Part shown: in pieces, positions 1 through 64,000 of the stretch
Numbering within the stretch: the first letter of the stretch is position 1
Layout: each line of letters opens with the position of its first letter
Origin: Bacilli bacterium
GTDB lineage: Bacteria; Bacillota_I; Bacilli_A; RF39; UBA660
Assembly: GCA_022795155.1 (NCBI GenBank)
Contig: JAAWGF010000003.1
Location: 13,775 to 77,774 of the forward strand
Direction of reading: 5' to 3'
DNA length: 64,000 bases
Program-made: the position numbers and the translations under genes
The notes under the pieces: model-generated
What the model was told of the DNA's origin: nothing
Seen by the model: only the letters and a program-made list of their open reading frames with translations
The model's database searches: none

Positions 1-1347
1 ATCTAGGCTTCGACCAAAAATTTCACTTTTCCAAATATTTCCAGCTTCACTATCTTTATCTTTCATTAGATAATCAATTAATTCTTTACTTTGAATTTCT
101 GAGCCAATAATTGGTTCAAATGTCGATTCGACATCAACTCTAATCATATGTATAGAAGGTGCTACTGCTTTTAATTTAATCCCATAACGGCTACCTTGTT
201 TAATAATTTCGGGTGTATCTAATTTCATATCAGATAAACTTGGTGAGGCAACACCATATCCAGTTGTTTTAACCATTTTTAAAGCAACCTTAATTTGATC
301 ATATTCTTGTTTAGCTTCATTATAATCTTGAAATAAAGTTAATAAATCGGCCCTATTTTCAATATTAACACCAATAATATCCTTTAATACTTGATTATAT
401 AATTCATTAGGAGCATCTAAAGTGACTGTTACTTCACCAGTCGAAGTATTAACTTCTGACAAATATGCTTTACTAATATATTCACAATCAGTAAAATATG
501 AAGTTATATTTTCAATATCACGTAATTTATCAATTTCAATAACACTCTCACGAATTTTATCCATATAAACTTTCTTTAACCAATTATTCGGAGCTAAACA
601 TGCTATCCATTCTGGCATATTAACTTTGACTTCCATAACGGGGAATTCATAAAGTGCTTCTCTTAAAATTGAATAAATATCTCTTTCAGTCATATTTTCA
701 ATACTAATAGGTAGTACTGGGACACCATATTCAGTATTAAGTTTTTCAGCTAAACGTTCTGTTTCTGGTAACATTGGGTGGGTTGAGTTCATAACAACAA
801 TAAATGGTTTTCCTATCTCTTTTAGTTCCATGACAACACGTTGTTCAGCCTCTATATAATCATTACGATTTAATTCGCCAATTGAGCCATCAGTTGTAAC
901 AACAATCCCAATTGTTGAGTGATCTTTAATAACCTTTTCCGTTCCAATTTCAGCTGCTTCTATAAAAGGTATTTCTTCATCATACCATGGTGTCTTAACC
1001 ATTCTAGGCCCATTTTCATCTTCATACCCTTTACAATTAGGTATAACATAACCTACGCAATCAACTAATCTAATATTAGCTGAAAAATCATCAATAAAAA
1101 TTTTAGCTGCATTACTTGGTACAAACTTAGGCTCGGTTGTCATAATCATTTTACCTTGCGCACTTTGAGGAATTTCATCTAAGGCACGTTTTTTTTCATA
1201 TTCGTCTTCAATATTAGGAACAACTAAATTTTCAATGACTTTTTTTATAAATGTCGATTTACCAGTTCTAACCGCTCCAACAACACCTAAATAAATGTCC
1301 CCTCCAGTACGCTCTGTAATGCTTTTTATAATCTCTATTTTTTCCAT
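1..1347 (-). CDS. spoIVA: Stage IV sporulation protein A (SpoIVA), partial; C-terminus lies beyond the window start
   Basis: Not in the ORF track (no stop in window). Own translation of the reverse complement from ATG at 1347: MEKIEIIKSITERTGGDIYLGVVGAVRTGKSTFIKKVIENLVVPNIEDEYEKKRALDEIPQSAQGKMIMTTEPKFVP... Walker-A GAVRTGKST and an N-terminus near-identical to the SpoIVA family. Confidence 0.8.
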   Translation of the reverse strand, partial: MEKIEIIKSITERTGGDIYLGVVGAVRTGKSTFIKKVIENLVVPNIEDEYEKKRALDEIPQSAQGKMIMTTEPKFVPSNAAKIFIDDFSANIRLVDCVGYVIPNCKGYEDENGPRMVKTPWYDEEIPFIEAAEIGTEKVIKDHSTIGIVVTTDGSIGELNRNDYIEAEQRVVMELKEIGKPFIVVMNSTHPMLPETERLAEKLNTEYGVPVLPISIENMTERDIYSILREALYEFPVMEVKVNMPEWIACLAPNNWLKKVYMDKIRESVIEIDKLRDIENITSYFTDCEYISKAYLSEVNTSTGEVTVTLDAPNELYNQVLKDIIGVNIENRADLLTLFQDYNEAKQEYDQIKVALKMVKTTGYGVASPSLSDMKLDTPEIIKQGSRYGIKLKAVAPSIHMIRVDVESTFEPIIGSEIQSKELIDYLMKDKDSEAGNIWKSEIFGRSLD

Positions 1348-1425
1348 ATATTCCCTACTTTCCATAATTCACTTAATTATATTGTAAAACTCTCTAAAAT
1401 ATGAAAAAAAGTAATTAAAATTTAA

Positions 1426-3825
1426 TTACTTTATAACAATATTAACGATTTTAGATTGAATTACAATAATTTTAACAATTTCTTTTCCATCAATAAATTT
1501 TTTAACATTATCTATTTCAAGCGCTAATGCTTCCATTTCTTCTTTGGATGTATTAATATCAACTTCTAATTTTCCTCGAACTTTACCATTAACTTGAACA
1601 ACCATTTGATATTTTTCTTCTTTTGTCTTATTAATATCAAACTCTGGCCATCTAGAATAACTAATAGTATCATTATTCCCTAAAATTTGCCATAATTCCT
1701 CTGTTATATGCGGTACTACCGGATTAAGTAGTTTTAAGAAATTTAAAGCATACGCAAGTGGAAATACCTCTTCTTTATAAACGGCATTAATAAAAATCAT
1801 CATTTGACTAATAGCTGTATTAAAATTCATCGTCTCATAATCTTCGGTTACTTTTTTTACTGTTTGATGATATATTTTCTCTAAATTTTTATTATCGCTA
1901 TCTTTAATTTTATTCTCTTCAACATATAAACGCCAAACACGATCTAAAAATTTTTTTGACCCTTCAATACCATTTGGATCCCATGGTTTAGCGGCATCGA
2001 TGGGTCCCATAAACATTTCATAAAGTCGTAAACTATCAGCACCATAAAGGTTTACCATATCATCAGGATTAATAACATTTCCTTTTGATTTACTCATTTT
2101 TTCACCATTTGGTCCCAATATCATACCTTGATGACGCAATTTATGAAATGGTTCTTTAGTTGTTGTATATCCTTTATCAAATAAATAATTATTCCAAAAT
2201 CTTGAATATAATAAATGCCCTACAGCATGCTCTGGACCACCAACATATAAATCAACTGGCATCCAGTGCTCTAATAGTTTTTTATTAGCAAAATCTTCAT
2301 TATTGTCTGGATCAATATATCTTAAAAAATACCAACTTGAGCCAGCTGATCCAGGCATTGTACTTGTTTCTCTTTTACCCTTAACACCATCAATCTCTAT
2401 ATTAACCCAATCCTCAGCTTTATTAAGGGGGCTAGCACCTGTTTTACTTGGACTATAATCCTCTAAAGTAGGTAAAACTAGTGGTAATTTTGAATCATCT
2501 AAAACAATATCTTGATTATTTTCTAGATGGACAATTGGAATTGGTTCTCCCCAATATCTTTGACGAGCAAAAATCCATTCTCTTAAACGATAATTAATTT
2601 TTTTATTGCCTAACTTTTTATCCTCTAACCAATTAATCATCTTATCAATAGCGTCTTTTTTATTTAAACCATCAAGGAAATCAGAATTAATATGAGTACC
2701 ATCGCCAATATAAGGAAGTTCTGTATTATTACTATCTATGTTTTTAATAACAGGAGCAATTTCAATATTAAATTTTTGTGCAAATTCAAAATCGCGTTCA
2801 TCATGGGCAGGAACGGCCATAATCGCACCTGTCCCATAAGTTGCTAAAACATAATCAGCAATCCAAATAGGAATCTTTTTGCCATTTACAGGATTAATCG
2901 CATAGCTACCTGTAAAAACACCAGTTTTTTCTTTACTTAATTCTGTACGCTCTAATTCACTTTTACTAGCACATATAATCTTATAATTTTTTACATCTTC
3001 TGAACATTCTTCAGTAGTTATTTTATCAACTAAATCATGTTCTGGTGAAAGGACACAGTATGTAGCACCAAACAAGGTATCAGGTCTTGTCGTAAAAACT
3101 GTAAAAGTGTAATCGGTATTATTAACTTTAAAATCGACGTGAGCGCCAATCGATTTGCCAATCCAGTTTCGTTGCATCTCCTTAGTTGATTCAGGCCAAT
3201 CAATTTCATCTAAGCCATCAAGTAATCTATCTGCATATTTAGGAATATCAATAACCCATTGTTTCATATTTTTTCTAACAACTGGAAAACCACCACGTTC
3301 ACTTTTACCATCAATAATCTCATCATTAGCTAAAACAGTTCCTAATGCTTCACACCAATTAACTGGCATGTCAATATTTTTGGCTAAACCATCATTATAT
3401 AATTGTTTAAAAATCCATTGTGTCCATTTATAAAAGTTAGGGTCACAAGTAGAAACTTGTCGATCCCAATCAAAAGAAAATCCTAACATTTTTAATTGTT
3501 TTGTAAAAGTATCAATGTTTTTTTTCGTAAATCCTTCTGGATGATTGCCTGTTTTAATCGCATATTGTTCAGCTGGAAGTCCAAATGAATCAAACCCCAT
3601 AGGGTGCAAAACATTAAATCCCTGCATTCTTTTCATACGTGATACAATATCTGTTGCTGTATAACCTTCTGGATGCCCTACATGTAACCCTTGTCCTGAT
3701 GGATAAGGAAACATATCCAAAGCATAATATTTAGGCTTACTAAAATCCCAGATATCTGTTTTAAAAGTTTTATTCTCTTCCCAATATTTTTGCCATTTTT
3801 CTTCTATTTTTTTAAAATCATACAT
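1426..3825 (-). CDS. leuS: Leucyl-tRNA synthetase
   Basis: 799 aa; class I HIGH-type motif (HVGHPEGY), KMSKS motif, LeuRS length and editing-domain layout. RBS AAAGAGGG upstream. ATG overlaps the TAA of the upstream small ORF (TAATG). Confidence 0.97.
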
Positions 3826-3826
3826 A

Positions 3827-4171
3827 TTATTTACCCTCTTTCTTTAGTAATGACTTAGCTAAAATATGATAGCTAACTAATATAAGTGGAAATAAAGCAA
3901 CAAAGCCCAATAACATTTTTAAAATAAATTTATCAATAAATAAAACAATTATAAATGTCGTTGAAATTATGAAGCTATCGCATAAAGCTATCCGGTTAGA
4001 TAACGTACGTAAATTAATGGTTTCTATATTGATATGATAACGGTTAATTAAATATCTAACTTCCAAACTCTTTTTTAATTTTTCACTAGCTTTTTTCCTT
4101 TTCACAACAAATAAAAAATAAATTATGTAAACAAATATAAAAGTAATAATGTAAGTACCTAAGTATTTCAT
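3827..4171 (-). CDS. Small hydrophobic membrane protein, unknown function, translationally coupled to leuS
   Basis: Track ORF 3827..4192. The start is more likely ATG at 4171 ([11 protein letters not shown]...) because a strong RBS GAAGGAGG sits 5 nt upstream and the 4192 start would make the RBS coding. Two or three predicted TM helices. Sits between the Leu T-box and leuS. Confidence 0.5.
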
Positions 4172-4192
4172 AATGCCTCCTTCAAAACACAA

Positions 4193-4417
4193 AAAAGATA
4201 TTATTCTTTAAGGACGAGGATAACCCGCGGTACCACCTTAATTCATAATAATCTTTATGCTCTTAATATTTTTAACGCAAATGTACGTCATATATTTAAC
4301 ATATATGAAGCTAAGAAAGTAAGTTCATAATATTCAATTAAAAGTTTTCACCAACCACTTTTTCTCTAAAAACATCTATATTATTACTACTCTTTCGTAA
4401 TCACTTTTTATAAACTA
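4193..4417 (-). promoter_or_regulatory. T-box riboswitch leader, leucine-specific (UGGU bulge, putative CUU specifier)
   Basis: Minus strand reads AATTAAGGTGGTACCGCGGG (plus 4224..4244), a near-perfect match to the T-box consensus AAnnnGGGUGGnACCGCG. The UGGU bulge pairs with the ACCA end of tRNA-Leu (discriminator A). Antiterminator: UUAAGG/[UGGUACC]/GCGGG-UUAUC-CUCGU/CCUUAA. Stem I carries AGAGA..AGUGG..GGUGAAA distal-loop-like motifs and GAACUUA (CUU Leu codon). A weak AU-rich hairpin and U-run follow. Confidence 0.8.
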
Positions 4418-4423
4418 AAAGAA

Positions 4424-4452
4424 TTATAACATATATATAGTTATAATTCAAC
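4424..4452 (-). promoter_or_regulatory. Sigma-A type promoter for the Leu T-box / small ORF / leuS operon
   Basis: Minus strand TTGAAT(4452..4447)-17 nt-TATAAT(4429..4424), immediately downstream of the DUF3037-like gene stop. Confidence 0.6.
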
Positions 4453-4460
4453 GGTATTTT

Positions 4461-5249
4461 CTATTTATTATTATCAATTTTGATATTTACAAAATCTTGA
4501 ATAGAAATTATTTTTCCATATTCAGATAGCATTCTCTTATATGAATTCGTTTTCTCATTATTTAGATTATCATCTAAAACAAATATTAGTTCCTTATTCT
4601 CCTTCTTTAACATAATAGAATTAGTTATCCACATCTTTAAAATAGCGACATATCCATTATAATTATCTTCAGTCAAAAAAATCAATTTATAATACTTATC
4701 ATCTATTTTATAATCAAAATTTATATTATTGCCATATTTTTCTTGAATAGCATTTTTATGACCACATCTCTCATAAAAAATATTATTTTCTAAAAAGTGC
4801 TTTTCAATAAAAGCTTTACTTTCCATTTCATTAACTCTTTTTTCTTTGCTAATATCATAATATAAATAAATATTTTTTAAATTATCTAATAAATCTTTGA
4901 AACTATCTTCTGTATTTATTTCATGTATTTCAAAAATAAACTTATTAACAAAGTATTTCGTTAATTCATCTAATAATAAGATATTATCTAGGCTTATTCC
5001 GTCAAAATCACTTAATAAATTGATTGTAAATTGCTCCTTTAAATCATCGACATATTTTTTTAAAAATGGTATATCAGCTTCATCATCAAAACTTCTTACT
5101 CTTTTCCAATTATTAATAATAATCATATCCAATTGCTTGCTTTCTGGATAATGTAAAACGATTGCTATATTTATTCTTTCATTTCGTTCAAGATTTGGAA
5201 CATATTTTAAAACAGCATATTTAGCTTTAAATTTTCCCATTATTATCAC
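4461..5249 (-). CDS. DUF3037-like protein, partner of the upstream HipA_C-like kinase
   Basis: 262 aa. N-terminal motif KYAVLKYVPNLERNERINIAIVL resembles what I recall of the DUF3037 signature. Overlaps the upstream kinase-like gene by 23 nt (5227..5249), implying co-translation. Confidence 0.45.
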   Translation of the reverse strand: MIIMGKFKAKYAVLKYVPNLERNERINIAIVLHYPESKQLDMIIINNWKRVRSFDDEADIPFLKKYVDDLKEQFTINLLSDFDGISLDNILLLDELTKYFVNKFIFEIHEINTEDSFKDLLDNLKNIYLYYDISKEKRVNEMESKAFIEKHFLENNIFYERCGHKNAIQEKYGNNINFDYKIDDKYYKLIFLTEDNYNGYVAILKMWITNSIMLKKENKELIFVLDDNLNNEKTNSYKRMLSEYGKIISIQDFVNIKIDNNK

Positions 5250-6015
5250 CCTTCAAATTTAAAAGTTCTATAATCTCATCAACTCTGTTAAAGCGACCTA
5301 TTATATAATCAACTAATACTTTCTTTTCTTCATTACTAACTTCCCAATCACTTGGAATATCATTCATAATACTTTCAACTAATTCTTTCTTTATATTTTT
5401 TACCTTTTTTATAAATTTATTCAATTCACTATAAAATATATCGTTCAATTTAAGAGAATTCATGATATTTAAATAATTAAACTGATGTAAATATAATACG
5501 CTGAATTTTTCATTTATAAATCTAGGAAGTTGATATTTATCCCAAATAGTTCCTAATCCAAATATATGTGTATGATCTATCATTATGATTTTTTTAGAAA
5601 TGGAATGAATCATTAAATTACCTTTATTCCTATCATAATTACCAATTAATAAATCAAAAATTAAAGTTTTAATAGCATCATAACTATTTTGTGCTCTTGA
5701 GATCATTCCAGCATTCAATATAGTAAGTAATTTATCATCATAAAGTGTCCCAAAAGCAGTTCCTTCAATATGTTTAATATCTTCTTTGTCTATTTTATCA
5801 TAATTTTCTTCTTTTATATTAATTAACTTATATTCCATAATCGGTAATTCTAAGTATTCACACAATTTAGAAGCTACAAATTCATTAACAAGTGCCCTTT
5901 TTCCTTCTGGATTACCTGGAAATTTTACGACATAAGTTTTACCATCATCACACCATACAACATAAGGAACTGTACAGCCATTACCAAGTTTATTTTTTAT
6001 TTCAACAATATTCAA
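5227..6015 (-). CDS. HipA C-terminal-domain-like Ser/Thr kinase-fold protein (short, no HipA N-domain)
   Basis: 262 aa. NEFVASKLCEYLELPIMEYKLI matches the start of HipA_C (NEhltmrLArlaGi.v). GNYDRNKGN aligns to the HipA catalytic loop DxHxxN with H replaced by N. IDHTHIFG is a DFG-like Mg-binding region. Confidence 0.55.
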   Translation of the reverse strand: MNIVEIKNKLGNGCTVPYVVWCDDGKTYVVKFPGNPEGKRALVNEFVASKLCEYLELPIMEYKLINIKEENYDKIDKEDIKHIEGTAFGTLYDDKLLTILNAGMISRAQNSYDAIKTLIFDLLIGNYDRNKGNLMIHSISKKIIMIDHTHIFGLGTIWDKYQLPRFINEKFSVLYLHQFNYLNIMNSLKLNDIFYSELNKFIKKVKNIKKELVESIMNDIPSDWEVSNEEKKVLVDYIIGRFNRVDEIIELLNLKGDNNGKI

Positions 6016-6287
6016 ATAGTACCACCTCGCAAGGTTTTACTATTATAATTCAATTATAACACATATTAAAATAATATATATATTATATAAAGATAATTAT
6101 AATAGTTTACAAAAATATTTACAAAGTCTGTACTAGCCCCTTGAATAAGTGATATTATAACACTTTTAGATTATAATGCAATATACAAATTTATTCCCCA
6201 TACTTTAAATATAGTTTGATTAATAAAGAAAATCCTTCTTAAATAAACAAAAAAACGAAATTTACAATAAATTTCATTTTTCTCTTG

Positions 6288-8714
6288 TTAAACTTCACTA
6301 ATATATTCTAATAATTTTAAGAATAATCGAATGAATTTTCTTTCTAAACCAACTTTTTTTAATTTACGAAGCGCTATTCTTTTTTTCTTAAGTGGTAATT
6401 CACTAAAAATAATTTGATCTATCGTTTCCTTCATTTCCGTTTCAATCTGTAAATCATATAAAATTGATTGAATCTCCTCATTAATTAATCTAACTGTGTC
6501 TATTTCAATGTTTTTACCCTTGCAATTAAGTGTTAATTGACCAATTGTCGGAATCTCATTTATTTCAACTACAAAGTCATTATCTTCAATATAACTTTTA
6601 TATTGGACAGGCTCATTATTAAAATAAATAATAACATCATTAGCCTCTTTCGTATTTCTAAATCGAACTTTATAATTTCGTTTTTCAGGAACAATACCAC
6701 TTTTACCTTCAAGGGCTCTAATTATAACTGTATAATTATTCGGCAAATAATTATATTCAATTGAAGATTTTAAATAATAACCCGTTTTATAAAGATCACT
6801 AACACCATCATCTTCATATAATTCATATTTATTGCTTCGTCCCGGAAAAATTTGAATTTCCATATTTTTAGGTGGTGTTGTATCATTCATATTTTCATTA
6901 TCACCCAATGCAATAATAGATCCAGCTTTGGCAAAAACTGGGTAATCATCATCTTTAAAGAAAGACACATAATTTTTACCACCAGGGAACTTTTTCCCAG
7001 TAACAAAATCATACCAAATCCCCTCTGGCATATAGAATTTGTGAATAACTCGTTGCATAACAGATTCTTTTTTATTTATAATGGGACAAATGAATAGCTC
7101 ACTACCTAAATAATATTCATTTCTATAAATTGGATCATCATACATCTCAGGGTTTTTATAATAAATTGGCTGAATAACAGGAACACCATGTTTATGATAT
7201 TTGTAAGCTTCTGTATATAAATAAGGAATTAAACGATGACGTAATTTTAAATAATCCTTAACAATATTATAAGTTTTATACCCCCATTTCCATGGCTCAC
7301 GACGATAATATTTACCTTTTTCACTACCAAATTTTAAAATGGGACTAAATGTTCCTAATTGAACATAGCGTGTATATAATTCATCATCCTCAATACCTTT
7401 ATAAAAACCACCAATATCATGACTCCACCAACTTACACCATTATTAGCTGCACTTGCATTATGAATTGGAATAAGTTTCAAAGTAGCCCAACTAACAGTG
7501 CTTTTTCCCGAATATAAAACAGGATAACGATGTGGCGCAATTAAGGAATTAGTTGTAAGTAACATTGGTCTTCTTTTATAATTTCGCATCATATCATAAA
7601 AATGATAATGATTTAAAATCCATAAATCATCATTTTTTTTAGGATTGTTATAATCTAACCAAAAGAAATCAACATCTAAATTATCCAATGGATGAATAAG
7701 TAGTTTTAAATATACGTCTAAAAATTTAGGATCTAAAACATTAAAAGGAATAATTGTTCCAGGCGTAACTTGTAAATATTCGCATATCTTATTATAATAA
7801 ACTTCATAAGGATAAATTCCTGAACTCGGATCGATATTTAATCCTAACCTAATTCCTTTCGAATGAAGATAAGCAATTATTTCCTTAGGATTTTTTATTA
7901 GCGTATTATTAAAAGTAAAACCTGTTTCGATATTTGATACTTCATCATACTTATTTAAATGCCATTCATTATTTAAAACAATAACGGAAAGGGGAATATT
8001 TTTATTTTCAAAATTAGAAACCAATTCGCCTAGACTATCATCAGTATATGAGATATTACGACTCCACCAATTTCCTAAAGCATAACGAGGAATTAAAGCT
8101 GGATACCCAGTTAAACGATAATAATCATCTAAACAACCTTGGAAATTTTTATAATACATAAATAAATAAATATCAATATCATTTTTATCATTATTACGTT
8201 CAATAACGCTACCAGTTTCTTCAATTATTAAGCTTTTAGAATCATCAATACTAACAAAGCCATCAATAGAATATAAACCTTTTTTATATTTGGCCCTATG
8301 TTTTTTCCCTTTTTTTTCATATAACTCTAAACCTGGGCTACCGTAATTACGTACTTCAGGATGACCATAATACCAAATGCGATCACTACCTAATAACTCA
8401 ACTTTTAGATTAGCGGTTGGATTTATTTTAGTAGCAGGAAATGGCTTATCTTTTAAATAGGTTAAGCAAAAGTATTTAGTAGTTATTTCTAAATATTTCG
8501 CATCCTGTTTAACTTTAAAGTCAACTACCCCTAAATCCCTATGCCATGCAAACTGGGTTGGTCGATCTTCAAAAATTCCATTTTCACTATACTCTAATCT
8601 AACTAATCTTTCAGTAATAACGGAAATACGATATTTTTGGCCTACCATTATACATTTTGGATTAACTTTAGATAATGTATAATCTATTTCAAATTGTTCG
8701 CCAATCTTATACAT
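6288..8714 (-). CDS. Glycoside hydrolase family 31-like protein (alpha-glucosidase/alpha-xylosidase type)
   Basis: 808 aa. WLDYNNP (nucleophile Asp region) and WSHDIGGF (acid/base region) fit the GH31 TIM barrel. Size and N-terminal beta-sandwich typical. Confidence 0.65.
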   Translation of the reverse strand: MYKIGEQFEIDYTLSKVNPKCIMVGQKYRISVITERLVRLEYSENGIFEDRPTQFAWHRDLGVVDFKVKQDAKYLEITTKYFCLTYLKDKPFPATKINPTANLKVELLGSDRIWYYGHPEVRNYGSPGLELYEKKGKKHRAKYKKGLYSIDGFVSIDDSKSLIIEETGSVIERNNDKNDIDIYLFMYYKNFQGCLDDYYRLTGYPALIPRYALGNWWSRNISYTDDSLGELVSNFENKNIPLSVIVLNNEWHLNKYDEVSNIETGFTFNNTLIKNPKEIIAYLHSKGIRLGLNIDPSSGIYPYEVYYNKICEYLQVTPGTIIPFNVLDPKFLDVYLKLLIHPLDNLDVDFFWLDYNNPKKNDDLWILNHYHFYDMMRNYKRRPMLLTTNSLIAPHRYPVLYSGKSTVSWATLKLIPIHNASAANNGVSWWSHDIGGFYKGIEDDELYTRYVQLGTFSPILKFGSEKGKYYRREPWKWGYKTYNIVKDYLKLRHRLIPYLYTEAYKYHKHGVPVIQPIYYKNPEMYDDPIYRNEYYLGSELFICPIINKKESVMQRVIHKFYMPEGIWYDFVTGKKFPGGKNYVSFFKDDDYPVFAKAGSIIALGDNENMNDTTPPKNMEIQIFPGRSNKYELYEDDGVSDLYKTGYYLKSSIEYNYLPNNYTVIIRALEGKSGIVPEKRNYKVRFRNTKEANDVIIYFNNEPVQYKSYIEDNDFVVEINEIPTIGQLTLNCKGKNIEIDTVRLINEEIQSILYDLQIETEMKETIDQIIFSELPLKKKRIALRKLKKVGLERKFIRLFLKLLEYISEV

Positions 8715-8737
8715 AAATTCAACCCCTTATATATTTA

Positions 8738-9178
8738 TTATTCATTCTTTTTATTCATTTTCCTTATTCTTTTTAATATAAATAGTATTATAAATAGTAG
8801 CACAATTATAATTGTGGCAATTACATAATTATACAGATTGGTGGGTTCTTCTTCTCTTTCTTCAACAATTTCCTCTTGGTCTAAAATGTTGGCAAAAATA
8901 TATTCTCCACTTTCCTTAGAATACAAAAAATATTCTCTTGCATATCTTGCTTTATACTCATCATTTTTTAACTTAGATAATTCTTTAGTTAAATTTGTTT
9001 CATCTTCTTGTAATTTTGTTAAGTTATTTTGTAAGGTTTGTTGTTCTAAACTAAGATTTTTTATATTTAACAGCATCGAAAAAGCACTAAAAATAAAGTA
9101 TGATATTACTACAACACTAAGACCACCAAAAATAATAAGTCTTCTTTTTGATTCTTTTGTTACTTTTCTTTTTACCAC
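8738..9178 (-). CDS. divIC: Septum formation initiator DivIC/FtsB family
   Basis: N-terminal TM, coiled coil, and NDEYKARYAREYFLYSKESGEYIF matching the B. subtilis DivIC C-terminal motif (DEDYVTELARRDLFMSGDGEIIF). Conserved yabP-yabQ-divIC order. Confidence 0.85.
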   Translation of the reverse strand: MVKRKVTKESKRRLIIFGGLSVVVISYFIFSAFSMLLNIKNLSLEQQTLQNNLTKLQEDETNLTKELSKLKNDEYKARYAREYFLYSKESGEYIFANILDQEEIVEEREEEPTNLYNYVIATIIIVLLFIILFILKRIRKMNKKNE

Positions 9179-9209
9179 ATAACCACCACCCTACCGTATA
9201 ATCAGTATA

Positions 9210-9497
9210 TCATTTTTTAGTTTTTTTGGCAATAATACGATTAATACAAATGTCAACAAAAAAGCCAATTATAACCATAATAATTGAATACGGATGAAGA
9301 ATAGCGTTATTTATTTTTTTTATACTAATAAAATAAACTAATACAGCTATAATTATAATTAAAAAAGACGATAGAATTTTTATAAAAGGTTTAGAACTAT
9401 AAATAAATTTATAATTAATATTTAAAAATATGGAAAAAATAAATCCATAAAAAAAAGAAAAAACAATTAAAATTATTTGCGTTTTTAAATCCATCAT
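9210..9497 (-). CDS. yabQ: Spore cortex biosynthesis membrane protein YabQ
   Basis: 95 aa, three TM helices, directly downstream of yabP with a 4-nt overlap (ATGA); B. subtilis synteny. Confidence 0.6.
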   Translation of the reverse strand: MMDLKTQIILIVFSFFYGFIFSIFLNINYKFIYSSKPFIKILSSFLIIIIAVLVYFISIKKINNAILHPYSIIMVIIGFFVDICINRIIAKKTKK

Positions 9498-9784
9498 TTA
9501 AATAACTTATTAAATACTCCGTCTTCTTTACTTTTTTTAGATAAACTTTCCATATATGTTAAACTATTAACTTTTCCCTTAATGGAAACATTTCCTTGGT
9601 ATGTATCTAATTTTACAATTTCTAAATCTTCGCCTTTTAAAACAATATACCCCATATTAGTTTCCATTAAAAATTCTTCATTATCAAAACTATCAATTTT
9701 TTTTACTCCTGTAATAACAATATTTTTACGTTCACTTAAAGTTACAACATGTCCTAATGTATTAAAACTTTCTACCTTGTCCAT
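9494..9784 (-). CDS. yabP: Sporulation protein YabP
   Basis: 96 aa; LTLSERKNIVITGVKKIDSFDNEEFLMETNMGYIVLKGEDLEI matches the YabP family. Confidence 0.8.
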   Translation of the reverse strand: MDKVESFNTLGHVVTLSERKNIVITGVKKIDSFDNEEFLMETNMGYIVLKGEDLEIVKLDTYQGNVSIKGKVNSLTYMESLSKKSKEDGVFNKLFK

Positions 9785-9852
9785 ATAAACCTCCTAATTC
9801 AATATATGTAGAGATTTAAAAAATATTAAAAAAAAATCAATAATTTGATTTT

Positions 9853-10110
9853 TTATTCAGCTTCATTATAAGCATCAAGAATTGCTTTTTCAAACATTTC
9901 TCTTGTTTCTTGATTTATTGGATGAGCTACATCATGACGTTTAGTATCATCGATTTTACGGCTTGGCATAGCAATAAATAATTTGTCATCGCCTTGAATA
10001 ATTCTAATATCACGAACAGCGAAACAGTCATCAATTACTACTGAGACAATTCCTTTCATTCTTGAGTTTTCCTTTTCTGTCTTATGAACATTTACAGATG
10101 TAATTTTCAA
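9853..10110 (-). CDS. spoVG: Septation protein SpoVG
   Basis: 85 aa; MKITSVNVHK...GIVSVVIDDCFAVRDIRIIQGDDKLFIAMPSRK...HDVAHPIN is near-identical to the SpoVG family. Confidence 0.92.
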   Translation of the reverse strand: MKITSVNVHKTEKENSRMKGIVSVVIDDCFAVRDIRIIQGDDKLFIAMPSRKIDDTKRHDVAHPINQETREMFEKAILDAYNEAE

Positions 10111-10197
10111 GTAAATCTCTCCCTTCAGTCTATCTACTACAAGTTTATTGTATACTAAAAAAATTAGAAAATCAATAGTTATTTATAAAAATGCGCA

Positions 10198-10410
10198 TTA
10201 ATAGTCGATTTTTATCGTTTTAGTAATAACATCAGAATATGAAAATGATTTAATCTCATTTTTTATTTTTGATTCTTTAATTTCGACAAGAAAAACATTT
10301 TTATAAAGTTCCTTTATTTTCGCATTATATTTTTCATATTTATTCCGTCCAAGACTACACTTTATGACTACTTCTTTACCTAAAAATTCATTAAGCCTAC
10401 CTCTAATCTG
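10198..10410 (-). CDS. veg: Veg protein (biofilm/sporulation-associated small DNA-binding protein)
   Basis: Track ORF 10198..10497 overlaps yabG. A GTG at 10410 preceded by GAGGAGG gives MTIEQIRGRLNEFLGKEVVIKCSLGRNK...VFLVEIKES..SFSYSDVIT.TIKI, matching B. subtilis Veg (about 86 aa). Confidence 0.85.
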   Translation of the reverse strand, partial: QIRGRLNEFLGKEVVIKCSLGRNKYEKYNAKIKELYKNVFLVEIKESKIKNEIKSFSYSDVITKTIKIDY

Positions 10411-10432
10411 TTCTATTGTCACAAATTCCTCC

Positions 10433-11212
10433 TCATCTAGGATAACCAATATACATTGTCCCTTTTGTTTTGATACCACCCATTCCATCTTTACCATACT
10501 TGGTATTTTCTAAAATATTGATTAAATCAATATCTTTGCTGATGTCGGATAAGCTGACACGAGTCGCAATAATGGCAGGATCTAATGCATGAATATTGAT
10601 GCGTTTAGGACTAGAAGCAAAGTTAGCACCAGCTTTAATTAATTCTTCGTAGTCTGATTGACAAGCACCAGCAATAATAATTAATTTTTCATGACTATGT
10701 TCATATTTTCTCGCCTCTTTAATTGAAGCAACAAAATTTTGGCTATTTTTATATGCTGACAAATCATCACGCCCACCTTTTTTTTTATAATAAGCATCAT
10801 GGCCAGTTATAACTAAGATATTAGGATTGTGAAGTTCTAGTAATTCACGAATTTTAAAAGGAACATTTTCTTCATCTTCTCTAACACCGATGGCCATTAA
10901 ATTGTCTTCTTCATAATATTTTAAACATTTATCTAAATATTCATTATCCCCATCAATATGTAATATTTTGCCTGGTAAATAAAAAAATTCGCTTCGATCT
11001 AGATCCAAATTGGGCTTTATACGTTCTAAAAATTCTTGATCTTCTTCAAATTCTTGATCATATATAATTAAGTCATCAACAGGACTATCCGCAATTAGTC
11101 TAACATTAATTCCTTTTAAATAGCAAATATCATTGTCAATTGATATAATTTTAAAAACCATATCATTATTATAGGAATTTCTAGTAACTAAATCTCCTTC
11201 TTTAAAATCCAT
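10433..11212 (-). CDS. yabG: Sporulation-specific protease YabG
   Basis: 259 aa; the N-terminus MDFKEGDLVTRNSYNNDMVFKIISID..VRLIADS matches the YabG family; yabG-veg adjacency as in Bacillus. Confidence 0.8.
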   Translation of the reverse strand: MDFKEGDLVTRNSYNNDMVFKIISIDNDICYLKGINVRLIADSPVDDLIIYDQEFEEDQEFLERIKPNLDLDRSEFFYLPGKILHIDGDNEYLDKCLKYYEEDNLMAIGVREDEENVPFKIRELLELHNPNILVITGHDAYYKKKGGRDDLSAYKNSQNFVASIKEARKYEHSHEKLIIIAGACQSDYEELIKAGANFASSPKRINIHALDPAIIATRVSLSDISKDIDLINILENTKYGKDGMGGIKTKGTMYIGYPR

Positions 11213-11303
11213 ATTTTATCACCAATATAATTTATGTCATATAAAATATGTTTATGATAAAAAAACCTTTAAGGTTCCTTAAAGATTTCTTTTTAATAAA
11301 TTA

Positions 11304-12104
11304 TTATTTATTAGATTTAGCGAATTTTACACCTAATCCTGCTATTCCTGCTAAACAAATTGCACCAATTACAATATACAATTGTGAACTTACATCAGCT
11401 GTTTTTGGGTTTTCAATAGTTGTAGTTTCTGTTGGCTGTGTTGGTTCAGTAGGATTTGTTGGCTTAGTTGGTTCTGGTGGAACTTCTCCTTTACAAGTAA
11501 TCAGCATATAGTATGTAGTTCCAGTTGCATTGAATTCACTAGTTTGTAAAGTTGCAAATTGATTAGTAAAATAATCAGTCGATAAATTCTTACCTGAGCT
11601 TGTCACGTTATTAGAAGTAATAATTGACTCAATTGAACTACGGTCTTTTATTTCATACAATCTTGTATAACTAGCACTACTAGATTGAATTTTATGCGCA
11701 TATGTTTGAATTTCACCATCTATAACTTTAATTCTAAGTAGATAAATTGATTGTCCATTATCATATCCCATATTGAAATTTTTTGGAATATTAATATACA
11801 TAGTTGCAGAATCTGTTTTTGAATCCCATGTTTGTCCATCTTTAACTTTAAATTCTAATGGAACGACATCAACAATTTGTGAAGTCAAGCTATCTCTATA
11901 AAAATGTGCGATTGCTTGTTTAAAAATGTCTTGTTCTCCATTAGCAATACTCATGTCTAGTTTCCCATTGCCACCAGTCATATAGTATTCATAATATTGA
12001 TTATCAAATCTTATGGTGTAGTCCTCAGCATTTGCTGTTCCCATACCAAATATACCAACTACTGTAAACAAAAATGCAAATAATATTTTTCCTATTTTTT
12101 TCAT
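11304..12104 (-). CDS. Cell-wall-anchored surface protein (sortase substrate, NPKTA sorting signal)
   Basis: Start chosen at ATG 12104 (MKKIGKILFAFLFTVVGIFGMGTANA signal peptide, RBS AGGAGAG). C-terminus: PT-rich stalk (PTKPTNPTEPTQPTETTT), NPKTAD, hydrophobic TM, KFAKSNK tail. Confidence 0.7.
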   Translation of the reverse strand: MKKIGKILFAFLFTVVGIFGMGTANAEDYTIRFDNQYYEYYMTGGNGKLDMSIANGEQDIFKQAIAHFYRDSLTSQIVDVVPLEFKVKDGQTWDSKTDSATMYINIPKNFNMGYDNGQSIYLLRIKVIDGEIQTYAHKIQSSSASYTRLYEIKDRSSIESIITSNNVTSSGKNLSTDYFTNQFATLQTSEFNATGTTYYMLITCKGEVPPEPTKPTNPTEPTQPTETTTIENPKTADVSSQLYIVIGAICLAGIAGLGVKFAKSNK

Positions 12105-12272
12105 TTCTATCTCTCCTATCTTTAAGCAAATTATATCAACTATTTTTAATATGGTCAATAATAATGAACTTCATACCTTTTTATTAGACACAATTTTACA
12201 TTAACGCATTTTTTTATATTTCAGTTAATTGATAATATATAATAACTAGGTTATAATATATATGGTGATACT

Positions 12273-13112
12273 ATGAAAAAACAAACAAAAAAATTTTGGG
12301 TTTCATATATATTATTTACAATTATTTTAAGTTTTTCCCTATATAAAATTACAGCTAAGCAAATTAATTATCGTGAGATTGAAAGTCAAGAAATAGATAT
12401 AAGAAAATTAGCATCTATTATAGAAATAAAAGATATGAATGATAATACAGAAATAATTAATCCACCTGAAGAAAATATTGAACCTGAAGAACCAGATATT
12501 AATATTCCACCAAATGATTACTGGTATTATATAAATATCCCACTTATTAGTGTCGATTTTAATTCTTTGATTGCTAAAAATAATGATACAGTAGCTTGGA
12601 TAGCATTAAATGGCACTAACATTAATTACCCAGTTGTTCAAGCTAGCGATAATGACTATTATCTATATCACGCCTATGACCACTCTGATAATCAAGCTGG
12701 TTGGGTATTTATGGATTATCGTAATGATCCAATAGAATTTAGTAAAAATACGGTTATTTATGGTCATGGCATGAATAACAATACAATTTTTGGAACACTT
12801 AGATATATCACTGAAAATTGGTGGTATAATAATCCAGATAATCATATTGTTAAATTATCAACACCAAGCGAAAACACATTATGGCAGGTTTTTAGTGTCT
12901 ATACTATTCCTGAAGAAACATACTATATTCAGACAGATTTTACAGATAACAATATATATAAAGAATTCTTAAGCAAATTACAAGCTAGAAGTATTTACAA
13001 TTTTAATGCAAGTGTAAATGAAAATGATAAAATAATTACTCTTTCATCTTGTTATAATAATGATTTAAGAGTTGTCTTACACGCTAAATTAATTAAAAGA
13101 GAAAAAAGATAA
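12273..13112 (+). CDS. srtB: Sortase (class B-like)
   Basis: 279 aa; N-terminal membrane anchor, VIYGHGMNNNTIFG (catalytic His region), ITLSSCYN (TLxTC catalytic Cys), conserved Arg near the C-terminus. Divergent from its putative substrate. Confidence 0.85.
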   Translation: MKKQTKKFWVSYILFTIILSFSLYKITAKQINYREIESQEIDIRKLASIIEIKDMNDNTEIINPPEENIEPEEPDINIPPNDYWYYINIPLISVDFNSLIAKNNDTVAWIALNGTNINYPVVQASDNDYYLYHAYDHSDNQAGWVFMDYRNDPIEFSKNTVIYGHGMNNNTIFGTLRYITENWWYNNPDNHIVKLSTPSENTLWQVFSVYTIPEETYYIQTDFTDNNIYKEFLSKLQARSIYNFNASVNENDKIITLSSCYNNDLRVVLHAKLIKREKR

Positions 13113-13132
13113 AACATAATTTTTATCTTTTT

Positions 13133-13873
13133 TTACATTGTAGTTACAAATACTATTAATAAAACAATAGCTACTACAAGAATTATAATTCCCATTATTT
13201 TAAGATATAAAATGGCAAATCTATATAGAAGACTTTTTTCAGCCTTTTCACTAAAATAATAATTTCCTCGATATTTTTTTATAATTTGCTGCATTTTTAA
13301 TTGTTTGAATAATCTAAGATCGTTATTAATTTCTCCCAAAATATTTTCTTTACTAGTTGCATTAAATTTATCCATAGCGTGATATTTCATAAAAGCTTGT
13401 TTGACCATTTCAATATTATTTTGATTATTAGCAATATTATTTGCTTGCACTGATACATAATTTGGATCAACTTCTTGTTTTAATTTTGATATAACACCAC
13501 TTATTCCTAGTAATGTAAAGAAAACTGATATAACTAAATCATGTATAATAGCGTCTCTAAATTCTAGATTGTTATAGATAAATTCTAAATTATTCCAACT
13601 AACAATAAAACCATTTTGATGTAATAAACATAAAGGGATAATAATTAAAGTTGTAGCTACAATAACAATTAAACTTACAATTACAATGATAATTGGTGTT
13701 TTCTTATCAACAATGCCACCAAATTTTTTATATCCTAATAATGCTCCAAAAGCTATAAAAGCCGCTAAAATTGAAAATAACATTTTTCCATATACATATA
13801 GAAGAATCCATGGGATTGTAAATAAAAATCCCCCCAATAATGCTCCAATAATTCCTAAAATTCTCTTACTCAT
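13133..13873 (-). CDS. Hypothetical polytopic membrane protein
   Basis: 246 aa with several hydrophobic helices; no recognisable family. Confidence 0.4.
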   Translation of the reverse strand: MSKRILGIIGALLGGFLFTIPWILLYVYGKMLFSILAAFIAFGALLGYKKFGGIVDKKTPIIIVIVSLIVIVATTLIIIPLCLLHQNGFIVSWNNLEFIYNNLEFRDAIIHDLVISVFFTLLGISGVISKLKQEVDPNYVSVQANNIANNQNNIEMVKQAFMKYHAMDKFNATSKENILGEINNDLRLFKQLKMQQIIKKYRGNYYFSEKAEKSLLYRFAILYLKIMGIIILVVAIVLLIVFVTTM

Positions 13874-13885
13874 AATTTACCTCCA

Positions 13886-14785
13886 CTATATTTTTAAATG
13901 CTTTTTAACAGCACGCCAGCTACCAAACATACCAACAATCATACCAATTGCTACTAAAGCAATTGCGACAAAATAAATAAAAGGTTCTGGCTTTATTAAT
14001 TGAATTATTTGTGTAAATAGCTTGCCACCAAATTTATTATATATAGCAACATAGCCATAAATAGTTATGATAACTGGTAAAATTGAACCAATAATCCCTA
14101 AAACTAAACCCTCTAAGATAAAAGGAATTTTTATATTTATATTAGATGCGCCAACTAATCGCATAATTTCGATTTCTCTACGACGCGAGAAAATAGTAAT
14201 TTTTATTGTATTAGATATTAAGAAAGCTGTAACTAAAATTAGAGCAACAACAACTATTAAACTAACATTTTTAATAGAATCAAAAACCGATACTAATTGT
14301 TCAACCATACCCTCTCCATACTTAACAACATCGACATGTTCAATATCTTTTATTTGATTAGCAATATCGCCAATTTTATCAATGTCAATAACCTTAACTT
14401 GGAAAGTAGCTTGAAGAGGATTTTCGTCTTCAGTCCATTCTGACATAATTGATCCAAAAATATCAGATGAATCCATCATTTCTTCAGTTATATCCGATTT
14501 AGAACGATATATATAGTTTTCAATATTATCAAGTTTTTTTATTTCTTCTTCAACCTTTTTTGTTTCCTCTTCAGTTATATCAACATCAAGGAAAGCAACA
14601 ATTGTAACATCCTTCTCCACTAAAGTAGCGAAGTTATTTACATTATATGTTAAAATAATCGCAACTGCTACAACAATTAAAGTAATGGCTATACATGAAA
14701 TAGATGCTAAAGAGAGAGAAAAGTTTCTAAATACACTCTTAAACGAGTCACGTATATTTCTGCTTAAAATTCTAAATGCCTTCAT
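13886..14785 (-). CDS. ftsX: Cell division ABC transporter permease FtsX
   Basis: 299 aa; four TM helices with a large extracellular loop; REIEIMRLVGAS motif; overlaps ftsE. Confidence 0.9.
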   Translation of the reverse strand: MKAFRILSRNIRDSFKSVFRNFSLSLASISCIAITLIVVAVAIILTYNVNNFATLVEKDVTIVAFLDVDITEEETKKVEEEIKKLDNIENYIYRSKSDITEEMMDSSDIFGSIMSEWTEDENPLQATFQVKVIDIDKIGDIANQIKDIEHVDVVKYGEGMVEQLVSVFDSIKNVSLIVVVALILVTAFLISNTIKITIFSRRREIEIMRLVGASNINIKIPFILEGLVLGIIGSILPVIITIYGYVAIYNKFGGKLFTQIIQLIKPEPFIYFVAIALVAIGMIVGMFGSWRAVKKHLKI

Positions 14786-15467
14786 GTGTATAAGTTCCTT
14801 TCTCGTAATCTTTCAAAATTCTTCCTGCATCTAATAAAATAACTCTCTTTTTCATTATTGATACAATATTAGTATCATGCGTAACCATAATTATTGTTGT
14901 ACCTAATTTATTAATTTCCTCAAGAACTTTCATAATTTCCATGCTCGTTGTTTCATCAAGATTTCCAGTTGGTTCATCACAAATTAATAATTTTGGTCCA
15001 TTAACAATAGCTCTAGCTATAGCTACTCTTTGTTGCTCTCCACCTGACAATTCAGTTGGATAATGCTTAGCTTTGTTTTTTAATCCAACTAAATCTAGAA
15101 CCTTTAAAACTTTTTCATGTATTTCCCCTTTTGGAAGCCCAAAAACTTCTAAAGCAAAGGCTACATTTTCATAAACAGTTAATTTTGAAAGTAACTTAAA
15201 GTCTTGAAAAACAACTCCTAATTTTCTTCTAAGTTTATATACTTTACCATTACGCAATTTAGCAACATCTAATCCACCAACAATAATTTTTCCACTAGTC
15301 GGTTTTTCTTCACGATATAGCATTTTAATTAAGGTTGATTTTCCACAACCTGTTGAACCAATGATGAAAACAAAATCACCCTTTTCAATTGTTAAATCTA
15401 AATCATAAATGGCTGTAACACCATTTTTATATTGCTTATTAACGCCTTTCATTCTTATTAGATTCAT
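14772..15467 (-). CDS. ftsE: Cell division ATP-binding protein FtsE
   Basis: Walker A GSTGCGKST, ABC signature LSGGEQQR, Walker B LLICDEPT. Confidence 0.95.
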   Translation of the reverse strand: MNLIRMKGVNKQYKNGVTAIYDLDLTIEKGDFVFIIGSTGCGKSTLIKMLYREEKPTSGKIIVGGLDVAKLRNGKVYKLRRKLGVVFQDFKLLSKLTVYENVAFALEVFGLPKGEIHEKVLKVLDLVGLKNKAKHYPTELSGGEQQRVAIARAIVNGPKLLICDEPTGNLDETTSMEIMKVLEEINKLGTTIIMVTHDTNIVSIMKKRVILLDAGRILKDYEKGTYTHEGI

Positions 15468-15484
15468 ACAACACCTCTATTCTT

Positions 15485-16360
15485 CTAAATTCCACCAGAC
15501 ACTTCATAAGCATCTGTGACAATGAAAAATGCCTCTTTATCAATTTGGTAAATGCCTTCTTTTACCATAAAATATTCCTTGGTTGGAATAATACACATAA
15601 TTATCTTTTGATTATTACCTGTATAACCACCTCGACCGTCTAATACTGTAATCCCATGCTTTAAAGTATTAGTAATATATCTTTTAACCTCTGTTTCATG
15701 TTCTGTAATAATATAAAAAGCTTTTGATTGAGAAATACCTAGTATAACTTTATCAGTCATGATACTTATAATATAAAGTGAAATAAGTGAATACATCAAC
15801 TTTGTCCAACCAAAAACAAATACACTACTAGCAATAATTAGACCATCTGTAAAAAACATTGATGTACCTAATGACATTTTAAAATATTTGGAAACAATTT
15901 GATTTAAAATATCAGTTCCACCAGTTGTAAATCCAGACTTAAAAATTAGTCCTAAACCAAAACCAGCAATAACAGCTCCAAAGATAACAATAATAATAGG
16001 ATCAGCATCGCTTAAATTTACGTATCTAGGTATCCATTCTGTTAAACTAACAAAAACAGGATATAATAAAGAACCAATAATCGAATTTTTAGTTTTTTCA
16101 ATACCTAATAATAGGAAACTTAAAATTAATAATAAAATTGAACCAATTAAAATTACAACTGATGGGCTCCAATTAAAAATTTGTTTAAACATAACACCCA
16201 ACCCGCCAACGCCATATACAACTGAACTTGGTATCATAAATAAATTATACGAAAGGGCAGTAATAATCATTCCTAAAATAAACTGAGTATAGCGTTTTAA
16301 ACGACCACGTTCATATATTTTTTTTAATATATTCTCTTCATTCTTTCTTTTAAAAAACAT
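15485..16360 (-). CDS. YitT-family membrane protein (DUF161 + DUF2179)
   Basis: 291 aa; TM core with GGTDIL-like motif and a C-terminal soluble DUF2179-like domain. Confidence 0.7.
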   Translation of the reverse strand: MFFKRKNEENILKKIYERGRLKRYTQFILGMIITALSYNLFMIPSSVVYGVGGLGVMFKQIFNWSPSVVILIGSILLLILSFLLLGIEKTKNSIIGSLLYPVFVSLTEWIPRYVNLSDADPIIIVIFGAVIAGFGLGLIFKSGFTTGGTDILNQIVSKYFKMSLGTSMFFTDGLIIASSVFVFGWTKLMYSLISLYIISIMTDKVILGISQSKAFYIITEHETEVKRYITNTLKHGITVLDGRGGYTGNNQKIIMCIIPTKEYFMVKEGIYQIDKEAFFIVTDAYEVSGGI

Positions 16361-16361
16361 T

Positions 16362-17463
16362 CTAAATTCTCCTCTTTAAATTAGCTGTTATAAAAATATC
16401 GATATCACCATCTAAAACTTTTGAAACATTACTTGTTTCTACATTTGTTCGGTGATCTTTAACCATAGAATATGGATGCATAATATAACTACGAATTTGT
16501 GAACCAAAATTTATATCTTTTAAATCGCCCTTCAATTCGCGCAAATCTTTTTCTCTTTTCTCAATTTCTAATTGATATAATTTACTTTTTAGAATTTCTA
16601 AGGCCTTTTCTTTGTTTTGAATTTGACTTCTCTCATTTTGAACAGTTACAACAATTTTAGTTGGTAAATGTGTTATTCGAACAGCCGAATCAGTTGTATT
16701 AACACCTTGACCACCACAGCCACTTGAACGATATACATCAATACGAAGATCAACATCATTAAGCTCTATAGTAATATCTTTATTTTCAAATAATGGTGTT
16801 ATATCAACTGAAGCAAATGAAGTATGACGTCTAGAATTAGAGTCAAATGGTGAAATCCTAATTAGCCGATGAACACCTTTTTCATTTTTTAAATATCCAT
16901 AGCTATTAATACCATGAATTAATAATACAGAACTTTTAATACCAGTTTCTTCGCCAGATTGTTCATCAACTAATTCATATTTATAGCCCTTTAAATCACA
17001 CCATCTAAGATACATTCTTTTTAACATTAAAGCCCAGTCACAAGCCTCCGTTCCACCTGCACCACTATGAATTTCAATCATCGCATCTCCATGGTCATAA
17101 GGGCCATCTAATAGCAAATCTACCTCTAAATGGGTTAAATCTTGACCAAGTTTTTCTTGCTGCGTATTTAAAATCTCAATCAGTTCTAAATCGGGCTCTA
17201 ATTTCAGTAGTTCTAATGTCTCAATATCATTTTCAATATTTTGTTTGTATTGTTCAATATCATTTAATTGCTTCCTTAAATAATTAAGTTCACTAATTAC
17301 TTTTTCACTACTTGCTCTATCACTCCAAAAATCACTTGCTTCCATTTCTTTTTCTAATTCTAAAATTCTTTTTCTTTTTTTATCAGGTTCAAAGTGACCT
17401 CCATAAATCTTTTATTCGTATTAAATAGTTATTATAAACATTAACTAATTCATTTATTTCCAT
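16362..17463 (-). CDS. prfB: Peptide chain release factor 2, expressed via programmed +1 ribosomal frameshift
   Basis: Track ORF (327 aa, 16362..17345) lacks the RF2 N-terminus. Upstream ATG at 17463 (RBS GGAGGATAG) opens a 25-codon ORF (MEINELVNVYNNYLIRIKDLWRSL) ending at CTT TGA (minus 17394..17389). This is preceded by an internal SD GGAGG 3 nt upstream, as in the E. coli prfB shift site. The +1 frame continues EPDKKRKRILELEKEMEASDFW into the annotated ORF. SPF and GGQ motifs are present. Confidence 0.93.
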
Positions 17464-17546
17464 AACTATCCTCCAATCTTTAATTATTATACCATTTATA
17501 AATAAATAAGTAAATTAACTAAGAAAAAAAGATAAATATTATCTTT

Positions 17547-19124
17547 TTAATCAACCCACTTAACTGTTTGTTTTTCTAAATTGTAATATTCTAAATACCA
17601 TGGTTCAACATAAGAAAATTCCTCTGGCATATGAAAAGCATATTGAGAATATTTTAATTTTTTTAAATAAATATCAATTACAAAAGTTCGATCAGTATTA
17701 TTGATAATATCTAAATTATAATCGAAAATCTTCGAATTTTCATAATAATAATAAATACATTTTGAAAAATTGAAAATATTAAATAAAATTAGTATTCCAA
17801 TTAAACTATATTTTAAATAAGACATCTGGTTATTACAAAATTTATTAATGATAATCAAGGCAATAAACATAGTAAGTCCTAATATCCAGTGTACACATAA
17901 ACAAAATATTAATAAAATAAACATTTTTAATTTATTATCACCATTATAATAACTATAATATATATATATTAAAAAAACAACAAGTAATGGAAAAAAGAAC
18001 CTATATGCAGTATATTCAATTAAAACAATTGATGTTAAATTGGCAATAATTCCACCTAAAAGTAAATATCCCAATTCTTTATTATGTGTTTTAACGCCAA
18101 GACAAGCATAAATATTAATAAATAGATAGATAAAAAACATTATATACATTATTAAAGATAAATGATTAAAATCAATAAAATGATAAATAGACATATTTAT
18201 AAATATAATGGAATTTATGATAATTAGATATATACTAGCAATTTTATTAATTTTGTTTTTCGTTTGTAAAAGATAATATGCCAAAATAAATGAAACAATA
18301 AACAGAATAGGAGTAAAACTAGAAGAAAATAAGTAACCAAAATAGTCTGGTAGTTTTATAATAAATTTTTCGATAATATTGGCTTCAAAAAAGAACGTCT
18401 CTTGCTTTGATAAACGATTAAGATTTCCAGGGATAAAGTAGCTACTAGCAAGCATTATTAAGGAAAAAGCAAAGAAAATTAACATTTTTTTATTAATATC
18501 CTTTTTTAAAACGTTATTAATGTTAATCATAAATAAAAATACGACAATTAATACAGTTGTGCTTTCCATCGTAAAATTAATAATAGTGAAAAATAATAAA
18601 CTTAGAATAAATCGCAAGATGGAGTAATGTTTATTATTAATATAATAATCTAAAATAAAGTATATAATTAGCAACATTGGTATATAAGCCCATAAATATA
18701 AAATAGTTCCATCGGCCCAATATAAAAGTTCATTAAGCATACTTATATTTAAACCTAATATAGTTAGTGTAATAAAAAAAGTTATTTGTAAAGTGTTATA
18801 TTGTTTTTTAATATTAATTATTTTGGCAACATAAAAGCAAAATAAAAATAAAAATAGAGGATTTAAAATTCTAAAAAATTGAATTCCAAATAAATAGAGA
18901 CCACTAGTAACAACTGCGTGTCCAATTAAACGTCCTGACCAGTTTTTAAAATAAAATATATAAAGATACTCTAACAGATTATTACTTCTTCTTAAAAGAG
19001 CAACAATATTGTAATCATCAGCATACATCTGAACATTTTGCATTTGAATAAAAAATAATAAATAAACAATTATTAATAAAATTGGATATTTATATTTTTT
19101 AACGAAATCGATTGTTTTTTTCAA
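17547..19124 (-). CDS. Hypothetical large polytopic membrane protein (possibly a GT-C-like glycosyltransferase or membrane-assembly protein)
   Basis: 525 aa with more than 10 predicted TM helices; no clear motif. Confidence 0.4.
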   Translation of the reverse strand: MKKTIDFVKKYKYPILLIIVYLLFFIQMQNVQMYADDYNIVALLRRSNNLLEYLYIFYFKNWSGRLIGHAVVTSGLYLFGIQFFRILNPLFLFLFCFYVAKIINIKKQYNTLQITFFITLTILGLNISMLNELLYWADGTILYLWAYIPMLLIIYFILDYYINNKHYSILRFILSLLFFTIINFTMESTTVLIVVFLFMININNVLKKDINKKMLIFFAFSLIMLASSYFIPGNLNRLSKQETFFFEANIIEKFIIKLPDYFGYLFSSSFTPILFIVSFILAYYLLQTKNKINKIASIYLIIINSIIFINMSIYHFIDFNHLSLIMYIMFFIYLFINIYACLGVKTHNKELGYLLLGGIIANLTSIVLIEYTAYRFFFPLLVVFLIYIYYSYYNGDNKLKMFILLIFCLCVHWILGLTMFIALIIINKFCNNQMSYLKYSLIGILILFNIFNFSKCIYYYYENSKIFDYNLDIINNTDRTFVIDIYLKKLKYSQYAFHMPEEFSYVEPWYLEYYNLEKQTVKWVD

Positions 19125-19407
19125 TGTTTTTATCTAACTTTCTTAATATAAAATAGCGACATTCATAAGCACAATGTTCTTTTATATAGTCTTGATGATG
19201 CGAAAAATCGTTGATTTTATTACAATTTTTACTTTCACTTTTATAAAATCCTTTTAAACGTAATTTACCATAAGCCCAATCACCAATAATATAATCATAA
19301 TCATAAAAATAATCAGTATATTTATTTTTGGTTTCTTCGTAATCAAAACCATCTTTATAGTTTTCTAGTAACTCATATTCTATATTTTCCAACACATATT
19401 TTTTCAT
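19099..19407 (-). CDS. YutD-family protein (DUF1027)
   Basis: 102 aa; YDYIIGDWAYGKLRLKGFY matches the B. subtilis YutD core YDYIVGDWGYGQLRLKGF; C-terminal CAYECRYFIL. Confidence 0.55.
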   Translation of the reverse strand: MKKYVLENIEYELLENYKDGFDYEETKNKYTDYFYDYDYIIGDWAYGKLRLKGFYKSESKNCNKINDFSHHQDYIKEHCAYECRYFILRKLDKNIEKNNRFR

Positions 19408-19409
19408 AT

Positions 19410-21101
19410 CTAATACTCCTTTTGAAAAGATGGGGCAATATATTTATATTTTACCAAACTTGAACCAGAATTCCAAGTCATATAACCACCTTTTAAGTCA
19501 GCATCATATAAACCTTGAATTTGATCAGATATTTTGGATGAATCATAAACAATATATGGGCTTTTAATTGTATCATAAGCTTGTACCCACGTTCTAACAA
19601 TTGCTGGAGTTGGTATTTCTTTTTGACGGTTTGCTGCATAGGTTCCCCAAGTATACATAAGTTTATAAGGAACTGTCCAAACAACTTCAGAAATACCGAA
19701 ATCATGAGCATTAAAGTGATCTGGATATGGCATCGCACTAATGACATCAACAACATTGGATATGCTTGGCCAATATTGACCATAAGCAGCTACATAAGTA
19801 TAAGCTGATTCCCCAAAAACATCTGCAGATACATAAGCACCAACAGAGTGAATTTCGTCACAAGCATACATTAAAAAGCGTTGAATAGCTTGAGCTTTTT
19901 CTTCACCATAATCATTTCGCATATTCATTGTTCCATTTTCTTCTAACTTATAAGTACGATCTGGAAAACGTACATAATCAAATTGAATTTCATTAAAACC
20001 CATTTCGGTTACAGCTTCTTTAGCTAATTTGACATTAAATTCCCAAACTTTACGTTGATATGCACTTGGCCAATAAGAACCGTTATGTGAAAATAAGGCC
20101 CCATTGCCACTATTAACAATCGCATATTCAGGATGATCTTGGGCAAAATATTGATCTTTAAAAACAGTGATTCGCCCAATTACATAGAAACCATTATCTT
20201 TTAATTTTTTTATAATTGCTTGATAATTTCCAAAAGAATTAATCGCATGACTATAATTAGTCGGAGATAGCTCCTCCATAACTTTTGATGCATAAGAAGG
20301 AGAGCCGCTATCTTTTATATCCACTACAAAAGCATTTATATTGCTTTGTTTGGCCAAGGCGATATACTCATCAACATTCCCTAAAACGCCACCATTTAAA
20401 TATAGACTTCTAACCTCGCTAGGCATAATATTATTATCGAACACAGGTTTTTGATAAGGGAAATAATCCAAATTACCACCTGATCCACCACCATATATAT
20501 CAGTCCTTTTTAAATGAATTTGATAATTACCATCTTGATCATAATTTTGCTTAGCTTCATCTAATGTATTAACAGTATATTTTTGATAGATATAACCTTC
20601 TATATCATTATATTTTATTTTATATTTTGATACATTACCATCACTTAAAATTTTATCAAATCCTATAATTTCTACTTTTTCCCCTTTTTTAACGATTCCT
20701 AAAAGATCAACATTTTCACTATCTTTATAAATAGAAGCCGGAGTTCGAACAAAACGTTCAGTTTCTAAAACAGTATTTTGTAGTTCATCAACTAAATCAT
20801 TTTTTAAAATTAAATATTCCTTTTCATCATAACTAATTTTGATATAAGTATTATTATCTTCTTCATTATTTTCATTAGTCAAATCTTTTTCAAAAACTTT
20901 AACCTTTGTTCCTCTAGCAATTTTTTCCGTCTCATTATATTCTAAATCAAATAATTGAACAGATAATTCACTACTAGCAATATACATATCCTTTTCAACT
21001 ATTTTCTTAGGAATTACTTTTTTAAAAAATATATTTTTCATAATAAAAAATAAGCTTACTACGACTAAAATTGTTACAATAAATATTATTACTTTTTTCA
21101 T
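19410..21101 (-). CDS. Membrane-anchored putative glycoside hydrolase (YngK/DUF4015-type TIM barrel) with N-terminal SH3-like repeats
   Basis: 563 aa; N-terminal TM; FNEIQFDYVRFPD motif typical of GHL/DUF4015 putative glycosidases. Confidence 0.45.
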   Translation of the reverse strand: MKKVIIFIVTILVVVSLFFIMKNIFFKKVIPKKIVEKDMYIASSELSVQLFDLEYNETEKIARGTKVKVFEKDLTNENNEEDNNTYIKISYDEKEYLILKNDLVDELQNTVLETERFVRTPASIYKDSENVDLLGIVKKGEKVEIIGFDKILSDGNVSKYKIKYNDIEGYIYQKYTVNTLDEAKQNYDQDGNYQIHLKRTDIYGGGSGGNLDYFPYQKPVFDNNIMPSEVRSLYLNGGVLGNVDEYIALAKQSNINAFVVDIKDSGSPSYASKVMEELSPTNYSHAINSFGNYQAIIKKLKDNGFYVIGRITVFKDQYFAQDHPEYAIVNSGNGALFSHNGSYWPSAYQRKVWEFNVKLAKEAVTEMGFNEIQFDYVRFPDRTYKLEENGTMNMRNDYGEEKAQAIQRFLMYACDEIHSVGAYVSADVFGESAYTYVAAYGQYWPSISNVVDVISAMPYPDHFNAHDFGISEVVWTVPYKLMYTWGTYAANRQKEIPTPAIVRTWVQAYDTIKSPYIVYDSSKISDQIQGLYDADLKGGYMTWNSGSSLVKYKYIAPSFQKEY

Positions 21102-21122
21102 AAAACACCACTCTACTTCTTT

Positions 21123-21893
21123 TTAATTTGGAATTGTTAATGGAATTGAACTATTTGTTAAACCTCCTAATAAATAATCTGGTACAATTCCTTGGACTAA
21201 TTTCATCGCAACAGGAATATCTGTTTCAACAGTAATTGTATCAGTTATAAATGGTAAAATTACTCTTGCTTCCACTTGAACGTTAATACTTACTTCGATT
21301 AAGGCATTATTTATACCATAATTGGTAACTTTGGTGTTGACATTACTAACAATATCTCCTACTAAACTTAATTTAACGGGAATTTTTGGTCCGATATTTG
21401 CAAGTAAAGAATTTTTGAAAATAACACCACTTGGAATTTCGTAGATAATTCCTTTAGATAATTTTTCCTCATCATAATCAATTAAAACATTATCAGGAAG
21501 TTCTAATAAATCTAATTTGCCTTCTTCTAAATATTTTAGATTCAACTGAATTGTATTGACTATTTTGTTTAAAGTTTTATTAACAACAATTGGATCAAAA
21601 TCGATTGTTCGAATTTCACCCGCCTCTGATCTTGTTATTATAAACATATCTTCAACATTTAAATCCTCGGCAATCTGTTTAGAAATAGCCCTATTAATAA
21701 TTAAATTTGAAAATTTTCGTACCTGACTAGAGGCATAGCCCATTAGAACAGGTACAACATTTTTATTAAGATAATTTATCGAAAAAAAAGTCATAGTTAA
21801 TATTAAAACTAGAATAATAATAATAGTATTACCTATTCCAAATTTTAATTTTTTTGCTTTTTTTAAATGAATTTTTCTTCGCATTTTCTTCAC
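21123..21893 (-). CDS. yunB: Sporulation protein YunB-like
   Basis: 256 aa; basic N-terminus plus a single TM; size and topology fit YunB, and a yutD-family gene lies nearby as in the Bacillus yut/yun locus. Confidence 0.5.
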   Translation of the reverse strand: MKKMRRKIHLKKAKKLKFGIGNTIIIILVLILTMTFFSINYLNKNVVPVLMGYASSQVRKFSNLIINRAISKQIAEDLNVEDMFIITRSEAGEIRTIDFDPIVVNKTLNKIVNTIQLNLKYLEEGKLDLLELPDNVLIDYDEEKLSKGIIYEIPSGVIFKNSLLANIGPKIPVKLSLVGDIVSNVNTKVTNYGINNALIEVSINVQVEARVILPFITDTITVETDIPVAMKLVQGIVPDYLLGGLTNSSIPLTIPN

Positions 21894-22036
21894 TTCCTAA
21901 TATAATTATATAAAAATATTAGGAAATAAGAATTGTATGTTATCATTCATTATTATTATACCAAAAATAATAACTAATAAACCAAATTTTTGCGAATATA
22001 TTTTGTAAAGTGTCAAATAATATAAAAGGTGATAAT

Positions 22037-22495
22037 ATGTATATAAAAGATATAATGTCCAAAAGTTTAGTCATCGGTAGCATAACTAATAATTTAACGG
22101 AAATTGCGACATTAATGAAAAAATACGATATTGGCTTTTTACCAATTAGTGATCAAAAAAAGATTATTGGTGTTATAACCGACCGTGATATAATAGTGAA
22201 CGCTTTAAGTAATAATTGTAGTCAAAATGATATTGTTGATAAATATATTGTAAGAAATATTATTTCCATCAATCAAGATGAGAAAATAGAAAACGCGATT
22301 AAATTAATGGGCGAAAAAAAAGTTAGGAGATTAATTGTCACAAATAATAATAAAATATCAGGAATCTTGTCTTTAGCCGATATTTTACCTATAAAAGACT
22401 ATACAGATTTAATTAATGATAATTTACAGAGAATATTTGAAATTAATCGTAATGATGATTTATTTAAAACGGAAATTGATGAATTTTACTTATAA
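22037..22495 (+). CDS. CBS-domain pair protein
   Basis: Two CBS motifs (IKDIMSKSLVIGS...GFLPI and IVRNIISINQDEK...RRLIV). Start likely at the second ATG (MYIKDIM). Confidence 0.75.
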   Translation: MYIKDIMSKSLVIGSITNNLTEIATLMKKYDIGFLPISDQKKIIGVITDRDIIVNALSNNCSQNDIVDKYIVRNIISINQDEKIENAIKLMGEKKVRRLIVTNNNKISGILSLADILPIKDYTDLINDNLQRIFEINRNDDLFKTEIDEFYL

Positions 22496-22534
22496 AAAAA
22501 ATATGAAAAATATTTTGATATAATTTCATATTTT

Positions 22535-23689
22535 TTATTTTTTTAAAGTTACTAATATATTTTTTAAATTACGATAAATATTAAAAGCCACATAATAAAT
22601 AGAATAAAATAATCGATTGACGACAAAATCAAATTCACCAATATATTCAATAACATTACCACCAAATCCTCTTTTAAATTCATAAACACCATAATCTTTA
22701 GAACCCAAAACAAAATTACCACTAATTCCCCCAAAATCATAAAAAGGCAATTTTTTATCTTTGGCATATTTAATCATATCAAATTGAAGTTTATATTGAG
22801 CCATCAAAGGCATATATTCTTTATAAGTACCACCATAAACATAATGCATATAATATTTATCATAAATGAATACTCCAGCTGATAGAGGAATTAACTTTTC
22901 GTTTCGATTTTTTATCTTATTATATAATTTATCTTCCTTGAAATCAGACAAATACTTTTCTTTATCCAAATAGACGATTAATAATACTGCTGTATCATTA
23001 AATGTTTCTTTTATTTTTTGATAATACTCAATTGTTCGATCAAAACAATTATGTCTTTTACAAGTATGTTCCATAATTTTTTTAAATTCTTCAATGTTTT
23101 GTCTATTTACTTCTTTGGTTATTAAAGGATAATTTTGAGCCTTCTTTAAGGATCGGCGACATCTTTTATCCATATCAACTATAATATCATCTAGTGATTT
23201 ATCAATTTTTAAATAAAACGACCAACGATATTGGATTTCCTTAGTATAACCTACTGTAAAACCATTATGATGATAACCTAAATTTTTCAAGAAATTAACT
23301 AAATTACTTTTATTTTGTGAAGAAATTATTCTTCCATCTTTATTTCTCTTACAATACTCAATAAAAGGATCGATTTTTAAAACAATGCCACCATATTTTT
23401 TTATATATTTTTTTATCTCTTTTGTAAAAAATTCTAATATTTCGTAATTATTATAAGTTGTTAAAAATCCCCTTGGTGCATAAAAAATGCTTTTTTTCAA
23501 AAAAAGACATTTTGAAATTAGCAAAGCCAAACAAATAACCGAATTATCTTTCATAACTCCAACATAATGACTTTTCCAACCTGTTATGTTTTTTAAATCC
23601 CCCCAAGCGGTAGTTTGACAATAATTGCTATTAGAAAAATTATCTTGTAACCGCTGAAATTGTTTTTTATTTAATTCAATAAACTCCAT
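22535..23689 (-). CDS. FemAB-family aminoacyltransferase (peptidoglycan interpeptide bridge formation)
   Basis: 384 aa; N-terminal FQRLQDNFSNSNYCQTTAWGDLKNITGWK resembles the FemX/FemA N-terminus (QS..W...K...W); GNAT-like duplication and length fit. Confidence 0.7.
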   Translation of the reverse strand: MEFIELNKKQFQRLQDNFSNSNYCQTTAWGDLKNITGWKSHYVGVMKDNSVICLALLISKCLFLKKSIFYAPRGFLTTYNNYEILEFFTKEIKKYIKKYGGIVLKIDPFIEYCKRNKDGRIISSQNKSNLVNFLKNLGYHHNGFTVGYTKEIQYRWSFYLKIDKSLDDIIVDMDKRCRRSLKKAQNYPLITKEVNRQNIEEFKKIMEHTCKRHNCFDRTIEYYQKIKETFNDTAVLLIVYLDKEKYLSDFKEDKLYNKIKNRNEKLIPLSAGVFIYDKYYMHYVYGGTYKEYMPLMAQYKLQFDMIKYAKDKKLPFYDFGGISGNFVLGSKDYGVYEFKRGFGGNVIEYIGEFDFVVNRLFYSIYYVAFNIYRNLKNILVTLKK

Positions 23690-23778
23690 TTTATCAACTC
23701 ACTTCTTAATATTTTCTATATTAAGAATAAGCGATGTTTGTATCAAAAAAAGATAATTATTGTATCATTTTTGCAAAT

Positions 23779-24534
23779 TTAATAATCGAACTCATTTTTA
23801 TCATACTTAACCTCACTATAAATATCCTTACTATGAACTGATAAAAATAAGACATCGCAGCCTTCATAACACGAATCAAAATTAGCAATTACATTATAAA
23901 CGACATTTTGATCTACATTTAAATATTTTCGAAAATCATTTTCAAGATTTTCAAACAGTGGCTTAATATCAAAAGGATAATATTTAGTACCTGCATTAGT
24001 AATATTTAGATGAAAAATAGTATTATCATAAGCATCCATAACTACATATACACTAAAAACATCATTAGAATAAATAACGTTTTTTAAAGTTAGACCATGA
24101 TAATCATCAGAATTTAAATAATTTTTAGAGATATCAAAATTTTGTAAATATCCATAATCAAACATAAAGTTTTCTTCATAAATATTTGCAAGTAAAGGAT
24201 TTATTTTTTCTAATTCAGCTTTAATACTATTTATATTATGTTCATAATTTTCCCGTGTTGGAACTTCTAACATTTGCATATTATTATAATTACCAGAAAA
24301 TAAAATCTCAAATTTTTCATCATTAGTTAAATTATAATTGTCGTAGATATTTTCTAAATTAAGACTTTTTTTACTAATACTATTAAGCATTTTTTTATCA
24401 TGCAAGTAAAAATATGCCTTTGGAAAATTAATGATAAAAAAAGAAATTACTAAAAAGATAAAAAACGCCAATATATATTTGAGTTTAGTTATCATGTGAT
24501 ACCTCCACTGAGAAAGATATTTTAGTTCCAACAT
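23779..24534 (-). CDS. Hypothetical membrane-anchored protein downstream of the two-component system
   Basis: 251 aa; N-terminal TM helix; no recognisable domain. Confidence 0.35.
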   Translation of the reverse strand: MLELKYLSQWRYHMITKLKYILAFFIFLVISFFIINFPKAYFYLHDKKMLNSISKKSLNLENIYDNYNLTNDEKFEILFSGNYNNMQMLEVPTRENYEHNINSIKAELEKINPLLANIYEENFMFDYGYLQNFDISKNYLNSDDYHGLTLKNVIYSNDVFSVYVVMDAYDNTIFHLNITNAGTKYYPFDIKPLFENLENDFRKYLNVDQNVVYNVIANFDSCYEGCDVLFLSVHSKDIYSEVKYDKNEFDY

Positions 24535-25885
24535 TTATTTTACTCGTAATTAAAAGCTCACTTTTATGTAAAGCAGCAATCTCCTTGCATAAGGCTAATC
24601 CTAACCCTGCACCACCCTGTTTTCTAGCTCGAGATTTATCGACCATGTAAAATGGTTCTGTTACTTTTTTTAAATGTTCTTCATCAATACCTTTTCCAAA
24701 ATCTTGAACAGAAATAGTATATAAATAGTCTTTTTTTATACCACTAATAATTATTTTATTATTCTCATCCGAGGCTTTACAAGCATTATCAACTAAGTTA
24801 TATAAAAGAGATTTTAATAAAATGGGTTCGATAGAAATTGTGACTTCCTCAATATTTAATTCCAATTTAATATTATATTTTTTTAAAAGGATAGCTAAAG
24901 TTTGGGTTAGTTCTCTAAATAATTGTTTAGAATTATATTCTTTAAAAGGAAATTCATCTTGTTTTAAAATAATTAAGTTAAGTAAATGAAAAGATAAATC
25001 TTCTAATCGTTTTCCTTCTTTAAAAATATAATTAGCTAATTCATATCTTTTTTTAGGTTCAATATCATAAGTACGTAAAATATCTGCATAGCCAATTATA
25101 GAAGTTAAAGGTGTTTTTAATTCATGAGTAAATCTTGATATAAAATCCTCTTGTCGTTCATTATAATCTTCTAATTTCTTTATATAATTTTCAATTTTAT
25201 CAGTCATATGATTAAAATCGGTTGCTAAAGCGACCAATTCTGGAGATTTCATTGTCTTTAGAGAATTATCATTTCGAATATCAAGATTACCTTTGGCAAT
25301 TTGATTAGTTGTTTGCTGTAATTTTTTTAAAGGGTTTGTAATATAAATCGAGAAAAAAGCTATTATGCTAGAACTAATTAAAGAACCGACAATTAAAAAT
25401 AAGCAATATAATTTATAATTTTGATTTCTAATTTCATAAATATCCGTTATATTAACTAGATTCTCTAAATAAGCAGCTCTATCATTAATATTCAATTTTG
25501 TAACGACTTGAAAAAAATATTGTTCATCCTTTTTAAGTATCTGACTACCTTGTTCACTATAATTTAATTCATCAACAAAACTATTATTATCAATAAACTT
25601 AAGATTAGATCTTTCGCCAATAAATACTTCACCATTATTACTAATATTTTGAAATTGTTTTAAAATATAATCTGTCATATTGAATTCATATTCATACTCA
25701 TTCATACCATTTAAAGAAATACTGTAGTATATCATTGTTAGCATTTTATTACTATTGATAGTGCTATCTTTTTTTATTAATAATTCATTATTAAAATTAG
25801 AGTTAATAATTAAAAATCCCCCAATACCTAATAAACTAATAACAAGAAAAAAGGATATAATAAATATTTTAAAACTGAATTTCAT
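24485..25885 (-). CDS. Sensor histidine kinase (two TM helices, HAMP, HisKA, HATPase_c)
   Basis: H-box FTHELKTPLTSIIGYADIL; C-terminal G-boxes (GLGLALCKEIAALH); overlaps the response-regulator stop. Confidence 0.9.
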   Translation of the reverse strand: MKFSFKIFIISFFLVISLLGIGGFLIINSNFNNELLIKKDSTINSNKMLTMIYYSISLNGMNEYEYEFNMTDYILKQFQNISNNGEVFIGERSNLKFIDNNSFVDELNYSEQGSQILKKDEQYFFQVVTKLNINDRAAYLENLVNITDIYEIRNQNYKLYCLFLIVGSLISSSIIAFFSIYITNPLKKLQQTTNQIAKGNLDIRNDNSLKTMKSPELVALATDFNHMTDKIENYIKKLEDYNERQEDFISRFTHELKTPLTSIIGYADILRTYDIEPKKRYELANYIFKEGKRLEDLSFHLLNLIILKQDEFPFKEYNSKQLFRELTQTLAILLKKYNIKLELNIEEVTISIEPILLKSLLYNLVDNACKASDENNKIIISGIKKDYLYTISVQDFGKGIDEEHLKKVTEPFYMVDKSRARKQGGAGLGLALCKEIAALHKSELLITSKINVGTKISFSVEVSHDN

Positions 25886-26556
25886 TCTAAAGCCTCAAAA
25901 CGATAGCCAATTTTATAGACCGTTTTTATTTCCTTTTCTAAATTCAATTTTTTTCGAATACGCTGAATATGTAAATCAACAGTTCTAGTATCACCAAAAA
26001 ATTCATCACCCCAAATTCGTTCATAAATGACTTCACGATACAAGGCAACATTTCTATTATGTAAAAATAATAACAGTAAATCAAATTCTTTTTTAGTTAA
26101 ATCGATAATTTCGCCATCTTTTTTTACAAAATGCGATGTAACATCTATTTCAATATTTTTATAAATTATTTTGTTACTAGTTTTATTATTTCTTCTAAGC
26201 ACAACTTCGACTCTAGCTAATAATTCTTGTATATCAAAAGGCTTCGTGATATAATCGTCAGCCCCTAATTTTAAACCTTTAACTTTATTATCAACATTAG
26301 AAACAGCCGTAATAAAGATAACAGGTATTTTTAATTCTTTAATATAGTTCATAATTTCAAAACCATCTATTTTGGGCAACATTATATCTAAAAGAATTAA
26401 ATCATATTTATTTTGATTTATTTTATCTAAAGCCATTTCCCCGTCATAAGTAGTATGGCAATTATAACCAGCTTGTGTCAAACTTATTTTAAGTAAATTA
26501 GAAATAGCCTCTTCATCCTCAACTATCAAAATATCAATCATAAAAGGTTCCTCCAT
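25882..26556 (-). CDS. OmpR-family response regulator
   Basis: Receiver domain (DILIVEDEE, LILLDIMLPKIDG) plus winged-helix trans_reg_C (VDLHIQRIRKKL). Confidence 0.9.
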   Translation of the reverse strand: MEEPFMIDILIVEDEEAISNLLKISLTQAGYNCHTTYDGEMALDKINQNKYDLILLDIMLPKIDGFEIMNYIKELKIPVIFITAVSNVDNKVKGLKLGADDYITKPFDIQELLARVEVVLRRNNKTSNKIIYKNIEIDVTSHFVKKDGEIIDLTKKEFDLLLLFLHNRNVALYREVIYERIWGDEFFGDTRTVDLHIQRIRKKLNLEKEIKTVYKIGYRFEALE

Positions 26557-27207
26557 ATTATTAATAACAAAAATTTGTATCGTAATTGTATAATAAAACT
26601 TTTAAATCAATTTTATTTTAACATAGAAACACTTTATTTGCTAATAATCAACATAAATTTGTTAAAGAAAATAGTTGGAATTTTACAATTTATAATATTA
26701 TTTTAACAATTAGAACAAAACTCAAAAATGTAGAATAAATTTTTAAGTGTCCACTTAAGAGTTTCTGTTTCAAAGATTCGTTACCTACCTAATTCACAGA
26801 CTTAAATTCTGATAGTTGCTACCATACTTAATTTTAATTTATTACTTTTTATTTTATCTTTTAGATTTGCTCATCTATATTATAACTTCTTTCATATATC
26901 TTTTATATATTAAACATAACATTTTCACTAACATTGTAATCTCTATCTAGATAACGCTCACAATTTGGATATTCATAATTTCTTATATTTAAGTTTTTAA
27001 TTATTTCATTTTTACAACCACATTTTGAGCATATTTAACCGCTTGGATTATATATATTTTATACATTATTTTTCCTTTTAATTTCGTTTTATATTCTAAT
27101 TGTCTTAGTATTTCAGATAGAAATGTATTGGAAAGTGATTTAGTTAGTTTGTGATTTTTATAAGCGATTGATATTAGATTTGTTTTTTTTAGGGATCTTT
27201 CCTAGTA

Positions 27208-27244
27208 GATTAAAAAAATTGTAAGAATTTCTCACAATTTTTAT
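27208..27244 (-). terminator. Rho-independent terminator downstream of glyQS
   Basis: Minus strand AAATTGTGAGA-AAT-TCTTACAATTT followed by a T-run, immediately after the glyQS stop. Confidence 0.6.
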
Positions 27245-28615
27245 TTAAAATTTTATCTTCTCACCAATATAATTAATAACTTCATCAATATTCAAAATAA
27301 TTTGCTCCATAGTATTCCTATCTCTCAAAGTAACAGTATTATTATTTATGGTGTCATCATCAATAGTTAGACAATATGGTGTACCACTAACATCTTGTCT
27401 ACGATAACGTTTACCAATATTTCCTGATTCATCATAGGTAGTCATGAAATGCTTCGTTAGCATTTGGTATATTTCTAAAGCTTTTTCTCCATGATGTTTT
27501 TTAATAAGTGGCAAAATTGCAACTTTATATGGAGCTAAAGCGGGAATAAATTTCATAACCTCTCTCGTTGTCCCATCAGGTAATGTTTCTTCCATATATG
27601 ATTCACTTAAAATTGCTAAGGTTAAACGATCACAACCAACTGATGATTCAACAACGTAAGGAATATACTTCTCATTTGTTTCAGAATCAAGATATTCCAT
27701 TGATTTTTTTGAATATTCTTGATGCCTCGATAAATCATAATTAGTTCGATTATGCGTTCCCCATAATTCCCCCCATGAAAAAGGAAAATTATACTCGATA
27801 TCACAGGCTTCTTTAGCATAATGGGCTAACTTTTCATGGTCTTTAAAGCGAATATGTTCTTCTGTTATACCTAAATCAATTAAAAATTGATGAGCATATT
27901 TTTTATAAAATTGATAAAATTCACTATCAGTTCCATCTTTACAAAATAATTGATGCTCCATTTGTTCAAATTCAATTGTTCTAAATGTAAAGTTGCCTGG
28001 TGTTATTTCATTTCTAAATGCTTTACCAATTTGCCCAATTCCAAATGGTATTTTAGCCCGCATTGTTCTTTGAACATTTAAAAAATTAACAAATTCTCCT
28101 TGGGCTGTTTCGGGACGCAAATAAACTAAATTTGTCGCATCTTTAACAACACCACGATTAGTTTCAAACATCAAATTAAATTCACGTATATCAGTATAAT
28201 CTACTTTACCACATTTAGGGCAAGGTATTTTATGCTTGTTAATATACTCTAGCATTTCAGAATCAGTTAAAGTATCAGGATTTATTTCGTCAGTAAATCC
28301 TTCAATCAACTTATCAGCTCGATGTCTTGTCTTACAATTTTTGCAATCTAAAAGTGGGTCAGTAAAACTACCAACATGGCCACTTGCTTCCCAGACGCGC
28401 GAATTCATTAAAATAGCTGCATCAATTCCAAAGCTATTTTTATTTTCTTGAACAAAGCGTTTCCACCAACATTTTTTGATATTGTTTTTTAGTTCTACAC
28501 CTAATGGTCCATAATCCCAAGTATTTGCTAAACCATCATAAATTTCACTACCTTGAAATACAAATCCATATTGTTTACATACATTAGCCAATTTTTCCAT
28601 TGTTAACTTTTCCAT
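27245..28615 (-). CDS. glyQS: Glycyl-tRNA synthetase, single-chain (alpha2) type
   Basis: 456 aa; N-terminus YGFVFQGSEIYDGLANTWDYGPLGVELKNNIKK matches the Gram-positive single-chain GlyRS; class II motifs. Confidence 0.95.
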   Translation of the reverse strand: MEKLTMEKLANVCKQYGFVFQGSEIYDGLANTWDYGPLGVELKNNIKKCWWKRFVQENKNSFGIDAAILMNSRVWEASGHVGSFTDPLLDCKNCKTRHRADKLIEGFTDEINPDTLTDSEMLEYINKHKIPCPKCGKVDYTDIREFNLMFETNRGVVKDATNLVYLRPETAQGEFVNFLNVQRTMRAKIPFGIGQIGKAFRNEITPGNFTFRTIEFEQMEHQLFCKDGTDSEFYQFYKKYAHQFLIDLGITEEHIRFKDHEKLAHYAKEACDIEYNFPFSWGELWGTHNRTNYDLSRHQEYSKKSMEYLDSETNEKYIPYVVESSVGCDRLTLAILSESYMEETLPDGTTREVMKFIPALAPYKVAILPLIKKHHGEKALEIYQMLTKHFMTTYDESGNIGKRYRRQDVSGTPYCLTIDDDTINNNTVTLRDRNTMEQIILNIDEVINYIGEKIKF

Positions 28616-28790
28616 TATTTTTTCCTCCTTAAATTTAAAAAAACTCCTAGAAAAACATAAGGACTCAAGATATGAGCGGTTCCACCTTATTTATTCTAGA
28701 AGAATCAACTTTAAAATATATTGCTCCGAGTTTCCAACCTCATCATCACATTTCAATAAAAACATTCTAAATAAAGTATACCATATTTTT
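28616..28790 (-). promoter_or_regulatory. T-box riboswitch leader, glycine-specific (UGGA bulge)
   Basis: Minus strand AATAAGGTGGAACCGCTC (plus 28674..28692) fits the T-box consensus. The UGGA bulge matches discriminator U of tRNA-Gly, as in the glyQS T-box. Antiterminator: AUAAGG/[UGGAACC]/GCUC-AUAUCUU-GAGU/CCUUAU. Candidate promoter TTGACT(28802..28797)-16 nt-TATACT(28780..28775). U-run GAGTTTTTTTAAATTT before the RBS AAGGAGG. Stem I and the specifier (GGA or GGU) are not confidently resolved. Confidence 0.7.
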
Positions 28791-28802
28791 TTTAATAGTC
28801 AA

Positions 28803-29519
28803 TCAATTATTAAATATAAAAACAAAACGGTCTCTTAACTGTAAATCTTTTTCAATTGTTACTTTGCCATTTGGAAAATACTTTAAAGCAATATTTTTAA
28901 TCTGTTCGCCTTGACTCTCCCCAATTTCAAAGGCAATTAAATTTTTTTCATTTAAATAATTAATAGCTTTTTTTAATATTTCCTCATAAAAGTATAGTCC
29001 ATTTTTTTTAGCATATAAGGCATTATTTGGTTCGTTATTTTTAACAATATCCATTATTTCCTCATCATAAGCTATATATGGAGGATTGCTTATTAAGCAA
29101 TCATACTTATCATTAATATTGTCAAATATATCACTTTGAATGAAATTTACTTCTAAGTTGTTTTTTTGGGCGTTTTCTTTGGCTACCTCTAAAGCTTTAA
29201 TAGATATATCTGAGGCATCCACAATACAATTTTTTAACTTTTTCTTTAAAGTTAAAGCAATGCACCCACTACCAGTCCCCATATCCAAGATTTTAATAGA
29301 AGATGAAAAATATTTATTAATATAATCAAGTGTTTTTTCAACTAATTCTTCAGTTTCAAAACGTGGTATTAAAACATTTTTATTAACATTCAAATTCAAG
29401 TCAAAAAAATCAACATTGCCAATAATATATTGAACCGGTTCGCCATTTTTTAATCTTTCTAAACCCACTTCTAATTTACTAGGTTCCAAATATTTTTCTA
29501 AATATTCACGAGTTTTCAT
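28803..29519 (-). CDS. prmC: Release factor glutamine N5-methyltransferase PrmC/HemK
   Basis: 238 aa; SAM-binding LDMGTGSGCIA; catalytic NPPY (ISNPPYI); downstream of prfA. Confidence 0.9.
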   Translation of the reverse strand: MKTREYLEKYLEPSKLEVGLERLKNGEPVQYIIGNVDFFDLNLNVNKNVLIPRFETEELVEKTLDYINKYFSSSIKILDMGTGSGCIALTLKKKLKNCIVDASDISIKALEVAKENAQKNNLEVNFIQSDIFDNINDKYDCLISNPPYIAYDEEIMDIVKNNEPNNALYAKKNGLYFYEEILKKAINYLNEKNLIAFEIGESQGEQIKNIALKYFPNGKVTIEKDLQLRDRFVFIFNN

Positions 29520-29523
29520 ATTA

Positions 29524-30582
29524 TTAAATATCGCCTTTTAATTTACGAATCTGATCCTCATGGATTAAGGCTTCAATAATTTCTCCTAAATCACCATCCA
29601 TAACTCTATCTAGTTGTTTTAAGGTAAAACCAATGCGGTGATCTGTAACACGATTTTGGGGATAATTATAAGTACGAATTTTTTCACTACGATCTCCAGT
29701 TCCAATTTTACTTCTTCGCTCAACTCCAAGCTCTTGCTCTCTTTCTTGATTTTTTAGATCATAGAGTCTTGTTTGTAAAATTTTGATAGCTTTTTCTTTA
29801 TTTTTTATTTGTGATCGCTCAGTTTGTGAATATACAACAAGGCCAGTTGGAATATGGGTTAATCTAACTGCTGAATCTGTTGTATTAACACCCTGACCAC
29901 CACAGCCACTACTTCTTGTAATATCGATGCGTACCTCATTCATATCAAGCGTAAAATCGACTTCTTCTGCTTCTGGCATAACCAAAACAGTAGCAGTTGA
30001 AGTATGAACCCTACCTTGTGTTTCTGTTGATGGTACTCTTTGTACTCGATGTGCACCACTTTCATATTTAAGTTTTGAATAAACGCTTTCTCCTTTTACC
30101 ATAAAACTAATTAGCGCATAACCACCAGCCTCAGAGTGCTCTTCTTCAATAATATCAATCTTCCAGTTTTCATTTTCAGCATATTTTTTATACATTTCGA
30201 ATAAGTCGCCAGCAAAGATATTGCCTTCATCACCACCAGCAGCCCCCCTAATTTCAACAATAACATTTTTTAAATCGTTAGGATCTTTTGGCAATAATAA
30301 AATTTCAAAATTGCTTTCTAAGTTTTGTTTTTTAGTCTCCAAATTAGTTAATTCTTCTTTGGCAAATTCGCTCATTTCTTCATCTTTTAGCATTTCTTTA
30401 GCTGCATCAATATCCTCTAATATTTTTTTATATTCTTGATAAGTTTCATAGGCTTCTTTAATTGAAGCTTGTTCTTTACTAAGTTCTGTCATTTTTTTTA
30501 TATCAGTGATATTAGTTGGGTCTAGAAGTTCTGTAGATATTTGATTATATCGTTGTTCAATGGAATCTAGTCTTTCAATCAT
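29524..30582 (-). CDS. prfA: Peptide chain release factor 1
   Basis: 352 aa; GGQ motif (SSGCGGQGVNTTDSAVRLTHIPTG); RF1-type tripeptide region RVQRVPSTETQGRVHTS. Confidence 0.95.
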   Translation of the reverse strand: MIERLDSIEQRYNQISTELLDPTNITDIKKMTELSKEQASIKEAYETYQEYKKILEDIDAAKEMLKDEEMSEFAKEELTNLETKKQNLESNFEILLLPKDPNDLKNVIVEIRGAAGGDEGNIFAGDLFEMYKKYAENENWKIDIIEEEHSEAGGYALISFMVKGESVYSKLKYESGAHRVQRVPSTETQGRVHTSTATVLVMPEAEEVDFTLDMNEVRIDITRSSGCGGQGVNTTDSAVRLTHIPTGLVVYSQTERSQIKNKEKAIKILQTRLYDLKNQEREQELGVERRSKIGTGDRSEKIRTYNYPQNRVTDHRIGFTLKQLDRVMDGDLGEIIEALIHEDQIRKLKGDI

Positions 30583-30692
30583 AAATAAGTTCCTTTCTAG
30601 TAAAGATTTGACCTTTCTATTATACTATAAAAATTTAATTTAGGCAAACTGTCAACACATATAATCGATTAATTAGTCTATACTAATAATAG

Positions 30693-31235
30693 GTGAATTA
30701 TATGAATTTAAAAAAATTAAAAATAATTAGTGTATTTGGTTGCTTTTTGCTAGCCTTTTTAACACATTTTTTATACGATTGGTTCCCAAATATTATGTTT
30801 TCAATTTTTTTCCCAGTTAATGAAAGTATTTGGGAACATATGAAGATGTTATATTCTACTATATTATTATATGAATTTATTGAATATATTATTTTAAAAG
30901 TTAAAAATATTAAAATAAATAATTTTTTGCTCGCTAGTTTTACATCAGCAATTTTGAGTATTCCTATATATTTAATTATGTTTTTACCTATTTTTTACAA
31001 AATTGGAGAAAATATGATTATAACACTGACTATTATGCTTATTACCATTATTATTGTCCAAATTATTAATTATAAGCTTATAAATTATAAAGAGTTGCAC
31101 TTAAATATATTAACTATTATTTGTATAATTATTACTTATATAGGTATAGGAGTTTTAACTTATTATCCACCAGAGACTGATTTATTTTTTGATTCTAAAA
31201 ATGAAAAATATGGTGTTAATAAATATGTAATTTAA
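30693..31235 (+). CDS. Hypothetical small polytopic membrane protein
   Basis: 180 aa; 4 to 5 hydrophobic helices. Confidence 0.4.
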   Translation: MNYMNLKKLKIISVFGCFLLAFLTHFLYDWFPNIMFSIFFPVNESIWEHMKMLYSTILLYEFIEYIILKVKNIKINNFLLASFTSAILSIPIYLIMFLPIFYKIGENMIITLTIMLITIIIVQIINYKLINYKELHLNILTIICIIITYIGIGVLTYYPPETDLFFDSKNEKYGVNKYVI

Positions 31236-31248
31236 AAATGTATATAAC

Positions 31249-31872
31249 TTATATACATTTATGATACTTTTTTTGATATATATTGTTTGAATTTATTTTG
31301 TTTACTAATCGTTTTAGTTCATTAGTTGGAAGTTGGCAAGAACTATTTATTGCATTAAAAATATCAAAATAATATTCATTTAGTTCCAATTCAAAGTCTT
31401 TTATTACTTCATTTTTTTCCTCTAAATTTCTAAATTTCATACATAGTAACTCATAAATATAACAAATAGTATCAAAAATCTTATATTTAAATAAATTTGA
31501 TATATTTTTTTCAGAAAGAAGCGCTATCAAACTGTTTAAATTTTTAACAACACATTCAACTTCATATATATTATTAGTCACTGTTGCAACACTATATATT
31601 GCACTAACAAAACGATAATATATATATTTATTACTTAATAAAATTAAATTATCCAAATTACTTGATATTGGAGTTAACGTTTTTTTTAATTTACTGAGTC
31701 TATCATTTATTAATACTTTATTTAATCCATTTACAACTTCATCATTTAAATTATTATCTTTATTTATTTTATCATATATTGTTAATATATCACTAGGCAT
31801 AATTTTTTCATTCATAAGTTTTTCTATCGTAGATTGTTGGAAATCCATAAAATTTATTACCCTTTCTTTCAA
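31249..31872 (-). CDS. Hypothetical protein
   Basis: 207 aa soluble; no recognisable motif. Confidence 0.35.
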   Translation of the reverse strand: MKERVINFMDFQQSTIEKLMNEKIMPSDILTIYDKINKDNNLNDEVVNGLNKVLINDRLSKLKKTLTPISSNLDNLILLSNKYIYYRFVSAIYSVATVTNNIYEVECVVKNLNSLIALLSEKNISNLFKYKIFDTICYIYELLCMKFRNLEEKNEVIKDFELELNEYYFDIFNAINSSCQLPTNELKRLVNKINSNNIYQKKYHKCI

Positions 31873-32737
31873 AGCCGCTTTTTCATGATATCATTCTAAA
31901 ATCAAAAAGTCAACTATTTTTTTTATAAAATTTAAATAAAAAATTCGACAAAATAACACATAAAAGAACCAGTTAATAGTTGGTTCTTAATCTATATAAA
32001 ACGCTAAAAGCATTAGCGTACTAATTAACAAGTATAGATTATCTAAAATTAATTTTATACTATCATCTATACTTGTCGTAAAATGATTAATACTATATTT
32101 ATATAATTTTTTAATAACTTAATAGTGAAGACAACACAATAGAAGAATATTTTAAAATAAGCACATTTAATAATATGTTGGTAATAATATTTATAGAACT
32201 ATAATGTCCTATTTTTAATATATCCAATTTTGGTAAATTATTCATCTTTATAACATATTCTTTACTCTCAATCTCAATATCCTCCATAATAATATATTCT
32301 AATTATTTAATTTGGTGAATAAAATTAAACCAATTTGTATTCTCCAGCAATAATTCCATCATCAAAATAGAATTCTATTACATATTTATTATATTTCTTA
32401 CAAATAATTATCACTATAGTCTTATTTTGAATAATTTTCTTAAGATTTTTATAAACATAATTCATATAAACTTGTATTGCCCAATATATTTTTTCTTAAG
32501 TTGCCTATTTGATAATTTTTTTGCTATAACCTTTACCAAATTCTATAATTAATCTTTTGAAATATTCTTTAATTATGCCTTCACCATAATATTTACTAGC
32601 TTCACTTGACATTTTTCTAACATTATAATAAGTATTTAAATCATTTTTATTTATTGAATAATTCTTAACCTTCCTATTTATTTCATTATTTTACGGTTCA
32701 CTCCTTATCCATTATGATAATTCATCTATACGCCTTT

Positions 32738-34861
32738 TTATGATGGACAAGTTTCTATTTCTAATTTATTACCTTTAATTTTAAACCTAACACTCCCATC
32801 TGTATCTGTTCTATATATTTTAGACATTTCTAAATTTTCTAATATGTCATTATTAGGATGACCATACCTATTATTCTTTCCCACTGATATTATTGAATAT
32901 TTCGGATTGATATAATCAATAAAATGTTTTCCACTACTTGTTTTACTACCATGATGACCTACCTTTAATATATCTATTTTTGGTAAATTATATTTCGATA
33001 AAATATATTTCTCACTATCTATTCCGACATCACTCATAAATAATATATTATGATTGTTGATTTTTACTAAAATAATTAAACTATCTTCATTTTCAGAATT
33101 TAAGTCACTATCATTTAAGAAATAAAACTTATAATTGGAAATAGAAAGCATATTTTGACTAAAGTGTTTTATATTAATGTTGTACTTTTTAGCAACTAAA
33201 AGAATCTCTTGCTCTAATGAGTTATCATTTCCGCTATTTAAAATAAGGTTGGAAACATAATAATTACTAATTAACTTCTGTGCTTCGCCAGCATGATCAT
33301 AATCACCATGGCTCAAAATCAAATAATCTAGTTTTTTAATTCCTAATGATTTTAAATAAGGTATTGTTTTATTTAATGCAATCGAATATTCACTTATTTC
33401 TAGTAATCCCTTTTTATTATAATTAACTACTCCCCCTGTATCTATTAAAATATTTCCTTTATTATGCGGTAAACTAATTAAAATGCTATCTCCTTGTCCA
33501 ACATCAAGCATTGTAATAATAGGATATTTATTAAATATTAAAATATTATTATGAATGAACAAAACGGGAACTAAGATTAAAATACTTTGATATTTTCCTT
33601 TCTTAAATAAACATAATATTACTGTTATTAAAATATAATAACCAATAATAAGGTATATATTTAACTTACATAAAGTAATATTCAAAAAATCTATTTTTGA
33701 ACAAAATAATGACATATTTTCTAAAATATTAAGAAAAAATATTAAGATATGATTAAATAATGGAAAAATAAAAGTTATTAATGTTAATGGAAACACAAGA
33801 TAAGACACAAGTGGAACAAAGACTAAATTAAAAATAATGGAAAGCAAATTAATACTAAAAAAATTATTAATGACAATTGGTAGGCTTGCTAGAAATGATA
33901 TAATAGAAGTTACCAATAATTTAACATAATAATTTCTATGATTATTTATCAATTCGCTAAAAATAATTAAATAAAAAGTAATTATGAAACTGAAGACAAA
34001 TCCTATACTATAAATATAAAAAGGATTATAGAAAAGTAAACAAATACATGTTAAAATTAATAAATTAATTGTTTTAATTTTAAAATTAAATATCTCGTTT
34101 ATAGATACTAAAATAAAAAATAAAACAGTTCGCATTATAGATGGCGTAAAATTAGCCATAAAAGCATAAATTAAAAGGAATAAAGTAAGAAGTATTTTAT
34201 TTAATATATCATTTTTAGATATTTTTTTTAAAAAATATAAAATTAGAGTTGAAAATAAAGTAACATGCATACCAGAAATAGCGAACAAATGACTAACACC
34301 ATTAATTTGATAACTATTCTTGATATTATTATCTATTAAACTAGTATCTCCTAATATAAATGCATTTAAATAATTAGAACTAGATAGTTTATTAATTCTA
34401 GAGATAATCATGTTTTTTATTCGATAATGAAAAGAAATATTATTATTTATTTTTGTTATCGAGGTAGCATTATAAAGACGATATATCTTCTTACTTTTTA
34501 AATAATTACGATAATTAAATAAATTAAAAACCGTATTTTTATTTGGAATTATAAAAGTTCCATTAACAACCAATTTATCACCAAGTTGATATCTAGCTTT
34601 AATATCCACTAACTCTTTATCATCTTTTACATAATAAGTAACAATAATTTTTTCTTGTGCAATCAATTCTAATTTAAGTTTATTTCCATCAATCTTAATT
34701 GAATTTATAATACCGATTATTGTTTGTTCAGAGCCATTATATTTAAAAGGTGGATTGATATTTTTATAGATTACATAAATAAGTGTAAATAAAATTAAGA
34801 TAAAATATAAATGTCTAGATTGTAATATTGTCTTTAATTTGCTCAAATACTTTTTCACCAA
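32738..34861 (-). CDS. comEC: DNA internalisation competence protein ComEC/Rec2
   Basis: 707 aa; polytopic competence domain plus a C-terminal metallo-beta-lactamase fold (LILSHGDYDHAGEA). The true start is probably an internal Met, since the track ORF overlaps comEA by 47 nt. Confidence 0.9.
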   Translation of the reverse strand: MVKKYLSKLKTILQSRHLYFILILFTLIYVIYKNINPPFKYNGSEQTIIGIINSIKIDGNKLKLELIAQEKIIVTYYVKDDKELVDIKARYQLGDKLVVNGTFIIPNKNTVFNLFNYRNYLKSKKIYRLYNATSITKINNNISFHYRIKNMIISRINKLSSSNYLNAFILGDTSLIDNNIKNSYQINGVSHLFAISGMHVTLFSTLILYFLKKISKNDILNKILLTLFLLIYAFMANFTPSIMRTVLFFILVSINEIFNFKIKTINLLILTCICLLFYNPFYIYSIGFVFSFIITFYLIIFSELINNHRNYYVKLLVTSIISFLASLPIVINNFFSINLLSIIFNLVFVPLVSYLVFPLTLITFIFPLFNHILIFFLNILENMSLFCSKIDFLNITLCKLNIYLIIGYYILITVILCLFKKGKYQSILILVPVLFIHNNILIFNKYPIITMLDVGQGDSILISLPHNKGNILIDTGGVVNYNKKGLLEISEYSIALNKTIPYLKSLGIKKLDYLILSHGDYDHAGEAQKLISNYYVSNLILNSGNDNSLEQEILLVAKKYNINIKHFSQNMLSISNYKFYFLNDSDLNSENEDSLIILVKINNHNILFMSDVGIDSEKYILSKYNLPKIDILKVGHHGSKTSSGKHFIDYINPKYSIISVGKNNRYGHPNNDILENLEMSKIYRTDTDGSVRFKIKGNKLEIETCPS

Positions 34862-35513
34862 TACCTGTTACATTCATAATATCCTCTATTTTAGTAAAAT
34901 TTCCATATTCCTCTCGATATTTAATAATAGCCTTGGCTTTGGACTCACCAATACCTGATAATGTTTGTAACTGATCTATAGTAGCTGTATTTAATGATAT
35001 TTTTTGATTAATACTAAAATTACCATTACTTACATTATTATTACTTTCATTATCCTTTACTAAGCATGCATCATTTTCTAGTTTTGGACAATTGCATTCA
35101 TGCTCGACATATTGAACTAATACATTATTTCCTTTCATAGCTTGAACCTCATCATATGTATAAATAATAATAACCATTTCATCAAAAAGGCTTTTGCTTA
35201 AATTTATAACTGATGTATCAGCTGTTTCTAATAATCCTCCGCTTTTTTCGATTGCATCGATAACCCTTTCACCATTTTCAAAACTATAAACACCTGGATT
35301 CACAACTGCTCCTTTAATATTAACCTTGGTATTGTTAGAAGAAATTTGTAAGTTATCATTGCTATTAATTAATAATTCATCAAGTGTATCAATAGTTGGC
35401 GCTTTATTTTTAATACCAATCAAGTAGATAATTACTATTAGTATAATTAAAGGTCCTATAATTAAAATGGCCTTTCGATAATATTTTTTTATGTATATCA
35501 TTTTATCACCCAA
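34815..35513 (-). CDS. comEA: Competence protein ComEA (SLBB + tandem helix-hairpin-helix DNA-binding)
   Basis: N-terminal TM; VNIKGAVVNPGVYSF SLBB motif; C-terminal LNTATIDQLQTLSGIGESKAKAIIKYREEYGNFTKIEDIMNVTGIGEKVFEQI HhH pair. Confidence 0.85.
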   Translation of the reverse strand: MGDKMIYIKKYYRKAILIIGPLIILIVIIYLIGIKNKAPTIDTLDELLINSNDNLQISSNNTKVNIKGAVVNPGVYSFENGERVIDAIEKSGGLLETADTSVINLSKSLFDEMVIIIYTYDEVQAMKGNNVLVQYVEHECNCPKLENDACLVKDNESNNNVSNGNFSINQKISLNTATIDQLQTLSGIGESKAKAIIKYREEYGNFTKIEDIMNVTGIGEKVFEQIKDNITI

Positions 35514-35564
35514 TTATAAATATATACATAAATTATTAAAAACCCTTTTTTCACAAAAAAAAAT

Positions 35565-36107
35565 CTATTTTCTAGATTTTTTTACTTTGATATTTTTTTT
35601 ACTAAATTCGGTCCAAGCATTAAAAATGTCCTCAAGACACTCATTCTCCATTTCTAAATATGTATTAAAATCTCTAATGTCTATTGGTTCTAGAAACAAT
35701 AGTTTATTTTGACTAATTGTAAATAATACATCGTCTTCTCTTAAATGATTAGACATAATAGTCGAACTAGTACAATAGTCATTATTTTTAATTAAGTGGA
35801 CAATTGGAATTATTTTGCCAGTTTTAATTTCCTTAACATAATTATCATTAACTACAGTTACTAAAATGCTACCCATAAGATTAAAAACATCTTCATATTT
35901 ATTGTCTTCTACATAATATGGCTGCTTTTCATCTTTAAAGCTATATAAAAGTATTTTATACATATCTGAATGTAAAATATTATTAATATTGCTAATATGA
36001 TTATGACCTATAAGATATCTACATTGTGTTCGAATAGGATTTTTTCCGTTAACTATATCTATTACTTCTTGATTAGGTTTGCTGATATATTTTTTATTAT
36101 TATCCAT
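35565..36107 (-). CDS. Hypothetical protein
   Basis: Track ORF 35565..36170; a start at MDNNKKY (36107) is more plausible. No family recognised. Confidence 0.35.
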   Translation of the reverse strand: MDNNKKYISKPNQEVIDIVNGKNPIRTQCRYLIGHNHISNINNILHSDMYKILLYSFKDEKQPYYVEDNKYEDVFNLMGSILVTVVNDNYVKEIKTGKIIPIVHLIKNNDYCTSSTIMSNHLREDDVLFTISQNKLLFLEPIDIRDFNTYLEMENECLEDIFNAWTEFSKKNIKVKKSRK

Positions 36108-36183
36108 TATATCCCCCTTTGCATTGCATATACTATCACTATTAATATATAAAGTCAAGAAAAAAATCAAATAGATATTTGAT

Positions 36184-36495
36184 TTAGAAAAACTTATCTA
36201 TATCTTTTGGAACCTTATCATTAACAACAGCTTCAATTATTTTATTTTCTTTTTCTTTTGGAACTTCTTTTCCAGTTAGCGCTCCAAGTTCTTGAATAAC
36301 CTCTCTTAGAGTAGCCTCATTCTTTAAATCATTTTGTTGAAGTTTTTTAGCCAGTTCTAGGATAGTATCCTTTCCAACATTAGTCTTCTTTTCAATTTTA
36401 TTGAAAAATTTATCAGAAAAATTAAACATATACTTTCCTCCTAATGTAGTATATGTTTTTATCTTTTTTTGGTTAATACTATAGTTCCTGTTCAC
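36184..36495 (-). CDS. Small K/E-rich hypothetical protein (weak resemblance to small sporulation proteins such as SpoVIF)
   Basis: 103 aa by the track; real start likely MFNFSDKFFNKIEKKTNVGKDTILELAKKL...; family assignment is weak. Confidence 0.3.
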   Translation of the reverse strand: MNRNYSINQKKIKTYTTLGGKYMFNFSDKFFNKIEKKTNVGKDTILELAKKLQQNDLKNEATLREVIQELGALTGKEVPKEKENKIIEAVVNDKVPKDIDKFF

Positions 36496-37801
36496 CTTTA
36501 TTCTTAAAATTAATAACTATTGGCGTTCCTTCAAAATCAAATGATTCGCGGATTTTATTTTCTAAATAACGCTTATATGAGAAATGAACTAATCCTTTAC
36601 TATTAACTTGAATATTAAAGGTTGGTGGACATGTATCTGCTTGATTAGAAAAATAAATTTTTAAACGTTTACCTTTATAGGAAGGTGGCAGATTTAGAGC
36701 ATAAGCTTCATTAATAACATCATTTAAGACACTTGTCTTAATTTCTTTTTTACTATTGTTATATACTTTGATTACTTCAGGCATTAAAGTATGAATTCGT
36801 CTTTTAGTTAAAGCTGATAAAAAGACAATTGGTGCATATGGCATAAATTGAAAATTAGCTCTTATATCTTTAATAAATTTTTTCATATTTTCATCTTTTT
36901 CATCAATTAAATCCCATTTATTAACCGCTATAATAATAGCCTTTCCTGCCTCTAAAGCATAACTCGCGATATGTTTATCATGTTCAATAATGCCTTCTTC
37001 GGCATTAATAACTAGAATACATACATCTGATCTATCAATAGCTCTTAGACTTCTAAGTAAACTATATTTTTCTATTTTTTCATAAACTTTACCTTTTTTG
37101 CGCATTCCAGCCGTATCAATAACAACAAATTCTTCACCATGATAAGAAAAAACGGTATCAATCGCATCCCTTGTCGTTCCCGCCTCACTACTAACAATTA
37201 CCCTATCTTCATTTAAAATTGCATTAACAAGACTGCTTTTACCAACATTAGGACGTCCAATAATCGAAAATTTAATCATAGCCGAATTATATTCGTCATT
37301 AATAATTTCTTTAAAATTTTCCGTAATTTTATCTAGTAATTCAAATATGCCATTATTTTGTTCACCACTTATATTAATATAAGTATCAAAGCCTAATTCG
37401 TAAAAATCATATTGATGTTCTAAAAATAATTTGCTATCAGTTTTATTTATAGCAACAATAACACGTTTTTGAGACTTTAGTAACATATCTCTAACAATTA
37501 AATCATTAGAGGTAAGGCCCTGTTTTCCATCAACAACGAAAACAATCGTATCTGCTTCATCAATAGCTAATTCAACTTGAACTTTTATTTCATCATTGAA
37601 AATTTCTTTACTAATATCAATTCCACCTGTATCAATTAAATGGAATTTATAATTTTCAAATTCGACCATTCCATACACACGATCTCTTGTAACACCCGGT
37701 GTATCTTCTATTATGGCGATTCTTTTACCAACTAAACAGTTAAAAAGAGTGGATTTACCGACATTTGGTCTTCCTACTAATGCAACAACTGGCTTTTTCA
37801 T
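36479..37801 (-). CDS. der: Ribosome-biogenesis GTPase Der (EngA)
   Basis: 440 aa; two tandem G domains (GRPNVGKSTLFN and GRPNVGKSSLVN) plus a C-terminal KH-like domain. Confidence 0.96.
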   Translation of the reverse strand: MKKPVVALVGRPNVGKSTLFNCLVGKRIAIIEDTPGVTRDRVYGMVEFENYKFHLIDTGGIDISKEIFNDEIKVQVELAIDEADTIVFVVDGKQGLTSNDLIVRDMLLKSQKRVIVAINKTDSKLFLEHQYDFYELGFDTYINISGEQNNGIFELLDKITENFKEIINDEYNSAMIKFSIIGRPNVGKSSLVNAILNEDRVIVSSEAGTTRDAIDTVFSYHGEEFVVIDTAGMRKKGKVYEKIEKYSLLRSLRAIDRSDVCILVINAEEGIIEHDKHIASYALEAGKAIIIAVNKWDLIDEKDENMKKFIKDIRANFQFMPYAPIVFLSALTKRRIHTLMPEVIKVYNNSKKEIKTSVLNDVINEAYALNLPPSYKGKRLKIYFSNQADTCPPTFNIQVNSKGLVHFSYKRYLENKIRESFDFEGTPIVINFKNKGEQEL

Positions 37802-37840
37802 CTTATCACCTCTAATATTAAAAAAACTTATCTAAGTAAG

Positions 37841-38338
37841 TTATTTATTATAAAACAATAAATTGTTTTTTTTCATAATTCCTTCTATATCATAACATAT
37901 TTCTTTGCAATATTCTAGTAAATTACCAAAATTTATATTATCAATTTGATCATTTAATTTAATATATAATTCATTATTGTATTTATATAGAGAATAATTA
38001 ATATTATTTAAATAATTTTTAGCTCCAAAGAAATCTGCTATTTTATATAAAAAATTGGCGTTATTATGAATAGTTACTTGCGTATCGATTTGGTCAATTA
38101 AATAATCATAATATTCAATATCTTCATGTCTCATTGTAATGATAACGCCATAGTTATTATCTATATATGCATCAATGTTATAATAACCGCTTATTTTAAG
38201 ATTGTAAGAATTTTTTAAATTAAAAAATAAATCGTTCATATACTCTTCTAAAGCATTTAAATCTAAAAAATCAGTTTGTTTTGTATAATACCTATTTAAA
38301 TAAATAGTAATATCTTCATCACTCACATTAACTTTCAT
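37841..38338 (-). CDS. MecA-like adaptor protein (possible; shorter paralog)
   Basis: 165 aa; N-terminus MKVNVSDEDITIYLNRYY versus MecA MEIERINEHTVKFYMSY; C-terminus SLYKYNNELYIKLND...NLLEYCKEI versus MecA LYSFENRYYLYVDF...ILLEYATES. Confidence 0.4.
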   Translation of the reverse strand: MKVNVSDEDITIYLNRYYTKQTDFLDLNALEEYMNDLFFNLKNSYNLKISGYYNIDAYIDNNYGVIITMRHEDIEYYDYLIDQIDTQVTIHNNANFLYKIADFFGAKNYLNNINYSLYKYNNELYIKLNDQIDNINFGNLLEYCKEICYDIEGIMKKNNLLFYNK

Positions 38339-38381
38339 CTTATCACCTAAATTATTGTATGAATAAGATTAAAATTTGCGC

Positions 38382-38963
38382 TTACATTGTTCGTTCAATT
38401 TTTTCTAGTGTTTCATCACGACCTAATTTAGTAACATTTGAAAACATAACAAAATCGTCTCCTACAACTAATTCTAAATCTTCTAGCAATTGCGCTCTTT
38501 GCTTTTGTTGTAAGGTAATTCCAACTTTATCAGTTTTGGTAGCGACAATCGTAACTGGTATCTTATAATGTTTTAAAAAATTATACATCATTGTATCATC
38601 ACTACTTAACTTATTACGAAAATCAATTAACATAAAAACTTGTTTTAAATTAGGACGATTAACTAAATAGTCCTCCATCATTAAACCAAATTTTTTTTGT
38701 TTTTGCTTACTTAAATTAGCGTATCCATAACCAGGTGCATCAACTAAATAAAAACTATTATTAACTAAATAAAAATTAATTGTTTGTGTTTTACCTGGAT
38801 TTGAAGATGTTCTAGCATAATTTTTACGACTTATAATCGTATTAATAAAACTACTTTTTCCAACATTAGAACGTCCTACTAATAAATATTCAGGTAATTC
38901 GTCAGTCGGATATTGACTACGTCTTACAGCACTAATAACTAAATCAACACTAGTGATTTTCAT
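38382..38963 (-). CDS. engB: Ribosome-biogenesis GTPase EngB (YsxC/YihA)
   Basis: 193 aa; G1 GRSNVGKSSFIN, G3 DAPGYG, G4 TKTDK. Confidence 0.92.
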   Translation of the reverse strand: MKITSVDLVISAVRRSQYPTDELPEYLLVGRSNVGKSSFINTIISRKNYARTSSNPGKTQTINFYLVNNSFYLVDAPGYGYANLSKQKQKKFGLMMEDYLVNRPNLKQVFMLIDFRNKLSSDDTMMYNFLKHYKIPVTIVATKTDKVGITLQQKQRAQLLEDLELVVGDDFVMFSNVTKLGRDETLEKIERTM

Positions 38964-39095
38964 TTTTTCACCTTTTTTCTACTAAATACTATTTTAATTA
39001 TACTCTAACGTTTATTTTTAGTCAACTTATGATTTTTATTGACATTATAATTATTAATGTTATAATACTTGAAAAAAAAGGTGGGGGGGGAAGTT

Positions 39096-39992
39096 ATGAG
39101 CAATCGGATTATAAAAGGTATAAATATTTTGTCAAATCAAATGATAAATTTGCACATCGATAAAGAACCTATAATCATTGATGAAATGCAACTAACATAT
39201 GAAAATGATAGCCAAAAAGCTGAAGTAATTTCTACGGAAACAGGCATACCAGTTAAATATATATATGACTATTCAAAAAATTATACTAAAAATTGGATTA
39301 AAATTGATGGTAAATGGTTTTTCGTAAAGAAAACATATGATAATTTAAAATTTTTTAATGAATTACTCGGTCAAGAAATATCTAGTTATTTTCAACTAGA
39401 AACAGTTAATTATAAAATTGCTAAAAAATTTGAAGACTGTTATTTTGACAATTGTTTATTATCAGAAAACTTTTTTGATAATAATTATGATTATCTTACT
39501 TTTGAAGATTTACAAATAGATACTATAGATAAAAAATTAGCCGAAAGATTAAATTTAATCAAACAAGTATGTAAAAAATATAAAGATGAAAATTATTTAT
39601 TATTAGAAGATATTATAAAAATGAGCATTCGCGATTTATATTCTAATATGCATGACCGTCATAATCGAAACTTCTTCTTTAAAAAAAATGATAATGGCAT
39701 TAGACTGGCACCACTATTTGATTATGAACATTCTTTTATAACACCACCTTCTTTATATCAGAATCCACTATTAAGATTAGACATTTACGATAAAGAAACT
39801 GGAGAATTAATAAAAAATGATGATAATTTTCAAGAATCAATTAATAGATTAATGGATATAAACATTGAAAAATTATTAGAAATTACCCAAGAAAAAAATG
39901 GTATAAGTATTTCAGACGGACTTAAAAATATATTTATTAATCATGATAGAAATGCTAAAAACATCGTTAAAAGTTTTTACTTAAGAAAATAG
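39096..39992 (+). CDS. HipA C-terminal-domain-like kinase, orphan (no adjacent partner gene)
   Basis: Start taken at ATG 39096 (MSNRIIKG), 5 nt after a G8 tract acting as the SD; the track ORF starts at 39069. Catalytic loop MHDRHNRNFFF is a perfect DxHxxN. LAPLFDYEHSF matches HipA LAPAYDL. NELLGQEISSYFQLETVNYKI matches the HipA_C start. Confidence 0.5.
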   Translation: MSNRIIKGINILSNQMINLHIDKEPIIIDEMQLTYENDSQKAEVISTETGIPVKYIYDYSKNYTKNWIKIDGKWFFVKKTYDNLKFFNELLGQEISSYFQLETVNYKIAKKFEDCYFDNCLLSENFFDNNYDYLTFEDLQIDTIDKKLAERLNLIKQVCKKYKDENYLLLEDIIKMSIRDLYSNMHDRHNRNFFFKKNDNGIRLAPLFDYEHSFITPPSLYQNPLLRLDIYDKETGELIKNDDNFQESINRLMDINIEKLLEITQEKNGISISDGLKNIFINHDRNAKNIVKSFYLRK

Positions 39993-40010
39993 AGACAATT
40001 TTTTGTCTCT
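39991..40010. terminator. Bidirectional hairpin terminator between convergent genes
   Basis: AGAGACAA-TTTT-TTGTCTCT perfect 8-bp inverted repeat flanked by T/A runs. Confidence 0.65.
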
Positions 40011-40021
40011 ATTTTATAATA

Positions 40022-40735
40022 CTAACGAATATATTTTTTCTTTGGCGCTAATTTTGATAATAGAGCAATTATTCCAACTAAAGAAATTATTACTACTATA
40101 ATAAATCCATTATTGCTTAAATCTAAAGTTTTTGGATTTGTTGCATTAGTTTCAACTAAAACATAAGTGCTAAAATGGTCTGTTTCAAATTCAGCATAAT
40201 TATCTTTAACAGATACATTAAATTTAGTTAAATCTCCATTATCTTCATTTGCTCTTGTATCATTAAATTTTATATTATTATTTATTAAATAAGAACGTTT
40301 ATATATTTTACCATGCATATAAACAAAATTAGCTTCATACATTTCTCGCTTATTATCATGTTCATATAAAATATTACTAATAACTAAATCCGTTTTTGTT
40401 TCTTTAATTTTTTTATATAGTAATTCTACGGAATAACAATTATAAAAAGTATCATCAGCATCAATAAACATAATATATTCGGAATTACTATTATCTATAC
40501 CATACTGTCTAGCAATACCTGGTCCACTATTTTTTTAAAGTGTTAATTCCACTATATTAATCCAATTTTTTAAAAAAGAAATTTCTTCTTGATAATTATA
40601 ATCAGATGCATCATTTACTATATAAACATTTAAACAGTTCTTTATTGTTTGTAAAGAAATACTTGCTAATGTTTTAAAAATTGTTTCTTTGGCATTATAG
40701 GCTGGTATTATTATATCAATCATTTCAATCACCAC
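40022..40735 (-). pseudogene. Family-2 glycosyltransferase pseudogene: in-frame TAA splits it, and the remnant is fused in frame to a sortase-type cell-wall-anchor tail
   Basis: Track ORFs 40535..40735 (IIIPAYNAKETI...SISLQT, GT2 N-terminus) and 40022..40471 lie in the same frame, separated by TAA at minus 40537..40535 next to an A7 run. Read-through gives ...ELTL*KNSGPGIARQYGIDNSNSEYIMFIDADD (GT2 DxD motif). The second ORF ends ...FSTYVLVETNATNPKTLDLSNNGFIIVVIISLVGIIALLSKLAPKKKYIR, which is an NPKT sorting signal plus TM plus a basic tail. Confidence 0.6.
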
Positions 40736-40748
40736 ATTTTATTATTTT

Positions 40749-42530
40749 TTATAAATTATTTAAGAATTCTAATAAATTTTTAGCTACTTTTTCAGGAAGT
40801 ATTTCTGATAATTCCTGTGTGCTAGCTTCTTTCATTTTAGTTAAATTATGATATTTTTTAAGCAATTCTTTCTTTCTTTTTTCGCCAATACCTTCAATAT
40901 TATCAAGTGTACTAGATAGACTCCCTTTGCTCCTTATCTGTTTATGATAATTAATCGTAAATTTATGAACTTCATCCTGCATTCGCTCTAAATAATAAAA
41001 TAAATTACTTTTCCTATCAATTGGTATTTCAACAATTGGATTATGTGCTAGTAGCGCATTAGTAGCATGATGATCATCCTTTTTTAATCCGACAATAGGA
41101 ATATTTAAACCAAGGGAAGTAATAACTTCTCTAGCAACATTAATTTGTCCTAGCCCACCATCGACAATAATTAAATCAGGTTTAGTTAGGTCATCTTTTA
41201 AAACACGGAAATATCTCCGATATATAGCTTCATGCATTGTCCCATAATCATCATTTTTATCTAAGGTTATTTTAAATTTTCGATAATCATTTTTACTAGG
41301 TTTACCATCAATGAAAACAACCATACCTGATACATTAAATGTTCCAAAAAGATGAGCATTATCAAAAAGTTCAATACGATCTAATTTACTTAAATTTAAA
41401 ATATTTTTAAGTTCTTCATTCGCACCAATTGTTTTTTCTTCATCTCTTTTAATAAGTTCGAATTTTTCTTCTAATAAAATTTTCGCATTATTATTAGCCA
41501 TTTCAACTAATTTATTTTTAACACCTTTTTGCGGTTTAATAATTTTTACATTTAAATATTCAAATAAAAGTTGTTCATCAACAACACTTGGTACAATAAT
41601 TTCTTTTGGCAGTATTATACCTTTATCATAAAATGTTGCTATATATCTATTTACTTCCGCTTCTAATTCATCAATTAAAGGCATAATTTTTGAGTGCTTT
41701 TCAACTATTTTCCCACCACGAATAAAAAATACTTGCATTGATAAATAGCCTTTATCGGTATAAAAGCCAAATATATCCGTATTAATATTGTCTTTTATTT
41801 CAACTTTTTGTTTTGTTAAAACTAGTTTTATATAATCAAGCATCTCTTTTAACTCTTTTGCTTTTTCATAATTCATATTTTCACTTTGAAGATACATCTC
41901 ATCCTCAATTTTCTTAGTTATAAAACTATGATCCCCATTTAAAAAATGGATTATTTCATTTTTTATTTGGTCAATTATTACTTTATCAATTTTATATTGA
42001 CAATACCCTAAACATTCATGAATATGGTAATATAAACATGGTTTTTTATCAAATGTTTTACATTTACGTAAAGGATACAACCTATTTAATAAGTTAACCG
42101 TATTTCTAGCGGCCGTAACATTAGGATATGGTCCATATAAATTGGTATTCTTTTTACGTTTGCGATTAATATTTCGAACAATTGATAACTTCGGTATATC
42201 TTCATTTATAAATTCAATATATGGATAACTTTTATCATCACGTAACAAAATATTATATTTTGGATCATATTTTTTAATTAAATTATTTTCTAAAATTAAA
42301 GACTCAATTTCTGATTCAACAACAATATATTCAAAATCGACAATCTCACTAACTAATTTAGCTGTTTTACCAGTATGAGTTCCTCTAAAATAAGAGCTTA
42401 GACGCCTTTTTAATCTTTTGGCCTTGCCAACATAAATAATCACCCCATCGCAATTTTTCATTTGGTAACAGCCAGGTTTCTCTGGCACTAAACTCAATTT
42501 TTGTTTTATTTTTTGATTTACATTATCCAT
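40749..42530 (-). CDS. uvrC: Excinuclease ABC subunit C
   Basis: 593 aa; N-terminal GIY-YIG (GCYQMKN...IIYVGKAKRLKRRLSSY), UvrBC-interaction region, RNase H-like endonuclease domain and C-terminal HhH. Confidence 0.96.
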   Translation of the reverse strand: MDNVNQKIKQKLSLVPEKPGCYQMKNCDGVIIYVGKAKRLKRRLSSYFRGTHTGKTAKLVSEIVDFEYIVVESEIESLILENNLIKKYDPKYNILLRDDKSYPYIEFINEDIPKLSIVRNINRKRKKNTNLYGPYPNVTAARNTVNLLNRLYPLRKCKTFDKKPCLYYHIHECLGYCQYKIDKVIIDQIKNEIIHFLNGDHSFITKKIEDEMYLQSENMNYEKAKELKEMLDYIKLVLTKQKVEIKDNINTDIFGFYTDKGYLSMQVFFIRGGKIVEKHSKIMPLIDELEAEVNRYIATFYDKGIILPKEIIVPSVVDEQLLFEYLNVKIIKPQKGVKNKLVEMANNNAKILLEEKFELIKRDEEKTIGANEELKNILNLSKLDRIELFDNAHLFGTFNVSGMVVFIDGKPSKNDYRKFKITLDKNDDYGTMHEAIYRRYFRVLKDDLTKPDLIIVDGGLGQINVAREVITSLGLNIPIVGLKKDDHHATNALLAHNPIVEIPIDRKSNLFYYLERMQDEVHKFTINYHKQIRSKGSLSSTLDNIEGIGEKRKKELLKKYHNLTKMKEASTQELSEILPEKVAKNLLEFLNNL

Positions 42531-42573
42531 TTAAATCACCAACTATTTTTATTATAACAAAAAGAAGGCTAAT

Positions 42574-42942
42574 TTAAGCCCCTTTTATGACAATTTTTTT
42601 AACTTTTACTTTTTTAGGTTGGCGTTTTTGATGCTTAATACAATAGTTATTTAAAATGGCCAGTGCTTGATTACGAGAAATAAATTCTTTATCTATATTA
42701 ACAAGTTTTATAATCATAACACGTGTTTCTCCATTTTGATATTTTCCTAAATTATCTTGATTAAAATAATTATATTTACCATCATTTAAAACATCAACAA
42801 AATCATATTTATCATTGTTTATTCTTCCTAGAATATAACTTTCTACCATAAAGAATTGCCCAATAGAATTATTAAAAATTTTGATTGCAAGAGCAATACA
42901 CAGTCCATTTGTTCCAATACTTTCTATATTTTCTATATTCAT
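42574..42942 (-). CDS. Hypothetical protein
   Basis: 122 aa; basic C-terminus; no recognisable family. Confidence 0.35.
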   Translation of the reverse strand: MNIENIESIGTNGLCIALAIKIFNNSIGQFFMVESYILGRINNDKYDFVDVLNDGKYNYFNQDNLGKYQNGETRVMIIKLVNIDKEFISRNQALAILNNYCIKHQKRQPKKVKVKKIVIKGA

Positions 42943-43110
42943 TATATTATTCCCCCATTTAAAATTGACGATATTATAACACCTAATTTAAATTATGTAA
43001 ATAATTTTTATCAGCAAACAGTTAAAAATTTTCGACAAAATATGATAAATAATTATTAGATGAAGTTTGAAAAAACATACTAAATCATATATAATTATAA
43101 CGGTGATTAA

Positions 43111-43704
43111 ATGAAAACGATTAAAAAAAATGTAACTAATGAAATTATCATAAATAAATCAAGATTTATTACTAAATTAATAAAGATTAATAATGAAGAA
43201 GAAGTAAGAGAAAAATTAGCTCTTTTAAAAAGAGAATACAAAGACGCTACTCATTATTGTTATGCCTATATTACTGGTAATATTAAAAGATTTAACGATG
43301 ATGGAGAACCTAGTGGAACAGCTGGTATGCCGATTTTAAATGTTTTAGAAAATAATAATTTAACGAATATTTTGGGGGTTGTCATTAGATATTTTGGTGG
43401 TATTAAACTAGGTGCTGGTGGTTTAGTTAGAGCTTATACGAAAGCTATAACAGAATGTTTAAATCATATTGAAATAGTTAATTTAACTAGTGGCATAAAT
43501 TTTAAAATTGAATTTACTTATGATTTTGTCAAAAAAATTGATAACATTTTAAAAAACCAAAAAATTACTTATAAAGAATATGATAACAATATTATTTATG
43601 AATGTAGTTTAACAAAAGATAATTTTCAAAAATTAAAAAAAGAATTAGAAACTAACTCTTTAACTTTAGAAATAATAGATGAAACATTAGTCGAGATTGA
43701 TTAA
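43111..43704 (+). CDS. yigZ: YigZ/IMPACT-family protein (UPF0029)
   Basis: 197 aa; KSRFI..., DDGEPSGTAGMPIL, VIRYFGGIKLGAGGLVRAY are hallmark IMPACT N-domain motifs. Confidence 0.85.
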   Translation: MKTIKKNVTNEIIINKSRFITKLIKINNEEEVREKLALLKREYKDATHYCYAYITGNIKRFNDDGEPSGTAGMPILNVLENNNLTNILGVVIRYFGGIKLGAGGLVRAYTKAITECLNHIEIVNLTSGINFKIEFTYDFVKKIDNILKNQKITYKEYDNNIIYECSLTKDNFQKLKKELETNSLTLEIIDETLVEID

Positions 43705-43712
43705 TGTTTTTT
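43590..43712 (+). repeat. Direct repeat copy 1 (the native 3' end of yigZ)
   Basis: About 120 bp, about 95% identical to 44427..44549 (same orientation); includes the yigZ stop codon. Confidence 0.85.
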
Positions 43713-43727
43713 GATTTATAATATACA

Positions 43728-44030
43728 TTACTTAAATAATTCACTGTGGCTTCCAGTTGCAAAAAGTAATAAAATTAACTTTTCATCTTCCATTTGATAA
43801 ACCAAAAGCCAATCAGGTTCAATATGACATTCATAACAATCTTTATAAATCTTATTATTTATAAGATTATGATTTTTATATTTAGAGTCTAATGCTTGAC
43901 CATTCGCTAATACTTTAAGAACATCTAAAAATTTATTTTCATCTTTGCCCTGTTTCAAGATTCTCTTGAAATCTTTTTTAAATTGGCTAGTAAATTTTAC
44001 TTCATATTTGGTATTTTGCAAATCAAGCAT
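43728..44030 (-). CDS. yafQ: Type II toxin, RelE/ParE superfamily (YafQ-like mRNA interferase)
   Basis: 100 aa; YKDCYECHIEPDWLLVYQMEDEKLILLLFATGSHSELFK matches the YafQ C-terminal signature (ECHIKPDWLLIY...RTGSHSDLF). Confidence 0.8.
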   Translation of the reverse strand: MLDLQNTKYEVKFTSQFKKDFKRILKQGKDENKFLDVLKVLANGQALDSKYKNHNLINNKIYKDCYECHIEPDWLLVYQMEDEKLILLLFATGSHSELFK

Positions 44031-44321
44031 TTACTTTTTTAAATCCTCAAGCATTTCATACATATTGTGGTAGCCTTTTGTTTTCATCTTTCCATTTAAT
44101 ATATTTTCACCATCCTGTAGTGCTTCCAATAAATTTTCACTGGGTTTCGGATTTTTAACTTCAAATGGCAAACCGTCTTTATATATCAATTGTTTAATAG
44201 CCATATTTACAAATGTACTCATATTAAGCCCTAGACTTTTCAAAATTCCATTGGCAACTTCTTTGTCATGATTATCTACTTGTACACTAATTGCACTTGT
44301 AAGTGTTTCCATATTATACAC
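44031..44321 (-). CDS. dinJ: Type II antitoxin, DinJ/RelB family
   Basis: 96 aa; LKSLGLNMSTFVNMAIKQLIYKDGLPFEV matches the DinJ ribbon-helix-helix family. Stop abuts the toxin start (TAATG-type coupling). A palindromic operator lies upstream. Confidence 0.75.
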   Translation of the reverse strand: MYNMETLTSAISVQVDNHDKEVANGILKSLGLNMSTFVNMAIKQLIYKDGLPFEVKNPKPSENLLEALQDGENILNGKMKTKGYHNMYEMLEDLKK

Positions 44322-44426
44322 CTCTTTTTCAATTTTATGTTATCATATAATATTGTATATTGTCAATATAATATTTTAATTATATTCAATAATATTATAT
44401 GCAGATCAAAAAAATATATTAGCGAA

Positions 44427-44549
44427 ATTATTTATAAATATAGTTTAACAAAAGATAATTTTAAAAAATTAAAAAAAGAATTAGAAACTAACTCTTTAAC
44501 TTTAGAAATAATAGATGAAATATTAATCGAAAGTGATTAATGTTTTTTA
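44427..44549 (+). repeat. Direct repeat copy 2 (duplicated yigZ 3' fragment, non-functional)
   Basis: Encodes ...YSLTKDNFKKLKKELETNSLTLEIIDEILIESD, a duplicate of the yigZ C-terminus, without the rest of the gene. The track ORF 44268..44540 is an artefact of this fragment. Confidence 0.85.
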
Positions 44550-44797
44550 CAATTTTGTAAAGATTTATTAGACTTTTTACTATCTTTCAAAAGTTCATCT
44601 AAATTCACATTTAAATTCCTATACAACTTAATAGCTTCTTTATGCATAATATATGGTCGTGGTGGTGAAACAACTGGTCTTATCTGACAAGTACCAATAT
44701 CTTCAACATTACAAACTGAACAATAATCATCATATAAAGTTTTTGCAAAAATATCTTGATAATATTTTTTATAATTTTTTTCTATAATTCGTGCCAA
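44537..44797 (-). CDS. Hypothetical small Cys-containing protein
   Basis: 86 aa; CSVCNVEDIGTC motif; convergent with the yigZ duplicate (stops overlap). Confidence 0.35.
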   Translation of the reverse strand: MARIIEKNYKKYYQDIFAKTLYDDYCSVCNVEDIGTCQIRPVVSPPRPYIMHKEAIKLYRNLNVNLDELLKDSKKSNKSLQNCKKH

Positions 44798-44970
44798 AGT
44801 AATAAGATGAGGCTCTCCAAATTTACTTACAGTTTCAATTACCCAAATACCATATCCACAATCAATATATCTACATCAACACATGGTCTTAAAGCAACAA
44901 TATAAATATTTTAGTTGATATTTTCCTATTAAATAAATTTTCAAACATATTTATCACCTATAGTTGTTTA

Positions 44971-45375
44971 CTATAAACTCTTTATTAAATCAATAATTTT
45001 AGGAACGAAGATAATAAGCCCAGAAATAGCAGCTGTAATAGCAAAAACAAAAACAGCGGCTGAAGCCGTATCTTTGGCGATTTTGGCTAAAGGATGAATT
45101 TTCGGACAAGTTAAATCAACAACTGCCTCTATGGCTGTATTAATTAGCTCAGTCGCAATAACTAGCCCACATAAAATAATACAAATAATCCATTCCATTA
45201 ACGATATTCTTAAAATTAGACCAAAAATAATAACAAAGCATAACATCGTAAGATGAATAAACATACTTTGTTCATATTTATAAGCATATTTTAATCCTTC
45301 AATTGAATAACCGAAACTTTTAAAAAATCTTTTTAAGCCCCTTTTTTTTTGTTCATCGCGTGATGCCGAATCCAT
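44971..45375 (-). CDS. dgkA: Diacylglycerol/undecaprenol kinase (DAGK_prokar family)
   Basis: 134 aa; three TM helices; N-terminal amphipathic segment; overlaps ybeY as in the yqf operon of Bacillus. Confidence 0.85.
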   Translation of the reverse strand: MDSASRDEQKKRGLKRFFKSFGYSIEGLKYAYKYEQSMFIHLTMLCFVIIFGLILRISLMEWIICIILCGLVIATELINTAIEAVVDLTCPKIHPLAKIAKDTASAAVFVFAITAAISGLIIFVPKIIDLIKSL

Positions 45376-45799
45376 TTAATATCTCCTCCTGTTTTGCAAA
45401 CATTACTTTTTCTTCTGCTTCTTCCATATGATCATAACCTAAAAGATGTAAAAAACCATGTATCATTAAAAAACAAATTTCACGTAAATTACTATGACCA
45501 TATTCTTTAGCTTGTTCATAAACTTTATCAATAGAAATATAAATATCACCCAAGACACGTAAATTACTTTGGATTAAATCTGCATTATCTTCTAACGCAA
45601 AACTAATAACATCAGTTGGTCGATCAATACCACGATATTCCTTATTTAACTTATGAATATAATTATTATCAACAATAATTATATTAAAAATAACATTTTT
45701 GATTTTTTCATATTCTATTGCATAATTAATTAAATTTCGCATTGTTTCAATATAATCTAAATCAATCTCTGTTTCATTTATTATTTCGACATTATTCAT
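45353..45799 (-). CDS. ybeY: rRNA maturation endoribonuclease YbeY
   Basis: 148 aa; zinc-binding HGFLHLLGYDH motif. Confidence 0.95.
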   Translation of the reverse strand: MNNVEIINETEIDLDYIETMRNLINYAIEYEKIKNVIFNIIIVDNNYIHKLNKEYRGIDRPTDVISFALEDNADLIQSNLRVLGDIYISIDKVYEQAKEYGHSNLREICFLMIHGFLHLLGYDHMEEAEEKVMFAKQEEILNGFGITR

Positions 45800-46413
45800 A
45801 AAATACCACCAATACTTATAAAGTTAAATAAATATAAAATTATCAAAATTATTATAACAATTACACAAAAATTTAAGAAAATTTGACTTTTAAAAAAATT
45901 AGGCAAATGATTTTTTATTTTATTCAAATAAATAAATATATAAAAACCTAGCATACCACCTAAAATATTAAGCATGATATCATCAATATCAAATACTCGT
46001 CCAATTAGCATTTGTGTTACTTCAATAGAAATTGATGTAATTAAACTTAATATTAGGCCAACATACCATTTTTCACTGCGAACATAATATCCAACAAAGA
46101 AGCCATATGGTAAAAACATTAGCATATTACCTAAAATATTTTTAATAAATAATTTACTACCAAATTCATAACGCATAATTTCTCTAAACGGTACAAAATT
46201 AGAAGTACTCCAATCAACATCTTGAAAAGTTACAACATAGAATAAAAACATAATATATAAAACAAAACCAAGTGTTAATAATTCTTTATATAAAATAAAT
46301 TTTATCTTGTTATGAATTAAATAAGTGACTCTTAATGAAGAAACAATAATTGTGAATAAAAATAATGTTGGCCACACATTAGATAATAGTTCGATAATTG
46401 TCCTTTGTAACAC
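45796..46413 (-). CDS. VanZ-like family membrane protein
   Basis: 205 aa; 4 to 5 TM helices; pattern FxPFxE...N..MFLPxG....E..Q...gRxFDIDD typical of VanZ-like. Confidence 0.6.
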   Translation of the reverse strand: MLQRTIIELLSNVWPTLFLFTIIVSSLRVTYLIHNKIKFILYKELLTLGFVLYIMFLFYVVTFQDVDWSTSNFVPFREIMRYEFGSKLFIKNILGNMLMFLPYGFFVGYYVRSEKWYVGLILSLITSISIEVTQMLIGRVFDIDDIMLNILGGMLGFYIFIYLNKIKNHLPNFFKSQIFLNFCVIVIIILIILYLFNFISIGGIL

Positions 46414-46417
46414 AACA

Positions 46418-47611
46418 TCACTCCTGTTCTTGTTCCTCCAAACTAATGTTATCTATAACTTGATAATCTGTTATATCTTCATAGACGGAAAAAAACATTT
46501 CTAATTCTATTTTACTCTCTTTTATATCAACTTTCAAATCTTTTGAAGAAATTATATATTCTTTGTCATTCAATTTACTTTCCATCGCTTTAATACTCTT
46601 TTCTCTAGCAATAGCGATGGCCTCATCAATCGTATATATTTTATCAATTTTTTCTACTTCTCGTTGGGTTTCATAAACAAAACCAATTGGTAAAAAGTTA
46701 TGACTCAATAATTTTTTTTCTTCAATTTCTTTATCCTTAAATTTATGGAAATTAAATAATTCAAAGCGATGATTCAAAAACTTAAATGTTAATACTTTTT
46801 TAGTATTTGATGTATAATTTGTTTCATTATAAACAAATGGTACTTCAACAGTACTTTTATACCATACTTCACCATAAACAGTTCCTTTAGCGGATACAAC
46901 GTTTTTCAATGTTTCATTTAAATAGACACTACCAGAGACAATAACATCTCCCGGTTTAACATAGTCATTAATATTTTTAACAACAACGCCATTTTCCGCT
47001 ATAATTGTTTTTATTACAGCTGCTTTCTTGGCAACAATATTTCTATTTTCTTCTTTTTCATTAGTACCTGGTATCTTCCTTTCTTCTACTCTAACAATAT
47101 ATTTAGTTCCACTACGCTCAATCTCAATCCATTCTAATTTATCTTTATATTTATTTAAAATTTCCTCTTTTATTTTTTCTACGTCCTTAAAGCTTTTAAT
47201 AAATCTCCTTTCAGTTATTCCGTACTTTTTTAATTCACTAATTAAAAGTTCTTGTATTTCTTTTTTATTATGAACAACTTCAACATCAAAAATAATATTT
47301 GTTAATAATAACAATAAAGCTATTCCTATAAACATAAAAATGAATAATATTTTATTTTTATTTAATATTTTTTTAATTTTAATAAAACCATAAATATTTA
47401 CTTCTTGTAGTTCATATGTTGTCTTAATTTTCTCTACTTTTTCTAAATCGCTTTTATAAATTCTTATTTCGACTTCTTTATAATTAATATTTTTCAAATC
47501 AAGTATCTCTATATTTTGTTTAACTAAACGATTAATAAAACGATTAATATTTTTGCCTTTAATATTTAATTTAATAGAACTTTTGAAGCTAGATAAAAAA
47601 GAATTCTTCAT
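46418..47611 (-). CDS. yqfD: Sporulation protein YqfD
   Basis: 397 aa; N-terminus MKNSFLSSFKSSIKLNIKGKNINRFINRL matches YqfD (MKNkwlsff.G.i.l...G..iERllN); single TM near residue 90. Confidence 0.8.
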   Translation of the reverse strand: MKNSFLSSFKSSIKLNIKGKNINRFINRLVKQNIEILDLKNINYKEVEIRIYKSDLEKVEKIKTTYELQEVNIYGFIKIKKILNKNKILFIFMFIGIALLLLLTNIIFDVEVVHNKKEIQELLISELKKYGITERRFIKSFKDVEKIKEEILNKYKDKLEWIEIERSGTKYIVRVEERKIPGTNEKEENRNIVAKKAAVIKTIIAENGVVVKNINDYVKPGDVIVSGSVYLNETLKNVVSAKGTVYGEVWYKSTVEVPFVYNETNYTSNTKKVLTFKFLNHRFELFNFHKFKDKEIEEKKLLSHNFLPIGFVYETQREVEKIDKIYTIDEAIAIAREKSIKAMESKLNDKEYIISSKDLKVDIKESKIELEMFFSVYEDITDYQVIDNISLEEQEQE

Positions 47612-47615
47612 ATAT

Positions 47616-47855
47616 TCACCTTAATTCTATTTTTTTTATTACTCCAGATATTAAAATTTCATCATTCAATAATTTTTTTAAAACTAATTTTTCACCAGTT
47701 ATTAATATATTTTTATCATCACTATTTACAGATATTTTATTATCATCAATAGTTCCTAAACTTGTATAATTAATAATGTTAATTTTATCATTATAGATAT
47801 TTATTACAAATTCATTGTTAACCATATATTCGCGAAAGTTATCAATTATTTTCAT
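47616..47855 (-). CDS. yqfC: Sporulation protein YqfC
   Basis: 79 aa; C-terminal ...LLNDEILISGVIKKIEL matches the YqfC family; immediately upstream of yqfD. Confidence 0.7.
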   Translation of the reverse strand: MKIIDNFREYMVNNEFVINIYNDKINIINYTSLGTIDDNKISVNSDDKNILITGEKLVLKKLLNDEILISGVIKKIELR

Positions 47856-47914
47856 AATACCACCTATATAATTTTATTATAATTTAGGTTCATTATGATT
47901 TAATCATAAAAAAA

Positions 47915-47950
47915 ATCAAACAAATTTATTCGTTTGACTTTCTTATTAAA
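47915..47950 (-). terminator. Rho-independent terminator (minus strand) between yihY-family gene and yqfC
   Basis: Minus strand TCAAAC-GAATAAATTT-GTTTGA followed by T8. Confidence 0.55.
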
Positions 47951-48075
47951 TAAAAAAGGAGAAAATTACCTATATCCATACTTCTTTAGTTCCAATTAAA
48001 CTAGGTTTAGTACGCTACAGTCTATATCTAAATACATACTGGTAACACATATGTATCTAATATTATTATAATTAG

Positions 48076-48912
48076 TTAATTTGTATCTATACTACCACTT
48101 TTTAACATTTCATAGGAATTACTATTAATGGCAATACCTAAAACTAAAATATATGATAAAAAATAGATATACATCATTAAAATAATAATGTTTGATAAAC
48201 TTCCATAAAAAATATCATATTTAGAAAAATGGGACACATAATAAGAATAAATAGCAGTTGTTAAAATCCATCCTAAAGTAGTAAAAATAGCGCCTTTATT
48301 TACATATTTACTAGGTACACTTTTATCTGGAGCGATGGTATATATAAGTTTAATACTAAAAAAGATAATGAAAAAAGCAATTGGCCATTTTAAATATACA
48401 AATAATGAATAAGCAAAATTAGAAACATTTTTTAAAACACCTATTTCAAAAATTGCTTTTAAAATAATATTCCCAAAAGCTAAAACAACAATGATAAATA
48501 TAAATAGAGTTACTAATAATATGGTTAAAATTATAGCTTTTATACGACGATTTAAATAACTTCCTTGTTCAAAATTATAAAGTGTGTTAGAAGTAACAAT
48601 AATTGAATGTGGACCGTTAGATGCTAAAATAAAGGCAGTGATTGTGAAAAATCCGACATTAAAATCAATTCCCTTTCCACTAATAAAAGTTGCTAAAAGC
48701 TCTGTTACCTGTGAAGGCAAATTTTCACCAATAAAATCCAGTACAACATCTAAAGAAAGCGAAAAAGTTGACGCTATTAAACCAATTAAAATGAAAATAG
48801 GAACTACAGATAACACAAGAAAAAAAGCTAAATTAGCGGGTAAAATAAGCATCTCTGGTTTACGAATTATACAGTACAACTTTTTTAAAATTGCTTTGAT
48901 TCTTTTAGCCAT
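48076..48912 (-). CDS. YihY/BrkB-family membrane protein
   Basis: 278 aa; six TM helices; N-terminal PANLAFFLVLSVVP motif of the family. Confidence 0.8.
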   Translation of the reverse strand: MAKRIKAILKKLYCIIRKPEMLILPANLAFFLVLSVVPIFILIGLIASTFSLSLDVVLDFIGENLPSQVTELLATFISGKGIDFNVGFFTITAFILASNGPHSIIVTSNTLYNFEQGSYLNRRIKAIILTILLVTLFIFIIVVLAFGNIILKAIFEIGVLKNVSNFAYSLFVYLKWPIAFFIIFFSIKLIYTIAPDKSVPSKYVNKGAIFTTLGWILTTAIYSYYVSHFSKYDIFYGSLSNIIILMMYIYFLSYILVLGIAINSNSYEMLKSGSIDTN

Positions 48913-48941
48913 TCTTTTTCTCCTTTTAAAAGAAGCAAATA

Positions 48942-50990
48942 TTAATTATTCGCTTCCTCTTTATTGTTTCGCATTTCTAGTGTCGCTTCGTTAATCGCAT
49001 CATCGATAGTTTTAATAGCATCATTAATCATACTATAACCTAAAGCTACACCAAAGCCATGAGCTAATTCTTTAAATTCTTTATTTAGTTTTCTTATATA
49101 AGAAATGATTTGCTTTTCTTCATAACCAACTAAATATATTAAGAATTCATTACCATTAGTTCTAATAATCTCAGAATTAGAGATTTGATTTTTAATCAAG
49201 ATATTTGCTGCTTCTTTAATTAAATTGTCCCCCTCATTATGACCATAATTGTCATTGATGTAAGCAACATTATTTAAATCAGCTATAACAATAGTTTGTG
49301 GATATACTTCACTATTATCCCATTTTTCAATATTATCATTTAAATAATTTCTGTTTTTTAAAGATGTTAACATGTCTATATAACGCAATTTATCTTCTTT
49401 ACTTAAATTATTAGAAGCTTTTTTATTTTTTGATAAATTTTTAATAAGAAGCAATGCTAAAACTAATAAGACAATAATTCCGCCAGTTGTTATTAATATG
49501 CGATAATTGAAATCACTTGTAACTTCTGTAGAAATAGAATTGTATTTACCATTAATTAGCTTTTTATCATTCATAAATGATAGATAATAATTAAGTAAAT
49601 TATAAAATATTTCATTATCGGAAATATCCCTAATAATATAATTATAATCATCATTAAGATTAAATATATATTTTAAATCACTATCTAAAAAATAGGTATT
49701 AAAATAATATTTATATGTAAGATAGTCAACAATAATTAAATCTGAAGAATCGATATTATTCATAATTTGATCAATATTTTTATGACCATTAACATCAAAC
49801 CCCTGACTATCTAAATAAGCAGCTATCTTAGTATCACTTATAACATTGATATCATGGTTTAATAAAGAATTAATTGAATTAATAACTAGGTCATTATCTT
49901 TATTTGATACAACAACAAATACTTCATCATAATTTGACGTTGTCGTAAATACATCCAATTCATAATCTTTATTAGCAACATTATTAAACATAAAGTCTAT
50001 CTTGTTTTCATTAAATGCATTAATTAAATCGCTATATGAATTAAAACGCTCAAAAGAAACTTCTGTGTTTGAAAATTTCATAAAGTCATTTATTATCTGG
50101 GTATTTATCCCATTCTCATCCATATCAAATGGAGCATTATTTACATATCCATAAGTATAACGTTTACTACGAAATTGAACTTTTTGTTTTTCGTCTATAT
50201 CATTAGCCGAAAAATATATATCAAGCAAATAATCATTAAAAGAATTATCAAAATTTTCTGTTGCCCATTTATTATAATATTTAATTAAAATATCATTTAA
50301 TCGATCATTATCACCTAATTTTAATACAACTTTTTTTGAAAATTCGGTAATATTATAACTAATATTATAATCTTTATAAGTTAAAATTTTATCCAAATAA
50401 ATAGTTTTAGGTAAAATAATGGCATCAACAAGAGGAACAATATTATTTTTAGGATCATTATTAATTGCCTCAAACAAACCATCAATATCTTCACTAGTCT
50501 TAAAAGTTGCATTAGCACCTTTTAAATAATAATCAATTTTTGAGACTTCCGAACTTAAAGTTCCAATAACCAAGTTATCAATATCTTTTAAATTTTCGTA
50601 TCTAACATTTTTATTAGTAAGAATAACATAGTTATCCTCATAAATTAAAATTTCGTCCTCTTCAATAGAATCAACAATATCAAAGCCATAATCAGATGTT
50701 GAATCAGCATCTAATTTAGTTGATATACGATTAAATTTTAACCCAGTGACCTCTTCCATATTATCTAAAAAGTCCAAAAAGATTCCCTTTCCTTCATAAC
50801 TAAACAATGGAACATCTGTAACAACTGAAAAATCAAAGCGCTGGTTTTTGTTACTCTCAATCCATTGTTTTTCAATGATATTTAAAGTTGTTGTTTGATC
50901 TTCTTTAGTTAAAAGGACATAAACTGATATTCCTGATATAATAACAACTATACTAGCAATAATGCCTATTAATAATTTATTTTTTTTCAT
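48942..50990 (-). CDS. Membrane sensor protein with large extracytoplasmic domain and degenerate C-terminal GGDEF domain
   Basis: 682 aa; TM1 near the N-terminus, roughly 470-aa ectodomain, TM2. The C-terminal domain aligns to diguanylate cyclases, but the signature reads RTNGNEFLIY (NGNEF instead of GGDEF/GGEEF). Confidence 0.65.
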   Translation of the reverse strand: MKKNKLLIGIIASIVVIISGISVYVLLTKEDQTTTLNIIEKQWIESNKNQRFDFSVVTDVPLFSYEGKGIFLDFLDNMEEVTGLKFNRISTKLDADSTSDYGFDIVDSIEEDEILIYEDNYVILTNKNVRYENLKDIDNLVIGTLSSEVSKIDYYLKGANATFKTSEDIDGLFEAINNDPKNNIVPLVDAIILPKTIYLDKILTYKDYNISYNITEFSKKVVLKLGDNDRLNDILIKYYNKWATENFDNSFNDYLLDIYFSANDIDEKQKVQFRSKRYTYGYVNNAPFDMDENGINTQIINDFMKFSNTEVSFERFNSYSDLINAFNENKIDFMFNNVANKDYELDVFTTTSNYDEVFVVVSNKDNDLVINSINSLLNHDINVISDTKIAAYLDSQGFDVNGHKNIDQIMNNIDSSDLIIVDYLTYKYYFNTYFLDSDLKYIFNLNDDYNYIIRDISDNEIFYNLLNYYLSFMNDKKLINGKYNSISTEVTSDFNYRILITTGGIIVLLVLALLLIKNLSKNKKASNNLSKEDKLRYIDMLTSLKNRNYLNDNIEKWDNSEVYPQTIVIADLNNVAYINDNYGHNEGDNLIKEAANILIKNQISNSEIIRTNGNEFLIYLVGYEEKQIISYIRKLNKEFKELAHGFGVALGYSMINDAIKTIDDAINEATLEMRNNKEEANN

Positions 50991-51006
50991 TTCTTACACC
51001 TAACTT

Positions 51007-51459
51007 TTAAAACGTAAATCCTGTTTTTGTTTTATGCTTATAACCAATAACTGGATAATTTTGATTTTCTGAATCTTCATTAACTAGCATGACTTGAATA
51101 TCATAAAAACTTTTAACATCATCTGGCAAAAATTCAAGAATCTTATCGGCAAATCCTTTAGAAGTAATGATATCAACATCAGACTTTACTTTAATTATAA
51201 AGTCAGCTCTTCTACCTACAATATTATTATCAACACTAATAATTTGCTCTAAATTTTCTAATTCACTTTCAATTTTATCTAAATGCTCGTTTGTCATCTT
51301 ATGTTCTTCTATACCATCTAATCTATTACCAAAGATATCACCATGACTAGAGAAAAATAAATTTTTAGCAACAACAGCCCCTACAATTAAAACAATCAAA
51401 ATAATTACTAAAGCAATAACTAAAAGGCAATGCTTTTTAACAAATTCTAAAAATTTCAT
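51007..51459 (-). CDS. Hypothetical membrane-anchored protein
   Basis: 150 aa; single N-terminal TM. Confidence 0.35.
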   Translation of the reverse strand: MKFLEFVKKHCLLVIALVIILIVLIVGAVVAKNLFFSSHGDIFGNRLDGIEEHKMTNEHLDKIESELENLEQIISVDNNIVGRRADFIIKVKSDVDIITSKGFADKILEFLPDDVKSFYDIQVMLVNEDSENQNYPVIGYKHKTKTGFTF

Positions 51460-51596
51460 ATATTCACCTCAATAATAATAATTATACTATAAATAATTAT
51501 ATTTTTCAAATTTTTAATTTATTTACACGTTTAATTGTATATATATCGTAAACAAAAATGACAACCTCTTATCAAATCTAGAAGTTGTCGTTATTA

Positions 51597-52019
51597 TTAT
51601 TTTTCAATTCCTTCAAGTTTTTTTAAGACCTCGCGGGTTACAGCAATAGCTTTTTCTCTAACAGCTACAGCAGCATCCTCTAAAACTGGAGTACCCTTTT
51701 CAATCGCATAGCTAACCAATTCTTCAGCCATATTTTTTATATCATTAGCTTTTTTCTTAGCAATTTTTAAAACTTTCTCTTTATCTAAATCTTCTAATTC
51801 AGTTTTAATCTCAAAAATTTTAGCTTCAATATTTTCTTTTACTTCTTTAGCGTCTATATTTTTTACTTTTTCAATTAATTCATCAATTTTTTGTTTTAGT
51901 TCTTTTCTTGTTTCACTACCTTTTTTAGGAGCAAATAAAACGCCTAGAGTTGCTCCTACTCCTGCTCCTAATATAAATTTACCTAATCCTCTTTTTTTCT
52001 TTCCTTCTTTATTCTTCAT
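51597..52019 (-). CDS. ytxH: YtxH-family protein
   Basis: Start probably the internal Met (MKNKEGKKKRGLGKFILGAGVGATLGVLFAPKKGSETR), which matches the YtxH N-terminal glycine-zipper motif; coiled-coil remainder. Confidence 0.7.
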   Translation of the reverse strand: MKNKEGKKKRGLGKFILGAGVGATLGVLFAPKKGSETRKELKQKIDELIEKVKNIDAKEVKENIEAKIFEIKTELEDLDKEKVLKIAKKKANDIKNMAEELVSYAIEKGTPVLEDAAVAVREKAIAVTREVLKKLEGIEK

Positions 52020-52335
52020 TGTCCTCGTCTCCTTTTCTCTTTTTTCTCTTAAATAGTTTTCTAATACCATTAGCTATAAAACTTACAACTTTATCATTGA
52101 TGCTTGACAAAGTATCGGTCAAACTATCAATTACATCAAAAGCACCATCTAATTTACTAACCTTAGTATTTACATTAGTGACAATTTCATCAACTTTCTT
52201 TAAAGTATTAATCATTCTAAACACTAAAATAATTAATACTACTAATAATATAATCGCTAATATAAATAATATGACAGGAAAAACATCATACATTAAATCC
52301 ATTTTAATCGTCACCTTTCTCATACATTGAATCAA
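52009..52335 (-). CDS. DUF948/YtxG-like small membrane protein
   Basis: 108 aa; one TM then a coiled coil; ytxG-ytxH-like adjacency. Confidence 0.5.
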   Translation of the reverse strand: MIQCMRKVTIKMDLMYDVFPVILFILAIILLVVLIILVFRMINTLKKVDEIVTNVNTKVSKLDGAFDVIDSLTDTLSSINDKVVSFIANGIRKLFKRKKRKGDEDNEE

Positions 52336-53362
52336 TTAAATTAAATAAATCGCTTTGGGTTAAATCATCATCATCTTTAGTTTCTTCAATTCTTGTATTA
52401 TTATTCATAATATAATCTTCAACTAAATGATCATCCTCATCATAAGAATTGATAATTAAATCATCTAAAGATGATGTATCCTCTTTTTCTTTTTCTCCGT
52501 CTATGTTATCTAAGGTACTATTAATAGATAATTCTAAATTATCTAAAGTATTATTTAAATCAAAATCATTATCAACTTCGTCATCTTGTTCATGCTTTGC
52601 TTTATATTCTTCAATTGGTGAATTTAAAAACTCATCAACACTACTATACTCATTGTCGTCAACCAAATCCGTTAAAAGATTGTTTTTACTCTCCTCTTTT
52701 TCTTCTTTAGCACTATCGGGTTCCATAAATATTGATGATTTTGTAAATAATGACGTTTCTAAATCATCTTCTAATGTACCGTAAGCTTTTTTTCTTACAT
52801 CATCAATTGTTAATGGTTTTGATGGATCACGATATTCAGAATGAGTAACCTTTTTTGAGGAAATATCCTCTTTATGATAATTTTTATCAAGTACACCATA
52901 AATAGGTGAAATAATTGGCGTTGGCTTAAAGATCTTTGGTTCCTCTTTTTTTTCGATTTTAGCGCCATATATTTCTTTTTTTTCGGGCATTTTCTTTGTT
53001 TCAACTTTTTTGGTCTTCTCTTCTATTTTTTCAAAATCTTTATCATCAAAATAAACTGGAAAAACAAATTTCTCTTCTCTTTTTAAAATCTTTTTTTCTT
53101 CAACAGGTGCGATATTTTTTTCTTCATGTTGGAGAATTGGCTCGTCTAACGTATATTTTTTAATAATATCATTGTCTTCTAAAGATGTAGTAGTTCGTGA
53201 TAAATTTATTCTTGTAGGTGTAACTTTAGGTTGATATTCACTACTTCTTTTTAGCGGTTCTTCCTTTTCAATGCGTTCACTTTTAATTGATTGTTTAGTT
53301 TCAACTACTTCTTCCTCAACCTCTTCTGTAAACATGTTTTTAAATTTATCTATTAATCCCAT
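52304..53362 (-). CDS. Highly acidic, low-complexity E/K/D-rich protein, unknown function
   Basis: 352 aa; N-terminus MGLIDKFKNMFTEEVEEE; long E/K repeats; acidic C-terminus. Confidence 0.35.
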   Translation of the reverse strand: MGLIDKFKNMFTEEVEEEVVETKQSIKSERIEKEEPLKRSSEYQPKVTPTRINLSRTTTSLEDNDIIKKYTLDEPILQHEEKNIAPVEEKKILKREEKFVFPVYFDDKDFEKIEEKTKKVETKKMPEKKEIYGAKIEKKEEPKIFKPTPIISPIYGVLDKNYHKEDISSKKVTHSEYRDPSKPLTIDDVRKKAYGTLEDDLETSLFTKSSIFMEPDSAKEEKEESKNNLLTDLVDDNEYSSVDEFLNSPIEEYKAKHEQDDEVDNDFDLNNTLDNLELSINSTLDNIDGEKEKEDTSSLDDLIINSYDEDDHLVEDYIMNNNTRIEETKDDDDLTQSDLFNLIDSMYEKGDD

Positions 53363-53384
53363 TTAAATCACCTTATTCTTTCAT

Positions 53385-53984
53385 TTATTCATTAATATCG
53401 TATTTTAAATTGTCTGTATTTTCAACTCGTGATGTAAAAATATCATATTTTTCTTCTTTATTAACAAAATACTCATCGTTAAGCATTAATTTAATGACAT
53501 TATTATTAAATTTAATTGTTGATAAAATATATGTTGAATTTAAAATAACATCATTTATATCATCTTCATATACCATGGCTTCTATTTTAGCATAATTATA
53601 CATAAATTCAATTAAATAGCGATCATTTATCTTATTAATTTCTAAATATCCTTCTTGCCCATTAATATCAATATAGCGAGAATAATAAGCATCTTCATTT
53701 TCTTTATAGGTAAAAGCAATTTTATTATAATAACTAATTACATCAATATAAAGATAGTAATAATAGCCATTAGAGTACAATTTGTCATTCAACTCAGTTG
53801 TATCAATGTAGCTCATTCCACGAGGCACGTAATATTTATAGCCTTTTCCAACACGGTTATAAAGTTTATTATTTTTTGATAGTACTACATCAATAATATT
53901 ATCAATACTATCAGTATCTATTCTAACAATTGTACAACCAGTAAATAAAATTAAACAAAGTACAATTAAAATTATCTTTTTCAT
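53385..53984 (-). CDS. Lipoprotein, unknown function
   Basis: Signal peptide with lipobox LFTGC; 199 aa; Y/N-rich. Confidence 0.6.
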   Translation of the reverse strand: MKKIILIVLCLILFTGCTIVRIDTDSIDNIIDVVLSKNNKLYNRVGKGYKYYVPRGMSYIDTTELNDKLYSNGYYYYLYIDVISYYNKIAFTYKENEDAYYSRYIDINGQEGYLEINKINDRYLIEFMYNYAKIEAMVYEDDINDVILNSTYILSTIKFNNNVIKLMLNDEYFVNKEEKYDIFTSRVENTDNLKYDINE

Positions 53985-54052
53985 ATTTCACCACTCTTAT
54001 ATAAGTATAACAAAATTACAAAATTAAATAAAGTTTTTTGAGATGAAAATAT

Positions 54053-54682
54053 TTATTTAGTTACCTCAATATAATAAATTCGCATTCCCTTAGAAACAAA
54101 TTTTGTTTCATATTCAGTTGGAATATTTAAGCTTATATCATCAGCGTATAAATCTAGGCTAAGACTTTCTATCTTATAGCCATAATCAGTAAATGTTTTT
54201 ATGGAGTATTCAAACAAATGGCGATTATCCGTTTTCATAATAATTTTTTTGCTATTTTCAAAAATAGAATCATACTTTTCTAAAAAAGGAAAACTAGTCA
54301 ATCGACGATTAGTATGTCTCTTTTTTGGCCAAGGATCAGAAAAATTTAAATATAAACAAGCAATTTCTTTATGAAAAATATTCGCGATTTCTAACGCATC
54401 AATATTAATTAATTTTAAATTAGGTAAATCTGTATTTTCTAACTTTTCGACCGCCCTAACCATAACACTATCAAATTTCTCAATACCAATAAAATTAATA
54501 TCAGGATACTCGCAAGCATTTTTAATAATAAAGTCTCCTTTACCCATTCCTATTTCAATATATATTGGATTGTCATTTTTAAAAATATTATTAAATCGGC
54601 CTTTATAAGTTGTGGGATTTTTTATTATATATTTTGATTTGTCTATTTTTATTTGAGCGTTTTTAACTTTTCTAAGTCGCAT
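54053..54682 (-). CDS. trmB: tRNA (guanine46-N7)-methyltransferase
   Basis: 209 aa; SAM-binding IEIGMGKGDF; NFSDPWPKKRH motif typical of TrmB. Confidence 0.9.
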   Translation of the reverse strand: MRLRKVKNAQIKIDKSKYIIKNPTTYKGRFNNIFKNDNPIYIEIGMGKGDFIIKNACEYPDINFIGIEKFDSVMVRAVEKLENTDLPNLKLINIDALEIANIFHKEIACLYLNFSDPWPKKRHTNRRLTSFPFLEKYDSIFENSKKIIMKTDNRHLFEYSIKTFTDYGYKIESLSLDLYADDISLNIPTEYETKFVSKGMRIYYIEVTK

Positions 54683-54766
54683 AAAATCACCATACTTTAA
54701 TTAATTATATCACATATTTATGATAATAGCATATAATTAATTAGAATAATTAAAGGAGAGTGTAAA

Positions 54767-55093
54767 GTGAAAAAAGATAGAAATTGTGGAATGAATCCAT
54801 ACCCTGTTTATCAACCATACCAACAAGTAGGTCCTATGATGAATCCTGGTATGATGGCTCCTAGTATGATGCCACCTGTTATGGCACCAGGAAATATCCA
54901 AATGCCACCACAATATTCAATAAGCCAAGATAGTGTTAGTTCTAATACTATTGAACAGCAAATGGCTCAAATGCAACGACAAATCAATAATTTAGATGCC
55001 CGTGTTTCTAAATTAGAGAGTTCTATAAATACGATTGGTAATTCTTCATTTAATTCCAATCAATATTCAAGTGGCAACTACCACATTGTTTAA
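54767..55093 (+). CDS. P/M/Q-rich small protein (spore-coat-like composition), GTG start
   Basis: 108 aa; RBS AAAGGAGAG then GTG; Pro/Met/Gln-rich N half (PYPVYQPYQQVGPMMNPGMMAPSMMPPVMAPG) and coiled C half. Own terminator follows. Confidence 0.4.
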   Translation: MKKDRNCGMNPYPVYQPYQQVGPMMNPGMMAPSMMPPVMAPGNIQMPPQYSISQDSVSSNTIEQQMAQMQRQINNLDARVSKLESSINTIGNSSFNSNQYSSGNYHIV

Positions 55094-55118
55094 AAAACGT
55101 CTAAGACGTTTTTATTTT
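55094..55118 (+). terminator. Rho-independent terminator
   Basis: AAAACGTC-TAA-GACGTTTT followed by TATTTT. Confidence 0.6.
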
Positions 55119-55168
55119 AATTATAGTGATATAAAATTTAGTACAAAAAAAACAACATAGTTGTTTTT

Positions 55169-55921
55169 TTACTTTATTATTTCATATTTAATTAGAATAT
55201 ATTTTTCTTCTTGTTTTTTAAAAGTATATTTATATTCAGTTAATTTTTCTTTTAGTTCGTTTTTATGTTCATTGTAATAAGCTTCTAACAATTTTTTATT
55301 TTCTTCTAAATTTTCAGTCAGCTCTATTGTAAAAAGAGCGTTATCTAAATTATAATCATTGTTTTTTGATAATAATGCATTTTCATAACTACCAAAAAAA
55401 CCATTTTTTAAATTACCGTCTTGCATATTATAGAATATTTTCGTTATAGTTAATTCATAAGTATCATCATTATCTTTAAAATCAACAATATCAATATAGT
55501 CCGATACAACAAAATTTTTATTATTATATTCGCTATTTAAGTTAAATTTATGATCCTCATATTTATAGATAATAGTATCTCCATCAGTTATATCAGTAAA
55601 TTCGATATCTATATCACTACCAAAAATATTTATTAAATAATTTTTTACATCTTCTTCAGTAGTTGATTCAATACTATTAAGAGCTAATTGTAATTTAAAA
55701 TTGTTAGGTAATTCATTTATATTATCAATTGATGAATTATTTCTATCTATATATTCTAATTTATTCTCTTTAATAAGGTCTAAAAAATATTCCTCAGACA
55801 TTTTTTCTTTTTTCGTTGAATTAGTAAATAGTTTAATTATATTAAAAATCAAAAAAGCGCTTAGTATAACTAATATAACAATTCTAAATATATCTATTTT
55901 ATTTAAATTTAGTTTTTTCAT
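55169..55921 (-). CDS. Hypothetical membrane-anchored protein
   Basis: 250 aa; N-terminal TM; the stop sits in a palindrome AAAACAAC-ATA-GTTGTTTT (55144..55170) that can serve as a bidirectional terminator. Confidence 0.4.
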   Translation of the reverse strand: MKKLNLNKIDIFRIVILVILSAFLIFNIIKLFTNSTKKEKMSEEYFLDLIKENKLEYIDRNNSSIDNINELPNNFKLQLALNSIESTTEEDVKNYLINIFGSDIDIEFTDITDGDTIIYKYEDHKFNLNSEYNNKNFVVSDYIDIVDFKDNDDTYELTITKIFYNMQDGNLKNGFFGSYENALLSKNNDYNLDNALFTIELTENLEENKKLLEAYYNEHKNELKEKLTEYKYTFKKQEEKYILIKYEIIK

Positions 55922-55934
55922 AATCTCTCCTATT

Positions 55935-57299
55935 TTAATTATTACATATAAATTCTTTAGCTGTTTCTAAATCGCTAAAGTGAATTTTTTCATGATTTAT
56001 AATTTGATAATCCTCATGACCTTTTCCTAAAATAAGTAAAATATCATTTTGGTTAAGCATTTTGATACCTTCTATAATAGCCTCTTTTCGATTATATTTA
56101 ATTGTAAAATTATTTTTTATTAGTGGCTTAGTAATGTCATCCATGATAGCCTTTTCATCCTCTGTTCGTGGATTATCATTAGTAAATATAACAAAATCAG
56201 ATTTTTCAGTAGCAATAGTTCCCATTATTGGGCGTTTCGTTTTATCACGATCACCACCACAACCAATAATGGTAATAATACGCCCTTTTTTATATTCAGT
56301 GACACTATTTATAATGTTTTCGACAGCATCTGGTGTATGTGCATAATCAATGACAATAACAGCTTCCTTATATCTTAGCGTTTCAAAGCGACCATTTGGG
56401 GCTGTTAAGTTCTGTGATAGTCCAATAATTTGTTCAATACTATAACCCATTTTGTGCAAAATAATAAGTAAATTCATATAGTTATAGACATTATACTTAC
56501 CTGGTATATTTAATTTAACATCATATTCTTTTCTATCATAAATAAAAGTAAACTCACTTGAATCAATATTTAAATTATAAGACGTAATTCTATAATCAGA
56601 ATTAATATTAGTACCATAAATAACATTATTATTTTGTTCTAGGCAAAAATCTTTATAATATGGATCATCGCCATTTATAACAGCAATTTTATCATTTCTT
56701 AAATTTTCAAATAATTTAATTTTGGCTTTTTCATAATTTTCTAAACTCTCATGAAAATCTAAATGGTCTTGAGTCAAATTAGTGAATGATGCATAATCGA
56801 ATCCTAGTCCTAAAACACGGTCTAAAGCTAAAGCATGGCTACTTACTTCCATAGCTATTACTTCAACCTTATTTTGAATGCAATAGTCAAACATTTCATA
56901 TAAATCAATTAAGTCAGGGGTTGTATTATCCAAATCTTTTACTTTTCCATCAACATAAAAACCAATTGTACCTATATAAGCTGTTTTAACACCTAATTTA
57001 TTTAAAGCTTGATAAATAAGATAACAACTAGTTGTTTTACCATTAGTCCCTGTTATGCCGATAAATTTTATTTTCGATAAATCTTCTTTATATTTTTCTT
57101 TTAAGTAATTAGCTAGATAAACACGAGTATTTTCGACAATTTTAGTCTTAACACTATAGTCACCTTTTTCAGCAATTATTTCTGTAGCTCCATTTAAAAT
57201 AGCTTTATCAATAAAATCGTGCCCATCAATATTTAAACCTTTAATAGCTACAAAAGTGTCACCACTTTTTACTTTACGTGAATCAACTTGAATACTCAT
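55935..57299 (-). CDS. murE: UDP-N-acetylmuramoyl-L-alanyl-D-glutamate--2,6-diaminopimelate (or L-Lys) ligase MurE
   Basis: Start more likely the internal MSIQVDSRKVKSGD (57299). P-loop GITGTNGKTT; C-terminal DNPR motif (FTNDNPRTEDE), usually associated with meso-DAP-adding MurE. Confidence 0.9.
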   Translation of the reverse strand: MSIQVDSRKVKSGDTFVAIKGLNIDGHDFIDKAILNGATEIIAEKGDYSVKTKIVENTRVYLANYLKEKYKEDLSKIKFIGITGTNGKTTSCYLIYQALNKLGVKTAYIGTIGFYVDGKVKDLDNTTPDLIDLYEMFDYCIQNKVEVIAMEVSSHALALDRVLGLGFDYASFTNLTQDHLDFHESLENYEKAKIKLFENLRNDKIAVINGDDPYYKDFCLEQNNNVIYGTNINSDYRITSYNLNIDSSEFTFIYDRKEYDVKLNIPGKYNVYNYMNLLIILHKMGYSIEQIIGLSQNLTAPNGRFETLRYKEAVIVIDYAHTPDAVENIINSVTEYKKGRIITIIGCGGDRDKTKRPIMGTIATEKSDFVIFTNDNPRTEDEKAIMDDITKPLIKNNFTIKYNRKEAIIEGIKMLNQNDILLILGKGHEDYQIINHEKIHFSDLETAKEFICNN

Positions 57300-57300
57300 A

Positions 57301-58902
57301 TTATCCTCCCTCATTAAATAAATCTGGCAAGTCATTTTCTAATAAGACGAATGTCTCCTCACCTTTTAATTTCTCGATTAACACAAATGCTTCTTTAACA
57401 TCATTTAATATATATATATGCTTTTTGTCATATTTTTTTAGTATTAATCCATCATAAATTGGTTTAGTTTGTTGTTCACCAACTAAAATTACATCATCAC
57501 AAACATCGGCAATATATTCACCAAATTTATTATTTAACTCATACTGACTACTTCCAAGTTCAATCATTCCAGGCGTCACAATGATCTTTTTACCTGGCAT
57601 TAAATTTAAAACTTCTAAAGCCATTTTTGAACCAGTTGGATTAGAATTAAAAGCATCATCAATTAAATACATATCTTTATATTTTTTTAATTCTAAACGA
57701 TGTTCGATTGGCATTAAAGATTTAACTGCTGCTTGCATTTTAGGAATTGGGATATTTAATTCATAGCCTAATGCTAAAGCATCTAAAATATTATAAATGT
57801 TATGGCGCCCCAATAATTTTGTTTCAAAATCATATAATTTATCATCATTTTTAAATTTAACTTTAAAAGTTGTTCCTGTATGTGACAACTTAAGATTTGA
57901 GGCCATAACATCAGCTTTATTTTCAATACCAATCCAAATAATTTTACAAGTATTTTTAATTTTATAATTAACTTGTTTACTATCATCACGATTTAAAATC
58001 GCTACTCCATCACTAGGTAAAGTTTCAATAAGTTCAAATTTACCTTTAACAATATTTTCTTCACTTTTAAATGTTTCCAAATGAGCTACTCCAATTGTTG
58101 TTATAATCCCATATTTAGGTTTAGCTAAATTACATAAAATTTTTATATCTTTAAGTTTACAAGCTCCCATTTCGGCAATAAAAACATTATCAAATTTATC
58201 AAGTCCATTATTAATAGATTTCATAAGTCCATATGGGGTATTAAAACTTTTAGGCGTTGGGTAAGAATTATATTCACTACTTAGAATTGTATTTAAAATA
58301 TTTTTACTACTAGTTTTTCCATAGCTACCTGTAATACCTACAATTTCTAAATTAGGCATATTTTTTAATTTTTTCTTAGCTTTATTTAAATAGTAAAGAT
58401 AAACAAACTTTTCAGCTGGTATATTTATAATATTGATTATATAGGTTATTATAAATGATAGATAGCCAAATAAAGCAATAATTAAATAATAGTATAATAT
58501 ATACTCATCATTATAATTTCTATAGATAAAATATATTAAAGTTAAAAACAGAATAAATAAAGTTACAAATAATCGTTTAACGCGACTAGTTATAACAAAT
58601 GGTTTTTTTTGTTGTTCTTTTTTTATTAATTTTAATTCTATATAAAAGCATAGCGAAAATAATAAAAAGGCTACATATATATAATAATCTTTTAATATTA
58701 AAATTATTAATAATAATGGAAAAAGAGATAAATCATAAGTAATTAAAGTTTTAAATGGATTTTTAAATACCCATTTTATATATCGGTTGCTTACATTATA
58801 GGAGTTTTGTTGCAACATATAAATGGCTTTACGATATTTTAGAATCATATACAAAATAAATGGTATTAACGAAATTAATAAATTATTCATACTACTCACC
58901 AA
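57301..58902 (-). CDS. murF: UDP-MurNAc-tripeptide--D-Ala-D-Ala ligase MurF with unusual N-terminal polytopic membrane extension
   Basis: 533 aa. Residues after about 165 are a normal MurF (P-loop GITGSYGKTSS, central and C-terminal Mur ligase domains). The first roughly 150 aa are 4 to 5 hydrophobic helices in place of the usual MurF domain 1. Confidence 0.8.
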   Translation of the reverse strand: MVSSMNNLLISLIPFILYMILKYRKAIYMLQQNSYNVSNRYIKWVFKNPFKTLITYDLSLFPLLLIILILKDYYIYVAFLLFSLCFYIELKLIKKEQQKKPFVITSRVKRLFVTLFILFLTLIYFIYRNYNDEYILYYYLIIALFGYLSFIITYIINIINIPAEKFVYLYYLNKAKKKLKNMPNLEIVGITGSYGKTSSKNILNTILSSEYNSYPTPKSFNTPYGLMKSINNGLDKFDNVFIAEMGACKLKDIKILCNLAKPKYGIITTIGVAHLETFKSEENIVKGKFELIETLPSDGVAILNRDDSKQVNYKIKNTCKIIWIGIENKADVMASNLKLSHTGTTFKVKFKNDDKLYDFETKLLGRHNIYNILDALALGYELNIPIPKMQAAVKSLMPIEHRLELKKYKDMYLIDDAFNSNPTGSKMALEVLNLMPGKKIIVTPGMIELGSSQYELNNKFGEYIADVCDDVILVGEQQTKPIYDGLILKKYDKKHIYILNDVKEAFVLIEKLKGEETFVLLENDLPDLFNEGG

Positions 58903-58966
58903 TATAATTATACAATAAATTTAAAAAAATTAATAATAAAAAAGAGATTTTTATTCTCTTTTCCAT

Positions 58967-61444
58967 TTATCTACGCTTTCCTAAATCATTATTTTCTTCA
59001 AAAGATATATTGCTATAATTTTCTGGATGACTTAATTTATCTTTTTCAATATAAGATTTACTAAAATAGCCTTTTGTTTCAGGAATATAATAATTATTCA
59101 TGTAATTATTAGCAATATTATCATAAAATCCATAATCATTAGAATCATATACAAAATCATATGTCTTATTATTATACATATTATATAAATCAAATAAAGT
59201 AATATTTAAGTTTCTTTTCCTATGAGGGATATCCTCTTCATATAGTATTGAATCTTCAAAACAATTCATAGCATTTTCTATGTCATCATAACCAAATAAA
59301 GATAATTTTTCTCTTATTAATTTATCACTGCCTGTAAAATAGTAATATTTTAATGATTCACTGCCAACTAACTCCATTAAAATTTTTGTTGCCTTTTCTT
59401 CCATTAACGAAAGTTCATCTTTTTTAGACAATTCTATTCCATAATATTCTTCTAATATAATATTAATACATGCGTTATATAAAATGTAATTACTGTAATT
59501 TTCTGATAACAGTTTTACAAATTGTTCTACTTTCTCTTTTTTATAAACATCAGCATATAGAAGGTTATTTTTAGAAGCATATTGTTTACAATTATTTTCA
59601 CTTATTACTATTTCACAGTTTTCTAAATCAATAGCGCTAATTCTATAAGGAAATTTATCATTTGAATCCGATCCTATTATACATCTATCATCATTAGTTA
59701 TTCGCAAATTTTTTAAACATTTTATAATATTATAATGATTATAATATAATTCAACATTACCATTTTCACTTATTCTATCATTTAAATACATCCTTGTATA
59801 ATAAATATAATCGTTGATTAATTCTTCATTAAAAAGGATATCTTTTTCCTCATTACTTAAATTTTGATTGTTATAAAATGCTTGTTTTAAAGTGAAAAAG
59901 TCCAAATCATTAAGTAAATCTTCTGTATCTACTCTAACTGAGATTTGATTATAAGCAGGGTGATAAGTATTTGTTGCTAACTTATAATTTAATGCATCGT
60001 ACAAATCATCTTCATTTTTTGGCTTATCACAATTATTAAAATAATATTTACTAAAAGTATAATCTAAAGCCTCTAAATACTTATTAATAGCTGAGTTGGC
60101 TCTCATTGAACAATTGTATTTATTGTAGTAAACGAATGAATAAATTGTTTTCATATTACTTATATTTTGCTGCCACTGTTCTTCAGTAATAGTTTTGCCT
60201 ATGGAACCTTCTGTTCTCTTATATATTTCTAGTAATTTGTTTACATCTTCTATAGGTAGATACTTTTCTAATTCTTCTTTAATTGGCTCAATACTACCTG
60301 TAAAGTTATACCTTATTACTGGTTCTTTACCAATGATTTCCATTAAAATAGCAGTATATTTAGGTTTGGTATTATCAATAAATGAATATTTATTCATTAA
60401 ACTAACTGTTTTTGATGACTCTCCAATCATTTCATAATCTCCAATATTTTTATTATATTCATATTCTGGAGATGTTACAACACTTTCTGTTTTATGAAAT
60501 TCTTTGCCCATAATGGTAGCACAACCTTCAAATAAAAAAGAATATTCGTTAGGTGGTTGAAAAAGATGCGAAAACTCATGTAACATAACTTCTTTATATT
60601 CTTCATAAAAATTTTCTCCATTAGACCTTTTAATTAAATCAAGATTGAGGCTTAATGTATAATCATTTGAATTCCATGTGCCTAATAGTTTTTCTCCCAT
60701 ATCTTTTTCTACAATCGTAAAATTTGGCAATATAATATTATATAGCTTAGCAGCATATTCTTTATTTTCATTTACATATTGACTTGCAAATTCAATAATA
60801 CCACTATTTAATAAAATTCCCTTATTACTATCATTTATATTTTTATTATTTTTAATAAGATCTGAAATTATCTCAGTTGTTAATGTTGGTGTATTATTCA
60901 TCAGCTCTGCTAAATAAATAGATTGCTCACTATCTATTTCTATAGAATCAGATATTGCTATCGATTCAATAGGTGGATTATTATCTATCAACTGATCAAG
61001 TTTCGAAATAAAATTACATTCAGCAAATATTAAAAGAGAAAGACTTGTTACTCTCAAAAGTCTAACGGTATTATCATCTCGATCTAATAAATTATCAGTA
61101 TATTTAATGTTCCTATTATCAGCAATAATGACATCTTCAAAATTATTTATAAATAAATTAAAATTTTCTTTCCCATTTAAAAAGTAATGTTTTAAATTAG
61201 TATCTAAATCTAAAATAACATCATAACTATGATTATCTTTTTCATAATCACCAATTTTTTTAGCATTATTTCCAATTTTTAATTTATTTAATTCTTTAAA
61301 TACATCTTCATTTAAAGGATAAAAATGATTATTTTCATATATATAACCATATATTTTTGGATGTTCAGTATTTATATTATCACTAAAAATATTATAAATT
61401 CTATTATTTGCTGTTAAGCGCATTAATTCCATATCATTCACCAT
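58967..61444 (-). CDS. Large (825 aa) hypothetical protein with HExxH zinc-metallopeptidase-like motif
   Basis: No signal peptide or TM; a single HEFSH motif (EVMLHEFSHLFQPP) roughly 300 aa from the N-terminus; N/Y/D-rich; no family recognised. Confidence 0.45.
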   Translation of the reverse strand: MVNDMELMRLTANNRIYNIFSDNINTEHPKIYGYIYENNHFYPLNEDVFKELNKLKIGNNAKKIGDYEKDNHSYDVILDLDTNLKHYFLNGKENFNLFINNFEDVIIADNRNIKYTDNLLDRDDNTVRLLRVTSLSLLIFAECNFISKLDQLIDNNPPIESIAISDSIEIDSEQSIYLAELMNNTPTLTTEIISDLIKNNKNINDSNKGILLNSGIIEFASQYVNENKEYAAKLYNIILPNFTIVEKDMGEKLLGTWNSNDYTLSLNLDLIKRSNGENFYEEYKEVMLHEFSHLFQPPNEYSFLFEGCATIMGKEFHKTESVVTSPEYEYNKNIGDYEMIGESSKTVSLMNKYSFIDNTKPKYTAILMEIIGKEPVIRYNFTGSIEPIKEELEKYLPIEDVNKLLEIYKRTEGSIGKTITEEQWQQNISNMKTIYSFVYYNKYNCSMRANSAINKYLEALDYTFSKYYFNNCDKPKNEDDLYDALNYKLATNTYHPAYNQISVRVDTEDLLNDLDFFTLKQAFYNNQNLSNEEKDILFNEELINDYIYYTRMYLNDRISENGNVELYYNHYNIIKCLKNLRITNDDRCIIGSDSNDKFPYRISAIDLENCEIVISENNCKQYASKNNLLYADVYKKEKVEQFVKLLSENYSNYILYNACINIILEEYYGIELSKKDELSLMEEKATKILMELVGSESLKYYYFTGSDKLIREKLSLFGYDDIENAMNCFEDSILYEEDIPHRKRNLNITLFDLYNMYNNKTYDFVYDSNDYGFYDNIANNYMNNYYIPETKGYFSKSYIEKDKLSHPENYSNISFEENNDLGKRR

Positions 61445-61515
61445 TTTAATTTTACTACATTAAAATTTTTTTAGCAAATTATAAAAGAAAAATGATAACA
61501 TTGAATATTATCATT

Positions 61516-63336
61516 TTACGCTTCATTAAAATATCTATCATACCAAACTAAGAAAATATAGATTGTCCATACCTTTCGACTATTATCATATTTACTATTC
61601 TTATGGTCATCTAATAGTTTAACAATTTCGTTAGTATTAAAAAATTCACTAGCGTCTAAAAATCTTGTCTTAATTTTATTATAAATATCATCTTCTTTAA
61701 TCCAATTTCTAATTGGTACTGGAAAACCTAATTTCTTTTTATTAGAAACTTTATCATCTAATACTTCATTTGCAACTTTCCTAAAGCATTTTTTAGTTGT
61801 ATTTTTATCTACTTTATATTTAGTTGGTAAATGTCTTGCATAATCAATTACAATTCTGTCTAGATATGGTACTCTAACCTCTAAAGAATTAGCCATACTC
61901 ATTTTATCTGCTTTAAGCAAAATATCGCCAATTAACCAAAAATTAAAGTCTATATATTGCATTTTTATAACATCATCTTTTCCTTTAACTTTTTCATAAT
62001 ATGGTTTAGTTAAATGTTGATAACCATTTTTAATTGGTTTATAAGCTAATATTTTTTTTACTTCTTTATTATTGAATATAAAAGCATTTCCTACATATCT
62101 ATCTTCCAATTTTTGTCCACGCCTTATTAAAAAATTAATACCTCTTTTATGTTTAAATATAGAAGCACAACTTCCAATTAATTTTCTAATTGGATAAGGA
62201 ATTTTATAATACCAACTCCATGTATATGGCTCTGAATAAATATTATAACCACCAAAAATTTCATCGGCTCCTTCACCAGATAATGAAACCTTAACATTTT
62301 GACTAGCAATATTAGCAACAAAATATAAAGCAATACATGATGGATCAGCCAATGGTTCATCCATATAATACATAATATCAGAAATACTATCAAAGTACTC
62401 TTCCTTAGTTATAACTTTACTAATATTTTTTGTGTTAATCTTTCCTGATAAATCTTTAGCGTAATCTATTTCACTATAATTTTTATTTTCAAAACCTACT
62501 GTGAATGTTTTGTCCACATTGCTTAAAGTCGCAATTAAGGAAGAATCAACTCCGCTTGATAAAAATGAACCAACCTCCACATCACTTACTTTATGGGCTT
62601 TAATCGAATCATCTAAATGTTCTCTAATTCCCTTTTCCCATTCTTCGAGTGTTTTGCTATCATCAGCTTCTAATTCTAATTCATAATACTTGCTTATTTC
62701 CAATTTCTGATCTTTATATTTTAAATAATGCCCTGGTCTTAATTTATAAACATTTTTGAAAAACGTTTCTTCACCCACACTATATTGAAAAGTTAAATAA
62801 CTTTCTAGCATTTCTTTATTTAATTCTTTTTTAAAATTAGGATGCGCTAAAAAGCTTTTTATTTCTGATGAAAACAAAAATTCATCAGTTGTCAAATAGT
62901 AATAAAAGGGTTTAATTCCATAAAAATCTCGAGCTGCAAACACTTCTTTTAGATTAGTATCATAAATTACAAAGGCAAACATGCCACGTAGTTTCAATAA
63001 TATTTCTTCATTGTATTCTTCATATCCATGTAGAATAACTTCTGTATCAGCATTAGTTTTAAATGTATGACCTTTGGCAATCAGTTCCTCTTTAATTTCT
63101 TGATAGTTATAAATTTCACCATTAAAAACAATAACCTTGGTATTATCCTCATTATAAATGGGTTGTGAGCCAGTATCTAAATCAATAATACTAAGACGAC
63201 GAAATCCTAAAGCGACCTCAGAATCACAAAAATAGCCATCAGAATCTGGTCCACGATGTTTAATTAAGTCAGCCATATCTTTAACAATTTTTTTCTTATT
63301 TTTTTCTTTGTCGACAAAACCTACAAAACCACACAT
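61516..63336 (-). CDS. asnB: Asparagine synthetase B (glutamine-hydrolysing)
   Basis: 606 aa; N-terminal MCGF (Cys2 nucleophile), SGGVDSS PP-loop. Confidence 0.92.
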   Translation of the reverse strand: MCGFVGFVDKEKNKKKIVKDMADLIKHRGPDSDGYFCDSEVALGFRRLSIIDLDTGSQPIYNEDNTKVIVFNGEIYNYQEIKEELIAKGHTFKTNADTEVILHGYEEYNEEILLKLRGMFAFVIYDTNLKEVFAARDFYGIKPFYYYLTTDEFLFSSEIKSFLAHPNFKKELNKEMLESYLTFQYSVGEETFFKNVYKLRPGHYLKYKDQKLEISKYYELELEADDSKTLEEWEKGIREHLDDSIKAHKVSDVEVGSFLSSGVDSSLIATLSNVDKTFTVGFENKNYSEIDYAKDLSGKINTKNISKVITKEEYFDSISDIMYYMDEPLADPSCIALYFVANIASQNVKVSLSGEGADEIFGGYNIYSEPYTWSWYYKIPYPIRKLIGSCASIFKHKRGINFLIRRGQKLEDRYVGNAFIFNNKEVKKILAYKPIKNGYQHLTKPYYEKVKGKDDVIKMQYIDFNFWLIGDILLKADKMSMANSLEVRVPYLDRIVIDYARHLPTKYKVDKNTTKKCFRKVANEVLDDKVSNKKKLGFPVPIRNWIKEDDIYNKIKTRFLDASEFFNTNEIVKLLDDHKNSKYDNSRKVWTIYIFLVWYDRYFNEA

Positions 63337-63519
63337 TTAAAACACCTCCATAGTGAATATATTTATATTCTAGCACATAAAAATACAAAATTCTAGGTAT
63401 AAACATATATTTACATGTAAAAGAAAAGCTAAAAATATTATGACCAATAACATAAATTTTATTAAAAAATAGAATATAAATACATTTTTAGACCAATATA
63501 TATTTAAGGAGAGTAAATT

Positions 63520-63723
63520 ATGCAAATAGATATAAGAGAAAGTATTAAAAAAAATTTCAAGGATGTAAGTACTAATGATATAAAATTGTCTATTGAAGAG
63601 GCTATATCAGAAAATGACGAAATAACATTACCAGGATTAGGGGTTTTTTTTGAAACTTTATGGAAAAGTTCAACAGATAAACAAAAAGAAGAAATCTTAA
63701 ATAAAATTAAAAAAAATATATAA
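63520..63723 (+). CDS. sspI: Small acid-soluble spore protein I
   Basis: 67 aa; ITLPGLGVFFETLW matches SspI (MLPGLGVLFEVIW). Confidence 0.75.
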   Translation: MQIDIRESIKKNFKDVSTNDIKLSIEEAISENDEITLPGLGVFFETLWKSSTDKQKEEILNKIKKNI

Positions 63724-63752
63724 AAAAGACTAGATACCTTGTACCTGGCCTT

Positions 63753-64000
63753 TTATTTTATCATAAAGCTAACACCCTTCCTCTCATTTTTTACGATAAT
63801 TTCATAACCCAGAAGCGCTACTGTCTTTTTAACAATTGATAATCCAAAACCAAATTGTCCTTTAATGCCTTTAGTATATGGAGTGAATATATCATCTAAG
63901 ACATTTTCATTTATATTTGGTCCATCATTATAAAATATAATTTTTCCATTTTTTATAGTAATTTTAATTAATTTTTCTGCATAGCGCATGAAATTATTTA
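63753..64000 (-). CDS. Sensor histidine kinase, C-terminal HATPase_c fragment (partial; gene continues beyond window end)
   Basis: YNDGPNI...GFGLSIVKKTVALLGYEIIVKNERKGVSFMIK are the G1/G2-box ends of a histidine kinase. Confidence 0.6.
   Translation of the reverse strand, partial: NNFMRYAEKLIKITIKNGKIIFYNDGPNINENVLDDIFTPYTKGIKGQFGFGLSIVKKTVALLGYEIIVKNERKGVSFMIK

Follow-up and report, generated by a model that had tools for sequence, protein, structure and literature searches.

The question raised by this locus is whether a MurF-type ligase can carry a membrane domain in place of the N-terminal domain that, in the canonical Mur ligases, holds the UDP-MurNAc-peptide. MurF is essential, has long served as a target for antibiotics, and is taught to be a soluble enzyme of the cytoplasm. 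In the 64,000-nucleotide stretch of DNA analyzed here (the window), whose host belongs to an RF39-like lineage of gut Bacilli with ~25% GC, a sequence-only reading had described a MurF in which domain 1 is replaced by a hydrophobic segment of four to five helices. We refer to this gene as TM-murF and to its product as TM-MurF; the features on which the analysis draws are as follows, with residues numbered in the 529-aa form.

57301..58890 (-): TM-MurF coding sequence, 529 aa from ATG (Pfam and NCBIfam); database protein P0001, 529 aa, is 100% identical
58907..58914 (-): extended -10-like TGTATAAT, weak evidence, recognized by eye; the promoter scan needs a -35 and did not call it
58895..58900 (-): Shine-Dalgarno-like GGTGAG, 4 nt 5' of the ATG at 58890, read from the sequence
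58363..58890 (-): N-terminal membrane domain, aa 1-176, in place of MurF domain 1 (no PF01225; AF2)
58840..58881 (-): predicted TM helix 1, aa 4-17 (hydropathy, AF2, topology)
58738..58839 (-): predicted cytoplasmic loop 1, aa 18-51, motif (H/Y)MLQQNSY...RYxKW, with an amphipathic helix at aa 30-43
58624..58737 (-): predicted TM helices 2 and 3, aa 52-89, a helical hairpin (hydropathy, AF2, topology)
58582..58623 (-): predicted cytoplasmic loop 2, aa 90-103, motif KEQxKKPxVxTxR(VKRL)
58519..58581 (-): predicted TM helix 4, aa 104-124 (hydropathy, AF2)
58426..58503 (-): predicted TM helix 5, aa 130-155 (hydropathy, AF2)
58363..58425 (-): NxPxE motif (N156, P158, E160) and continuous helix from TM helix 5 to the core, aa 156-176
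58309..58338 (-): P-loop GITGSYGKTS, aa 185-194
57769..58335 (-): Mur ligase central ATP-binding domain (PF08245, 1.8e-40), with E240, H270, K284, N300 and D302
57343..57702 (-): Mur ligase C-terminal domain (PF02875, 3.8e-10), with R398, DDAFNSNP, the MurF-type MxELG (M442, E444-G446) and the family-specific end LLENDLPD
55935..57299 (-): murE, 454 aa from the ATG at 57299, with a GGGAGG ribosome-binding site at 57305-57310 inside the end of TM-murF
58967..61444 (-): 825-aa protein of unknown family with a HEFSH motif, between asnB and TM-murF
61516..63336 (-): asnB-type glutamine-dependent asparagine synthase/amidotransferase (Asn_synthase, GATase_7), two genes upstream, given as context only

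An arrangement of this kind could arise from an error of annotation or assembly, either because a small membrane gene has been run into a truncated murF or because the true start lies just before the ligase core. An internal Met about six residues ahead of the core (KNMPNLEIVGITG) and one database homologue that consists of the core only (P0075, 350 aa) would fit such an error. P0075, however, owes its core-only form to a 10-N scaffold gap (locus L097), with an N-domain ORF directly upstream, and at a further locus (L098) the contig starts 130 nt before homology begins. The internal Met is not kept in homologues, for example P0012 and P0046, and TM-murF shows no stop, frameshift or Shine-Dalgarno sequence ahead of it. 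Across at least 583 species-level genomes that encode TM-MurF the frame is uninterrupted, and in the AF2 model a continuous helix (aa 145-176, pLDDT >90) joins TM helix 5 to the core. We therefore regard an artefact or split gene as scarcely credible. The architecture is far beyond chance: no separate small membrane gene was found, and a misassembly or foreign insertion is at odds with an extension that proves to be lineage-wide, more than 100 full-length homologues of 56-88% identity keeping the membrane region.

The mechanical ORF (57301..58902 on the minus strand, 533 aa) opens with a TTG at 58902; the ATG at 58890-58888 is the likelier start; GGTGAG precedes it by 4 nt and P0001 is identical at this length. 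Upstream of the cassette described below, an identical TGnTATAAT box lies in the related loci L001, L002, L086 and L089, and together with the box in the window this provides weak evidence for a sigma-A-type extended -10. A promoter and terminator scan returned 44 sites compared to 41.6 in shuffled sequence, which is no excess, so that the statement about the promoter is drawn from inspection by eye.

Downstream of the membrane region, the protein is recognizably a MurF. In the 533-aa form, Mur_ligase_M is matched at aa 190-378, covering profile positions 1-199 of 200, and Mur_ligase_C at aa 401-520 (41.1 bits vs a cut-off of 28.4). PF01225 is absent from TM-MurF in the same Pfam search that finds it in the MurE of the window, which has the expected N-terminus, as the sequence-only reading had held. 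The five best NCBIfam matches are all MurF models, the first of them at 227 bits, and the next model that is not a MurF is MurE at 93 bits. On the MurF family model TIGR01143, TM-MurF obtains 226.9 bits against a cut-off of 288.6 and aligns with profile positions 66-403 only, compared to 464 bits for B. thuringiensis MurF and 476 bits for E. coli MurF, which both cover positions 1-418. The best matches in both the PDB sequence search and Foldseek are MurF structures (3zl8, 1gg4, 4qf5 and 4cvk, over ~370 columns), and the PDB MurF chains align with TM-MurF only from their residues 73-100 on. Likewise, in an alignment with the E. coli and B. thuringiensis enzymes, the canonical N-domains align to nothing, and the core is 29-35% identical to theirs over ~340 aa, these two being 33% identical to each other. 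All three proteins have in common E240, H270, K284 (the position of the carbamoylated lysine), N300, D302, R398, D412, N415 and M442-x-E444-L445-G446. The canonical C-terminal KGSR motif is replaced in TM-MurF by an invariant ENDLPD, which makes an altered specificity possible.

With these motifs, the core has retained what MurF needs to bind ATP, Mg2+ and the dipeptide. The view that everything from the P-loop on is ordinary MurF thus stands for the catalytic motifs, MxELG included, but not for the family score, which is about half that of the controls, or for the C-terminal end; the P-loop itself lies slightly later than the residue of about 175 first given for it.

With regard to the N-terminal region, a Kyte-Doolittle scan gave five hydrophobic segments, and AF2 modeled helices at aa 2-28, 30-43, 52-64, 67-91, 102-124, 128-143 and 145-176 (block pLDDT 88-96). 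When modeled alone, the membrane domain reached a pLDDT of 95.8 and a pTM of 0.88. The positive-inside rule is obeyed, with K+R counts of 7.7 (the mean for loop 1), 4.9 and 5.8 on one side compared to 0.1-0.4 on the other, and the domain is predicted to have five TM helices with its N-terminus out and its C-terminus in. The replacement of domain 1 by a membrane segment of four to five helices is hence borne out by the missing PF01225, the partial TIGR01143 and PDB alignments, and the AF2 model.

Ten residues are invariant among the 36-117 sequences compared, in which N-domain identity to the window falls as low as 27%: Q27, N29, Y31 and W40 in loop 1, K95, T101, R103 and R106 in the region of the loop 2 motif, and P158 and E160. 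N156 is also counted among the invariant polar residues of the cytoplasmic face, and in the predicted topology all of the conserved residues of the domain lie at the cytoplasmic membrane interface. Since these positions are kept at so low an identity, the membrane domain is, as far as conservation can tell, functional and not a passive anchor. The hydrophobic segment had been viewed as a tether; it is more than that, being conserved as a domain whose cytoplasmic face bears polar residues that do not vary.

The membrane domain was found in 347 representative clusters. Among the best 150 of these, all 18 full-length members (≥500 aa) carry it at the head of a protein of 519-559 aa, the shorter members look like fragments, and no full-length protein has the domain apart from the TM-MurF architecture. 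Pfam searches with the domain returned scattered noise (at most 3 of 36 members matching any one family), a PDB sequence search returned no match at E≤10, and Foldseek against the PDB returned none below E=4, the best having E=4.2 and a TM-score of 0.17. A match of the N-domain to the NCBIfam "AFWIR motif membrane protein" was dismissed as noise (E=0.007, 16.6 bits vs a cut-off of 60).

The architecture had been thought unusual. It turns out to be widespread among uncultured Bacilli of the gut and to occur in cultured Bacillales as well, in most cases within a cassette whose order in most relatives, the cultured carriers included, is alpha/beta-hydrolase, TM-murF, and a long Ddl. Cultured carriers include Evansella cellulosilytica (CP002394), Salicibibacter cibarius (CP054705), Aquibacillus kalidii and Gorillibacterium, and a Pseudalkalibacillus sp. 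(CP143541) is also a carrier. A ddl gene lies directly 3' of TM-murF in ~65 of 80 related loci and at another seven, cultured Bacillales among them, and the cassette is spread from RF39-like MAGs, where it is kept on 0.6-1.1 Mb contigs from small genomes (Ga0621872_00037, Ga0334897_000005 and ERZ25039477 contig_19967), to Bacillales with genomes of 3.6-5.5 Mb. In the lineage of the window, TM-murF is instead coupled to murE, its stop lying 1 nt from the murE start, and stands downstream of asnB; the adjacency of TM-murF and murE recurs in L005, L012, L049 and L069, and AsnB precedes TM-murF in L005 as well. Whether the 825-aa HEFSH protein belongs to the TM-murF feature is uncertain.

Other neighbors of the cassette vary. 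Tandem or duplicate cassettes occur in L034 and in L039 and L042; in L091 and L092 it adjoins a class B PBP and an M15 (VanX/DdpX-like) peptidase whose scores fall well short of the cut-offs for VanX and DdpX; and mraY/ftsW lie within 10 kb of it in L002. In L058 and L080, murE directly neighbors mraY and no murF intervenes, and in L087 the cassette immediately precedes cshA, at the place where B. thuringiensis has a canonical ddl-murF pair. No glutaminase was seen next to TM-murF at the loci inspected, nor VanH, VanT or VanRS near the cassette. We also considered a plasmid-borne resistance cassette and an anti-phage defense module, and rejected both: in tblastn searches of 72,556 plasmid records, no copy covering ≥80% of TM-MurF was present and the Ddl query retrieved only Van/Ddl relatives below 40% identity, and PADLOC gave no match for TM-MurF, the hydrolase, Ddl or the 825-aa neighbor.

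The cassette Ddl forms a distinct long subfamily with its own insertion and C-terminal tail. It scores 324 and 351 bits on NF002528 (vs 262) and 285 and 289 bits on TIGR01205 (vs 245.65), E15 and S150 are invariant, and the omega-loop pair K215-Y216 (DdlB numbering) is found in all cassette copies, VanA being the exception. As this pair is retained, VanA-like D-Ala-D-Lac chemistry is disfavored, and the enzyme is predicted to make the dipeptide. The hydrolase, which is conserved and translationally coupled, is closest, weakly, to the lipase family EstV (137-139 bits vs a cut-off of 300).

Our preferred reading, in which we have moderate confidence, is that TM-MurF is a membrane-integral enzyme of the MurF branch that adds D-Ala-D-Ala in peptidoglycan synthesis, and that it is likely the working MurF of the cell. 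ATP would activate the C-terminal carboxylate of the MurNAc-tripeptide precursor, to which D-Ala-D-Ala would then be added, and the basic and aromatic cytoplasmic face of the membrane domain would take the acceptor-holding role of domain 1. With the acceptor held in this way, the pentapeptide precursor would be made at the inner leaflet, beside MraY, and a coupling of precursor synthesis to MraY/MurG is a possibility. In the organism of the window, TM-murF, coupled to murE near asnB, would most likely be the working MurF rather than a spare copy, and in most other lineages TM-MurF would act with the products of its two flanking genes, the dedicated Ddl and a serine hydrolase of the cytosol.

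The evidence for such a housekeeping role is indirect throughout. The divergence of TM-MurF keeps pace with that of MurE, their respective identities to the copies in the window, paired across genomes, being 58/55, 58.5/59, 55/51, 50/49, 65/57 and 51/49%; to this can be added the murE-mraY pairs lacking a murF, the position upstream of cshA, the retention in small genomes, and the -10 boxes. Against the working-MurF reading stand the score below the curated cut-off (227 vs 288.6 bits), ENDLPD in the place of KGSR, the coupled hydrolase, for which a plain MurF reaction has no use, and the duplicate cassettes and the M15 and PBP neighbors, which hint at a specialized module.

In the rival that deserves the most weight, even if we hold it to be rather doubtful, TM-MurF, Ddl and hydrolase form an accessory module serving a special precursor pool while a canonical MurF encoded elsewhere does the bulk of the work; such a module might, for example, re-add the dipeptide to trimmed stems, or give the stem a different terminus when the cell is stressed or sporulating. 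The duplicate cassettes and the M15 and PBP neighbors speak for this rival, as do the conservation of the cassette from RF39-like MAGs to large Bacillales genomes, a Ddl subfamily that is distinct and under equivalog cut-offs, and a MurF with a reduced family score and an altered C-terminal motif. It is quite possible that the large Bacillales genomes have a canonical MurF elsewhere; none was found in the window or in flanks of ~1.5 Mb, which is a weak argument since these are flanks and not whole genomes. The module is harder to reconcile with a Ddl predicted to make the ordinary dipeptide, with the lack of VanH, VanT and VanRS nearby, with a cassette that fills the canonical ddl-murF-cshA position in L087, and with a gene that has left the cassette and joined the murE operon in the lineage of the window, that is kept in very small genomes, and that evolves at the rate of MurE.

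Two further readings change the acceptor. The chemistry could be unaltered and the substrate a lipid, with the membrane domain binding undecaprenyl-pyrophosphate-linked lipid I/II tripeptide and D-Ala-D-Ala being added after MraY, in which case the dipeptide would come from the linked Ddl on the spot and the product would be edited by the hydrolase. We consider this unlikely, despite the complete absence of the UDP-binding domain and the precedent of MurT, a Mur-ligase homologue without domain 1 that acts on lipid II and whose structures are among the fold matches. The invariant interface residues, rich in Arg, Lys, Thr, Asn and Gln (R103, R106, K95, T101, N156, E160), would fit a pyrophosphate-lipid headgroup, but could equally bind the diphosphate and uridine of UDP. 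Moreover, the MraY of relatives is a standard MraY (TIGR00445, 293 bits) with no sign of adaptation to a tripeptide, and the core is far nearer to MurF than to MurT (28.6 bits on the MurT model NF052464 vs a cut-off of 800, for the Evansella homologue only). If true, the step taken to be the last in the cytoplasm would change places with the first one at the membrane, or there would be a route for the repair of lipid-II stems. Quite improbable, in our view, is a membrane-bound carboxylate acceptor outside peptidoglycan, such as a lipid-linked uronic-acid polymer or a carboxyl lipid, with the hydrolase processing the product. With the lost domain goes the one link between a Mur ligase and the muramyl nucleotide, other relatives of the Mur ligases act on substrates outside peptidoglycan (PgsB/CapB, cyanophycin synthetase, FolC and CfbE, some of which gave weak NCBIfam matches), and the hydrolase is weakly lipase-like. 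Against this stand a core that is MurF-like throughout, including MxELG, informative neighbors that are all peptidoglycan genes (ddl, murE, asnB, M15 peptidase, PBP, mraY/ftsW), and NCBIfam results at E≤0.1 with no poly-gamma-glutamate synthase model and cyanophycin synthetase at only 41 bits.

A membrane-integral working MurF would bring to the membrane a step of peptidoglycan synthesis that textbooks assign to the cytoplasm, and bears on whether the Mur pathway is organized there and whether late stem-peptide chemistry takes place on lipid-linked intermediates. As TM-MurF falls below the curated MurF thresholds, pathway reconstructions may call MurF missing and wrongly infer that peptidoglycan synthesis is incomplete, in carriers that include abundant uncultured Bacilli of human and animal guts. 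A survey reports unexplained missing steps in RF39 (PMC10868615), MurF not being stated to be among them; KO entries for murF, murE or ddl are absent from the supplement of the RF39 paper, and a connection between these missing steps and TM-MurF is conjecture on our part. Full-text searches of the literature returned no description of a transmembrane MurF or of a hydrolase/TM-murF/ddl cassette. The cultured carriers make the TM-MurF hypothesis testable now.

Compared with canonical MurF (TIGR01143; 1GG4, 3ZL8, 4QF5, 4CVK), TM-MurF has the same central and C-terminal domains, the P-loop, the Mg2+ glutamate, the lysine at the carbamoylation position, HR, DDxYNxNP and MxELG, and a gene tied to ddl and murE. 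It differs in having a 176-aa five-helix domain instead of the UDP-MurNAc domain, in being predicted to be membrane-integral rather than soluble, and in showing half the family score and ENDLPD for KGSR. MurT/GatD resembles it in that MurT has lost domain 1 and has the membrane-bound substrate lipid II, with 9sqj and 6gs2 among the structural matches. MurT, however, is soluble, has a DUF1727-type C-domain and a glutaminase partner, and amidates D-Glu, whereas the neighbor here is Ddl; the MurT model is also absent from the NCBIfam matches of the TM-MurF in the window. PgsB/CapB is a membrane-active ATPase of the Mur-ligase superfamily with an N-terminal hydrophobic anchor, in which it is similar, but the anchor of PgsB is single and short, the enzyme works with PgsC and PgsA to polymerize glutamate, and no PgsB model was matched.

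Clusters of the vancomycin-resistance type combine a Van ligase with VanX and, in glycopeptide producers, with MurF2, and these share with the cassette a dedicated ligase of the Ddl family and a dedicated MurF-type enzyme, as well as the M15 peptidase in L091 and L092. The cassette differs from the Van-type clusters in a Ddl that keeps the omega-loop Tyr, unlike VanA, in having no VanH, VanT or VanRS, in an M15 protein below the VanX/DdpX cut-offs, and in not being found on plasmids. Finally, natural chimeras of Mur enzymes (MurE-MurF, MurC-Ddl, MurD-FtsW and MraY-MurG) demonstrate that Mur enzymes can be coupled to one another and, in MurD-FtsW and MraY-MurG, to integral membrane proteins (PMC10214165). 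The membrane part of TM-MurF is unlike FtsW/RodA, MraY or any Pfam entry, and while the chimeras are end-to-end fusions of complete enzymes, TM-MurF is the replacement of one domain by another.

TM-MurF, the window's MurF-type ligase with an N-terminal five-helix membrane domain, has a MurF-type catalytic core and has lost domain 1. Its open reading frame is listed as 57301..58902 (minus strand, 533 aa counted from a TTG); we adopt a 529-aa numbering, since an ATG at 58890 lies 4 nt 3' of GGTGAG and the database protein P0001, 100% identical to the window protein, is 529 aa long. In Pfam, Mur_ligase_M and Mur_ligase_C are present and PF01225, the N-terminal Mur_ligase domain, has no match, while PF01225 is detected in the MurE encoded directly downstream. 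The top NCBIfam model is TIGR01143 (MurF), at 226.9 bits and thus below its cut-off of 288.6 bits, with an alignment that begins at profile position 66; the controls, MurF from B. thuringiensis (464 bits) and from E. coli (476 bits), cover the whole profile. The sequence-only reading of a MurF with a membrane segment in place of its N-terminal domain is confirmed by this missing domain and late alignment start.

A PDB sequence search likewise returns MurF structures first (3zl8, 1gg4, 2am1, 4cvk and 4qdi), aligned only from their own residues 73-100 on, and Foldseek with the AlphaFold2 model ranks MurF first over ~370 columns. Core identity to the E. coli and B. thuringiensis enzymes is 29-35%, these two being 33% identical to each other. 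The P-loop (aa 185-194), E240, H270, K284 (the carbamoyl-lysine position), N300/D302, R398, DDAFNSNP and the MurF-type motif MxELG are all kept, and an invariant ENDLPD at the C-terminus replaces the canonical KGSR. The description of this core as ordinary MurF therefore holds for the catalytic motifs, but is overstated in view of the sub-threshold score and the altered C-terminus.

A hydropathy scan finds five hydrophobic segments in the N-terminal 176 residues, in line with the four to five helices first proposed, and the AlphaFold2 model (117-sequence alignment, mean pLDDT 90.8, pTM 0.81) places helices at residues 2-28, 30-43, 52-64, 67-91, 102-124, 128-143 and 145-176, the last of which passes unbroken into the ligase core. 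Modeled alone, the N-domain reaches pLDDT 95.8 and pTM 0.88. Averaged over 36 diverse members, Lys+Arg counts are 7.7 in loop 1 (aa 18-51), 4.9 in loop 2 (aa 90-103) and 5.8 in the helix after TM5, compared to 0.1-0.4 at the N-terminus and the other two turns. This distribution supports a predicted N-out, C-in topology, which is also the only orientation that fits an ATP-dependent catalytic domain.

In alignments with N-domain identity to the window down to 27%, the invariant or nearly invariant residues are Q27, N29 and Y31 within (H/Y)MLQQNSY; R36 and W40; K95, K96, T101, R103, R106 and T110 within KKPLVxTxRVKRLxxT; and N156, P158 and E160, all of them at the cytoplasmic membrane interface. 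Because these residues persist at such divergence, the N-domain is not a bland anchor; the notion of a membrane-tethered ligase was right about the membrane segment and understated its nature, this being a conserved domain rather than a tether. The N-domain has no Pfam family and no PDB sequence relative, and Foldseek against the PDB gives no match better than E=4. The N-domain is conserved, and the models fold it with confidence as five membrane helices with a predicted polar, basic cytoplasmic face.

The extension was also found in homologues from related taxa. A first homology search gave >100 full-length relatives (520-535 aa, 56-88% identity), and one genome per GTDB species, when scanned, gave at least 583 confirmed loci. 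The 80 retained all come from uncultured gut MAGs labeled 'Bacilli', 'Tenericutes', 'Erysipelotrichaceae' or 'Ca. Coprosoma', taken here to be the RF39 group. Searched exhaustively by phmmer against 1.84 billion representatives, the N-domain on its own gave 347 clusters; among the best 150 hits, all 18 full-length proteins have the TM-MurF architecture (519-559 aa), and the shorter matches seem to be fragments, beginning at residue 1-25. A profile search added one Clostridiaceae MAG and cultured Bacillales (Evansella, Alteribacillus, Geomicrobium, Salsuginibacillus, Pseudalkalibacillus, Salicibibacter, Salibacterium, Sinobaca, Aquibacillus, Alkalicoccus and Gorillibacterium). We reject an artefact, whether a separate small membrane gene or a misassembly, as the sole core-only homologue, P0075 (350 aa), stems from a scaffold gap, a run of 10 N (L097:3860-3900); in its second source, the first 130 nt of the contig (L098:1-130) are unrelated. 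The two breaks coincide near a locally repeated ILNIINIP-like stretch.

In the window, the gene order is asnB, a gene for an 825-aa HExxH protein, TM-murF and murE, which differs from the cassette frequent in relatives. The neighboring and other listed features are:

61516-63336, minus strand: asnB-type amidotransferase, adjoining TM-murF/murE here and also present in L005
58967-61444, minus strand: 825-aa protein with an HEFSH (HExxH) motif, between asnB and TM-murF
54767-55093, plus strand: small ORF of 108 aa, with a Pro/Met/Gln-rich N-terminus, MNPYPVYQPYQQVGPMMNPGMMAPSMMPPVMAPGN, and a coiled-coil-like tail
48942-50990, minus strand: 682-aa protein with a C-terminal GGDEF and a long N-terminus without an assigned domain
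17547-19124 and 19410-21101, both minus strand: DUF6056 membrane protein and DUF4015 putative glycosyl hydrolase

The 825-aa protein has no match in Pfam or PADLOC, and past its stop codon is a weak AT-rich hairpin with a T-run behind it (~58942-58960); the 108-aa ORF has no significant family match and a terminator-like hairpin on its 3' side (55093-55113). Elsewhere the window carries ordinary chromosomal genes (LeuRS, a class II tRNA synthetase, ComEC, Der, UvrC). The murE ribosome-binding site lies inside the end of TM-murF, with a stop-to-start gap of 1 nt, and this pairing recurs in L005, L012, L049 and L069. In some Bacillota, homologues of AsnB amidate the meso-diaminopimelate of peptidoglycan, so the asnB/TM-murF/murE group may be a stem-peptide gene cluster. 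We note that L058 (12448-15623, minus strand) and L080 carry a second MurE-type ligase (470 aa, above MurE cut-offs, sharing just 34% identity with the window MurE); its partner is a 588-aa GatA-like amidase, and both genes sit between TM-murF and a murE-mraY pair.

TM-murF is tightly linked to murE or to ddl. In ~65 of 80 RF39-like loci it lies in a fixed cassette of an alpha/beta-hydrolase (~245-260 aa), whose stop codon touches or overlaps the start of TM-murF, then TM-murF, and then Ddl (390-415 aa). The same cassette occurs in:

L084, Evansella cellulosilytica
L085, Salicibibacter cibarius
L086, Gorillibacterium
L087, a common Bacillaceae-like MAG
L089, a 1.12-Mb contig
L091, Pseudalkalibacillus
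L092, Aquibacillus

No membrane segment is seen in the hydrolase, whose GHSxGG, Asp and His triad is intact. The Ddl clears NCBI subfamily cut-offs and, unlike VanA, keeps DdlB E15, S150 and K215-Y216, so a dipeptide product is expected. DdlB, VanA and B. thuringiensis Ddl lack both its Gly/Lys-rich insertion, immediately C-terminal to the omega-loop KY (L001:11615-12799, L084:11574-12788 and others), and its basic C-terminal extension of ~40 aa (LALKRxRER...NL...GGKGxK). Downstream of the L087 cassette lies cshA, encoding a protein that shares 73% identity with its B. thuringiensis counterpart; as the order in B. thuringiensis is canonical ddl-murF-DEAD helicase, the cassette occupies the site of the usual housekeeping pair. 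An M15 peptidase (PF01427), a weak VanX/DdpX relative far under both cut-offs, lies 3' of the cassette in L092 (12942-13664) and in L091, where a class B PBP comes next (12976-15965 for this L091 stretch). In L086, a gene for Amj, the alternative lipid II flippase, lies 3.6 kb downstream. One short contig (L034:1-5299) holds two cassettes in tandem, and one MAG (assembly CAKOXL01) two separate TM-murF loci, L039 and L042; either paralogous cassettes or a mixture of strains may account for this.

Taking this together, we infer that TM-MurF would add D-Ala-D-Ala to a MurNAc-tripeptide precursor at the membrane, its membrane domain taking over the acceptor-holding that is the role of the N-terminal domain in Mur ligases (PMC10214165). 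On indirect grounds, TM-MurF is likely the working MurF of this organism: it diverges in step with MurE between genomes, murE and mraY are adjacent without murF in L058 and L080, the cassette adjoins cshA in L087, the gene is kept on 0.6-1.1 Mb contigs from small genomes, and its upstream signals resemble sigma-A promoters. Carrier genomes, above all the large Bacillales ones, may hold a canonical MurF elsewhere. It is possible, if on balance doubtful, that the cassette is an accessory three-gene module beside such an enzyme, as suggested by the hydrolase, which has no explained role, by a Ddl that forms a distinct subfamily, by the neighboring M15 and PBP genes, by the duplicated cassettes and by the sub-threshold TIGR01143 score. 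This overlaps with a lipid-linked acceptor (lipid I or II tripeptide), which we consider improbable: the analogy with MurT/GatD favors it and the interface residues would suit a pyrophosphate headgroup, but they would suit UDP equally well. An acceptor outside peptidoglycan is unlikely, as both the neighboring genes and the MurF-specific motifs speak against it. Tests of a defence-system reading and of a plasmid-borne one gave no support to either. The simplest reading would be a known reaction, relocalised.

The sequences are already deposited as MurF or 'Mur ligase family protein', and the architecture, membrane domain and cassette appear not to have been described before: full-text searches of the literature did not turn up the architecture, and a survey of Mur chimeras (MurE-MurF, MurC-Ddl, MurC-MurB, MurG-MurC, MurD-FtsW, MraY-MurG) does not include this form (PMC10214165). 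A genomic survey reports unexplained missing steps in the RF39 peptidoglycan pathway (PMC10868615), and that MurF is one of them would be conjecture. An integral-membrane MurF this widespread would surprise a peptidoglycan specialist, and the cultured carriers make the key experiments feasible. The closest known system is canonical MurF, and the sequence suggests a MurF-like mode of working, although TM-MurF falls outside the curated family by the NCBI threshold and lacks one defining domain. Conceptual parallels are MurT, which lacks domain 1 and acts on a lipid substrate, PgsB, a Mur-type ligase anchored in the membrane, and the MurD-FtsW and MraY-MurG chimeras.

What the first reader, a model, noticed from the sequence alone, without database searches (positions are those of the whole stretch)
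58967..61444. 825-aa cytoplasmic-looking HExxH protein of unknown function embedded between murF and asnB
No signal peptide or TM. A single HEFSH (…EVMLHEFSHLFQPPNEYSFLFEG…) is the only recognisable motif. The rest is N/Y/D/K-rich with no similarity to any family I can name. Its position inside an otherwise core cell-wall/biosynthesis gene string, cotranscribed in the same direction, suggests a conserved but undescribed metalloprotease-like factor.
Basis: seen in the sequence. Interest (0 to 1): 0.55.

Follow-up and report, generated by a model that had tools for sequence, protein, structure and literature searches.

The report
Unannotated membrane-tethered zinc peptidase with dead twin domain
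The gene encodes a member of a previously undescribed family of zinc-protease-like proteins from uncultured low-GC gut Bacilli. It probably sits in the membrane with its catalytic domain outside the cell. In this lineage it carries a second, catalytically dead copy of that domain. It is a modest find and its substrate is unknown.

Summary
The ORF (58967..61444, minus strand, 825 aa, one HEFSH) is real. Pfam, NCBIfam, PHROGs, PADLOC and PDB sequences give no significant match.

An exhaustive search finds about 100 representative clusters (50% identity). A word-indexed search adds 169 more members. None has a name or a Pfam domain, and all come from uncultured gut Bacilli.

H289, E290, H293, E306 and E315 are invariant. 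AlphaFold places HExxH at the end of helix 268-293, with E306 on the next helix (302-319). Three strands and a backing helix precede them, which is the gluzincin layout. Fold matches to solved structures are only local and not significant (selecase, an M1 peptidase, SprT).

- The family has a conserved hydrophobic segment at about residues 110-145 with a strong positive-inside bias, so the HExxH domain is probably extracytoplasmic. In this particular protein the segment is weak.
- The "featureless" C-terminal half is a degenerate tandem duplicate of the peptidase domain (hhalign 98.9%, E 1e-17) with HEFSH replaced by EQFVK.
- The murF/asnB neighbourhood is lineage-specific, and the gene has its own promoter-like and terminator-like signals.

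Verdict: a new family within a known superfamily, with an unusual architecture. Moderate interest.

The parts
58967..61444 (-). Whole ORF, 825 aa including the stop codon. The likely real start is M5, at 61432.
61130..61432 (-). N-terminal domain, residues 5-105. It is mostly beta and predicted to be cytoplasmic. It is the most conserved part of the protein.
   Evidence: Mean identity among long forms is 85%, against 56% for the peptidase domain. With the 99-sequence alignment, pLDDT is about 74-96 across residues 11-100. It has no Pfam hit and no significant fold match.
61004..61072 (-). Hydrophobic segment, residues about 125-147. It is a putative signal-anchor or TM helix and is weak in this protein.
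   Evidence: It is the top KD 19-mer, at residues 129-147, scoring 1.45. The same position scores KD 1.6-2.7 in most relatives. K/R content is 4.3 before the segment and 1.75 after it. The crude Hessa sum is +5.4 here, against 0.2-1.7 in P0084, P0010, P0011 and P0008.
60005..60919 (-). Active zincin-like domain, residues 176-480.
   Evidence: pLDDT is mostly above 90. It is shared by all family members.
60566..60580 (-). HEFSH motif, H289-E290-x-x-H293. It lies at the C-terminal end of helix 268-293.
   Evidence: Invariant in alignments A2, A3 and A4.
60488..60541 (-). Glutamate helix, residues 302-319. It carries E306 (the proposed third zinc ligand) and E315. Position 310 is E in most of the family but T here.
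   Evidence: E306 and E315 are invariant in A4, and E310 is at least 90% conserved. An hhalign comparison aligns E306 with the NEG Glu of a Peptidase_MA_2-like protein, but only at motif level.
60395..60493 (-). Subclade-specific insertion of about 30 aa, residues 318-350, just after the glutamate helix.
   Evidence: It is present only in the window protein, P0002-4, P0007 and partly P0012. It is modelled as a hairpin in model 1 and has low confidence in model 2.
59039..59929 (-). Degenerate duplicate of the peptidase domain (pseudo-peptidase), residues 506-802.
   Evidence: hhalign of residues 177-477 against 506-802 gives probability 98.9%, E 9.8e-18, over 248 columns. A pairwise BLASTP of 362-395 against 684-717 gives 47% identity, E 2e-4. 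Mean identity among long forms is 62%.
59513..59527 (-). EQFVK, residues 640-644. This is the position homologous to HEFSH in the duplicate. N657 replaces E306, and E666 is retained in place of E315.
   Evidence: From the hhalign alignment, with residue numbering.
61449..61477 (-). Promoter-like site: TTGCTA, 17 nt, TAAAAT.
   Evidence: Both hexamers are invariant in five orthologous loci.
61492..61514 (-). Inverted repeat ATGATAA-N9-TTATCAT followed by a T-run. It is probably the terminator of the upstream gene.
   Evidence: It is invariant across loci whose upstream gene differs.
58938..58962 (-). AT-rich hairpin AAAAGAGA-N7-TCTCTTTT plus a T-run, directly after the stop codon.
   Evidence: Read from the sequence. 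The consensus scan, which requires 3 G-C pairs, did not call it.

Best explanation
The gene encodes a member of an uncharacterised family of zincin (gluzincin-type) metallopeptidases.

Proposed architecture, from N to C terminus:
- A small, highly conserved beta-rich domain in the cytoplasm (residues 5-105).
- A basic linker and a single hydrophobic anchor (about residues 125-147).
- An extracytoplasmic catalytic domain (residues 176-480).
- In this lineage only, a second copy of that domain that has lost its metal site (residues 506-802).

Proposed chemistry (inferred, not shown):
- Zn2+ is held by H289, H293 and E306.
- E290 activates the water.
- Position 310 is E in most of the family and T here. 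It plays the second-shell role of thermolysin D170.

Proposed action (inferred):
- The enzyme cleaves a peptide or protein substrate at the outer face of the membrane or in the wall zone.
- The dead twin domain supplies extra substrate binding or regulation. This parallels the inactive half of M16 peptidases.
- The conserved cytoplasmic domain binds an intracellular partner.

The substrate is unknown. A cell-envelope substrate is the leading guess, but it rests only on weak neighbourhood hints.
For: Shown:
- H289, E290, H293, E306, E315, E369 and G372 are invariant across 99 sequences that are 20-41% identical to the query. H289, E290, H293 and E315 are also invariant in an independent 65-sequence set, in which E306 is at least 90% conserved.
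- The AF2 models have pLDDT above 90 over most of residues 176-470. The element order is helix 228-241, strands 243-246, 255-258 and 263-266, helix 268-293 ending in HExxH, a loop, then helix 302-319 carrying E306. This is the backing helix, sheet, active-site helix and glutamate helix order of gluzincins (my knowledge of the fold).
- Recurrent sub-threshold Pfam matches all fall in HExxH zincin families. They are SprT-like in 10 of 65 members, M76 in 10, M78 in 4, eCIS_core in 3, DUF6782 in 2 and M1 in 1.
- The highest-probability local Foldseek hits are selecase (0.84 and 0.47), an M1 peptidase (0.51), and phage SprT proteins (0.54 and 0.66).
- A hydrophobic segment sits at a conserved position. 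111 of 120 members have more K/R before it than after it.
- The C-terminal half is a duplicate, with HEFSH replaced by EQFVK and E306 by N. It is still conserved at 62% mean identity.
- The family has 103 representative clusters plus 169 further members. None is named, and none has a precomputed Pfam domain among the members listed by the word-indexed searches.

Weak hints towards an envelope substrate:
- Neighbours include asnB, murE and a MurF-like gene here.
- VanY and a polysaccharide deacetylase flank P0160.
- A Mur ligase lies 3 kb from the L007 pair.
- AsnB homologues amidate mDAP in peptidoglycan in B. subtilis and Listeria (PMC5485061, PMC8554201).
Against:
- The H293-E306 spacing of 12 residues is shorter than in thermolysin or M1 (18-19, my knowledge).
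- In this protein and its closest relatives the anchor segment is poor. It scores KD 1.45, contains R and E, and has a crude Hessa sum of +5.4. Its preceding linker is acidic rather than basic. This copy might therefore not insert into the membrane.
- E310 is T here.
- Gene neighbourhoods are not conserved beyond close relatives, so there is no real evidence about the substrate.
Confidence: 0.55

Rival explanations
1. The protein is a soluble cytoplasmic metalloprotease-like factor that acts with the cell-wall precursor enzymes it sits between.
For: - There is no signal peptide.
- This protein's hydrophobic segment is marginal and contains charged residues.
- The asnB-X-murF/murE order is kept in five related loci.
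Against: - Relatives have clear TM-grade segments at the same position (KD up to 2.7), with a positive-inside bias in 111 of 120 members.
- The neighbourhood is not kept outside the long-form lineage.
- In L027 the MurF-like gene is absent, and in L001 and L025 other genes are inserted next to X.
- The gene carries its own promoter-like and terminator-like signals.
Confidence: 0.2
2. The protein is a transmembrane signalling or scaffolding protein. Its ectodomain mainly binds a ligand, with catalysis secondary or self-directed. The conserved cytoplasmic N-domain passes the signal to an intracellular partner.
For: - The cytoplasmic domain is by far the most conserved part, at 85% against 56% for the peptidase domain.
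- The ectodomain evolves fast and has a subclade-specific insertion beside the active site.
- A pseudo-enzyme copy is retained.
- A response-regulator/kinase pair lies a few kb away in L005, L012, L018, L026 and L027, and the kinase in L025.
Against: - The catalytic Glu and all proposed ligands are invariant. That argues for retained catalysis.
- The N-domain has no recognisable regulatory fold.
- The two-component genes are neither adjacent nor consistently present.
Confidence: 0.13
3. The protein is a zinc hydrolase acting on peptidoglycan stem peptides rather than on proteins. It would be a wall-remodelling enzyme, possibly linked to sporulation.
For: - Its neighbours here are asnB, mDAP-type murE and a MurF-like gene.
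- VanY and a polysaccharide deacetylase flank P0160.
- spoIID, an M23 peptidase and spoIIID lie next to the short form. cotE and yunB lie next to other members.
- The hosts carry sporulation genes.
Against: - No wall-binding domain (SH3b, LysM, SPOR, PG_binding) was detected.
- Known peptidoglycan peptidases use other metal motifs (M15, M23; my knowledge).
- The neighbourhood links are few and inconsistent.
Confidence: 0.12

Closest known systems
Gluzincins of clan MA(E): thermolysin M4, M1 aminopeptidases, Pfam Peptidase_MA_2
   Same: - HExxH lies on one helix, and a Glu on the next helix sits in an E-x-x-x-E/D pattern (E306...E310 in the family consensus).
- A small beta-sheet and a backing helix precede them.
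- A motif-level hhalign comparison aligns the family with HEFVH...NEGIA of a Peptidase_MA_2-like protein.
   Different: - There is no significant sequence or fold match.
- The His-to-Glu spacing is 12 residues rather than 18-19.
- The helical C-terminal subdomain, with its LMEIIG and FTG motifs, is unique to this family.
Minigluzincins and minimal zincins: selecase, proabylysin, SprT/Wss1-like and M76
   Same: - They provide the best local fold hits (selecase probability 0.84 and 0.47; phage SprT 0.54-0.66) and the most frequent sub-threshold Pfam hits.
- They share a compact catalytic core.
   Different: - E-values are around 1 and the TM-score is 0.4 over about 80-90 residues only.
- Those proteins are roughly 100-aa soluble or cytoplasmic domains.
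- This domain is about 300 aa, follows a membrane anchor, and is predicted to be extracytoplasmic.
M16 peptidases (pitrilysin, insulin-degrading enzyme, mitochondrial processing peptidase)
   Same: The architectural principle is shared. Tandem homologous domains are present, only one keeps the zinc site, and the inactive copy helps to hold substrate (my knowledge). Here the two copies are residues 176-480 (active) and 506-802 (inactive).
   Different: The fold and motif are unrelated (HxxEH inverzincin). The M16 enzymes are soluble. This is an analogy only.
BlaR1/MecR1 (M56) and HtpX/Ste24 (M48) membrane zinc proteases
   Same: They are membrane-associated HExxH...E enzymes of Firmicutes with minigluzincin-like cores (my knowledge).
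   Different: Those are multi-pass proteins with the catalytic site on the cytoplasmic or membrane face. This protein has a single anchor and an external domain. No M56 or M48 Pfam hit appeared even at E of 1 or below.

Membership tests
Zincin / gluzincin metallopeptidase superfamily (clan MA) | HExxH motif conserved across homologues | tested here: met
   H289, E290 and H293 are invariant in the 40-, 65- and 99-sequence alignments. The motif is present in 243 of 250 collected sequences. Six of the other 7 are partial sequences (84-374 aa); the seventh is full-length P0123 with a disrupted motif.
Zincin / gluzincin metallopeptidase superfamily (clan MA) | Third zinc ligand is a Glu on the helix that follows the active-site helix | tested here: inconclusive
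   E306 is invariant and lies on helix 302-319, directly after helix 268-293. Side-chain geometry could not be checked because no coordinates are returned. E315 is an alternative candidate.
Zincin / gluzincin metallopeptidase superfamily (clan MA) | Catalytic-domain fold matches solved zincins | tested here: inconclusive
Zincin / gluzincin metallopeptidase superfamily (clan MA) | Zinc binding and peptide-bond hydrolysis | not testable with these tools
   Needs purified protein.
Any curated peptidase family (Pfam, NCBIfam) | Score above the curated threshold | tested here: not met
   The window protein has no peptidase hit. Across 65 members the best hit is SprT-like at E 6.3e-4, not shown to reach the curated cutoff: the only scored SprT-like hit on record, 19 bits on P0041, is below the 25.6-bit cutoff.
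Minigluzincins (selecase / proabylysin type) | Significant structural superposition on the roughly 100-aa minimal scaffold | tested here: inconclusive
   4qhf gives probability 0.84, E 1.0, target TM-score 0.41 over 92 columns. 4qhi_C gives probability 0.47.
M56 BlaR1/MecR1 and M48 HtpX | Pfam Peptidase_M56 or M48 match, and multi-pass topology | tested here: not met
   There is no such match at E of 1 or below. Every scanned member except P0097 has only one hydrophobic segment.
Bitopic N-in/C-out membrane proteins (signal-anchor) | One TM-grade hydrophobic segment with positive-inside charge bias | tested here: inconclusive
   For the family the feature is met: KD is at least 1.6 in 86 of 120 members, and K/R is biased in 111 of 120. 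For this protein it is marginal: KD 1.45, crude Hessa sum +5.4, acidic linker. No dedicated TM predictor was available.

The most novel reading that the evidence does not exclude
The family is a new kind of transmembrane protease switch found only in sporulating, genome-reduced gut Bacilli. An external zincin domain, paired in this lineage with a dead twin that gates or presents substrate, senses or processes an envelope or host-derived peptide. The ultra-conserved cytoplasmic beta-domain relays the event inward. The conserved 90-nt upstream element gives the gene dedicated regulation.
Probability: 0.12. Interest if true: 0.65.

Novelty: new variant of a known kind. Interest (0 to 1): 0.4.

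Why it matters
- The work defines a protein family with no Pfam or NCBIfam match in any member scanned and no source name beyond 'hypothetical protein'. It has about 100 clusters at 50% identity and is confined to uncultured, low-GC, spore-forming gut Bacilli.
- It gives that family a testable biochemical prediction: named zinc ligands, a named catalytic base, and a predicted topology.
- The active-plus-dead tandem arrangement is a clean natural example of pseudoenzyme birth by internal duplication.
- The practical value is better annotation of gut metagenomes and a candidate surface enzyme in poorly understood commensals.
- It does not overturn any current view.

Tried and rejected
- Pfam, NCBIfam, PHROGs and PADLOC scans of the window protein and of relatives gave nothing above threshold. 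A weak RsmE/PUA hit at residues 549-644 (E 1.8e-4, 21 bits against a cutoff of 234) was dismissed as noise.
- PDB sequence searches gave nothing. The single-sequence search had no hits. The profile search returned only a Borrelia BBA03 helical stretch (E 0.0035) and a motif-level match to 4l7a (E 5).
- Foldseek against the PDB with two models, and against BFVD, gave no hit at E of 1e-3 or better.
- The profile search with alignment A3 in the word-indexed database recovered only close relatives. The related-loci scan with A3 failed because it had no sufficiently conserved stretch.
- I looked for a conserved partner gene. Clustering neighbours across 16 loci found none beyond close relatives. 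The apparent 93-aa upstream ORFs are spurious or unrelated.
- A mobile-element or defence role was rejected. There are no phage or plasmid homologues and no PADLOC hit. One distant member, P0084, does sit beside TnpV and a type IIG restriction-modification gene.
- Rfam found nothing in 58700-61700.
- I considered reading the upstream palindrome as a Fur or Zur box. The half-sites resemble TGATAAT/ATTATCA, but the spacing is 7 nt rather than 1. I treat it as a terminator hairpin.
Full report
**Observation.** The window has about 25% G+C throughout. An 825-codon ORF runs from 61444 to 58967 on the minus strand. It contains one HE..H match, HEFSH at residues 289-293. Its composition is N/L/I/E/Y/K-rich. 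Upstream lies a glutamine-hydrolysing asparagine synthase (TIGR01536, 508 bits). Downstream lie a MurF-like ligase and an mDAP-type MurE (NF001126, 508 bits). The real start is probably M5 (ATG at 61432). GGTGA sits 5 nt upstream of it, most homologues begin there, and a 97%-cluster member is deposited at 821 aa.

**No known family claims it.** Pfam, NCBIfam and PDB sequence searches return nothing meaningful. PHROGs and PADLOC are also empty. There are no phage or plasmid homologues.

**A real but narrow family.**
- The word-indexed search finds 39 clusters. Twelve are long forms of 640-838 aa. Twenty-seven are short forms of 459-484 aa that cover only the first 55% of the query.
- An exhaustive phmmer search over 1.84 billion representatives finds 103 at E of 1e-3 or better. 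Most are 450-620 aa.
- A search seeded with a central distant member (P0084) adds 169 more.
- None listed by the word-indexed searches has a precomputed Pfam domain, and scans of 72 relatives gave nothing above threshold. The only names are 'hypothetical protein [Bacilli bacterium]'.
- Genome records carrying the family are uncultured gut MAGs. They are labelled Bacilli, Erysipelotrichaceae, 'Tenericutes' or Candidatus Ventrenecus.
- Flanking genes include SSPI, SpoIID, SpoIIID, CotE and YunB, so the hosts are spore-formers.

**Catalytic motif.**
- Across 99 sequences that are only 20-41% identical to the query, the invariant residues are H289, E290, H293, E306, E315, E369 and G372. Q296 and E310 are at least 90% conserved.
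- An independent 65-sequence set gives the same core.
- The family signature is HE[FY][IV]H-L-x-Q-x(6-9)-Y-x-[IL]-x-E-[AG]-x-A-E-I-x-S-x-E-Y-[YF].
- The window protein reads HEFSHLFQPPNEYSFLFEGCATIMGKEF, so position 310 is T here.

**Structure.**
- Two AlphaFold2 models were made. The full-length model used 40 sequences (pLDDT 73.6). The model of residues 1-480 used 99 sequences (pLDDT 78.4, pTM 0.68).
- Both give pLDDT above 90 for most of residues 176-470.
- The element order is helix 228-241, three strands (243-246, 255-258, 263-266), helix 268-293 ending in HExxH, a Pro-containing loop, then helix 302-319 carrying E306 and E315.
- This is the backing helix, sheet, active-site helix and glutamate helix order of gluzincins (my knowledge).
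- E306 with E310 four residues later mimics the NExxSD pattern of thermolysin. A motif-level hhalign comparison places E306 on the NEG Glu of a Peptidase_MA_2-like protein (probability only 22%).
- Foldseek finds no significant relative in the PDB or BFVD. The highest-probability local hits are selecase, an M1 peptidase and phage SprT proteins.
- Sub-threshold Pfam hits across 65 members fall consistently in zincin families: SprT-like 10, M76 10, M78 4, eCIS_core 3, DUF6782 2, M1 1.
- I conclude that this is a divergent zincin domain that defines its own family. Metal-site geometry could not be verified because coordinates are not exposed.

**Topology.**
In this protein the most hydrophobic 19-mer is residues 129-147 (LLRVTSLSLLIFAECNFIS, KD 1.45).
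- The sequence there is not conserved, but every relative has its hydrophobic maximum at the same place. Typical KD values are 1.6-2.7.
- Only P0097 has a second such segment.
- The 15 residues before the segment average 4.3 K/R, against 1.75 after it. 111 of 120 members follow this bias.
- This predicts a signal-anchor with the N-domain inside and the peptidase outside.
- The caveat is that the window protein and its nearest relatives are at the weak end. Their crude position-independent Hessa sum is +5.4 kcal/mol, against 0.2-1.7 for P0084, P0010, P0011 and P0008. The window protein's linker has lost the KKxK stretch seen in P0002, P0004 and P0008.
- Membrane insertion of this particular copy is therefore likely but not secure.

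**The C-terminal half is a dead duplicate.**
- BLASTP of residues 170-480 against 481-825 finds KYTAILMEIIGKEPVIRYNFTGSIEPIKEELEKY aligned to KATKILMELVGSESLKYYYFTGSDKLIREKLSLF (47% identity, E 2e-4).
- Profile-profile alignment of the two halves across the family gives probability 98.9%, E 9.8e-18, over 248 columns. It aligns residues 177-477 with 506-802.
- In that alignment HEFSH corresponds to EQFVK (residues 640-644) and E306 to N657. E315 corresponds to E666, which is retained, and LMEIIG to LMELVG.
- The duplicate is not decaying. It is 62% identical among long forms, more than the active domain at 56%.
- Duplication recurs at gene level. L007 has two tandem paralogues, L013 has two adjacent ORFs, and L017 encodes a 949-aa form.

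**N-terminal domain.** Residues 5-105 are 85% identical among long forms whose peptidase domains drop to 38%. The domain is confidently modelled as mostly beta. It has no family or fold match. The strongest constraint on the protein therefore lies on the predicted cytoplasmic side.

**Genomic context.**
- In the long-form lineage the order is response regulator, kinase, SSPI, asnB, X, MurF-like, murE. This order is kept with variation.
  - L001 has a 182-aa gene and a DUF6020 gene inserted before X.
  - L025 has a 568-aa gene inserted before X.
  - L027 lacks the MurF-like gene.
- Short forms lie between rpiB/DUF1146/spoIID/M23/spoIIID/mreB and rpmE, in the divergent orientation.
- Other members sit next to cotE and rpsP, yunB, a DHH phosphoesterase, tyrS, uvrC, rmuC, fur, VanY with a polysaccharide deacetylase, or a TnpV/type IIG restriction-modification island.
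- Clustering neighbours across 16 loci finds no conserved partner.
- The 71-nt gap after asnB holds a 13-bp hairpin plus T-run and a TTGCTA-17-TAAAAT site. An AT-rich hairpin plus T-run follows the stop codon. The MurF-like gene has its own TGTATAAT.
- The 90 nt upstream of X are 82-94% identical among five loci with different upstream genes.
- Cotranscription with the mur genes is therefore not supported, and the neighbourhood is weak evidence for function.

**Mechanism.**
- Shown: an invariant HExxH...E...E core, a zincin-like helix pair and sheet, a conserved hydrophobic segment with positive-inside bias, and a conserved dead duplicate.
- Inferred: zinc bound by H289, H293 and E306; E290 as general base; the peptidase domain located outside the membrane; the pseudo-domain assisting substrate binding or regulation, as in M16 enzymes; the N-domain contacting a cytoplasmic partner.
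- The substrate is unknown. An envelope substrate is favoured only by scattered neighbours (asnB, murE, MurF-like, VanY, deacetylase) and by the role of AsnB homologues in mDAP amidation (PMC5485061, PMC8554201).
- Confidence is 0.55.
- The rivals are a soluble cytoplasmic enzyme (0.2), a signalling or scaffold role (0.13) and a peptidoglycan peptidase (0.12).

**Novelty and score.** This is a new family and architecture inside a well-known superfamily. It is not a new kind of system. It would interest people who annotate gut metagenomes and those who study pseudoenzymes, but it would not startle a protease specialist. Interest is 0.4.

Noticed in passing
window 57301..58902 (-): The 'murF' is atypical. 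Mur_ligase_M starts at residue 190. It matches TIGR01143 only from model position 66 (226.9 bits, below the 288.6 cutoff). Its first 175 or so residues are strongly hydrophobic, apparently several TM helices, instead of the usual N-terminal domain. Orthologues of 529-540 aa exist in L001, L025 and L026, but the gene is absent in L027. The real start is probably ATG at 58890, after GGTGAG.
   Followed up: partly
window 61445..61535 (-), with L001, L025, L026, L027: The roughly 90 nt upstream of the gene comprise a hairpin (AAAATGATAATAT/ATGTTATCATTTT), TTGCTA-17-TAAAAT and GGTGA. They are 82-94% identical among loci whose proteins are 49-75% identical and whose upstream genes differ. The palindrome occurs once in the window. 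There is no Rfam match.
   Followed up: partly
L007 7980-11237; L013 7872-10037; L017 63-2909: The family tends to duplicate. L007 has two tandem paralogues, L013 has two adjacent family ORFs, and L017 has a 949-aa form. This echoes the internal duplication in the window protein.
   Followed up: no
L019 / L020 (context of P0084): One distant member lies in what looks like a mobile island. The island holds TnpV, a 1250-aa type IIG restriction-modification enzyme, an HTH_36 protein, an Amidase_3 fragment and a 2678-aa ORF.
   Followed up: no
L001 6206-7917; L025 3203-4909: The slot between asnB and the gene is variable. L001 has a 182-aa gene plus a 346-aa DUF6020-like gene there, and L025 has a 568-aa gene. 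The window has none.
   Followed up: no
window 52304..55921: Three syntenic ORFs have no Pfam or NCBIfam match but are conserved in L001 and L005. They are a 250-aa ORF with an N-terminal hydrophobic stretch, a 199-aa lipoprotein-like ORF, and a 352-aa very acidic ORF.
   Followed up: no
window 63520..63723 (+) and 63753..63989 (-): A 67-aa ORF sits where the orthologous loci carry an SSPI-family small acid-soluble spore protein gene. The 3' end of a histidine kinase gene lies upstream of asnB. The host is therefore a roughly 25% G+C spore-former.
   Followed up: partly
P0123 (576 aa): This family member has the motif disrupted to HEGTIGH, while EACAE and EVIG are retained. It may be a naturally inactive full-length paralogue.
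   Followed up: no
L005 (CAYOYB010000009.1): The contig is deposited as 'uncultured Muribaculaceae bacterium'. It nevertheless carries SSPI, the family gene and the same synteny as the Bacilli MAGs, so the bin label looks wrong.
   Followed up: no
window residues 318-350 (60395..60493): A roughly 30-aa insertion sits right after the glutamate helix. It is present only in the window's subclade. It was modelled as a beta-hairpin with the shallow alignment and at low confidence with the deep one. It may be a specificity element.
   Followed up: no
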